Translations under genes and position numbers: made by a program
Assembly: GCA_017654855.1 (NCBI GenBank)
Contig: CM030336.1
Span: forward strand, 3,596,001-3,660,000
Direction of reading: 5' to 3'
DNA: 64,000 nucleotides
Origin: Podospora anserina
Lineage: Eukaryota
Notes under the pieces: generated by a model
Database searches by the model: none
What the model was told of the DNA's origin: nothing
Seen by the model: the letters and a program-made list of their open reading frames with translations, nothing else
In this document: in pieces, positions 1 to 64,000 of the stretch
How the letters are laid out: each line of letters begins with the position of its first letter
Position numbering within the stretch: position 1 is the stretch's first letter

Positions 1-12380: not shown

Positions 12381-13769
12381 TGAGCATTTACTTCATCACA
12401 CTCGATATCCATTCCACTATTTCACGCCAGTCAGCTGTCCCCTTTCTGTACGGGAACCCGAGACAGTGTCCCAGATGCAGACGGCTTCTCACATACCACT
12501 TGAACTGCTCTCCTGAACACCCAAACCCGCTCCATTCCCGCTCTCACTTTCGTCCATATACTTAGGTGAAGTGTGACAGAAGAGCATCCACGCCGCTCGA
12601 GTCCAGGTTCGTCAAACGTTGGTCCCTCCAGTAGGTTGCCTCCACACATACCAGCCCGCTATACTGCAGCGATATTCCAGCGGACTTCCAGCGCGTTGGT
12701 GCCCCCGCACAACTCGAATGCCCGAACGGCCCTCCACAGCGGCTGGCTCCGCTTTTGACCTCACTGTTAGTGAGCATGGAATTCCATTGGCTGAATTCCA
12801 GTCCCTTCTGGGGACGAGGACTTGGTGGGGCTGTGCCAAGCCCTCCTGTCACCCCTTTCCCTTTCCATGATGGCCTCCTTAATTCTCAGCAACCGCCTCT
12901 GTCGAGTAGGTACTTCGCTCCTGAACCCTACCCTGCGGTTACTCATTCGCCACTCTGATAATTCAGTTCAGGCCTAGGCACCGGATCTCAGGGGGATAGC
13001 TGAGAAGATTGGAGCTCCCAAAACAGAGCCTGTCAAAAACAGTCCAAATGACAGGTGTAGGTTGCTGTGCAGCAGCGGGGCGAGGTTTGCTCCTGGTAGA
13101 CCGGGTAACTCGTGCTGGGCTCTGTGAAAGTTGAGTGGCTTGGGCCAGCGTTGTATTGGAATTGATGCTGTGCCGGGTGTGCTGGCTGTTGGGGGTGCCG
13201 GTTCATCGTAACTTGGGGTGGAGAGGGAATCTGGGCAGGTGTGCTGGTAGAGGTCTGTCAACAACGCTGTTGTCGGGGTAGGATCTTCGTTGGAAGTCGT
13301 TTGGTCGCTGTTGGTTGTTGGCAGTGTGATGGGCAATGTGACTGGGGGCACCGCAGCCGGGAACTTGTTGTCTATCAACGGGTGGAAACTTGTTTTGAGC
13401 AGCTTGTAGATGTTGGTGGAGAGTGTATGTGTTGTGCTGGTGCGGTGATGTTCTGGTTGCTGTGCTGGCCGTCTGACCAACCCCTGAGGGTTCCAGCAAT
13501 GCCGATTTGCGTTCTTGGGCATCATCCCGATCTTCACCGAGGTTCTTACTGGTGATTTCGATGCCCGGTGATGGTGTTAGTGAATGGTGCTGAGATTCGC
13601 TATGGGGTAGGCTGGCGGCTTGTGAGGTGATGTTTTGAGAGGATTTGTTGTGCCAATCCGAAACCCAGCTATCACCAATGGCCTGGGCCGGTTCAGAGGC
13701 ACGAGACACCGTCTGAACCTGACAAAGCAACCTCCGGCGAGAGGTGTCATGCAACTCACTCCCCAGACT

Positions 13770-15322
13770 TGCCGTTATGCAGGTATTGCGGCTTCCCAGC
13801 GCCTCTCCATTAGACATGTCTAAAATTGAGCGAAATTTTACTGAAAGTTCGAAACCACATCCTCTTTCCCTTCCATCAAGGCATAACATTGATCCTAAAA
13901 TTACTCCAAGAACTTGCGTTGATAGGCTATCGAGTCGGCGTGTGAAGGGCCGTTACAGGTTGCCAATCAAGACAGGGATGGTTTTGGTGTCACGATATGC
14001 CGGTACCCGCCTACCCCCATGCATAATGTCGTGAATAGGAGCCGACCAGAGTCACCAAAATGACTCCAGACCAAGATTTCTGAAAAGATGCGTCCCAGGG
14101 ACCAAACATCAGCTTTTGTAGTGAGATTGGGACCGTACATATCAGGCTCCGCTAGTTCCGGTGCGTCGAAGTTCGATCTATCCTTCTTCTTGGCCTGAAT
14201 CATCTGTTTGCGACCGAAGCCAATCATACCGAGGTCGCGAAATTTGAAGCTATACTTCCAGGAAGACTTGTAGCCATTTTCAGCCTTGTTGCTGTAGTAT
14301 TTGGCTTGAGATACTACTATGTTCAACGGGGTCAGATTTCCGTGAATTCCAAGCGAAGTATAAGTGGTAGTTTGGTCGAGAATCAGAAAAAGGTACAGTG
14401 CGTCCACAAGGGTTGACATAGCTTGCCATAGACCATGTATTTCAGAGGGGCTGAAGGGTGGTTTGTTTATGTATTCGGAGAAGAAACCTTCCTAGTGGCC
14501 TTCATCGGGATGCCCAAGTAGCACGTAGCCCCAATGATTTTATTCAAAGGAGCCATAGTACCGAAGGAAGTATTTGGGGAATTCTTACAGTGTGCTTGTG
14601 ACGAATTTTAACATCGATACATTGCTTAGGTATGAGGTAACATCCTGGCATTCTCCTGCTCGGGTCCTTTTGACCAAGACCGTAGTCTGTGAAGAGCAAA
14701 GAATGTCAGCATTGAAGATCAGAATATATTAGGTAGTTTACTGGGCAGTGTTTCACCTACAGCCTCGTGATAGAATTCGCAATCTTCGTTCACAAAGTAT
14801 TTCTGATAGATGGCGCTGTTTGTTCTCCGCGAAGACCGGTCCAGGTTGCCATGGAACTACACATCTTGGCATCAGACTGAGGTTGTGTATTATTCCCAGC
14901 CTTGCAGGCTTGAACATGTACTGATACTTATAGAAGATATCCCGAGTGTTGATTCCAGCTGTCTCCAGAATGAAGATGCTCTCACTTTCCTCGTATTTCG
15001 AGCAGTTGACATCAAGTGGGTTGATACGATCATCGATATTCAGGTTCATGAACCCAGAAATACAGTTGACCATACAGACTTCTAGCGTGGTAGAATACAC
15101 CAGAATGGAAAAGATACGGAGGATGCGTTTTTGAATCGCATCGAGGTTGTATCGTTGCACATTGCATGAATCGAGAACGTTGCCAACTCGCTTGATATTC
15201 CAATAGCCTTGGAGTTTAGGGAAGGGGACATATTCCGCAGTGCTAAAATCATCGATGCCATGTGTTAGAATCGAGGGTATGATGTTTTTGAAGGTGATAA
15301 TGGGACCCATGTGGTATGCCAT
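13770..15322 (-). pseudogene. Protein kinase pseudogene (or degenerate pseudokinase), paralog of the kinase-vWA gene at 40893-44276; intron 14760-14687; 3' boundary uncertain
   Basis: The N-terminal domain aligns by eye with the 40893 gene (YVPFPKLQGYW/YIPYQALEKYW; ILRIFSILV/FLRIFSNLV; QYMFKP/QFMFNP; RCVVPW/RCIVPW). Kinase blocks: YFLRYYGSFE*NHWGYVLL, GIHGNLTPLNI, ADVWSLGRIFSEILVW, SMLCLDGRER. In-frame stops at 14540-14542 and 14492-14494, plus frameshifts. Confidence 0.8.
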
Positions 15323-16146
15323 TCTGATTCTTGTGCTGAAGGATAAAGCCTCGCAGCCGCACTTCGTGATGCGGTCAGGATCGCTTAGATTGAAATGCTA
15401 ACAGCGGAGTGTAGGAATGCAGCTTTCTGGCTGAGAAAGGCCAACTGAGGCTGGCTCGTGGTGAATTTGGAAGTCGTTGTCTTTCTCTTTCAGTGGAGCC
15501 GAGATTATTGTTGCAGAGAAGAAAGGGAAAAGTGCTCGACGAGGTTGTGGTCTGCGGGGAATGCTATTTGAACTCTAAGCACCACGCTTTCTCCCGAAAG
15601 CTACCTTAGGTACCTGTCATCTTCCCCGCTTACCGGAGGTGGTAAGGTGGTACAACAGGTATGCCCGAGCCTGATCTTAGTTTCTTCACAGACAACATGA
15701 TGTCTTTGGTGATACGGTGTGGATGGTACAGAAGATATTGCAGAACAAGGGAAAACTCGGCTGAGAGAGTAGGTAACAGAACCCTTATTTGCTTTTGATG
15801 GTTGTCTGGCATCATACTATGCACCCACTATCTTAAATTTCCTTCAGTAGAACCTACGAACCCCTCCTCTGTTAAACCGAGCTCAGCTCCAATGCAGAAT
15901 AATTAGGTATGTAGCTGCCTTCTTCGGTATCTTACACATTCACCTTGAGCGCAAGAACAAAGCACAAAAATACCTGGATTAATGCTTACACTCTTAATCA
16001 ATGCTGCTAAAATATACAAAGATACATATGCCCCATAATGCAAATACTTCTATGGAGGTACACAATAAGAAATCCACCCAAACTTCAGGAAACAACCAGC
16101 AATATCCAAAACAAAGAAGAAACTTCAAAATGAAAAATCTGATCAG

Positions 16147-19100
16147 TTATTCACTATCCCCCAACCCTGACTCCCCACCCCCCTCGACATCATCCACACT
16201 CTCCAAACTCATCCTCGAGTCCCAGCTCCTCCTACCCCTCTCACCTCTCACTGTCGTAGCAGGGCTTGAAGACCGGCTCCTGTTAGTATTCCCAAAAGAA
16301 ACGATTTGCCCGTTGCCAACCCTAATTCCTGCTGCTGCTCTTGGTGGCGAAGTCGACAGTGGTGACGGCGTTCCCCTGCCTGTCCCACTCACAGCCCGAT
16401 ATCGTGAAACACTTCCTCGTGAGCTGCTTGGAAGTGTAGGCGGCGGGGGGAAAGATGAGTTAGGCACTGGCATGACCAGAGCAGGGGAATTCCTTGGGAT
16501 GGTAGGCGTAGCTGTCGTCAACTTTGGCGACGTAGAAGGAGTGGGCGAAGAGGCAACACTCAAATTTGACCGCCGAGGCGAGCCTTGTGGTCGAGAAGGG
16601 AGGTTGATGGAGGGATAGGAGAGTGACATCCTGTCATTAACGTGGTCCACCTCAGTCTCCCACCTTCTCACATTGATTGGTGGCGGTGGTCGAAAAGGCG
16701 AGGTGGTGTGCGCCGGGCTTGAGTTTGCTGATCGGGTACCCCTGTCTCCACTTCCCCTGAATATGGGTGCTGGCGGTCGGGCAATTGCTCGTTCTTGAGC
16801 GGGGGCTGACTTTGATAGGGAGGAGCGTGGTGAACTTGACGGCGAAAGCAGTTTCTTCACCGTTGCCGCTGTCCAGGTCTTGGAGTCGGACAGCATTTTG
16901 CTGAGACCTGTGGAGAAATCCGACCCTAAGGCCTCGGAGTCGGGGGCTGGTGTCTTTTGGGCTTGTGGGAGGGAATAACTGTTGCGGCCCAGGAGAGTTA
17001 ATGTTTTGGGTCGAGATGGGGCTGGGTCAGGAGGCGGGACGACAGACGGTGGAGGTGGTGTGGAGAGCTTGATCTTGTTGAGGGACTGCTCAGCGTCGCT
17101 TCTGGCTGTGAGATAGTCGCTTCTGGGGATGGGACATCGTGACTGGGATGGACCACGTCTGGTTAGGAGGGAAGCCCGGGCGACTTCGTTGGTGAGCGCT
17201 ACGCGTGCATTGGCGAGGACGGTTTTGTCGCGCCAGGAACTTGGCCTAGCATGGTCCTCAAAAGAGGGATTCTTGGTTTTCGCAAAGAAGCCGGCGGCAT
17301 CGACGGTTGTTGTGGTTGAAGGCATGATGGTGGGAAACGGCGGGACCACTGTTGCTCTGTCCTCTTCGTCGCTGCTCGTTGGGTCCGGAAGGTTTATTTC
17401 TGGCATGTCGGGCATGGAAGCCATGCTGGGGTATGGCGCCCCTTGATCTTCGTCGTCTTCCTCCAGCAGTTGGGTAACGGGAAATTCCATGGGGTTCATC
17501 TCCTCGAATCCAGGGCTTCGCAACTCAGCTTCCCAGCTGTTCTGGCTCTCACCACTCTGGATAGTCCCGTCGCTCTGCGACTCTGTCCCACTGCCATACC
17601 GGACGCGGTCGAAGACGCTGACAGGCTCCTCGTCATCGTCGTCCTCCGAGGCATGCTCACCACTCCGAACATTCACCTGCTCAATCTGCCAACGAATCCT
17701 TGCCAGCCTCTCTTCCAACTGTCCCCTTGCCTTGTCCATCCCATTCGGTTTTGGATATCTCCGGCTCTTCTCAAACCTCTTGACATTCTTCAACAGCTTC
17801 TCGCCATGGACGCAATACCTCCGATAGTCATCCGGCAGCCTCCCAATCTTTCTCCTCCTTCCCCCATCAAACCCACCGTGCCCCTCGTACCCGCAGTTAA
17901 TCCTCCAGTCAGCCTCATCATAACTCTTACACCAGATCGCTGTAGACCTCTCCAGCCAAAAATGCGCCTCCCTCCTCTGATGCAAGCTCTCCATAAAGAA
18001 AGCCTGAACCACGCTGTGAATCCTGAGAATGTCCAAACTTGGCTCACCACTACCACTCTGCCGCGAGGAGCTTCTTCCCCCCGTACTTCCCCCCGAACTC
18101 TCCACATAGAACTCCCCCGCAACCTCATTCCTCTCCACCAACCCAAACGCAATCAGCACCCTCATCGTATTCCCCAAACTCGGCGCACCCCCCCTCACCC
18201 TATCCCTCGTCTTCACCGGCGTAACCTTATCCCCCAACGCCCCCATCCCAATCCCCAACCCCACCATCTCCACCGGAACATGCTGATCCCAAAAACACAA
18301 CAAACTAATCAAATTCAAGCTCGCGTTCTCCCCTCTCGTCTCCAACTGCCTCACCACCGCCTGGTAAGCCTGCAACCCCCCCAGCCCATTCCTCCCGCTC
18401 TTGAAACTAGCCAGGTACCGCCCCAACGGCTCTCTCGTAGCCTTGATATGCTGCGCCGCTACGTGAATCATCAGCGGCAGCCTTCCCATGGCATTCACCA
18501 ACTCCAACCCCAAAGCCAACTCCTCCTGGCTAAAAGGCGGTTTGCGTTCCATTTCCAAAAGCAGCAGCTCCCTCGCCTGATTAGGCGTCAACAACCCCAG
18601 GTGAATAACCTGCGGATTATCCCACCTCGGCTCTGACGCCACCGCTCTTTCAGTGCTAGTATAAATCAACGAGGTGTTCCTCCCGTCAGGTATGAAATCC
18701 CCCAGCCCGTCCATATCGAACTGGACACCGTCAAAGACCATCAGCCAGTCACGTCTGTTTGACAGCCAGGCCTTGACTGCCGAGACAACCTCCCTTGTAG
18801 TTGTATTCAGGGAGACAAGGGAGTTAGTCTTGGCTATCCGCCAAAACATCTGTTCAATCTCTTGCTTTGATTTGGCGCGTATCCAGAAGATGCCACCGGG
18901 GTAGTCGAGGAGGTGGGTAAAGACATATTGGCGGGCGAGGTGGGTTTTGCCTCCGCCGGGGAGGCACGAGATGAGGACAGCGGAGGTTCCCTCTGAGCGG
19001 CGTTTCCGGTCTTGGAGCATCTCGTGGAGGCCGCGGAGCTCATCGGTGCGGCCGAGGAAGAAGCTGTTGGGGCGGAAGGGGTCGGGGTGAATGAAGAGGG

Positions 19101-20680
19101 GTTCCTCCGAGGGTGGTAGTTGCTGAGGAGGTAAGGGTTGGGTTGGTGTAATAGCTGATGTTGGTGATGACGGTTCGGGTTCGTGGTCGTGGTCGGAGTG
19201 GATGGACTCGATCATCACGGCTGGGGAGGAAGACAAGGAGGTTATCGACTCGACGAGGGAGGGTCGGGGGCGGTGACGGAGGGAGACTAGTTCATTATTG
19301 TTGCCTGCTTTAGAGGCAGAAAACTATCAGCCGTTACTCAACACTTGATGATGAAACCAAAAGACACTTCTCCTGTCCCCTTTTGTTCGGACCCTAGCAA
19401 CGTTCAGGGGTCATATGGATAAGCAACTGCCGTCCACAAACACAACCACACTCGGACGGACCAGGCGATGACCTACTAATTCCCTGCTGATGCGCACCCG
19501 AAGCCAGCATACTTTCCTGTCGAAACCGTCAGTACATCTGATGGACACAAGGGCACAGCAGAAAACTCACATAAGTCCTCGCCCTCTCAAAATTCTCCAA
19601 GCTCGCCCTCAACTGCCTATCCTTCTCCTCCAACAACCACCTCGGCGGAATCAAATTCACCCCATCCGCCACCCACTGCCTTAAAGTCGTGCTCACATTC
19701 CTCCACCCCGGCGCATTCTCCCCCTCAAACTTGCACATCCCCGAATGGTCCTTCTCAATCCCATAATACGTCACCCCCGGCAGCTGAGGCCCCGCGCTCG
19801 CAGCATCAACAACCAAGATCTTGCTCCCCTTGACATCACTAGTATGCCCCTCATGCACCATCTGGATCCTAAACCGTTGATACACATCCAAAAAATGGGA
19901 ATTAATCTCCTGCAACCCCTCGTTATCCTTCTTCAGCGCCTTGAGCAGCACACTCTGCGTTTCAAACAACTTTCTCGGGATCGCCACCTCGCTCATCGCC
20001 TGGAGAACCCGTCCCCATATTGCGATGTCGGAGCCGTTATGTGGTGTCCCCAGGAAGATGATACCGTATGTGCTGACAAAAACGGATCTGAAATCCTCCT
20101 GGTGATGGGCTCTCACATCATTGGAGTAGAGCAACGCCCTCTTGACCAGTATGCCCCCTAGACTATGGGCAACCCAGATGATGGGGTTACGTTCCGTCCC
20201 GTCGGCCTTGCGGTGGTGAGTCAAAGAGGTGATGAGTGACTGAGCGTGCTGGTGGATGAAGTTATCTGACGGGGATCGGTTAGGCGTTTTGCGGGAGGAG
20301 TACACATCGGCGTTGTACCCATAGACGAGGATATTCGCATGTTGGTCTTTGAGTGCGGCAGGCAAGAGGTCGACGGGCCAGTAGACGCCGTTTTCGCGCG
20401 AGGTCCAAGTCTTGAGGGGGTCGCCGTTGAGGCCGTGGACGAGGACGATGTCTGCTTTTGCGAGGGGGTGGGCGTAGACAGTTGTGAACTCGTAGCGGGA
20501 GGGGGGCAGGGTGATTTTGCCTTCGAGTTGGTCCTAAATGGTGGTTAGTGACGGGTTGAAAGGGGTCTTTGTTGAGAACGGCCCCGGTGCGTGAGACTGG
20601 TGTGGTCTACCCGTCCGCGCCGCTTGTCGACAACACTGAAGACGGGATAGAACATGATGATATATGTAAGCACTCACCAT
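16147..20680 (-). CDS. NLR-like STAND protein: N-terminal alpha/beta-hydrolase (SesB/LipA-like) + NB-ARC + long Pro/Ser-rich tail; ATG-only first exon, intron 20677-20534, further introns and a mini-exon in 19570-19305
   Basis: DIVLVHGLNGDP, IIWVAHSLGGILVK (nucleophile elbow), GIIFLGTPHNGS and DHSGMCKF; NB-ARC FFLGRTDEL, P-loop CLPGGGKTHLA, Walker B WLMVFDGV, MGRLPLMI, LRIHSVVQ. The exact structure of the 19305-19570 junction is uncertain. Confidence 0.85.
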
Positions 20681-22382
20681 TCTTTCTTGCTTTTTGTGGA
20701 GAGCCGTTCAACGGACAGGAATGAGATGAAAAAAAAGTGAGAGTTGACCATTAGTTCCTCCTTGGCATCCACGACGACAAGGAGAAAACTACTGGGTGTG
20801 AAAGCCGTGATCAAAGCGAATGAGTGAAAGAAAGTCTTATACCACGAGTTTGCCTAGTTACTATGCAACAAGCCACCAGCAAAAAAAGGCGACCAAGGCT
20901 CAGTCTTGTATAGAAACCACTACCAATCCGGTTTTCCAGATCATCAGAAACATAGACACAATAGTCGGTCGTGTGCGACATGATTCAGTCTTTACTTACA
21001 CGCCCGCTCATCTTCGGGCGAGAAGTAGGATGGAAAAGCAGCACATCACCCATCACAGTCATCAGCGGACCTCAACACACGAGCGCCTACAGTGCCCATT
21101 GTTTTGCCCCATTGAGGCAGCTGGGCAAGACAAAATGCGACGGAGCAAGGTTGGAAAAAGAGTGCAACTGTCACGAGCCCAGGTGGTTTGAGTGACCATC
21201 TGGCAGTGACCACCTGAGCATGTGCAGTGGTTGGTTGGAGTAAGTAGTTGGGGTAGCGTTCAACCTGTTTCATTTGACCGGCACAGAAACAACTCGACCA
21301 AAGGGACCTTGAAGGAACGGTCCGTCGGCTGTTGGTTCAAGATTGTTGCAGTTTGAGTGTATGCCATTGGCTTTGTCTTGCTCGAGTCCGTGATGTATCT
21401 GTGACCTGAAGCCTTCTCAGAAGTTTGCGAGGTACTGCGCACAAGCACACATCCCAAGGCTGTCAGGCTCAAGGCTGTGTGCCACATTCGGGACCGGTCC
21501 CCGCCTTGGCTTTCTGTGACTTTTGAGTGACCGGCAGTTGAGCGCATGGGGGTGGGTTGCATCTGGGGCTGGGCTGCCTATCAAAGATGACTTGTTCAGA
21601 TGCGAGTGTTGCGCGTGGCGGGCAAAGGCTAACGTCAGACTTGTGGAACATGACGGTTTGTATAAACGACAATACTTCAAAAACCTGACATTGAGAAAGC
21701 TAATAGTGCGAGCAAGAAAACGCACGTAAAAAGCATGGAATACTGTCTCGGGAAGTCTGTCCGCGAATCGAGTTCCGTTAGGGACATCGAATTCGCCAGG
21801 TCTGGTCGTTTTTAAACAAAAGATAGACTTCTTGCTAGCTGGCGAGAGTGACCCTGATGGGAGAACTAATGGCCGTTAAATTGGAGAAGGATAGACTCTG
21901 AACGGTAGCCCTTGTCTAGCTGGGACGAGGCAGGGTGACACCAAGGGCTTGAGGGTGCTGTTCTGCTCTACCAGCGTCCCATGGAGAACTGCATGTTCGG
22001 CCGTTCCTGGTGATGACTATCACATATGGGCGCTCCAGCTGACCCTGGAGAAAACCGGCCGTATTGATGAGAGGATACAACTACGAGCAGGGAATGCTCA
22101 AAGGTGCCATGCAGTCGGACAATAGTTGACAAGCAACGTTCGGTACAACCTCTAGAATGTTCATGTGGGACAACGCCAGCTGCGCTAAACTCTAATTCGA
22201 GAACAGTGAGCTTGTCAGATCAACAGGTGGGGTGTGAACAGAGACCGCGCTTGTGGCGCAAACCACGATACGAGTAATTGTAAGACAACTGGACGTGGTG
22301 AGGTTACCACGGGCTTCTTCGGCTCGAGATGACCCCCACGATCTTGGGTGTCAAACTGTCTGGGTGGTGCAATCGATGGTCG

Positions 22383-23393
22383 TTATGCCCTTGGCGCAAG
22401 CATGAGGACGTATTCCCTGGTGCTGGAGCCGAACTGAACCATGTCCTTATTCCGTAGCTCCAAATAGCGACTCTCTGGGACCTTGTCGCCGTTGAGCATG
22501 GTACCATTGGCGCTCTCGAGGTCTATCAGGTATGGTTTCACCCGGCCAATCTTGTCGCCAAACTCGTTCCGCTTCTCGGCGTATCGGAACTGAATAACGG
22601 CATGCTGCTTGCTGATGCTTGGATGTTCGGCAAGAAGATCGACGACGGCTTGCTCCCTCCCAACTAGCCAGCAGCTGCGACTGCCAAGATCGATAGTATC
22701 AACAATGTCTTCGCCCTTGAAAACAAACAGCTTCCACTCGTCGCGTGGTGAAGGTTTCCGTGCCTCTGCTGGTTCATGGTATTTTAGGGTGATTGTCGTT
22801 CCGTCCGCTTGGGTCACCGAGTTGGAAGCAGCAGCCAGGGCGCCCGAGTTGCCAAAGTTGGGCTTTTCCTTGGGCTTCTCAGGCTCGCCGCCGTTACTGA
22901 CTGCAAAAGAGTCATCCTGGGAGGGCAAGGGGCCACGATGTTTGACAAGATTTCGCTGGCTATCCGACCTTGCCTCGCGCGGTGGGCTCGGCCGTGAGGG
23001 TGAATGTCGACCCTCTGAACTACGATGGCGCCTCCGACGGTCTCTGCCGCCATTATCCGAGTCGCCATCGTCGCGTCGCTTCCTGCTGTCTCGTTCCGCA
23101 CTCCTGTCCCTGTGGCTGCGGTGATCTCGGTCCCGATCTCTGTGGCCGTCCCTTTCCCTTCTCCTTTCCCTGTCTCTATCTCTGTCTCTTGAGCGATCCC
23201 GACCTGTTGGCGACCTTGAGCGCTGTCTATGTCCGCGCTCGCGAGATCGTGTTCGGTAGCTGCTGCCTCTCTCTGTGTCTTCTTCCCGATGCTTTCTTTT
23301 GCGGTCTTCGGCGCCGTCTCTTGGCTCCCTGTTCCTGTCGTGCTTTGTCGAACGCGACCTGTGGCTGTCTTGTCTTGGAGAGCGATCGCCCAT
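22383..23393 (-). CDS. PML1: FHA-domain RES complex subunit Pml1/SNIP1
   Basis: RS/RD-rich N-terminus; KEKPNFGNSGALAA, LKYHEPAEARKP, HPSISKQHAVIQFR, PYLIDLESANGT, FGSSTREYVL. Confidence 0.93.
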   Translation of the reverse strand: MGDRSPRQDSHRSRSTKHDRNREPRDGAEDRKRKHREEDTERGSSYRTRSRERGHRQRSRSPTGRDRSRDRDRDRERRRERDGHRDRDRDHRSHRDRSAERDSRKRRDDGDSDNGGRDRRRRHRSSEGRHSPSRPSPPREARSDSQRNLVKHRGPLPSQDDSFAVSNGGEPEKPKEKPNFGNSGALAAASNSVTQADGTTITLKYHEPAEARKPSPRDEWKLFVFKGEDIVDTIDLGSRSCWLVGREQAVVDLLAEHPSISKQHAVIQFRYAEKRNEFGDKIGRVKPYLIDLESANGTMLNGDKVPESRYLELRNKDMVQFGSSTREYVLMLAPRA

Positions 23394-24311
23394 TGTTACT
23401 GATTTTGAACCCTAACCCGGAAAAGTCGAAATGAATGGTTTTTCTGTGTGTTGACTCAAAGGACAGGTTCAAAGGGTCGATAACAGCAATTGCTGGAGGT
23501 GAATGCGAGACGCCTTTCATTCAGTGGGGCTTCCAGCAGCCAGCTCGCAGGGGGCCCGCAGCCTGGGCGTTGTGGGGGCAGCCTGTGCAGGGGCCTTCCA
23601 AAAGGCAGCCCACGCTCACAGAGGGATCACCGAATGACTCCAGCCTTACATAATCCGTCTCTGGCCCACCTGGCTGGAGCCTAGCTGCTCTTGGTCTCTC
23701 CCACCTTCCGACTGCTCACTGTTCACTGCTCACTGCTGGCTGTTGTTCGCCTGACCACTGCCAACTCCACCCTCTGTCATCAGCCCGACCCTCGGATGCC
23801 TCATAGCATCACATCCTCTTGCTCTTTCTGTCCTCTTCAACCATAAACCACATTCTCAGTGCCCTGCACCTGTCATTTTAGCTCCCGGTTGCCCAGCACC
23901 CTCCGAACCAAGGAACCCGCGCATACTCTCGGTCGCTAGTGACGAGTAACAAGCCCAGCAGCCAGCCAGTCACCCACCGGCCGCCGTGTCTTCGATCCGT
24001 TCTACATACGGTGCTATTGTTATCAAATCAAGAACAACGGGAGACATTTCTCTCGTCTGATTACCCACCGCTCTTATAAGCCATCGTTTCCCGTCATCCT
24101 CCCGCTCTCCCATCGACCTTCTTCGCCTCGGGTGGCGTTACCGACACTGCCCCATCCTCTTATATAAGCCGGCACCATTCCCGCCACAAGAAAGCGGAAA
24201 GCCGCTGAGGCGACGATCTCCTCTGGAAATATCACGGCTCCTAACAAGAGGGTTCTCGCTTCAGCTGGCCCAGATACCGCTCCTCCCACTCCCGTCACCA
24301 CCTCCTCCAAC

Positions 24312-26028
24312 ATGGACACTGACGACGAGTTCATGTCTACTGTCTCTAGTGAGGATGATATGCTCCCGGATGACAGCGACAATGACATCTCTGGTGATGA
24401 TGGTGAGTAACCCGTCTTGCGCCTACTCTCCCGATTAAGCACTGACACACAGCCTTGCATAGACTTCGGATTCGACGACGAGCCAGATCCGGATCTCGGC
24501 ATCCAGCAAGACATAGGCCAGAATAAGAGAGCGCCTTACGATGTCAGCTTCAGGGTGTACGAGCCGCAGGACATACAACAGCAGCAAGACGTTCTAATCG
24601 ACGAAGTAAACATGATTTTGAACATCTCAAAAGAGGAATCAGCAATTCTATTGCGGCACTTCAGGTGGAACAAAGAGCGTCTCTTGGAGCAGTACATGGA
24701 CCACCGGGAGAAGGCTCTTGAGGCTGCTGGTCTCTCCCAAACGACATCGGCTCCACCAAAGCTGGAAGTGATACCCGGGTTCTGCTGCGATATCTGCTGC
24801 GAGGATGAGGAAGGCCTACAATCGTTTGCCTTGAAGTGCGGCCACCGCTTCTGCGTCGACTGTTACCGCCATTATCTGGGTCAAAAGATCCGAGAGGAAG
24901 GCGAGGCTGCGCGCATCCAGTGTCCTGCCGAGGGTTGTAACATCATCATCGATGCTAGATCATTGGACCTGCTCGTAACCGCCGAGCTGACGGAACGATA
25001 CCACAAACTGCTCAACCGCACCTATGTCGAAGACAAGGAAACGCTAAAGTGGTGTCCCGCCCCTGACTGCCAGAACGCCATCGAGTGTGGCATCAAGAAG
25101 AAGGACCTGACGAGGATCGTGCCCACGGTCGCTTGCTCGTGCAGCCATCGGTTTTGCTTTGGGTGCATCCTGAACGATCACCAACCTGCCCCTTGCGAGT
25201 TGGTAAAGAAGTGGCTCAAGAAATGTGCCGATGACAGCGAGACGGCGAATTGGATTTCGGCCAACACCAAGGAGTGTCCCAAATGCAATAGCACCATCGA
25301 AAAAAACGGAGGTTGCAACCACATGACGTGTCGTAAGTGCAAGCATGAGTTTTGTTGGATGTGCATGGGTCTGTGGTCGGAGCATGGGACGAGCTGGTAC
25401 AATTGCAACAGGTTTGAGGAAAAGAGCGGGACGGATGCCCGTGATGCCCAGGCCAAATCCAGGGTTTCTCTGGAGCGTTATCTCCATTACTACAACCGCT
25501 ACGCCAACCACGAACAGTCTGCCCGCCTGGACAAGGACCTTTTTGCGAAGACGGAGAAGAAGATGGTTCAGCTGCAAAAGGAATCGGGCATGTCGTGGAT
25601 CGAGGTTCAATATCTCAGCGCAGCCTCGATGGCACTGCAGACCTGCCGACAGACGCTCATGTGGACGTACGCTTTTGCCTTTTATCTTGCCAGGAACAAC
25701 TTGACAACGATTTTTGAGGACAATCAAAAGGACTTGGAGTTGGCGGTCGAGTCTCTTTCCGAGATGTTTGAGAAGCCCGTAACTGAGCTTGCGGATAGCA
25801 GGCTCAAGGTGGACATCATGGACAAGACATCCTACTGCAACAAGCGGCGGATCATCTTGCTTGACGACACGGCCCGGAATTTGTCAGAAGGTTTGTCTCG
25901 GCCCTACTTACCTACCTATGCCCGTCGCATAGTGTCAAAGTTAACAGCAATGTGTGTTAGGGAAATGGATCTTCAATGTGGAATTCAGCAATCCGACGCC
26001 AATCAGCGGGCCAAGCTCCCGTAAGTAG
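24312..26028 (+). CDS. HEL1: Ariadne-family RBR E3 ubiquitin ligase (ARIH1/Hel1-like); introns 24403-24462, 25891-25960
   Basis: Acidic N-terminus; RING1 CDICCED..CGHRFC; IBR KWCPAPDC; RING2 TKECPKCNSTIEKNGGCNHMTC; Ariadne domain LERYLHYYNRYANH. Confidence 0.95.
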
Positions 26029-27552
26029 GAGTCACCCGTGGAGATACCCAGAGAGTCACGCATGGAGACACCAGAGACACCAGAGAGGCCCGACAACTTT
26101 TGGCGCTTTTTTACGACGACTTTTGGGGCTTCTTCATTGCGATATCCGACGACGACTTTTCAGCACTTTGTGATTGAGTGGATGAGAATCTAGACCAGAC
26201 CCGGCATTCAGTATGGCCGTGCGCTACTCTTGCTGCCTTTACTTCGCAATTCTGTTTTTTGTTCCTTTCAGCGGCTCGTGGTGGCGTAGCCTAGGTGGGC
26301 GGTATGGGCTTTTACGGGGCTTCGGGGTTTATTAGTGTTTGCCTTCAGCGTCGGACGATATCTTTTTGACCATGCGTGAGTCATTGAGAACGGTCTTTTT
26401 GGCGGGCATGGGTTAGGAACACATTGGTGGGAGTTTAACATTGCTTTGGGAAGGGAGCTAGGTCTCAAGCTTTCTTGTCTGTTTTGGTATTAGAGAGAAG
26501 GGGTAATGCGCATTATCGGGAAACATGGAGGAAAGGGGGAGGGGGAAATCATTATATGGACTTTTTAGTTATCGGCTCTTATTTGGTTGACTCCCTTTTT
26601 ACTTATGAAGAAATTCAAGCGACGAGCTATAGCCATAGAATCAAGGCTCAAGGTCGAGCGAGACGATTAGTATATTTTAACACATCACTTCTCTAAAAGT
26701 CGTCATGCGGACGTGGTGGCCGGTCGTCGTGATTGTGCCCCGCCTTGTGATGTCTTTTTGTCTTGGCTTGGTTCCCGTGGATGGCAGTTCGTGTGGGGTA
26801 GAAGTGGCCCCGGAGGCTGAACCGGCATTTAGCATCTGGGGTTTGGGATGGAAGGGATCCACAGCGCCGAGTTTCGGTCCATTTTTTTAGGTGATGCGCC
26901 GGGGAGCTGGTGAGACTGTTCGTTTTGTCTAGAAGAGCATATAGATAATAAAAGGGAGCATATGCTCAAAGTGATTAGAGTTCCGAAGACCGAGAGTATA
27001 GCTACGTGAGAGAGCATAGATTGAAACAGCCAGGCGGCCTTAAACAATTACCCGCAGCTGCATATATATGCAACCTTGATGAACCACCCACCACCCCCGC
27101 GTAAAGACTTTGGCCGACGGTTTCCGGGTCAGGGTCAATTCTCAACCCTCTGCCGAACAGCCTTTCCGAGGGGCGGAGACATGCCGGGGAAGCAGGGACC
27201 ACGGCTACTGGCGTCGGCCATTGACGGGATTCGTGGGTAATGAACCCATTCGTTGGAAGTTCGCGCGCACGAAGGAAATGGGCCCGCGGCTCTCCGATGA
27301 CTTGAGTTTACGTAGGCGCTTGTAGTAGGCTATGTTTTCTTTTGAGTCGTTAATTTTCCCATTTTCTCTTTTTTTTTCTCTCCTCTCTCCATCTTCATAT
27401 CCTGAGTTTTGGGTTACAAAGTTATAACAGTTACTCCTCCCCCACATCTTGTGACTGTTGTACCTCAACCGCTTGTGGCTTTTATCCCACATTATACCCG
27501 CTCTCTCTTAACTCCGAACTCACACTCTCATCGTAAAGTGAAAGCCGTCAAG

Positions 27553-29235
27553 ATGCCTTCCACCGCTCTGCGCATGAAGACCCTCAGGGCCTACGCCAAA
27601 TATGGCCAGAACGTGAGTAGTAAAGTAGAATAGCTCATCACTCATGTTACTCACGCAAAACCCCCCAGTACGGCGCCCTCTTCACCCGCGCCTTCTCCCT
27701 CACCCCCCGCCGCTACGAGATCAACAAGATCTACCCCTCAGCCGCCGAAGCAATCAAGGACATGAAGCCCAACTCGACCCTCCTCTGCGGCGGCTTCGGC
27801 CTCTGCGGCGTCCCCGACACCCTCATCAACGAAGTCCACAACCGCCCCGACCTCACCGGCCTCACCGCCGTCTCCAACAATGCCGGCACCGACACCTCGG
27901 GTCTCGGCAAGCTCCTCAAGACGAAGCAAGTCAAAAAGATGATCGCCTCGTACATTGGCGAGAACAAGACGTTTGAAAAGATGTACCTCACCGGCGAGAT
28001 CGAGCTCGAGCTCACACCCCAGGGCACCCTCGCCGAGCGTTGCGCCGCCGGCGGGAAGGGTATCCCCGCCTTTTACACCCCCGCTGCTTTTGGCACGGTG
28101 GTTCAGACGGGTGAGTTGCCTCTGAGGAATAAACCCGACGGTACACCGGATGAGTTTTCTTATCCGAAGGATGTGAAGGTTTTTAACGGCAAGAGCTACT
28201 TGCTTGAGCATGCGATTGCGGGTGATGTTGCTTTTGTCAAGGCGTACAAGGCGGACAGGCTGGGGAACTGCCAGTTTAGGCTGGCGGCTAACAACTTCAA
28301 CGGGGCGATGGGGAGGAACGCAAAGATGACGATTGTGGAGGCGGAGAATATTGTTGAGCCGGGGGAGATTGCGCCTGAGGCGGTGCATTTGCCTGGGATT
28401 TATGTCCAGAGGGTGGTTCAGTCTACTGCGGAGAAGGGGATTGAGAAGTACACGTGGGCCAAGGACCCCAACGAGGAGGCTGACCCCAAGGCTGCTGCTG
28501 CGTTGGGTAGCGGTGAGACGAGGGCGAAGAGGGAGATGATTGTTAAGAGAGCTGCCAAGGAGTTCAAGAATGGCATGTATGCCAACCTTGGTATTGGCAT
28601 GCCTATGCTTGCTCCGGGTTTTGTGGGTGAGGATGTGGAGGTTATGCTCCAGAGCGAGAATGGTATTCTTGGTCTTGGCCCTTACCCACGAAAGGGCGAG
28701 GAGGACGCCGATCTTATCAACGCCGGCAAGGAGACTGTCACCCTCCGCCCCGGCGCCTCTGTCTTCGGCTCTGAGGAGTCTTTCGGTATGATCAGAGCTG
28801 GCCGTATCAACCTCACCATTCTTGGTGCTATGCAGGTCAGCGCCAGCGGTGACCTCGCCAACTGGATGTTGCCCGGCAAGGTCAAGGGCTTCGGTGGTGC
28901 CATGGACTTGGTTTCCAACCCCGAGAAGACCAAGGTCGTCGTCACCATGGAGCACACCGACAAGAAGGGCAACCCCAAGATTGTCAAGCAGTGCGCCTTC
29001 CCCTTGACCGGCAAGGCTTGCGTCAGCCGTATCATCACTGAGCTTGTAAGTTTTTCATCACACCCCCCCCCTTAACTTACTGGATCCTAACAGTGTCCAA
29101 CAGGGTGTCTTCGACGTCGACTTCGCCCACGGCCTCACCCTCATCGAGATCGCCCCCGGCGTCACCGTCGAGGAGATCAAGGCCAAGACCGAGGCACCCT
29201 TCCACGTTGCCGAAGACCTCAAGCCCATGCTCTAA
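27553..29235 (+). CDS. Succinyl-CoA:3-ketoacid CoA transferase (SCOT), mitochondrial; introns 27613-27668, 29046-29103
   Basis: [34 protein letters not shown], catalytic [16 protein letters not shown]; basic presequence-like first exon. Confidence 0.95.
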
Positions 29236-29575
29236 GTCTGAGGATCGGATGAGAGAGAACAGTAGAGAAGAGCAGATTTCCTTAACAGGTTTTGGGAAGG
29301 TGGTCGTTATGGGTTGGTTGGCTTGGGTAACCGAAAAGATTGAATGGGAATATGTGTATATATATAATGCTGTATGTGTACATTAGGCATGGTTTTGGCT
29401 TGTCTTTTTTTAGGATCAAAAAATAGCAGGCCTTTTGGTTATCATTTTCTTTTCTTGCAAAATGTGGTAAAATCAAGGCTTTTGAGCGCCTCATCTCTTA
29501 TTCCGCGGCAAACAAACAACATCTGTATCATATGACACCGCCCCCCCCCCCTGGAGAACTTCATTTGGGAACAGC

Positions 29576-30196
29576 TCAAGCCTTACCCAACACATTCTCC
29601 GCCAAACTAACACTGGTACCCGTGTTATCCGGCTCAACAGCCACACTCTTCACCTTGCCGCCCTCAACAATAATCGTAAACCTCTTCGACCGCTCATTTC
29701 CAAAAATAGCCTTTCCATCCCACAACATATCAAGCGCCTTGGTGAACTCGCCAGACGGATCAGCCAGGAAGCGCACCTATCATTCTTGTTAGCTCTTATA
29801 GGTCTCTTTTATTTATCTGTTATCACGTACGTTCTCCTTCCCCTCGGGATTCAACACATCCCCCCAAGCCTTCATCACAAAAACATCATTCACGCTCACC
29901 ACCGCCACCTGGTCATACTCCTCCGCCTTGGGGTGGGCCAGAAACCCAGGCACATGCGTCGCCGAGCAGGCTGGCGAGAACGCGGCGGGGACACCGATGA
30001 GGATCATCTTGTTGAGCTTGGAGGCTTCATCGGCGAGGTTGACCTTGTTGCCGGGGGAGGACTCGTGGAGGATGGCGCCGACGTCGGGGAGGGGCTGGCC
30101 CGGCTTGATGAACCGGGTCGTGGTGGTAGAGAAAGCTCTAAGGGGGGTGGTAGCGGGGCGGAGGGCCGCGCGGGCGAGGGGGCGGAGGAGGGACAT
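29576..30196 (-). CDS. Type II peroxiredoxin (Prx5/Ahp1-like), probably mitochondrial; intron 29830-29777
   Basis: GVPAAFSPACSATHVPGF, VSVNDVFVMKAW, RFLADPSGEF, RSKRF; Arg-rich presequence MSLLRPLARAALRP. Confidence 0.92.
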
Positions 30197-30591
30197 CCTT
30201 GTGGTGATATTCAGTTGGAATTGGTGAGGTTTGTTTGGGGAAAGACTGGACCTGACCTTGGGGAGAGACAAGGTGCAATATGTACGGAGATTGGAACAGG
30301 CGGGAGAATATCGCTGTAACCGAGCGCGGAGTGGTAGACGTCGGGTCAGTTGGAATTGGCGAGAGCAACTGGCGGGCGGGGGAGGGAGCTTTAGACGAAT
30401 GACATCACCAGCCCCTTGTCAGAATACAAGGGTTGAAGGGAGCTTGGGCCATCCCGTGGGAGCACTTTCGGTTCTCAGGGTTACGGATACATCTCGACCA
30501 GATCAGTTCACCTTCAACCCTGGCCTTTTTCTAGGTACAAACACCTGCACGGAGGGTCCTCAAAGACTGCAAAGACACAATATCAAGCAAG

Positions 30592-31008
30592 ATGGCCTCC
30601 CGCGCCATGTGGTACGTCGTCGGGACCAAGAAATCACCCCACGGCACCCTCTACATGCACTGCAATGTCAAGCCAGGAGCCAGCAAGAACCGCGAGGGTG
30701 TAGCTTCGGTGGGCGAAGATGCAGTGGAGATATGTGTAGCTGCACAAGCGAGAGAGGGAGAGGCCAATAAAGCAGTCATCAAGGTTCTCAGCGAGGTACT
30801 TCTGCGCCGAAAAGATAATCTGTTCGGATTGTTTCTGACACTGGCTTGACAGGTTCTTGACCTTCCCAAGTCCAACCTGGAAATTACCCAGGGCCATAAA
30901 TCGAGAAATAAGACTGTCGCCGTGATTGGGCCGTGGGTCAACTCTGGCGAGGAGGAGTGTCTCAAGCGGGTCAAGGATTATCTCGACAAGGCTGTGGAAG
31001 CGTCCTGA
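30592..31008 (+). CDS. DUF167/UPF0235 (YggU-like) protein; intron 30796-30852
   Basis: [54 protein letters not shown] is the YggU pattern. Confidence 0.88.
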
Positions 31009-31166
31009 CGGTCCGGATTTAGCATTGCTCCGCAACACTTGTCCAGCGACGTCGAATAAGGCCCGAATGTTGGCACACGCTATTACCGCAGAGGCGCATC
31101 CGTCTGACCGTTTCCACGCCATAGACACAAGCATAAGCCCTTCCCGGCCTTTTGATCCGCCAAGCG

Positions 31167-31893
31167 TCATCTTACGCCACGGCCCCGACCTCGGGCAGTA
31201 CTACTTGTTCCCCTTGTTCCTCGAGTACTACTACTTGCGCCACGCGCACCCCCTCTTGTCGTTCCTCCCCTCGTTGACGATGTTGTCCCCCTAACTGAGG
31301 GCGGTGGTACTCGGGATGCGCGACCTGTTGCAGAGTATTTCGGGGCTGGCTTCTTGACGCTCGCTGGTTCGGCGAATGATGTATCGGTTGTCCTAGACCC
31401 AAGTTAGCTGTCTGACATCTGCCATCTGATGTCTAGATACCCACATAAAAGTAGGGTCCCCATCAAAGCCATCACTTGATTGCTGCTGCTGTTGCTGCTC
31501 TTGTAACTGTTGTTCCTGCTCCCGCGCCCTCATCCTCCTGAAACTCTCCGCCATTGGCCCCTCTGGAAAGTCTACGCAGAAAGCATTCATGTTGAGCCCG
31601 TAGAGGAAACTGGCAAAACTCTCGCTAAAGCGCGCCAACGACTCGTGCATCAGCTGGAAGTGCATCATGTTCGCCTCGAGGTCGGCCATGGCATCGGAAA
31701 GCTCCGCAAAGGCGGGCTCGAATGCGTTGAGCGGGAAGGACGCATTATCGCCCTGGACACTAGATCGGGCTGATTCGCGAAACGAGGAGCGAGAGGAGGG
31801 TCGGAGAGGGGTTGTTGGTCTGCTTCGTGATGTTGAACGGGGGCGCCGTTCTCTGTTGCCGTGTCTGTCTCTTTCCCTCTCGTCGGACGGCAT
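31167..31893 (-). CDS. DAM1: DASH complex subunit Dam1; intron 31444-31393
   Basis: RPTTPLRPSSRSS, FAELSDAMADLEANMMHFQLMHESLARFSESFASFLYGLNMNAFCVDFPEGP; spliced tail TFMTTDTSF..RGRGRGVR*. Confidence 0.93.
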
Positions 31894-32768
31894 GGTGACG
31901 GGTGGTGTTTACTTTGTTTTGTTTGAATTTGGACTTTGATGCCCGAATGCAAGCGGGGCTAGCTAGCAATGGGACGCGATGACGCGCTGGCGCTGGCCTT
32001 GTCAATTTGGTGCCCCGCCATCACTCAAAAATGCGACACGTGCCACCTACGGCTAGAAGCGCTAAAACAGGCTGAGGCAGCGGGATGGCGGGGTTCAAGA
32101 GATGGAGATGTTCATGCAGGACAGGTTGGATATCTCGGAGGCACCGGCAAGACAGAGATGAGCTTTAGAAGACGGGAATTTCCCCTTTGATCCAAGCGGC
32201 GCGGCGGGCACCCAAAACTCTCCGGAAACCCGGTTCTTGAATCCAGGAGTATTGCCCTGTTCCTGCTGGTTGGGATTCCTGCAGTGCCCAGTTCCAATTT
32301 TCCAGGGGAGGCCCGAGGACCGGGTTTCCGTTGCTCGATATCGATGTCGTCGTACCCCGCTGCCAATTGATGGCCCGTTTTCTTGCAAATTCCATACCGG
32401 CTTCCGCTCCGCTTCGTCCATCTTTGCCGTCTCTTCAACCCTTCCGTGTCCTGTGTCCGTCTCTCTTCCTTCCGGTCACCTCACTCCGAAATCACCTAGG
32501 ATACCTCTGGAGTTTAGATGCCGGTGTAGGTAGTGTCACCTTTCAACGTAGGTACGTAACCACCCGCTGCGCCTCCACTTGTATCTACGATCTATCCTGC
32601 ATTTAATGTCATTTTTTTATTTGCGCCCTGAGAGCTGACACGGCACGTCCGGGATAGCCAGGTCTCCTTCGCAAATCATTGTTCGGCCGTTTTCCGAGTT
32701 TGCTTGGCCTTGTTGGGTCTCTCCTGTTCAGCCGTGATCAGAGTGTGATCAAACCACCTGCTCGCCTT

Positions 32769-34713
32769 ATGCAGACCTCGCTGCTTTTTAGTGTCTCGCG
32801 GTCTGCTTCCTCCCGTATATTGTTATTCACGTCAAAAAAGGGTTTCGGTGTTTCTTCCGCGCATCGTTACATACGATTTAACCAGGTCAACTCTTCAACG
32901 TCATCATCGCTCACCTCACTCAAACGTGACCTCAGAAGCTCACCCAAGACTGAAAACTCACCTCTAGTCCAGCGGCAGTTTCAGCAAAGGCAACCTCTCC
33001 AGAGCTCCGCTTCAGCACTTTTACTCGCTGCCCTTACCGTTGGCTTAGTATACTCAGCTTACTACTCCTACCACAAAACCTCACCCAAACCCACCTCTCA
33101 CTCTGAACCTCCTCAAGACATCACCCCCGAAGACCTCACAGCCATGACCTCCGAACTCGCCGCCGGCCGCCCAGGCAACCTCACTTCGGAGCAGGAAGAG
33201 AAGCTCCGCCAGCTCTGGAAACTCATCTTCCAAGTGTGCCGCGTAGGCGAAGAAAACCAAGCTCCTGCTGCCAACGTCCCTCAGACAACAACCACTATTT
33301 CCGCTCCCCCAGCAGAGGAAGAAAAGAAAAAGTCCCGTATGACCTCCCTTTGGTCCCGCTCCAGCAAGGCCAACAAATCGGAATCTGACGCCGCGTCCAC
33401 GACTTCTTCTACCGCCCCAACCACCGCCGCCGACGGCGCCCCTGTCACCATCCAGCTCTCCCTCGGATCAAAGGATGGGGAGGCAGACAAGTACGGGCAA
33501 ACAAAGCACTTTTACGAAACGCTCCAATCCTACCCCCCCTCCGCAATTAGGGATACCATCTGGAGCATGGTCAAGCACGACCACCCTGATGCTTTGGTTT
33601 TGCGATTTCTCCGCGCTCGTAAGTGGGATGTGGAAAAGGCGTTGATTATGCTTGTGTCGACGATGGCGTGGAGGGCGAAGGAGATGGATGTGGATGGAGA
33701 TATCATGAAGAATGGGGAGCTGGAGGCGGTGGAGAAGAATGATGGGATCAGCAAGGACTTTTTGGCGCAGATAAGGAAGGGGATCAGTTATGTTCACGGA
33801 TGTGACAAGCAGGGGAGGCCGTTGTGTTTTGTGAATGTGAGGTTGCACAAGGCGGGGGAGCAGAGCGAGGAGAGTCTGGAGAGGTATACGGTGTATTTGA
33901 TTGAGACTTGTCGGATGCTGTTGAGGGGGGGGGTTGATACGGCGGTGAGTTTTATTCGCAAGTTGGAAACAAGGGGGATGGGATTTAAAGGTGGTGGTGG
34001 TGGGTTGCATGCTGACGATGAAGGGGACCAGACGATTGTTTTTGACATGACGGGATTCTCGATGGCGAATATGGACTATACGCCTGTCAAGTTTATGATT
34101 AAGTGCTTTGAGGCTAATTATCCGGAGTGTTTGGGGACTGTGCTGGTTCACAAGGCTCCGTGGATTTTTCAGGGTATGTCTTTTTTTTTAACGATCCTCC
34201 TCTTTTATCGGTTGATACTTACGAAAAATAGGCATCTGGAAAGTCATCCGCGGCTGGCTCGACCCCGTCGTCGCCAACAAGGTGCACTTTACCAATAACG
34301 CCACCGAGATGCAAGAGTACATTCCCCTCAAGCACATCCCCAAGGACCTTGACGGGCAGGAGGACTGGTCCTACAAGTATGTCGAGCCGGTGCCGGGTGA
34401 GAACGACAAGATGAAGGATACTGCCACGAGAGATGAGCTGTTGAGGCAGAGGGCGGAGCTTTACAAGCAATATGAGGAGGCTACGATGGAGTGGATCAAG
34501 ACTGCGGATGCGGGGGTGAAGAAGAGGAGGGAAGAGATTGCGGACAAGATGAGGGAGGATTACTGGAGGGTTGATCCGTATATTCGGGCGAGGAGTTATT
34601 ATGACCGCACGGGGGTGCTGTTGCCGGGTGGTGAGGTGGATTGGTATCCGGGGGAGAAGAAGAATGGGGAGGTCAAGAAGGAGGCGGTCACTTCGCCGGA
34701 TGATTTGGATTAG
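32769..34713 (+). CDS. CSR1: CRAL-TRIO/Sec14-family phosphatidylinositol transfer protein Csr1-like; conserved start at 33144 and an upstream in-frame ATG at 32769; introns 33945-34031, 34174-34231
   Basis: GRPGNLTSEQEEKLRQLW, VKHDHPDALVLRFLRARKWDV, IVFDMTGFSMANMDYTPVKFMIKCFEANYPECLG, YWRVDPYIRARSYYDRTG. Confidence 0.92.
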
Positions 34714-36501
34714 GGGGCTAGACGGCGACTGCTGGTGAGGAAGATGAGGAGGGGGAGGGAGGGGTGGAGGAGTTGTGTATAAGACAGATGATAGATCCTA
34801 ATTACTGAGTTGTTGTGTATAGAGCAGGTATGTTTTCATCTTGGGAGAATGGCTAGGCAGTATATTACTTCCCTGCCAACAAGAACAAAAGTTTTAATCC
34901 TCATGTTTGTGTGGATCATGCCAAATTAGGAAGTTCGCTCGGGTAAGGTGTTTGACTCAAGGCCGGAGAAGGAGATTACATTAGTGGCTGGGTAGGGTCG
35001 GCTGCGCACTCGCTGTCTAGCTTAACCTATCAATGGGTGGGCGCGGGTGGCGGCTTATTAAAAGTAAAAAAAACACACGCTAGATGGAGTCTGAGGTCTC
35101 AGGGAGGGGAAGGCTTATTGAAGTCGTCCGACGCCCGGTGAGCTTTTGTGCTCTGGCATTCTTGCTGGCTTTCATGATGTTGTAGTGATTATTTAGTTTA
35201 GTGGGCAGCGGTGAGTTGCTGTCCAAGCATGCATTGCCGTGGTGAGAGACACAGCCCTGCGTTGCCGGATGTTGCGAGTACGATCGGAGGGCAGTGTTCA
35301 GGAAGATCTTTGTGGTTATGAGCTCTGCCAGATAAGAAAGGGGTGTAGGCTGGGGGAAACGATGCTTTGTATATCCCAGACAGGCCATGATGTTCATACC
35401 ACTTATAGCCATTTAAATCGTAAATTACATAAAGCTCTGGCATTTGAGGGCTGGCTTGCTGCTTCTACATGCCCGGTTTGTTGAGTCCCCCGCCAATAAC
35501 GGCTGGTCAGTCTAAGGCGCCGGGTTTAGGCCGGAGTTCTTAGCTATGTGTATTTAAAGACCTCTTCTTCGTGTGCGATCGGTAACATACTGTAACATAC
35601 TGGAATTCAGTAACACACCCCGAGCCTAAGGTTGTCCCGACACGATCACACGCTTTTCGTGTCCTATATTGGAGTAACCAGAAAGACACTGTCTTTTATC
35701 GTAGCACTTTGCCGCAACGGCAGGTTGGGTTGTTTACAGTCCCCATCACATCGTGGCAACCAACGAGCTCAATGTCACCAGCATGAGTGGTTATGCTATC
35801 CTAAAAACAGAGGTCTTGGGGACCATTTTCGATTTATCTGAGCTTATTCGGTGAGTGATTCAGATAGCAGCCTGCCATCCACGAACGTCTTGGCCGGCAG
35901 CAGGCTAAGACACAGTCCTCAGAGTGAGGCTGCAAAAAGATGGCGTTTCATCACACCACCCTCGACGATAGTGTGTCTTTCGAGGTTGATATGCATACTG
36001 CCGTGAGAAGAAGCGGGGCAGGCACCCGGTTGATTGGACTTGTATGCTTTTGATGATGCTGTGCAGCAGCGCCATAACATGTGTTATTAAGACATATGTA
36101 GTTCTGGGCGGTAGAGTGCATGCAAGTGCAGATAACCCACGTATGGTTGTCCAATCGAGCCTGTGGAGTTCTTCGCCGGCGGGATGCCCAGCATGCTCCG
36201 GAGCTTGGTGGCGGCCGTGCAATGTGGCCGCGAGCCTTGCCATGGTGAGAAAAAGCTAGGTTGGGCGACAAGGCTCTGAGAAGGCGTCCGACAGTGGAGG
36301 TAAAAGGTTGCATTGGGTGTAGAACAATGGTGGGCGGTCTATATCTGCGCGGGGGGAGGAGGATGTTCTGGGTAGGGTATAATAACGTGAGTTCCCATTT
36401 GAGTGGGTTGGGAAGATCAAGAATGCCTCGCCATTCTTCCCGTTCTCTCACTCCAAGTGCCTTACATTGTTAAGCTTACCCGGTATCTAGTTTCCACAAA
36501 G

Positions 36502-36810
36502 ATGGATGCCCAGGTCCCACAGATGATCAGACAAGAGGTTGATAATTACAGGCTAGAATGGGAGAAACTCCGTGACTACCTTTATACTTTGTTTCCAGAG
36601 TACACCGAATACATCGAACTTGAGGTGGGTCAAGGCTTTTTCCACGCAGTCGGTTTGCCCTCTCTGCTTTCAGCTACCTTTTCTAACCCGGCTTGTGCAC
36701 AGACACATAGAAACGACGTCTATATCGCCTGGATCCCCAATGAATTGACACCAACCGAGATGAACCATATTTACACCAATCTCAGGACGCGCAGGAAGAG
36801 GATTCGGTAA
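36502..36810 (+). CDS. Small hypothetical protein, 76 aa; intron 36625-36702
   Basis: ATG in good context (CAAAGATGG) and a canonical GTGGGT..CTAAC..CAG intron. The product MDAQVPQMIRQEVDNYRLEWEKLRDYLYTLFPEYTEYIELETHRNDVYIAWIPNELTPTEMNHIYTNLRTRRKRIR has globular amphipathic patterning. Confidence 0.7.
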   Translation: MDAQVPQMIRQEVDNYRLEWEKLRDYLYTLFPEYTEYIELEVGQGFFHAVGLPSLLSATFSNPACAQTHRNDVYIAWIPNELTPTEMNHIYTNLRTRRKRIR

Positions 36811-37813
36811 AAGGTTTAGGCCTGCGCCTTGCTGTGATGTTAGGTTGATCAGGGGGGGATAAGCTCATGTGATGTGATGGTTTCAGAATTAATGACATCT
36901 GAGCTTTCTGTTGTATTTTGGAGAAACCTGTCTGGTGATTGGAATCTTCTCTGGATGTCAAATTTGGGAGCCTAGGGTAGAAAGACAGGCAGACTTCTTG
37001 TGGGATGGGGGGAAGCCAGTGGGGCTGGCTGGTGTTAATTAGGCAGTGCTGCTGTGAATAAACCCCAAACTGCATAGGTATCTACCTACCTAGTCAAGAT
37101 GAGCCTCATTTTTATACCATTTCCACTGACCATCTTAAATGCCCAGTGTCTATTTGACAGCTGTTGGCTGCTCAGAGTGCGCACTGATTATTTATTAAAG
37201 CTTGTTTTGTTTCAAATCGGATTGTATCACATATTACGCCCGTAACAAGGCGGACTGCCCGAGCTCTGGCGACTGTGCCAATTTGGACCTCACCAAGCAC
37301 CCAGCCCACATGCATGGAATGATCAATTTCCGAACAATTACCAACCAATGCCAAAATATCTGCAGAGTCTTCACATTTCACATTTCCTGCTCAGAAGCTA
37401 TGGAACTTATTGGCGATCCTATGGATCATATAACACGACGTCCCTTCAATACCAGTAGACCTTGCCAGCCCACGGTCAGGTTGTACACCCAGCCTTTTTC
37501 CACGAATGCTGTGCACAAAAGTAGCCAACCCTTTCTGTTTGCAGCCATGTCGGAGCCAGACAGCTGGAAAATGCCTGGTTAACGTGTACAGCCACCGCTG
37601 TTTCCTTCGCCATCTTTATTTTGCTCTCCAGGCTCACTGAACATTTGGGGGGTAACAACATAGCCGCGATGCGAATACTCAAAAGTGAAATTACACCCGG
37701 CGAAGCAATCGCATCCCCTCAACCACTTCGTGTATAAGATCCCTCGTTGCCTCAGCCAGGTAAGAGTCTCCGTGGAAGAAGGGTATTAACTGCGCAACAC
37801 ACAAGCTTCTCAA

Positions 37814-40044
37814 ATGTCTACCCCGAGCACCATGGTCGACTGTTACGACCAGCTTGAATCCTGCTGTGACTTCGCAGAAGCATGGCCTTCGAACCTTTTC
37901 CGCTCAAAATGCTTTCGACACACTTCGCAGTCATATCGAAAGCGAATCGCCGAGGTGCAAGAGCGGCTTTTTGATCCCAATCCTGAATATGCCTTGGTGG
38001 AGTTCCTTGAAGCATTTCATGGGGAACATGGCTTCCATTCAACAAAGTGCAGTAGCCTGGTTGACTTAAAGCGACATCTCCGAATCAACCGTAAAGACCC
38101 GATATGTCGACATGTGTAAGTCACCTTCCCCTCTACCCAGGACCGCTGGCCAGTGCTGACTATTCGAACCAGATTCTTCGAAGCCGAACACTCCCGAGCA
38201 CCTCTAGACTGTTCAAAAGAGATGTTTGTATTCAGCATGTCGTTTCTTCAAGTCATGGCTCCTTTTGTGGATCTCCTACTGGGCTTTGGGCAGTCGCAGA
38301 ACAGGAAGGAGTTCCATTATACATCTTTCCGTCACGAGAACTATCTAGTGGCGTCAAAAGTCCAGAATTTCGAAATTCCACGGCTGGGTCGATCTGGTCT
38401 GGAGATCAAGCTCTGTTACAATCTATGGAGCGTGGAGTCATCTGTTGGAAACAACTCAGCGGGTTCATTCCGACAGACAGCCCTCTATCACTCTTTCGAC
38501 CTCCGGTCTGGCCGGTCACTTTGGGTAAACATCAGCGTTAATGCCGAGATGAAAAATCGGATCACCGACGCGGCGAGTTCATATGAGGAATTAACAACAG
38601 AGGCGTTGGTAGACATCCAAGGCTCTTTCTCCGCAAGTCTTACTACCCACCTTGTTGCTTTCGAGTGGTGTTCAGAGAACTGGCGTCAATATATTACCAA
38701 ACTGGAAACGACTTTGCGAGCAATAATCAACAAGGTACAGCGTGCTCCCGTCGGGAAAATGGAGAGCACTCTTGCGCTGGATACCAAAAATCTTCTCAAG
38801 GCACTCAAGGCTCCTATAAGCTCTTCACAAATAGTCGAGTCGAACTTGGTCACTTCCCCTGATCTTGTCAACCCAGGAAGCCCAGCCAGCCCCTTCAATT
38901 CCACGCGAACCTTCACTCGGCGGAGTACATTGAAGTCAGCAGTTATCAATCCGCTGAACACAAGAGCGTCTACTAATTTGACTGCAACAAGTATGCAGTC
39001 CTTCCCGGGTTCCCCTGTCCGGCGAGAAACATTCTCGCCCATACTTGGTTGCCCACCGGAATCATCAACTGAGAAGAAGGGCCGAAGAATCCACCATGAT
39101 CAAGATCCGTTTGACATGTTGAAAGACATTTCACTTGAGAAGTTACAAGAGCTCAACGGAATTGGAGCGGATCTGCATACCGCTGGCCTCGTGATGAAGT
39201 TGGACTCCGACGTCCTTCGTGATGTAATGAGACATTATCAAAGCCTCGTTGAAGCGGAAGAGTTTCCAGCGAACCTCAAGGCTTGTAGGCCAGTGCTTGC
39301 TGAGTTCTCTCGACGCGCCATGTCGATTGTGAGAGCCCTAGAGATGGAGCAGACACGGATTGCAACGCTGATGCTCCTCTTCCATGATGGCAGGGGACTG
39401 GTATGTTGTGCAACTTAGTTGAACCGCAAGCCTATTGCTAACACGAGAGATCATCACAGTTTGAGCATGTCCTCCAGTTTCGCAACCTGGAACAGAGCAA
39501 GCTCTTTAATGCGACTGCCAATATAAGCCAACAGCGGATGGAGGAATTCACGGAGCAAATGCACAAATCGACACTCAATATGGAGTCAGTGACCGAAAGC
39601 ATGCACGTAATAGCGCAGAAGACCGAGAAGGACACATCTTCGATGCATGTTATCACTATTGTCACCCTTCTCTTCCTACCTGGAACCTTCGTTGCCGTAA
39701 GACTCGGCCTGCCGACTTTGATCGCCCATGCATTCACGACTTTACTAACATACAGCCAGACATTCTTCGGCAGCGGTTTATTCCAGTGGGATGAAGCGAA
39801 TCCGGAAATGAGCTTTCCAATCTGGAAAGGGGAATTCTTCAAACTGTTTGCCAAGATATGCTTCCCCCTCATGGGCGCTACTATCACCATTTGGTGTTTC
39901 GTTTCCTATCTGCCTTTTTGGAGGGAGTGCTTGCGAGCATGCTGGAACAGATTGAGAGCATGTTGGAACAGAAAGAAGCTTGCAGACGAAGAGCAAGGAA
40001 CAACCGCAATGGGTGTTGCGGAGAGGGAATTAAAGCTAAAATAG
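37814..40044 (+). CDS. Fungal CorA-like domain protein with two C-terminal TM helices, ~683 aa; introns 38116-38172, 39401-39459, 39697-39759
   Basis: Four exons splice in frame. Motifs DPICRHVFFEAEHSRAPLDCS, FLQVMAPFVDLLLGFG, CYNLWSVE, FRQTALYHSFD, helical stalk, then IAQKTEKDTSSMHVITIVTLLFLPGTFVATFFGSGLF and a second TM FAKICFPLMGATITIWCFV. Confidence 0.82.
39931..39972 (+). repeat. In-frame 21-bp tandem duplication (LRACWNR x2) in the CorA-like C-terminal tail
   Basis: TTGCGAGCATGCTGGAACAGA / TTGAGAGCATGTTGGAACAGA. Confidence 0.85.
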
Positions 40045-40892
40045 GGGCAAATATGATGATCGGTATCTAGATGGTACATATGCAAGACCTGAGGAGTTCC
40101 TTCTCGAGCATCTGGGCGGCCTCATCTTGATCTGCCGGCTCATCAAGCCTGTGGAAAGCCAAGTCTTCCCCAAAGCATCAAGGACGCTGCATCGCCATGT
40201 ACGGTGCAGCAACGCCAGGTCAACTGGGCTCTTGGCGCAAGTTCATAAGGCACAGCTATCGTTCACCAGAGAACCGGTAGGCCAATGAGTGGTCGCCTCC
40301 CGCGTCTTCGACATCAGGCTAGCCGCTTTCCCCGCAGAAGGTACAATGCCGTGAATGCCTGGCTGGGCTGTTGTGATGCGTAACTCGGCTTCCACTCCCG
40401 CCTTGCAGAATGCCTCTTGGGTCAGGTACTCTGCACAAGGCTTTTCACTAGGTTTGCCCTACCGTATGTCATGAGAAGCTTTTGCAGCCCAGTTGCTTAT
40501 GGCATCAATTAATGTTAATCCCGATTCTTACGTTGTTGATAGCGGTTAACCTGGCGGTCAGCGGTTGGGAAGCGGATTGGGTCGCACAGGCAGACAGGCG
40601 TCCAAACTGGACAGGATGCACCACCCACCTCGAATGAACAGAGCCTTGTGAGGTCAACCTGGACATAATCACTCACTTTCACCGTCCCCAGCGCGTCTGC
40701 GGCTGCTTGTGACCAGTTGGTTGGTTTTTTCCAAGCTTCAATTTAACTCCGCACCCATCTGCATGCGAAGCCCAATATGACAAAGCGCCCCCTTTACCTT
40801 ATATCTTGTCATCGTTTTGCCCTTCATTGAGGGCTACCCTTCACACCTCACCACGCGATCGCGGGGTAATCGGTATCAGCTCAACCCTCAAG

Positions 40893-43800
40893 ATGACCAG
40901 GTGGTTGGACCCATTCATCGGCTTCCAGGAAGAGGTCCCATCGCTCTGCTCACGGGGCATCAATGGCTTTGGCCAGGAAGATAGCTATATCCCTTACCAG
41001 GCGTTGGAAAAGTATTGGGATCCCGACAAGATCAACGAGGTGCTCAATTCCCGCAAAGGCGAGTTGCAAAACCTCGATGTCGAAACTATCCAGACAAGCT
41101 TTCTCCGCATCTTCTCCAACCTGGTTTTCTGTACGAAACATAACGCCTTCAGGATCAGCTATCTTTCCAAATTCATCAACAATCATATTGACGACCACAA
41201 TCTTCCCCTATTGCGGGATCAGCATCCTCACTCTGACCCTGCCATGGCCATCTTTTCCACCGGAGAGGAAGGTCTCGCAGCATGGGAGGCGTTTGACAAG
41301 CACCAGTTCATGTTCAACCCCTTTATGCTGGAGACAAAGTACCGACACAACCATCCCCTGGCCGAGCGGTGTATCGTTCCATGGAAACGCGTCGGTGAAC
41401 TATCCAGGTCGAAAAACAACTCCACCGTCGTTGAGAAATTCAAGATCAACTCGGACAGCGGGTTGGGTCAATTGGTGGTAAGCAAAAGGCCTCTATATAA
41501 GCATGCTGAATATCGAAGGTGTAGGCTGAACACAGACACAGGAAACCATTGCCGTGAAGAAGATTTGCCTACGACACGACAACGAGGAGCTCACACGCGA
41601 AGCCGAGGAAACGTTCTCAAACGAGCTGGTGGCATACATTGGGTTGAAGAACAACTCATCGCAAGAGGATGCATCGCGATACTTCCTCCGATATTACGGC
41701 TCGTTCAGGCAGGGGGGTTGGGGCTATGTGCTCCTTGAATACGCCGACAAAGGAAGCTTGACAGAATTTTACGCTAGGAACAATATGCCCTACTACCCCT
41801 GGCAGGTGTACAATGTATGGAAAGCCATGCTGAATCTTCTCAGAGGCCTAGAGCTCCTTCACCATTTTAACAATCAGGATGCCTGCCCTGCTGTGCGAGG
41901 CATCCATCAAGATCTCAAACCGTCCAATATCTTTGTGTTCGAGGACCGCGAAGACCTCACCGAAGACAAGCCGCCCTACAAGCACAAGTACATCTTCAAG
42001 ATTGGCGACTTCGGGTTGAGCAGCATGCGCCTAAGGCAGACTCTCCACCCAGACAACAAAGGGACCAAGATGTACGGGGCACCAGAGATCACCACACCCA
42101 CGGCTGAACTTCGCCATTTAGATGGCGGTGCAACTTATAAGGTAGACATCTGGTCAATGGGGTGTATCTACTTCGAGATGCTCATTTGGATCAACTCTGG
42201 TGAGGCGGGGCGAGACGAGTGTCTGGTCAAACGTCTCAAAGAGGGCGGCCCTGATGGGGCATTTCACAACCGGGGAAAAGAGCTTGCCGCCCTCAAGGAG
42301 ATGTTGGAGCTAACGCTCTCCTGCAAACGGCAATGTGACGACCTTACCCAGCCTATAGCTGAACGAATCATGCTGACAATGCTATGCGTTGACCCTTGTG
42401 ACAGATCGAAAGCCAAACAGCTTATACGAGAGTTTCAGGCGATCCTAGAAAAGACTGCTGGAGGAGACAACGCCCGCAATGGTCCGAAACCACGTACGGC
42501 TCTTACAGGTACCCGCACTCAACCCAGTCACAACTCGCGTGGCAAAGCAGCCCATTTATCCAACGCTCAACCGCGCGCTATCTACGGTACTCATCCTTCG
42601 GGCTCACCCGATCTCATGATAGGATATCCTTCACGTGTTGCAGCAAACGATCACAACAAAAGCGAAGACGGCGAGGACTTTGGCAAGGCAGGCCATTCTC
42701 TTGGGCCACCGCTAGGCCAAGTACAAGAACCGCCCGCTCATCGCGTCCATCCTTCTGCCGCATATCGTGGCGACATCCCTACCTCTAACTCACGGACTCC
42801 GCCTAGGAGCCACGGTACCCGGGCCAGTGCACATGGTGTGCCACACTCCAATCAGCACAACCTTGAAGATGTTGCTGTTCCCTTATTTGGCGGACAGCGC
42901 CCTCCATCATCTGCTCTTTCACCTACGAACAACCAAGGTCTAGGGCAGGCATTCTTTGTCACACAGCGGCCGTTGTCAGTCGATTCCGGAAGGGCAGCGG
43001 ATAGGCATTTAGGTTCCATAGAAACCATGATGGGTTTTAAGCCTGCTTACTTTCAGCCCGATACAACCTCGCCTATTTACAGCCCCAGGTCAACCCGACA
43101 GGAGAAGTTGCCTGCCTCGAGACCAAGCAGTGATCCAACCGCCAGGCGTGGGGAACAGGATGGTCCTTTCGTCTGGGATATTCTTGTTTACAAAGAAAGT
43201 AGCAAGAAGAAGAAATGGCCACGTGGATTATTTGAACAGTTGCTGGGACAAGCCGACGCTCTGAAGTATCAGCAAGACAAAGAACAGGTGGGGAACAATC
43301 TTTTGTCTTTTAATCATTAGCACCCAAACACTATGGCGTTCATTTATTAACCAGAAGTGTAGATATTCATCGTCGATGACTCCGAAAGCATGTGGGAGTA
43401 CTGGAAAAGTGTTGTGGATACTTTCGAGGCGCTGTCCTACCTAGTCAAGGCGTGTGATCCCGACGGCATTGAGCTCTATCTCATCTCGGAACCACAGAAG
43501 AAGAAGAAGGCGAACAAGAACTCAACTACCGACCTTGTAAAGTTTTTAAGAGAACTTAAACAGCCCACCAAGCAGAACAGCAACATCGAGTCGAGCTTCA
43601 GTCGCATCTTGGAGAACGTTAAGGTGACGATCTCGGACACGGCGAGCAATTCAAGCCGTGTGTCGATTTTCAGACCCCAATCTGGAGCTGGAATCAGCAT
43701 CTATTTTTTTACCGATGGTGTGTGGGACGATGACGACAAGCAGGGGAACCCAAACATTGCTCACCCGATCCGAAATTTGATACGACAAATGCAGCAAAAT

Positions 43801-44276
43801 AACCACGACCGAACCAAAATCATGATACAATTTATCCAGTTCGGTAACGACCCAGCTGGAACCAGGCGCCTGAGATATCTTGACAACGGGCTCAAGTCAG
43901 AGCTGGATGAGTTGTAAGTTCAACTGTTCAAGTCTCGCCTTTATTTCAGCTCTCGTTGCCCTGGCTTACTAACTTTACCGCCCTACCCAGTGATATCGTC
44001 GACCGCAAACTATGGAACAGCAATGTCCGGAAAATACTGATCGGAAGCCTCAACCGCAAAAATGACAAGGACAGCGATGACGAAGAACATGACGTATTCC
44101 ACAACGCACAAGAGGGTGACAGATTGGGTATCCAGGACAACAGTGTGGCGAGCTCCTCGCCCTTACAAACCACGTGGTTGCCTCCGAGACAGACCACCCG
44201 GGCCTCCTCGAACTCCCAGGCGCATCCCACGAATTGTCCATTCAGAATTGGACGAGGCGAGTGTACATGCCGTTAG
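40893..44276 (+). CDS. Protein kinase - low-complexity linker - vWA domain fusion, ~1055 aa; introns 41478-41541, 43288-43362, 43914-43990
   Basis: Kinase motifs IAVKK, GIHQDLKPSNI, KIGDFGLS, YGAPE, DIWSMGCIYFE. vWA with MIDAS-like IFIVDDSESM, DPDGIELY, IYFFTDGVW, IQFIQFGND. All exons splice in frame. Confidence 0.88.
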
Positions 44277-45177
44277 TATGTGGGCTGAACAACGAGACTT
44301 TTTGAGGGGGATATGCTCTTTTCTCCTCTCTCCTACCGTACTGAACCCTTCCACTTTCCGTTCATACCCCACATAAAGGACGACTGTTCAGGGTATCTCT
44401 CTTCTATGTACACATGGAGTTTTGGAGATCGAGATCATTTTTCTTTTTCTCGTAGTCGTCAGGAGTCTGTGCTTTCTTCTCATTTTTTTATATACTTTCG
44501 AACAACAGAACATGATTGCGGGGACTCTGGTTGGTATATATCTTTTACACAATGGGCAATTAAAGAGTCTTCGTGAGGCTGAGCATATATGTTGGGTTTA
44601 TGAAAGGAAGGAAATTCGGTAGATGATCTAGGTTTGAGGCGTTTTTCTGGGAAAGCAGGGAATGGTTTACATGATCTGTCTTGGTGTTCAGGAAAGACGA
44701 AACAAAGATACCCTTCTTGTATATAGTGTTTATATTACGGCCAGTATATAGCCTTTCTCGTTTATTTCTCCGTTACCAGTTCAAAACATGGCCTTTTCAG
44801 CGTTGGCAAGATATATGGGTGTATATCTGTACATACCTGTTACCTTTTTACAGACATAAGAACGTCGTTAAGAGGGGGTTTGGAATGAGTGTATAAGATC
44901 TGAAAGCTTCCAAGTTACCTATGGTTCTTCGAGACTTCTTGAATGTTTCTGACACTTCTTTGCTCGCTTCCCCATTAATTTTGCTCCCACATTAAACTTT
45001 CCCTCAGGCCCAGCCCAGCACGCCCTGAGCCAGTCAAGGTAGCTTTTAACCATGTTTTTCCTGCCACTGGCAATTGTTTAAGTGAGTGTCCCCTCCCGGT
45101 TCATCCTTCATCACTTTTTTCCTCATTTCTCTAAATCCATCAACACTTTTTGCTCAGACAATAACCTCCCCTCCATC

Positions 45178-46160
45178 ATGCCTGCCGGACCACAAACCCA
45201 ACAGGCGAATACCGAAAAACGAGAGCCCTTGAAGAAAGCAGTCGAAGGTCTTCTCTCAGACGAACCCCTGTTTGCAAACGAACTGGAGGATTTTCTAGAA
45301 CAGCGGAGGAATCGCGCCTGCGCCGACAAAGTCTTGACAAATGTCGCGGAACCCAAGGATGAAGACCCAGCACTCGTTCCTGAGGTCAAAATGGAGGAAA
45401 CCCCTGCACCGATGACACCTGCAGAGCAAGAGATGGCCGAATGACGCGACCTGATCAAGAAACTTGAGGGCTGGTAAAAGGAGAAGTTCGCAAAACTGAC
45501 ATAAAGGTCGGTGACGGAGTGGAAGCCCTTTGATGACTTGCAGATTGCCGCGTTGATGGCGGTTGATATTGAGTCACTTCGGTACAACGTTGACCGAGCA
45601 GACCATGGTTTCTTCTCTACCGAGGGCAAGGAACGCTTCCTTGACGACGTGATCCTGGTGCCCTTTCTCGTTCGTTGGTGTACGTTGATTTCCTCCCATG
45701 TCAGACTTTATCATCATTGCTGATCCGAAAAAAAAAACATACACAGGCATGTCCAAAGACAGGTGGACGAACATCCCTTCGAACCTCAAAGACGGAGCTA
45801 GAAGATATCATCTTCGGGAAGAAAGTGGGGCCAGATAATTTCGGCTCGTCTTGTCAGTCGGCCGAAGATAATGATGAGGAGGATGAAGATGGGGGTGGGC
45901 CAAATCGCAAACGGAGAGTCGGCAAGAAAGGCAACATCAAGAAGAGCTCCAAAAAGAGGAAAGTCACCAAGGAGAGAGCTGTCGTCGAAAGCGATACCCA
46001 CCCCTCCAGGCGCAAACCTTGATGGGAAGAGTTGGCGGACCTGCCTGATTGGTTTGGCCTCGATGGCGGATTCAAGGGATTGCCAAAGCCCGACTTGTAC
46101 GGATTCGAGGTGCTGGCCGCCGTGATTGATAAAGACAAGGCACCGAAAGAATCTTCTTGA
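45178..46160 (+). pseudogene. Pseudogene of an unknown, possibly nuclear protein; probable intron 45680-45746
   Basis: A protein-like frame continues through stops at 45442 (TGA), 45475 (TAA), 45502 (TAA) and 46020 (TGA): ..EQEMAE*RDLIKKLEGW*KEKFAKLT*RSVTEWKPFDDLQIAALM.. and ..KKSSKKRKV..RRKP*WEELADLPDWFG.. Confidence 0.6.
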
Positions 46161-46985
46161 AGGCCCAGTTGTGGTTCTTATATTAGGAGCTCTCTTCTTT
46201 TACCAGAAATTACCTCCCTTTAGCCCATTTTCCCCCATCTCAATAAAAGAGTCTCTCCCTCTATCCTGTCCCATCTTGATACCAGCCTTAAAATCTCCAC
46301 CACAAATACCATATAAACTCGACCAGAGACTCAAGTGACGAAAAAAGTCCACAAGACATTTCCACTTATGTAAGGTAGGTAGACAGAGGATTGACCCCCC
46401 CGTTTGCAAACAACAGGCGCGACTCAATAAACACAGAGTTGCCCTCACCATCAAGGCCATATTAACTCGACCAGAACCCCGATAGAGCGACTCAGAGCCG
46501 AATTAGGAACTCGAATTCGGCACAGTCCACAATTGGCCAACAACCTCGACGACCAAAAGAGCCACCTTCCCAGAGCTGGACAGATATTGCCCCAACGCAG
46601 TTCTTGCTCGTTAAATCAGGACTTGTCCCTGAATTCAACCGCCTCGCCCACTGTCCATCGTTATTATCTAATGTTATAGCAAACGACTTTCAATGAAGAC
46701 GGTAACTTGCCTCTGCCGGAGCTAACGAAGGAGTCTATTATAAGGAAGATAAGTGCCAACGATTTACAAAAAGAGTTTGGTCCAACTAGGTACCAAGCTC
46801 ATGTCGAGGATGTTATTACGCAGTCTACTCCTTTCTATGTATCGTTTGAGACCCCTGCAATACGCTTACTTCCCTTACAAGAGCCCATATCCATACAATA
46901 AGAGAGAAACATTTACGGAGCCCCCTATTTATTTTACCAGCGCCCCCCTCTATACCTATCTCCTTACCCTTCCTATAATATAATT

Positions 46986-47152
46986 AAAGACCTTGAAAGA
47001 AAATTAATAGGCCTTTATATTATCTTTAAGGGCCTTTGAATTATCTTTAAAGACCTTCGAAATATCTTCAAAAGCGTTTCAATCATTTTTAAAGGCCTTG
47101 AAAAATAGTTAAGAGGCCTTAAAAGATAGTTAAGAGGCCTTGAAAAAATAAG
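46986..47152. repeat. AT-rich degenerate tandem array with a 21-bp period
   Basis: Units such as AGGCCTTGAAAAATAGTTAAG / AGGCCTTAAAAGATAGTTAAG / GGGCCTTTGAATTATCTTTAA recur about every 21 bp. Confidence 0.75.
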
Positions 47153-47253
47153 CAAAAAGCCTATATAAAAAGCCAACCCAACGCCCCATACGCTACAGAT
47201 GCAAACAAACGCTAATATCACAGTAACTGCGTCCCAAAACAACACCAAGACCA

Positions 47254-48330
47254 TCATCCAAAACTACTCAATAAATCCCCAATCTTCTGCGACTTCTTCT
47301 TCGGCTTTACCCCCGCGCTCTCAGTAGTAGCCTTCCTCTTAGGCTGCGTTACCACTACCGTAGGCGCTTCCTCAGCCTGCACCTCAACATTCCAATCCCT
47401 GGAAAACTCCCATATGCACAAATTGCTCAGTAAACCCTTATTGGTGTTCACCTGTCCCGGCTCCGGCGGCGTCACCAAAGTGATGGTAGCATACGGATTA
47501 TCCAGTCCCAGCTCCTCATACTGCAAAGCCATGTCCATGTCCCAGTACACGTACCGGTAACACTCCACCGGCGCCCAGGCAGGCGCGTCCTTCAGCGGCT
47601 GGCCGATGACCGGCGGCGGGTTTGTGATTGGCGAGTTGACGTACACTGCCTTGATCTTGGGGAACTTAGTTACATAGTGCAGCATGTGTATACTGAGCGA
47701 ACCTGGCATGGCAAAGAGAATGAGACTGCGGAGGGAAGGGAAGGGTTCTTTTTTCTCGCTCCAACCTCGGATGAGGTGGTTGTTTAGATTCAAGCTCGGT
47801 TTGTTGCACGAGAATCCCGAGTGAGCGGCTGTTTTGATGCCGCGGTCTTCCATGTGCAGGATGACCAGGCTGCGCAATTCGGCGAGGAGGAGGAGGTCGC
47901 GGGTGTTGAATCTCTCGGTATCCTTAATTTTAAGAATGGTGAGGAAGTGAACGTTGCCCGGGTGCGGCTGCATGGTTTGGATGCGTCTGGGTAACTCGTC
48001 CGGCTCGACGTCATCTTCCCAGCAGAAAGGCTTAACACCGTGTGGGGTGTTTGTCCGTGAGGTGTTGATGTAAATGGCATCGGCGAGGAGTTGCCATTGG
48101 GTGTATGTCATTCTAGGTGGTGGTGAGCGGTGTGGAGGGTCTGGATGAGCGAGAGAGACATCGACTTACATTGGATCCAAGAGCCTAAAAAGCTGCCTGA
48201 GGCGGGGTTCTGGTAAAAGCACGAGATGGTCTGTTGTGAGGCTGGCCATGTTCTTAGCGACCGCGCGCATACACATAGAGACCAGATCCATCTTACGGAC
48301 CACATCCTTGGGACCAGTTATCAAAGTCAT
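47254..48330 (-). CDS. Hypothetical protein with LRR-like segments and a basic C-terminus; intron 48169-48113
   Basis: A GTAAGT..TAG intron joins two ORFs in frame. LRR-like LAELRSLVILHM, FPSLRSLILF, FPKIKAVYV; C-terminal PKRKA..KPKKKSQK. Confidence 0.7.
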
Positions 48331-49315
48331 TATACAATGGGGGTTCTGTGCCAATAGTTGTTGTTGAGAGACAAGGATTGTCAAGGGAGGCCTAAAATGA
48401 AGTTACAAGGCTTGACGCGTCCACAATGATGTTTGAAGCGTTGGACAGTCCATGATCAAGAAGAGTAAGTGGTGGAGGTTTGCAGGGACACCAAATGTCT
48501 ATTGTGTTGGTCTGTGCAAAGGCCTCCCAGAGAAAGTGGCGTGGGAAACTCAATAGGAAGGAAGCAGGAGCGATTGCAAGAGCACTTCTTCAGCCAGTTC
48601 AGAAACTCACGAGACGGACCTTTGTTGAGGTTGCTCTCGTGTGCGTGTGCGTACAGTCAAATGTTCTATCTAAAAGAGGCATGTCTCTGGCATCATGGTC
48701 CCCAGTGGCCGATATAGAGCGACCACCGGAGTGTAAATGCAGAAAGTGTCAATCTATCCCCCGCTTTCCCCTCCAGACCGTCATGGTGTAAGACTTTTAC
48801 CGGAGTGAATACGAAGGAAAAATGAAGTTTTATGTTGTTGAAGAAGAAAAAGAGAAAACCTTCAAATTTGGGACGAGCAGAAAGACTTTTAAAGGCAACT
48901 TTGTCGTCGAGAGTGGGGCCACAACCCATCCAATCAGAGAGCGTCGGCCCCTGAGAGAGCACGAGCCACATCAGGCACCAGCCACACAGAGCCAACTGAA
49001 TTGCACAGCCCGGGCCGGTGGGAAGCCATACCTAACCATCAAGCCCCACAGCGGGGTTCCAAACCGTTTGTGGTTTATCCTTTTCCTCAGTTGCTATTGT
49101 TCCTGGCATTGCTGTAAAGTAAATATTATCTGGCCCAGATAAGAAAAGATTCTCTTGGTTCTTAGACTCTTCAGTTCAAAAACCACCTCTCTCACTCTCG
49201 CAGCCTACGCCCAAGACCAGCAAAACCACAGCGCCTTAACAAAAGCGCCCAACTTTGCGATACCCCGCCATCAAACATTTAGATCTACCCATCACCACGA
49301 CCCCCATCAGTCAAA

Positions 49316-50218
49316 ATGGCAGGCGGCAGCGGCGCAGCTAGCTCTCGCGGCAGAGGAAAGTTCAGAAAGTTCACCCGCGGTGGTATGTCCCTTCCCTTTC
49401 TCCCTCCCCCTTCCACCCCCATAACTAACCCCCAATCCAGGCGGCAAACACTTCTCCAAGAACCTCCGCCCCCTCGACGCTGACGGCAACGAAATGGGCA
49501 TGTGGGGCGACGCCCCAGCCAAAGACGAAGAAGAAGAAGACTCCGACTCTGAGGATGACTCCTCGGAGGAGGAATCCGAAGACGACAACGACGCCGTCAA
49601 AATCCCCACGGCGGCGGCGGAGGAGCTAAGCCGCGAGGAGCGCAAGAAGCAAAAGAAGGCCGCCAAGGAAGCCGCCATCAAGGCGAAGAAGGGACCTGTC
49701 CAAGTGGGGGATATGCCGTCAGACTCTGACGAAGAGGAGAGCGAGGAGGAGGAGGCCAGCAAAATGCCTGCCAACCCGAACCACTCCCGTGCTGCTCGCA
49801 ACCAGACCAAGGTCCCCAAGAAGAGCGCGGATGATGACGAGGAACTCGCGGCCGGGACGAAGAAGCTGGCTGTTTCGGCGCCGAATAAGAAGGAGAGGGA
49901 GGCGATTGCTGCGCAGGAGGCCAAGGAGAGATATATGAAGCTTCATGAGCAGGGCAAGACGGATCAGGCAAAGGCGGATTTGGCGAGATTGAGGGAGATT
50001 AGGGCGAAGAGAGAGGAGGAGGCGGCGAGGAGATTGGTAAGTTGATCGTATTGTCAGATGAGGTTCTACCTGGAGAAGGTGACTAATATTTCAACCAGGC
50101 TGAGAAGCAAGAGCAAGACGAGGCCAACCGTCTCAAGAAGGCCGAGATCGAGGCCAAGGAGGCCAAGAAGCGCGAGGCGGCTCTTGGTCCCGTGGCGAAG
50201 AAGAAGGGCAAGAAATGA
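49316..50218 (+). CDS. PDAP1/PP28 (28-kDa heat- and acid-stable phosphoprotein) family; introns 49383-49440, 50037-50098
   Basis: [19 protein letters not shown], acidic tract, [42 protein letters not shown]. Confidence 0.88.
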
Positions 50219-50528
50219 GCAGACGACGACACTAGGCGTTGTTTTTGATGGACGATTCAGGCCGGCTTTTTTCGGGTTCTCTTATTACATTGTCTCTTAT
50301 TACATGCGCTTTTGGTATCCTCCTCCCCCTTTGCTCGTTACATATATTTATCTTGGATTAACACCATGCCCATATGTGACCACCGTATATACCTCTATCC
50401 GCCCTTCTAAATGCTATCTATCACACCTGGACCATGTCGTACACACGCATACCCATTAAGCACCATATTCAACCAAACTGATCAACACATACCACCAACC
50501 CTTTCAAACATACAACTTAACGCAACAA

Positions 50529-51599
50529 TCAAGGCATACCAGCCAACCCCTCCGTCCCCACGGCCTCCTTCCAAAACTCATCAAAATCCACCCCCTTCTC
50601 CTTGAACATATCCCTAATCTTCTGCGCCACCTCCACCTGCCTCTCCTCCGTAAAACCCCCCGGCCTCCCCGTCTCAAACTGCACAACCTCGATCCACCTA
50701 AAGAACAAATCCTCCTGCCCAATCGCCGTGAGCGCATCCCTAAACTTGAACACCTGCTTCCTTCTCTCATCCTCCTTCGTCCCCGGCTTAGCCCCCGTGT
50801 CAGAGAGATCAATGCTCAACCACCCGAAATTCTCATGGTACACCAGCACCAACGTCCCAAAGACACGTTCGTCAATAACCTTCTTGTCGGCCAGCTCCGT
50901 GGCGGCGACCATACCCGCCCAGTCCAAATCCCAATCCGCGTCCATAGTCAGGTACCCAGTCTTTTGCTGCAGGAGCATAGGGGACGTGGCGGAACGGATG
51001 TGGTTCCAAAACACCTTGCGGAGGTCGTCGTTGGCGAGGAGGTCTTTACCTTTACCTAGGATTTCGACATCCCACTTGCGGGAGCGGCGGAGGTAGATTT
51101 CTGAGGGGCGAAACCCGACTTTGTAGCGCCAGTGGCAGGGGGAGCCGGTGAGGGGGGAGCCGATGAGGAATTCGTAGGGCCAGGGCCAGACGAAGATTGC
51201 GAGGGTGAAGTCGAGGAGGAAGGTGGAGGCGCGGCGGAGGAGGACCCAAAGGTATTGGGAGGTGGTGAGGTCGGTGAAGCGGAGGGTGGTGGGGTTTTCT
51301 TGGCCGGAGAGGGAGAGGAGGAGTTGGAGGTACCAGGGAAAGATGTGGCGGAGCCGGAGGATGAAGAGAGCGAGGACGAGGAGATTCATGGCTACGGGGA
51401 CGAGGAAGATTTTGCGCTTGAAGGGGGAGGGGCGGGGGTCGAGGTGGGAGATGTAGATGTGGGAGGGGTCGAGGGTTTCTGTTAGGGGGTTGAGGGAGGG
51501 GGGGGCCACCTGGAAGGGTTTGGGGGGGGTGTCTGGGGAGGGGGAGGTGGATTTGGGGGTGAGGCGGGCTTTGCCTTTAGATGTTTTGGTGGGCGCCAT
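50529..51599 (-). CDS. Hypothetical membrane protein
   Basis: Long ORF with host-like codon usage and two hydrophobic segments (IFLVPVAMNLLVLALFIL; FLLDFTLAIFVWPWP). Confidence 0.8.
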   Translation of the reverse strand: MAPTKTSKGKARLTPKSTSPSPDTPPKPFQVAPPSLNPLTETLDPSHIYISHLDPRPSPFKRKIFLVPVAMNLLVLALFILRLRHIFPWYLQLLLSLSGQENPTTLRFTDLTTSQYLWVLLRRASTFLLDFTLAIFVWPWPYEFLIGSPLTGSPCHWRYKVGFRPSEIYLRRSRKWDVEILGKGKDLLANDDLRKVFWNHIRSATSPMLLQQKTGYLTMDADWDLDWAGMVAATELADKKVIDERVFGTLVLVYHENFGWLSIDLSDTGAKPGTKEDERRKQVFKFRDALTAIGQEDLFFRWIEVVQFETGRPGGFTEERQVEVAQKIRDMFKEKGVDFDEFWKEAVGTEGLAGMP

Positions 51600-52018
51600 G
51601 ATGGGCGGGGGTGAGAGGTATTGCAAATCGATATGTAAAGAGAAGTGAAATATGAGAAAGGGGAAAGAAAACAGTGATGAAATTTGGTGGTGGTGATGAG
51701 GAAAAGTGAGAGACTGATGGTTGGTGAGTTGTTCACGGTCTCTCTGCAAATGAGATGAGGTTTGGCTATTCAGGGGATAACCCTAACCCTTTTGAGCGTT
51801 ACATCGGGGCCCCGGTTTTTGGAAAGCGCCCGCTAAATCCCGGTGGACGGATTACGGATCCCTGTCTCTCGGCTGGGAAAGCTTGAGCCTTGGCTGAATT
51901 TTTGAAAGTCCAAGAATTCCATGGATGCTGGGGAGAGAGAGAGAGATAACGCGCCAACATCGCAACCCCTCCTCTCGTTTCCAGTCCGAAGCGCAATGCT
52001 CCAACAGTTTTCTACATC

Positions 52019-55000
52019 ATGAGGGGTGGTCTATGGCAGGTGAGTTTTTCCAATTTCCACGCGCCATTCTCCAGTTCTCCATATCATAATGGCCGGTTAA
52101 CCCCTCCACCACCACAGAAGCAGAGGCGTCCATCCGCCTGCTTGCTCTGCAGTTACAGCTACAGCTACAACTTCCGACACAGCCTCCGGTCGGGCGCTTC
52201 CGCGAGAACCTACTCAGCACTCGTTAGCAATGGCCTAACCGAACCGACGACCTTGTCGATTTCGAGAAGACCAACAACTTCGAGCCAGGTCCGACTCTCG
52301 AACAACACCCGCAACAATGGTTTCATGCCAGCCTGGGCAAAGGTGCCCCCTCCGAAATTAGAGCCCCGAGCACCGAAACCTCCTCCACCACCGCCTCCTC
52401 CTCCTCCTCCCCCCCCTCCTCCGCCGCCAAAGGCTTCTACTCCTCCTCCACCACCACCCCCTCCCCCTCCCCCTCGTCAATGGCAGCCCTCCCCAGCACG
52501 GGACCAAAAATCAGAACGAAGCAGCACCCCCTTCCAGTTCAGCCGCCACAAGAACTACAACCCCGCCGACAAACCTTTCTTCAACCCATCCGACAGACCT
52601 ACCTTCAACCCATCCGACAGACCTACCTTCAACCCTCCCCCATCTTCACAATCAACACCGTCAAACCCCTTCCCCGAATGGGCCAACCTGACAAGAAGGC
52701 GAAGCAACAATGACACCGGCACTGTCAAAGGTTTTGACTTTTCCCGACCAGCAAGATCAATGCCGTTTGATAAGCCGGTTCCTCCTCCGTCGTCAGAGTA
52801 TCAGCAGACGCATCGAAGACGGTTGACGGCTTCGCAATTGGGGGGTGGGGAGCAGAGCCCCGCGCAACAACCGCACAGCAATAGTCCGAGCGATGAGTGG
52901 GCTAAGCTTGTGGCTGCGAATAAGGAGGAGTCGAGGCAGCCAAAGAAGATTATGCCTACGGCCGAGGACAAGGCTGCTTGGGCTTGGGCTGATGAGACGG
53001 GTCAGCGGCCGCAGGTGAGGAGGGTGGAGAGTCAAGAGCAGGGGGAAGGGGGGAGGTATGTACATCCGGAGGATAGGGTTGCTGCTTCGTTGCGTGGGAC
53101 GTGGGGGATGCAAGCGGCGGGGACGGTTGTTCAGGTGGTTGGTGAGGAGGGGGAGACTGTCGGGAGGAGGGAAGGTGGTCGTGGGAGGGAGAGGGAGGTG
53201 GTGGTGGAGAAGTCGAAAAGGTCAAAGGGTGGAAGGAGGAGGAATGACGATGAGGATGAGGAGTTTGATGTTGACTATGCCGAGGAAAGGCGCCGACGCA
53301 AGGCGGAGAGGAAGGCTGAAAAGGAAAGACAGAGGTTGGCCGAGTTGGATGGGCCGACGCCGATTTTGCTGCCCGAGTTCATCAGCGTTTCCAACCTTGC
53401 CAGTGCGCTGGGGGTGAAGGCTAGGGATTTTGTGAGGCAGCTGGAGGAGCTGGGCTTTGAGGAGGTCAGTCAGGAGAGTATCTTGACCGGTGAGACGGCT
53501 GCGCTGGTGGCGCAGGAGTATGGGTTTGAGCCGACGGTGGAGACGGGAGAGACGGAGGATTTGAGGCCGAGACCGCCGCCGGAGGACCCCTCTTCTTTGC
53601 CGTTGCGACCGCCGGTGGTGACGATTATGGGGCATGTTGATCATGGGAAGACGACGTTGCTGGATTATCTGAGGAAGTCGTCGATTGTGAGTCAGGAGCA
53701 TGGCGGGATTACACAGCACATTGGTGCGTTTTCGGTAAAGATGAGTTCAGGGAAGCAGATTACTTTCTTGGATACACCGGGCCACGCGGCGTTCTTGTCG
53801 ATGAGGCAGCGGGGAGCTACGGTGACGGATATGGTTATTTTGGTGGTGGCTGCGGACGATAGTGTGAAGCCTCAGACTATTGAGGCTATCAAGCACGCGC
53901 GCGGGGCTAACGTTCCTATTATTGTTGCCATCAACAAGATGGACAAGCCCGAGGCGAACCCCGACCGTGTCAAGGCTGATCTTGGCGCTCAGGGGGTGGA
54001 GTTGGAGGACTTTGGCGGTGATGTTCAGGTTGTCGAGGTCAGTGGCAAGACTGGCTTGGGTATGGACGACCTCGAGGAGAATATTCTGTTGCTTGCCGAG
54101 ATGCTCGACATCCGCGCGGAACAAGATGGCATGGCAGAGGGCTGGGTGTTGGAGTCCTCCATCAAGCCCATCGGTCGTGTGGCCACTGTTCTGGTCAAGA
54201 GGGGTACCCTCCGCCCAGGTGATTTTATCGTCGCCGGAAGAGTCTCCACCAAGATCCGTCTGCTGAGAAACGAAGCGGGTGTTGAAATCCCAGAGGCTCC
54301 TCCCGGAACAGCAGTCGAGATCTTGGGGTGGAGGGAACCACCCGCGGCGGGTGATCAAGTCCTCCAGGCACCAGACGAAGACACAGCCAAGGTCGCCGTC
54401 CGGTACCGTCAGGAACAGAAGGAGCGCGAAGAGGCGATTGAGCAGATGGCGGAAATGGAAAAGGAGCGCAAGGAGAAGGAAGCTGCCGAACGGGCTGCCA
54501 ACGGGGAGGAAATTCCTGAAGATGATGAAGCCACCGGCACAAAGTACCTCACTTACCTCATCAAAGGCGACGTCCACGGCTCTGTCGAGGCCGTAACGGC
54601 ATCCATCCTCGAGCAAGGGAATAATGAAGTCCGCCCCAGGATCTTGAAATCGTCGACCGGGCAAATCAACGAGAGCGATGTCGAGCACGCGCAGGTTTCT
54701 GGCGGGGCGATTATCAACTTTAATAACCCCATCGCGGGACATATCAAGGCCATGGCTGACGCGGCGGGGGTGCCGATCCTGGATCATAATGTTATTTATC
54801 ATTTGGTCGAGGATGTCAGGGGACGGTTGTCGGAGCTGTTGGCGCCGACGGTGAGCTTTAGGGTGCTGGCTGAGGCGGAGGTGCTGAAGGTGTTTGCGAT
54901 TAATACCAAGGGGAGGAGGTATCATAATGTGGCGGGGTGCAGGGTGAGGAATGGGGTCGTGAATACCGGGGGGAGGTGTAAGGTGCTGAGGGGGGAGGAG

Positions 55001-55240
55001 GTGGTTTACGAGGGTGAGTTTACTCTACTTCTGCTGCTGCTAATGATGATGATGATGATGATGGGGGTGCTAATGCTGTGACAAATAGGGACGATCGATG
55101 AACTCAAGCATGGCAAGAAGGAGGTGACCGAGATCAAAAAGGGTGGTGAGTGTGGTATCATGTTCGAGGGGTGGGATGAGTTTCAAGAGGGCGATCGTAT
55201 CCAGATGGTGGAGGAGATTAGGGAGAAGAGGAAGTTGTAA
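52019..55240 (+). CDS. IFM1: Mitochondrial translation initiation factor IF-2; probable intron 52040-52117 and intron 55014-55088
   Basis: [64 protein letters not shown], last exon [14 protein letters not shown]. Confidence 0.95.
52555..52636 (+). repeat. In-frame 24-bp tandem repeat (FNPSDRPT-like) after a poly-Pro tract in the IF2 N-terminus
   Basis: TTCAACCCATCCGACAGACCTACC x2, flanked by a degenerate unit upstream and a partial unit downstream. Confidence 0.8.
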
Positions 55241-55459
55241 GATGATTAAGCATATAAATGGGATTGGGGAGCATTTAGATGGGGTGTTTATAGAGACCGA
55301 GGCAAAATCACGTTGCATCTCATCTTCATGGTCATGAGAGCATGGTTTTTTGGTAGGCAACAAAAAATGCCCAACCTTGGAGGCTCAATGCGTGTAAATA
55401 TCTATGTATAAAATATCTGTACATTCCATCATAAGCAGGGATAAGCTCTTCCTTTTACA

Positions 55460-56710
55460 TTACCACCTATTTGGAGCATTTGCTCCTCCTGACGAGAATG
55501 TCCGGCTTGTTGTCTGGACCCTGGCACGCTCCTTCTCCAGTTTTGACAACCCAATGCGATCTGTCATGGGTGTGGCATCGATAATGTCGTCAAAGTCGTC
55601 GTTATCCGACCCATTGTCCGAATCTGGTTCTGCATCTGAGTCTGGCTTCATGTTTTGCGAATGTGGTGTTGGCCTAGAGATCACTTCTGGTTTCTTCTCA
55701 AGTGTGTCCTCCTTCTCGGTGAACGGTTTCGAAGCCAGAATCTTCCTCCGAATAGCCTCCATCTCGGCGTCGTCATCGCTGTCGTCTGATATCGCAAACG
55801 GGTCCTTCTCTTCCTCCTCCGGTATTGGTTGAGATTGCTTTTGTTTCCCTTTTTGTGGTGGCGGATTGCTTCCAAGGTATATCCCATCAACCTCATCCTC
55901 TTCCTCCTCTTCATCATCATCATCATCATCATCCTCGTCGTCCTCCTCTTCCTCATCCGAATCGTCCGAGTCTATTGGGGCTCGTCTGTTGACATTGCCC
56001 CCCGCCCAGATATCATCCCCCTCGGCCTCCTCCCTATTCTCAGCATACTCCCTGTCCAACCTCTCCATCCACTCCTCCTGCGCCCTCTTGACCCCCGCCT
56101 CATCCTCACAGGCAGCGTACTTCTTGAGCAACTTCTCATTGATCTCCAAAAACGCCTTGCCATACGAGAAAGGAGCGAGGATCTCCTCGGCCCATTCCAA
56201 ATGTCCGCAAATCGCAAAAGCGGCCGCGAGAGCCTCGACGCAGTTTAACCTCCAGGGCTTCCCGTAGTTGACTGTGTTGGCGGCGACGAGGTAGGGGAGG
56301 AGACGCTCGTGTTTGCCGCCGACTTTGTTCCATTGGACCTCTTGGGTGCGCGCCCAGGAGCACTCGACCACGGCGGCGCCGTTGGCTTCCAGGATGGGGC
56401 GGTCGGCGGGGGAGACTGTCTGTTTGCCGTTGGGGGTGATGATGACGCCGGCGTGGCGCTGGCCGAGGTGGAGGTCGCGCATGAGGCCGAGCTTCATGAG
56501 TTTCTTGCCGGAGCAGCGTTTGGGGTCGCAGTGGCCTAGGTCCCAGCAGGCGGCTTTGAAGGCCGGGCGGGAGCGGGTGGTGGTGGAGGAGGAGGGGAGG
56601 GTAGGGTCATCGTTGTTGGGGTTGGATTCGGGGCGGTTGGAGTGGCGGGGGGGGCCGCGGTGAGGTTTCTTGCCGCCGCGGGAGAAGTTGTCTTTTTTGT
56701 GGCGGACCAT
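55460..56710 (-). CDS. TSR3: 18S rRNA aminocarboxypropyltransferase Tsr3
   Basis: WDLGHCDPKRCSGKKL, VVECSWA, RLLPYLVAANTVNYGKPWRLNCVEALAA; acidic tail. Confidence 0.96.
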   Translation of the reverse strand: MVRHKKDNFSRGGKKPHRGPPRHSNRPESNPNNDDPTLPSSSTTTRSRPAFKAACWDLGHCDPKRCSGKKLMKLGLMRDLHLGQRHAGVIITPNGKQTVSPADRPILEANGAAVVECSWARTQEVQWNKVGGKHERLLPYLVAANTVNYGKPWRLNCVEALAAAFAICGHLEWAEEILAPFSYGKAFLEINEKLLKKYAACEDEAGVKRAQEEWMERLDREYAENREEAEGDDIWAGGNVNRRAPIDSDDSDEEEEDDEDDDDDDDEEEEEDEVDGIYLGSNPPPQKGKQKQSQPIPEEEEKDPFAISDDSDDDAEMEAIRRKILASKPFTEKEDTLEKKPEVISRPTPHSQNMKPDSDAEPDSDNGSDNDDFDDIIDATPMTDRIGLSKLEKERARVQTTSRTFSSGGANAPNRW

Positions 56711-57228
56711 GGTGATAGCTAGAGGGGGCTGTGTTTTTGTGAAAGGAGGTGAGGGCGGTGAGGGTGGTGAGGGTGGTGAGGGTGGTGATGATATCAGGAA
56801 GCTGAAAAATGTCAGAATAATAATTTATGGTGGGGTGGGAAACGTCACCCCCACTATTACCAGCTGAGGCTTACCCCGCTTATGCAACGTTCCGGGAGCT
56901 TTCACAGGGGTCCTGGATCTACGTACCCCCTGGGATTTATTCGAGAAACGGGTCGTTCGGGCTTCTTGCATGCTGCCACCTGCTTGTTTGCTGCCACCGA
57001 CAGTTGCAGTCCAAGCTTCCTATCTCAACCCCATCCCAAATTCACGTTGCTGCCTGTCTACTGGGGCTTTAATACTGGCGCTGTAGACGACTTTGTACTC
57101 ATAGCACTACTTGCTTGATATTCCAGCTTCACAAGCTGTCCTTATCCCCCCCGACACAGACACCACTGACGAGCCGAGCTCCCATCCCCGTCGAACCGCC
57201 CCCAGAAAGAACAACACCACCATTAACA

Positions 57229-59315
57229 ATGGAGGCGGCCTCGGCGCGATACGCGGCAAGGGACCGTTGGGGAGACCCGGGTCACCCGGCGCCGTCACAG
57301 CTTCTACGATACATTGCTTCGGCCTGCAGTCCCGAGAACTACGAACCCAACCTCGCGCTCAATCTCGAGATCAGCGACCTCATCAACGCCAAGAAGGGCT
57401 CAGCCCCGCGCGAGGCGGCCGTGGCCATTGTCAACTACATCAACCACCGCAACCCCAACATTGCCATGCTGGCTCTGAACCTGTTGGATATATGCGTCAA
57501 GAACTGCGGCTACCCTTTCCACTTGCAAATCAGCACCAAGGAGTTCCTGAACGAGCTGGTCCGCCGCTTCCCCGAACGCCCGCCTATCCGCCCGACCCGT
57601 GTCCAGCTCAAGATCCTCGAGCTGATAGAAGAATGGCGCGGTACGATTTGCGAGACGAGCAGGTACAGGGAGGACTTGGGGTTCATTAGGGATATGCACC
57701 GGTTATTGAGTTATAAGGGGTATACGTTCCCGGAGGTCAGGAGGGAGGATGCGGCCGTGTTGAATCCTAGCGATGTAGGTTCTTGCCGGGCCTGTCTGTG
57801 AGCTATGGGCTGCGATGCTAACCGAATAGAATTTGAAATCGGCAGAAGAGATGGAAAAGGAGGAGAGGGAAGCCCAGTCGGCCAAGCTACAAGAGCTCAT
57901 TCGCAGGGGCACCCCTGAGGACCTTCGCGAGGCCAACCAACTGATGAAGATTATGACGGGTTACGATACAAGATCGAAGGTCGACTACCGCGCCAAAGCG
58001 GCGGAGGAGGTGGCCAAAATTCAGCAGAAGGCGAGGTTGTTGGAGGAGAGGTTAGCGCAGTTTAAGCCTGGTGATAAGATGGCGGACGGTGATGTGTTCT
58101 CGGAGCTCGCCTCAGCCCTGTCCAGCGCCCAACCAAAGATCCAGAAGATGTGTGAGGAAGAGTCGGAAGACCACGAAGCTGTTGCGAAGCTGCTGGAAAT
58201 TAACGATGCCATTCACCGGACTTTCCAGAGATACAGGCTGCTGAAGAAGGGAGACTTTGAGGGTGCTGCCAAGTTGGCCGACCCCAATTTCACCCCATCT
58301 GCGAGTGCTGGTGGGAAGGGCGCAGCCGGCGAGCTGTCTTTGATTGACTTTGACGACGCTGCGGCAGACACAAACGGTTCTGGCAGTCAAGGGGCATCTC
58401 AAGCTTCCGGATCTGGTCTTGAAAATGACCTCCTAGGCCTGTCCTTAGGGGAAACGAGCAGCTACGGCCAAACGGGCGGTATTGCTTTGGGTTTTGGTGC
58501 CAATACTAGTATGCTTTCTTTCCTCCTCACCAACGTTGGACTATGGCTAACAGTCCCAGATATCCCTGGCCCGGCTCTTTTGTCTTCGGTTACACAAAAC
58601 AACAGCGCTGGAGGGAACTACAGCGCATCAACATCAACCTCACCAGCACCGCCCCCTGGCTTCTCAAACTTTTCCGCCTTCAGCTCGGCGCCCTCGTCCA
58701 AGACGGCCACCCCAAAGCCTGTCAGGTCGGCGTTCTCACCGCCCGCCTCCAAACCAGTTTCCAACGATCCCTTTGCCCAACTGGCCTCTCTTGGCTCCAA
58801 GCCAGCGACACCCACGCCAGCGGCACCCCAAAACAACGACGATGACGAGTGGAGTTTCTCCTCGGCCCTCCCACCAGAAGCTCCCGCCCAGCCCAGGGAG
58901 CACACGGCCGTCATCAACAACACCAATCTCAAGATTGACTTCAAGGCCTTCCGAGCGGCCGAGGGACAACCACCGGTGGATTTGCTCATGCTGTTCAGCA
59001 ACAACACTCCCTTCCCAGTAACGGAACTGCACTTTCAACTAGCGGTGACCAAGGTATGTTTTTGCCGTTACTATTGTGTAGAATAGCTCTTGCTGACTTT
59101 TTCGACAGGGCTACGAGTTACAACTCACGCCACAGTCCGGCCGTAATCTCTTGCCAAAACAAATCAACGGGGTCAAACAGGAGGTCAAGGTGTGGCGCTC
59201 GGGGGACAAGTCGCAGAAGGTGGAAAAGATCAAGCTGCGGTGGAGGGTGAGCTACAAGCTGAATGGGGAGGTGAAGAATGAGATGGGGGAGGTGCCGGAG
59301 TTTAGTATTCCGTAG
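57229..59315 (+). CDS. GGA2: GGA clathrin adaptor (VHS-GAT-GAE); introns 57775-57829, 58509-58559, 59054-59108
   Basis: VHS LLDICVKNCGYPFHLQISTKEFLNELVRRFP; GAT AQSAKLQELIRRGTPEDLREAN; clathrin box SLIDFD; GAE FQLAVTKGYELQLTPQSGR..KLRWRVSY. Confidence 0.94.
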
Positions 59316-60184
59316 ACGGTTCCAGCGGTGGTGGAAAGTGAGGGTCTGGCGCGTCGTGGTCTGTGTTGTAATATCCGGGATTGAGCCAGGAACGGAACAT
59401 GATGCATGTTGATATTTGAAGCGGAGAGCGCGGAGGCTGAAAAAGCGATTACAATTGGTGTTTTCGAGACCTGCGGGTGTTGGAATTACAAGACGTCTCT
59501 TTTGTTTTCTTCTCTTGTTGCCAGATGGACCTGCCCCTATTTATACTACCTTACTGCAGTGACTGCAACGGTAGGGCAGTGTGAGCGGTGCTGTAATGGC
59601 ATGGTCTCAGGGGCGGGCTCCTTCCTCATTTTTACTCAATGGCACCTGAGCACCATCCTCGTCATTCGAGCATGACCTCTTCATACTTGGTCGGAAGCCT
59701 TGCTGTTATCCCGCAAGACAAGGCTGAATCATCTCAACTCGAATATATTAACTGGACACCACATAATAATCACGAAAGCGCAGCCCGCCGAGATGCTTTG
59801 ATACTTGCTGGACCCTCCTCACCGCCCTCTTCCCCTCCGCACGGCTTTTGCTGGCCCATGGAAGAGGGCGGGGGAGAAGGGGGCCGTTTTGCGCAGAGCG
59901 GTGTGCGGGGCATGGCTTGGGCTGAAGCACAGGGTGATGGGAAGATTGAGGAGAGGGGAATAATGGAAAGGGGGGATAGGTGGATGGTGATGGTGATGTT
60001 GTATATGATTTAGACGACAGGGGGGGGGTATCCTGACATCTTGGAAGTGGTTACCTCGGTTTTGAGAACAAATAATAGGAAAAACACTCATCATTACTTG
60101 CATTGTAACTGCCCCAACAACCCCCTCAATAAAACGAGAGAGCCATCGAATCCAACGGCAAATACCTAACTAAATACCCTTTCT

Positions 60185-60229
60185 CCATCCCCATCCCCAT
60201 CCCCATCCCCATCCCCATCCACATCCACA
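60185..60229. repeat. (CCCCAT)n microsatellite; (TA)n and poly-C nearby
   Basis: ccatccccatccccatccccatccccatccccatcc. Confidence 0.9.
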
Positions 60230-60461
60230 TGTACAAATTATACACATCCCATTAAAACACATTAAACCCCCCCCCCCCCACGCTGTTCATATCTTCATCC
60301 CTTAACCCTTTTCTATATATATATATATAAATATATATACCCATCTCATCCATCCATTTCCCTCTGCAGCATTAGCCAACCATCATCATTATTACACCCC
60401 CACCACGGTCTACCCCATTCTATCATCCCATCGTCTATATAATAGCACGTCCCCATCCCCC

Positions 60462-62162
60462 TCACGCAGCAGGCAAGTTAAGCTTGTTATTCCCCTTCTT
60501 GGTCATAACCTTGGTAATAGCATGCCTGATCGTCTGCCCCGCCTTCTCGATGTCCTTCTTGCTCAAGCCCGAAGTGACACACACCTTGAGCGCAGGCTGG
60601 ACAATCCAGCTCCCATCCTTCAGGCTGTTATGAGTAGAAATGCTCATCCCCTTGAGCCTGGTGATCAAAACCCCGTTCGCAAGAGCCTATATTACACCTC
60701 GTTAGTTAAACCAAACTCATGTTCGGTGCCAAGACGCAGGGGGGAAACAAACATACCTCATCCACACACTCCTGCAGCAACCTCTCCTGGTCCTCCAACT
60801 CCAACCTCCTCGCCCTCACCACCTCCTCCCTCAACACCAAAAGCTGCACCGGGTTCTCCGCCGCGCTCGTGCAGACAACCCACTCGCTCCTCCCCTCGGC
60901 CAGCTGCCCCCTCAACAACCTGACATTCTCCCTGCACCCCGCCAAAATCTCGGGGTTGCTCTGCAACACATTCAAGCTCTCGCTCGCCGTCATGGCCAAC
61001 ATGGCCGGCAGCGCCGCAGAAAAGGTGTACGCCGCCGCCGCGATCCTCTGGTGCTCAACCACATCCCCATCCCCCGCGCAAAACCCACCCCCCGCGCACA
61101 GCGGCCCAGCCAAGCTCCCCACGATCATGTCAATCTGCGTCGGATCAACATTCTGATGCTCCGTTAACCCCCTCCCCGTCCGCCCCAGCACGCCAAACGA
61201 CCAAGTCTCGTCCAGAATAATCCTAAACTTGTACTTCTCCTTCAGCTCCACCAGCTTGGGCAGATTATTCATATCCCCGCACGTCTCAAACAGTCCCTCG
61301 GTGACAATAAACCGTCTGGTCAGCTTGCCCTTCTTCTTCTGCTCCGCCACAACGCCCCTCATGACTTGCTCCAGGTCCTCAAAGTCGTTGTGGTTGTACC
61401 ACCTGATGTTGCTCCTGCTGATCTCCAACCCTCTCCGAATAGAGTAATTGACCGCCCTGTCAGCCACGATAACATCCCCGCGTTTGCAAAACGCGGGAAT
61501 CACGGACGAAATCGCCGAAAAGGCCTGGGCGTAGACGATGCACTTCTCTGTGCCTAGGTAGCTCGCGATATCGGCCTCGGCCTTCATGTGCACGTCCTGC
61601 GTTCCGTAAAACTGGGGAGGACCGCAGGGCCCAACGCCGTACGTCCGAAGAGTGGCGATGGCTTTCTCCTTGATTTGCTCGTTGGCGTTGAGGTTATAAA
61701 AGTTGTATGAGGCGAGGTTGGTGACGGTTTTGCCGGTGGAGAGTTTGGATTTGGGGCCCGAGGGGCCGACGAGGATGGGGAGTTTCTCGAGCGAGGTTTC
61801 TTCTAGGGGGGTGAGAGGGGCGACGAGGGGTTCGGGGGTCCATTCTTCGACTAGTTCGTCGATTTCCTTGAACGGGGGAAGGGGGGAGGTTAGTAGAGGT
61901 TATTGTGGGGGAAGGGGGGAGAAGGACGTACGTCTTCGGTGAGCTTGACGTAGTTGACCTTGCTGGTCGAGTAACTTGGGCTGAGGAGATAGCGGATGAA
62001 GAAGATGACCAGCACCAGCTCGATGGCGGATCTGACGGGGTCGTTTTGGTAGCTGGACCTGACATAGCGGATGAGGACTGCGCTGCCGGGGACCTTTTGG
62101 AAGGTGGTCGCCGCGTGGTCGAGAAAGAGGTTGAGGCGGGTTTGGAGGTCTTGGAGGTCCAT
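60462..62162 (-). CDS. LCB1: Serine palmitoyltransferase subunit Lcb1; introns 61931-61867, 60756-60687
   Basis: YVRSSYQNDPVRSAIEL, YGVGPCGPPQFYGTQDVH, FRIILDETWSFGVLGRTGRG, YTFSAALP; no PLP lysine (GSLAGPL), as expected for Lcb1. Confidence 0.95.
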
Positions 62163-63266
62163 GTTTGCTGTTCCTCCTCCTGCCTGTGCTTGTTGTTTCA
62201 AGATCGATCTGGTATGTAGGGGAAGACACAGGATCAACAGATCAATCGCATTGGTCAAACCCGCTCGCTCGTCGCTGAAAAGAAAAGGAGAGTGTAAACG
62301 CCGTTCCGTCAGGTAAACTCTTCAAATGCTTGTCGCGTTCGTGTTGCGGTGTCGGTGTCGTGTGGTAAGTTGCAGCTGGGGAAAAATATTCCAGCAGCAG
62401 CAGCAAGCAGCAGTGGTGGTAGCGGTCGCGCGCGCCGCTAGGGTGACAACACAGCACACCACGGCACAACGGCAGCCTCGGAAAACAGGGGGTCGGTCCC
62501 ACACACGTCAGACCAGTGGCTCGGAGCTCTGTAGACCCACCCCACTTTACTTTTTTTCCTCTTGTTCTCAAATCCCGTTCCCGACTCAGGGGCAAGTTCT
62601 CTTGGCATCTCAAATCAGTTCAGGGGCAACCAAGATATTTCCATTAGATACCCTACTCTCAATCATACACACATTCAAGAACTCATCAATAATCATGCCC
62701 TCTTTGCTCAATGACTCGTAGCCATCCATCCTTATTGAACCCATTACATTACGTAGTAGCACATCGACGACAACACACACAAGCAATCATCTTGAAAAAC
62801 ACGCAATGCTTCAAAGGTACTTGGACAAATATGCAACAACGCAACCCAACAATGCCATTAATCCGCATTAAGTAACTTTCAGAAGACCACATAACAAAAA
62901 GCAGCAGAGACAGGGAAATTGAGCTAAGCGTCTAGAATAATAATAAAAAAGCCCACTTGTGTGTATGTGATACCAATGCCTTCCGCCAACCCCAAAATCA
63001 AAAAATCAAAAAAAAAAAAAAAAAAAAAAAAAAGAGAGAGACAAAAAATCAAAATGAAATGATGCTCATGCTGCCAGAGGTTTGCTGTCGAGTTCCAAGA
63101 ATACAACATTTCTTTTCATGACAAAAACTCCCCGGGACCACTCCCCATCTCCCTATTCTTTTCCTTGACCAAAGAGAGGTCCGACAAAATCCCATATGGT
63201 TACTATTAAAAATTGTACAAAGTCGTGGCCTCGCGCGAGGCTGACCAAGCTGGCGCTTTGCTTTGC

Positions 63267-64000
63267 TTAAAAGAGTCTGTCGTTGGTGCCCGCAGTCTCG
63301 GCCGGTCTTTTCGCCGCAACTGTCGTTGGGGTATAGGCACCACTGTAGCTCGGGCGACCGGTACCGGTCATGGTGCTGTTGCGGGTGTTGTCCTGATTCA
63401 CATCAGGCTGCAACAACACCATGTCGCCAAACTTCAACGTCTTTTCCAGAGTCGGCATGATGAACTTGCCGGCAACGAGCGGGCCGGCGATCAAAGCGGC
63501 AAACAAGATGAACATGGTGAAGTAGAGGATCGAGTAACGCAGGACGCGTCTCCTCCTCAACTTGGTCTGCTTCATCGAGTAAATCGGAGGCCGGATTTGA
63601 CGACTGTCAAACATGTCAGCGTGGTCAGCGATGAAGACGGACGAACGAGGACATACCTTGGGCGGAGCCAGAAGAGCATCATGGAGTGCAGCTTGTCAAC
63701 CTGAGGAATGAGAATGACAGGGAGCATGAGGAAGAGGATGACATGACCGAGGACAAAGTCGGCCGCGAACATGCTCAGCTCGGTGATCTTGCACAGGAAT
63801 TCACGGGCGGGCTGAGAAACGGTGTGCCAGCCGAGAGAGTACCACTTGCCGGTCCAGAAAGCGATGTTGGCGGCATCCGTCTTCATTTCTCTGGTCAAGC
63901 ACAGAGTGACGATGACCTTCAGGATGAAGCGCTGGAGAGCGAGGACAGCAATCATGCCCAGGAGCGTCCTGGCAAAGTCGGCACGCTGCAGGAAGAACAT
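63267..64000 (-). CDS. FKS1: 1,3-beta-glucan synthase FKS1, C-terminal part; 5'-partial; intron 63656-63604
   Basis: [75 protein letters not shown]. Confidence 0.96.

What the first reader, a model, noticed from the sequence alone, without database searches (positions are those of the whole stretch)
36502..44276. Intact three-gene cassette: 76-aa protein + GMN-less CorA-like membrane protein + kinase-vWA fusion (candidate undescribed signalling/conflict module)
Seen: three co-oriented, intact, spliced genes sit in an island that lacks the strong C/G codon skew of the flanking housekeeping genes and has decayed sequence on its right side. The kinase keeps its catalytic motifs (AVKK, HQDLKPSN, DFG, APE) and is fused to a vWA domain with a MIDAS-like DDSES..TDG. 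The CorA-like protein keeps a helical stalk and two C-terminal TM helices. Known: CorA folds form pentameric pores; vWA domains mediate metal-dependent protein binding; fungal allorecognition/cell-death loci are often small clusters of sensor and membrane effector genes. Inference: this could be a sensor (vWA-kinase), pore effector (CorA-like) and small partner/regulator module for non-self defence or regulated cell death.
Basis: partly seen in the sequence, partly recalled or inferred. Interest (0 to 1): 0.85.

Follow-up and report, generated by a model that had tools for sequence, protein, structure and literature searches.

The report
Conserved fungal channel–kinase three-gene cassette
Three neighbouring Podospora genes (a tiny protein, a CorA-like membrane protein and a kinase joined to a vWA domain) are real, expressed and kept side by side in very distant filamentous ascomycetes, so they probably work as one unit whose function has not been studied.

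Summary
All three genes are intact and all seven introns are spliced out in RNA-derived contigs. They are Podospora anserina PODANS_5_8280, 8290 and 8300.

The trio is an old cassette, not a chance neighbourhood.
- CorA-like and kinase-vWA orthologues have consecutive GenBank accessions in 5 of 5 other Sordariales checked.
- 80 metagenome loci, fetched with the CorA-like protein alone, collapse to 52 groups. The kinase-vWA gene lies beside the CorA-like gene in 30 groups and is absent from 3 groups with 3 kb or more on both sides.
- A small-protein gene lies 446-1151 bp upstream on the same strand in 29 of 32 groups with enough upstream flank. The window's 76-aa protein is a diverged member of that family (E 3.6e-5).
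- Gene order and orientation change between loci, and no other flanking gene is shared by more than 4 of 32 sequences.

The conflict/allorecognition reading gains no support. The locus looks single-copy and syntenic, with 3 differences in 8 kb between strains. The "decayed flank" is mostly 3'UTR.

Most likely this is a kinase-regulated, GMN-less CorA-type channel with a small accessory subunit. That mechanism is inferred. I found no paper on it.

The parts
36502..36810 (+). G1: small-protein gene, 76 aa. Exons 36502-36624 and 36703-36810; in-frame 78-nt intron 36625-36702.
   Evidence: Intron spliced in 3 of 4 runs. Exact match to PODANS_5_8280. Diverged member of a small-protein family that sits upstream of CorA-like genes (E 3.6e-5; alignments). 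AF2 model is beta-alpha-beta-beta-alpha, pLDDT 80.
37814..40044 (+). G2: CorA-like membrane protein, 683 aa. Exons 37814-38115, 38173-39400, 39460-39696, 39760-40044.
   Evidence: Three introns spliced in 4 of 4 runs. Model equals P0257 exactly. 85 of 86 homologues carry precomputed PF26616. Pfam CorA E 3.9e-5, 23.6 bits, below the cut-off of 27.
38843..39115 (+). Ser/Thr/Pro-rich variable loop of G2 (about residues 325-415). It holds a conserved Arg (residue 350) followed by Ser/Thr (38909-38935).
   Evidence: The Arg is at least 90% conserved in 22 sequences inside otherwise unalignable sequence. That it is a phospho-acceptor site is inference.
39643..39777 (+). TM1 of G2 and the position of CorA's GMN motif, which reads GSG here (39769-39777). 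Interrupted by intron 39697-39759.
   Evidence: Hydropathy scan. The family has GSG, GAG, SSG or STD at this place. The 63-nt in-frame intron is spliced in 4 of 4 runs.
39835..39918 (+). TM2 of G2.
   Evidence: Hydropathy scan.
40045..40892 (+). 848-nt spacer between G2 and G3, contained unspliced in the same roughly 7-kb RNA contig as both genes.
   Evidence: One contig per run (7190, 7034, 6895 and 7032 nt) covers G2, the spacer and G3 in 4 of 4 runs. The tool warns that a contig across two genes does not prove a single transcript.
40893..44276 (+). G3: kinase-vWA protein, 1055 aa. Exons 40893-41477, 41542-43287, 43363-43913, 43991-44276.
   Evidence: Three introns spliced in 4 of 4 runs. 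1054 of 1055 residues identical to P0272.
40893..41477 (+). Conserved N-terminal domain of G3 (residues 1-195), no known family.
   Evidence: No Pfam match. Conserved in 11 homologues and in the loci. Atlas neighbours are only unnamed Ascomycota clusters.
41545..42426 (+). Protein kinase domain of G3 (residues 197-490).
   Evidence: Pkinase E 3.5e-23, 82.8 bits against a cut-off of 31.7. The Lys, the alpha-C Glu, HQD..P.N, the Asp of DFG, PE and DIWS.G are invariant in 11 sequences; there is no Gly-rich loop.
43363..44095 (+). vWA-like domain of G3 (intron 43914-43990 inside). MIDAS-like DDSES at 43375-43389.
   Evidence: Pfam VWA 20.6 bits, below the cut-off of 23.8. AF2 pLDDT 81. The Foldseek top rows are all vWA domains, best E 5.9e-4, TM 0.54-0.57. 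Motif conservation.

Best explanation
The three genes form an ancient cassette of filamentous ascomycetes (Pezizomycotina) that is kept together by selection. They most likely encode parts of one membrane signalling unit.

Shown: the genes are real, spliced and expressed, and they stay adjacent across very deep divergence while their order and orientation change and their other neighbours do not persist.

Inferred mechanism:
- G2 is a CorA-superfamily channel-like protein with two transmembrane helices. It has lost the Mg-selective GMN signature, so it probably carries or senses something other than Mg2+ in the classical way.
- G1, a 60-76 aa ferredoxin-like protein, is always encoded directly upstream of G2 on the same strand. 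It is G2's accessory or regulatory subunit.
- G3 is a catalytically competent Ser/Thr kinase. It docks through its C-terminal vWA/MIDAS domain, in a way that depends on a divalent cation, onto G1 or onto the cytosolic part of G2.
- G3 then phosphorylates the conserved Arg-x-Ser/Thr site in G2's disordered loop, and this gates ion flux.

The physiological input is unknown.
For: Reality and expression.

Adjacency in named genomes:
- Consecutive accessions and locus tags for all three genes in 4 Podospora species.
- Consecutive accessions on the same contig for the CorA-like and kinase-vWA genes in 5 of 5 other Sordariales.

Adjacency in 80 metagenome loci (52 groups) fetched with the CorA-like protein only:
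- Kinase-vWA gene present in 30 groups: 24 downstream on the same strand, 4 upstream on the opposite strand, 2 upstream on the same strand. 3 groups have none despite 3 kb or more on both sides, 2 have one informative side, and 17 are uninformative.
- The vWA part itself is seen in 22 of the 30 groups.
- The small gene is present in 29 of 32 groups with enough upstream flank, always on the CorA strand, 446-1151 bp upstream.
- No other flanking ORF family is shared by more than 4 of 32 sequences.

G1 family:
- 454 representative clusters at E<=1e-3.
- Named members come from Cadophora, Pyrenophora, Zopfia and Lecanora.
- G1 itself scores E 3.6e-5 across both exons.
- A Talaromyces islandicus gene model joins a G1-like domain to the CorA-like protein.

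Domain evidence:
- Kinase catalytic residues are invariant.
- vWA fold. D..S/T is complete in 13 of 18 sequences and the T of TDG is invariant.
- CorA relation: 13 of 28 family members match at E<0.1, best 1.7e-7.
- A conserved Arg-Ser/Thr motif sits in the variable loop of G2.

One RNA contig bridges G2 and G3 in 4 of 4 runs.
Against: - No physical interaction has been shown.
- No transport or kinase activity has been tested.
- The CorA fold of G2 was not modelled here. Both its Pfam CorA score and the vWA score lie below the curated cut-offs, and profile searches of PDB sequences found nothing.
- The first MIDAS Ser is Ala in 5 of 18 relatives.
- Some CorA-like loci lack the kinase (L027/28) or both partners (L073/74, L076), so the association is not obligatory for the wider family.
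- The taxonomy of the metagenome loci is unknown, except for a roughly 90% match of L003/L004 to Glonium over short stretches.
- Adjacency from consecutive accession numbers is an inference from how GenBank numbers CDS features.
Confidence: 0.55

Rival explanations
1. Conflict module, the first reader's idea: a sensor (kinase-vWA), a pore-forming death effector (CorA-like) and a small partner act in non-self recognition, defence or regulated cell death.
For: - CorA-family membrane proteins serve as effectors of bacterial type III CRISPR signalling (PMC10600005; only the search listing and the start of the abstract were seen).
- vWA domains are common in bacterial conflict systems (PMC7159879; passages read).
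- The kinase domain scores 101.5 bits against PADLOC's mad6 model.
- G3 evolves faster than G1 and G2: about 95% against 98-99% identity within the species complex.
Against: - One hit per named species, apart from two assemblies of one species.
- Syntenic in 4 Podospora species.
- Only 3 differences in 8,001 nt between strains.
- Most G3 substitutions lie in the disordered linker: 22-24 of 43-55.
- No HET, NACHT, HeLo or other death-domain match.
- RNA contigs are present in four separate studies.
- The mad6 match covers only the generic kinase fold. The NCBIfam MADS6 score, obtained for the homologue P0094, is 22.8 bits against a cut-off of 460.
- PMC7159879 does not mention CorA (0 occurrences).
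Confidence: 0.15
2. Co-regulation without physical coupling. The genes stay adjacent because they share regulatory DNA or overlapping transcripts (for example G2-G3 read-through), but their products act separately in one broader process.
For: - One roughly 7-kb RNA contig spans G2, the spacer and G3 in 4 of 4 runs.
- The usual layout is head-to-tail with short spacers of 442-2288 bp.
Against: - Adjacency survives inversion of the kinase gene to the other side and the other strand in 6 groups, which breaks any shared transcript.
- G1 is on its own contig.
- A vWA/MIDAS domain is a protein-docking module by established knowledge, and it has no other obvious partner.
Confidence: 0.15
3. Passive synteny: unrelated neighbours that have simply not been separated yet.
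For: Within the Sordariales alone, conserved order could be inherited.
Against: - The trio recurs in loci only 26-43% identical to G2.
- It recurs in three different arrangements.
- The flanks are unshared. The largest other flanking ORF family is in 4 of 32 sequences, and none of the window's own flanking genes recur.
Confidence: 0.03

Closest known systems
CorA / Mrs2 / Alr1 Mg2+ channels (Pfam PF01544)
   Same: Two C-terminal transmembrane helices preceded by a long helical stalk. The Pfam CorA model aligns to residues 499-593, stalk plus TM1 (E 3.9e-5). 13 of 28 family members match.
   Different: GMN is replaced by GSG, GAG, SSG or STD. The cytosolic domain is a separate family (PF26616, precomputed) with its own invariant motifs. 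G2 has a long Ser/Thr-rich insert. Scores are below Pfam's cut-off. It is always encoded with partner genes.
CorA-family effectors of bacterial type III CRISPR systems, activated by SAM-AMP
   Same: A CorA-superfamily membrane protein is encoded beside the enzyme that signals to it (PMC10600005; listing and start of abstract only).
   Different: Here the host is a eukaryote, there is no Cas10 or nucleotide messenger, and the partner is a protein kinase with a vWA domain. No defence role has been shown.
Channel-kinases (TRPM6/7) and Dictyostelium vWKA (vWA plus alpha-kinase)
   Same: A cation channel coupled to a dedicated kinase, and a vWA domain fused to a kinase. Both are recalled from general knowledge. 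For vWKA only a search listing was seen (PMC1420674).
   Different: Those kinases are alpha-kinases, while G3 is a classical Pkinase. TRPM7 is one polypeptide, while here channel and kinase are separate genes plus a third small protein.
MIDAS-mediated docking of a small domain (MDN1/Rea1 MIDAS with a UBL domain)
   Same: The G3 vWA model matches the MDN1 MIDAS chain 8ql1_C (Foldseek row 28, TM 0.52). A small alpha/beta protein is the candidate ligand.
   Different: There is no AAA+ motor. G1 is ferredoxin-like, not ubiquitin-like, with best VIA Z 5.5, which is within the tool's background range. Binding is untested.
Fungal het / NLR allorecognition loci
   Same: A small cluster of co-oriented genes in Podospora that includes a membrane protein.
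   Different: No HET, NACHT, HeLo or repeat domains. No sign of divergent alleles. Deeply conserved rather than lineage-specific.

Membership tests
CorA / MIT superfamily (PF01544) | Two C-terminal transmembrane helices | tested here: met
   The hydropathy scan gives helices at about residues 571-592 and 615-642.
CorA / MIT superfamily (PF01544) | GMN motif after TM1 | tested here: not met
   The window has GSG. The family has GSG, GAG, SSG, STD and others.
CorA / MIT superfamily (PF01544) | Pfam model at or above the gathering score | tested here: not met
   23.6 bits against 27 for the spliced protein. 13 of 28 relatives match at E<0.1, best 1.7e-7. This indicates a distant relative, not a canonical member.
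CorA / MIT superfamily (PF01544) | Pentameric funnel fold | not tested
A PDB sequence-profile search found nothing.
CorA-like transporter domain (PF26616) | Match to the family model | tested here: inconclusive
   85 of 86 homologues carry it in the precomputed list. The local Pfam scan of P0001 returned no family, so I could not reproduce the match.
Eukaryotic protein kinase (PF00069) | Pfam model above the cut-off and catalytic residues present | tested here: met
   82.8 bits against 31.7. The Lys, Glu, HQD..N, D(FG) and (A)PE are invariant in 11 sequences.
Eukaryotic protein kinase (PF00069) | Glycine-rich loop | tested here: not met
   No G-x-G-x-x-G lies before the catalytic Lys in any of the 11 sequences. 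The motif itself is recalled, not taken from a call.
von Willebrand factor A domain | Pfam model above the cut-off | tested here: not met
   20.6 bits against 23.8 for the exon alone. 2 of 18 relatives match at E<0.01.
von Willebrand factor A domain | vWA (Rossmann-like) fold | tested here: met
   AF2 pLDDT 81, pTM 0.80. The top Foldseek rows are all vWA domains, best E 5.9e-4, TM 0.54-0.57. The model lacks the part encoded by the last exon.
von Willebrand factor A domain | MIDAS residues (D-x-S-x-S ... T ... D) | tested here: met
   The window has DDSES and TDG. In 18 relatives the Asp is invariant, the first Ser is Ala in 5, and the T of TDG is invariant. Metal binding was not tested.
Small upstream protein family (unnamed) | Sequence match over both exons, and position directly upstream of a CorA-like gene on the same strand | tested here: met
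   E 3.6e-5, 24.2 bits against an HMM of 13 non-Podospora members, in 27,709 sequences. The exon boundary is at the same place. The position rule holds in 29 of 29 groups where the small gene was detected.
Fungal het / NLR allorecognition loci | HET, NACHT or HeLo domain, and highly divergent alleles | tested here: not met
   No such Pfam match. 3 differences in 8,001 nt between strains. Population data were not available.
Known anti-phage defence systems (PADLOC) | Match of the components to system models | tested here: not met
   G1 and G2 have no match. G3 matches mad6 and PD-T4-6 only over its kinase domain.

The most novel reading that the evidence does not exclude
This is an undescribed three-component membrane switch found across Pezizomycotina. 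It would be a 'split channel-kinase': a GMN-less CorA-type pore, its small ferredoxin-like subunit and a MIDAS-docking kinase form one complex that converts a cytosolic cue into ion flux, possibly as far as regulated cell death. That would make it one of the very few non-metabolic gene clusters conserved across ascomycete classes, perhaps with G2 and G3 on one transcript.
Probability: 0.3. Interest if true: 0.85.

Novelty: new variant of a known kind. Interest (0 to 1): 0.68.

Why it matters
Gene order in filamentous fungi erodes quickly outside metabolic clusters (general knowledge). A three-gene cassette that survives across classes, while being re-ordered and while its flanks turn over, is therefore strong genomic evidence of a shared function.

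It links three uncharacterised families:
- the PF26616 CorA-like proteins;
- a kinase-vWA fusion with an unknown N-terminal domain;
- a family of small proteins that are often mis-annotated, with 454 representative clusters.

It also gives a directly testable hypothesis in a tractable, harmless model fungus. In addition it corrects gene models: an in-frame intron at the pore loop is kept as coding in several public annotations, and the P. anserina S mat+ kinase model is 511 aa instead of 1055 aa.

Tried and rejected
- No whole genome is held for this window, so a search for paralogues in the window's own genome was impossible.
I used single exons instead.
- Complex prediction (G2 residues 1-560 of P0001 with G1): the machine was busy seven times. 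The job was accepted. Result: score 0.01 against a mark of 0.34, 'no answer'. It ran with ESMFold2 and did not use my alignments. This is no evidence either way.
- The look-up of sequencing runs listed no holder on record as RNA. The laid contigs nevertheless carry the spliced joints.
- PDB sequence-profile searches found nothing useful: vWA profile, best E 0.25 to an unrelated serpin; CorA-like profile, one hit at E 2 to a designed protein.
- G1 fold searches found only generic folds: Foldseek best E 0.48; VIA-wide best Z 5.5, among generic ferredoxin-like domains, within the tool's stated background.
- Atlas look-ups returned only unnamed Ascomycota clusters.
- NCBIfam gave only sub-threshold generic kinase hits.
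- Rfam gave none, and there are no direct or inverted repeats of 25 nt or more around the cassette.
- Earlier findings of this scan: nothing.
- Literature: searches found no paper on this cassette, on Pa_5_8280/8290/8300 or on PF26616 proteins. The 'CorA' hits in PMC4986451 were the word 'coral'. Supplements were closed, so gene lists there could mention these genes.
- P0219, a 976-aa hit of the small-protein profile, is a repeat-protein false positive.
- Depth differences between the G1 and G2/G3 contigs were not used, following the tool's warning.


Full report
WHAT IS THERE

The window comes from the Podospora anserina species complex. The source names of the best protein hits show this.

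Reading the DNA and translating candidate models gives three co-oriented genes on the + strand:
- G1: 36502-36624 + 36703-36810, 76 aa.
- G2: 37814-38115, 38173-39400, 39460-39696, 39760-40044, 683 aa.
- G3: 40893-41477, 41542-43287, 43363-43913, 43991-44276, 1055 aa.

Public-run contigs laid on 36400-44400 (four runs from four studies) carry GT..AG joints at all seven introns. The G1 intron is spliced in 3 of 4 runs and the other six in 4 of 4. These contigs must therefore derive from RNA, although the runs are only guessed to be RNA.

The models agree with database proteins:
- G1 is letter-for-letter PODANS_5_8280.
- G2 is identical to a 683-aa ORF of those contigs (P0257).
- G3 is 1054 of 1055 identical to P0272.

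DOMAINS

G3:
- It has a bona fide Pkinase domain (82.8 bits against a cut-off of 31.7).
- The catalytic Lys, the alpha-C Glu, HQD..P.N, the Asp of DFG and PE are invariant in 11 homologues. There is no glycine-rich loop.
- Its C-terminal domain scores below Pfam's VWA cut-off (20.6 against 23.8 bits; 2 of 18 relatives at E<0.01). It finds nothing in PDB by sequence profile.
- An AF2 model of that domain (pLDDT 81) matches vWA domains only at the top of the Foldseek list (best E 5.9e-4, TM 0.54-0.57).
- The MIDAS-like residues are largely kept. The Asp is invariant, the first Ser is Ala in 5 of 18, and the Thr of TDG is invariant.
- Its first 195 residues form a conserved domain with no known family.

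G2:
- It has two C-terminal hydrophobic helices.
- It has a weak but specific match to Pfam CorA over the stalk and TM1 (E 3.9e-5, 23.6 bits, cut-off 27). 13 of 28 relatives match at E<0.1, best 1.7e-7.
- Where CorA has GMN, this family has GSG, GAG, SSG or STD.
- 85 of 86 homologues carry the precomputed family PF26616, 'CorA-like transporter domain'. My local Pfam scan returned no family for P0001.
- A variable Ser/Thr/Pro-rich loop contains one conserved Arg (residue 350) followed by Ser/Thr.

G1:
- It models as a beta-alpha-beta-beta-alpha domain (pLDDT 80).
- It has only generic ferredoxin-like fold neighbours.

THE CASSETTE IS CONSERVED

(a) Named genomes.
- The three genes have consecutive accessions and locus tags (…8280, 8290, 8300) in four Podospora species.
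- The CorA-like and kinase-vWA orthologues have consecutive GenBank accessions on the same contig in 5 of 5 other Sordariales checked: Triangularia verruculosa, T. setosa, Cercophora samala, C. scortea and Podospora appendiculata.
- That consecutive accessions mean adjacency rests on my knowledge of how GenBank numbers CDS features.

(b) Metagenome loci fetched with the CorA-like protein alone.
- A scan of metagenome contigs with an alignment of the CorA-like exon 2 returned 80 loci, 26-43% identical to the window. They collapse to 52 groups at 90% or more nucleotide identity.
- tblastn with ten kinase-vWA proteins finds that gene next to the CorA-like gene in 30 groups. It lies downstream on the same strand in 24, upstream on the opposite strand in 4 and upstream on the same strand in 2.
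- 3 groups with 3 kb or more on both sides have none. 2 have only one informative side. 17 are too short.
- The vWA part is seen in 22 of the 30 groups. In 7 of the other 8 the contig ends first. L070 has room but no vWA hit.

(c) The small upstream gene.
- Clustering all six-frame ORFs of 31 representative loci plus window 26001-55000 revealed a further conserved small ORF just upstream of the CorA-like gene.
- An HMM of it finds a + strand copy in 29 of the 32 groups that have enough upstream sequence. The copy lies 446-1151 bp (median 623) before the CorA-like gene.
- Both partners are present in 23 groups, the small gene alone in 6 (four of these have no downstream flank), the kinase alone in 1, and neither in 2.
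- The window's G1 ORF is the only ORF in the 64-kb window to reach E<1 against this HMM: E 0.13, then 0.0075 after one iteration.
- Against an HMM built from 13 full-length non-Podospora members, G1 scores E 3.6e-5 across both exons in 27,709 sequences. The exon boundary is at the same position and the second-exon motif is shared.

(d) Flanks are not shared.
- Outside the trio, the most widely shared flanking ORF family occurs in 4 of 32 sequences.
- None of the window's own flanking genes recurs. Those genes are an RBR E3 ligase, a CoA-transferase, a redoxin, a Sec14-like protein and mitochondrial IF-2.
- So the trio travels as a unit. The G1-G2 pair is the tightest link, because it stays contiguous in all three arrangements.

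BREADTH

- The small-protein profile finds 454 representative clusters at E<=1e-3 and 103 at E<=1e-10 among 1.84 billion representatives. They are mostly 36-150 aa.
- Named members come from Cadophora, Pyrenophora tritici-repentis, Zopfia and Lecanora.
- Named CorA-like relatives span Sordariales, Xylariales, Diaporthe, Fusarium, Thelonectria, Talaromyces, Delitschia, Pyrenochaeta, Glonium, Bacidia and Alyxoria.
- Kinase-vWA relatives include Phaeosphaeriaceae, Lophiotrema and Fusarium.
- L003/L004, which carry the full trio, are 87-92% identical to Glonium stellatum over 65-75-aa stretches.
- In Talaromyces islandicus the annotated CorA-like protein begins with a G1-like domain (E 3e-5 among 97 proteins). 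This is either a real fusion or a merged gene model. Either way it shows the same adjacency.

AGAINST A CONFLICT OR ALLORECOGNITION LOCUS

- Each named species contributes one CorA-like hit, except Xylaria bambusicola, which has two assemblies.
- The locus is syntenic in four Podospora species.
- Identity to the window is 75/76 for G1, 671-677/683 for G2 and 999-1011/1055 for G3. 22-24 of the 43-55 G3 differences lie in the disordered linker.
- The four RNA data sets differ from the window at 3 of 8,001 positions.
- There is no HET, NACHT or HeLo match.
- PADLOC matches only the generic kinase fold.
- No repeats bound the cassette.
- The AT-richer stretch to its right is at least partly 3'UTR.
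- These points lower the conflict reading but do not exclude a regulated-death role.

MECHANISM (INFERENCE)

A docking domain (vWA/MIDAS) is fused to an active kinase. That gene is encoded beside a channel-like protein with a conserved basic Ser/Thr site in a disordered loop, and beside a small protein that never leaves the channel gene. This suggests a kinase-gated channel complex with a small accessory subunit.

The loss of GMN argues against classical Mg2+ selectivity.

One roughly 7-kb RNA contig covers G2, the 848-nt spacer and G3 in 4 of 4 runs. This is compatible with co-transcription, but the tool warns that it is no proof.

The one complex-prediction job gave no answer. It is listed only under Tried and rejected.

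NOVELTY

I found no paper on the cassette, its genes or PF26616 proteins (searches; supplements closed).

The components belong to known superfamilies, and pairing a channel with a kinase is a known kind of logic. I therefore rate this a new variant of a known kind. The bolder reading, an undescribed three-component system across Pezizomycotina, stays open.

ANNOTATION CORRECTIONS

- Public models of G2 orthologues (for example P0001, 704 aa) keep the in-frame 63-nt intron 39697-39759 as coding, exactly at the pore loop. RNA removes it in 4 of 4 runs, and removing it raises the Pfam CorA score from 12.7 to 23.6 bits.
- The P. anserina S mat+ model of G3 has 511 aa instead of 1055.
- Many small-protein models retain their intron.

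Noticed in passing
window 39697-39759: This 63-nt intron is in frame and has no stop codon. Public protein models of three Podospora species and several Sordariales keep it as 21 extra residues between TM1 and the GMN-equivalent position. RNA contigs splice it out in 4 of 4 runs.
   Followed up: yes
window 37277-44400 and beyond: A single RNA-derived contig of about 7 kb per run covers G2, the unspliced 848-nt spacer and G3 in all four runs. This could be read-through or a bicistronic transcript. Contigs cannot prove a single molecule.
   Followed up: partly
P0260 (PODANS_5_8300) against window 40893-44276: The P. anserina S mat+ protein model of the kinase gene is 511 aa. The RNA-supported model is 1055 aa and includes the linker and the vWA domain.
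   Followed up: partly
P0034 (Talaromyces islandicus PISL3812_09729), residues 1-45: The annotated CorA-like protein starts with a G1-like domain (both exon motifs) in place of its own N-terminus. This is either a natural fusion or a merged gene model.
   Followed up: partly
L073/L074, L076; L027/L028: Some CorA-like loci have neither the small gene nor the kinase (L073/74, L076), or have the small gene without the kinase (L027/28). The wider family therefore includes partner-less paralogues.
   Followed up: no
window 41545-42426 (G3 kinase domain): The kinase domain scores higher against PADLOC's mad6 model (101.5 bits) than against Pfam Pkinase (82.8 bits). NCBIfam's MADS6 model, scored on the homologue P0094, gave 22.8 bits, far below its cut-off of 460. 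The match is probably generic kinase similarity.
   Followed up: partly
window 24411-34710 and 51950-55078: The flanking genes are ordinary: an ARIH1-like RBR E3 ligase, a CoA-transferase, a redoxin, a Sec14-like CRAL/TRIO protein and mitochondrial IF-2. ORFs at 45082-46022, 47257-48165 and 50532-51782 have no Pfam match.
   Followed up: partly
L015, L017, L060, L062: These four related loci share one further flanking gene (ORFs of about 270-310 aa). It lies downstream of the kinase in three of them and upstream of the small gene in L017. It was not identified.
   Followed up: no
window 40432, 41299, 42376: The only three differences between the window and the RNA contigs of four runs are T>C, A>T and A>T. 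The first lies in the spacer and the other two in G3.
   Followed up: no
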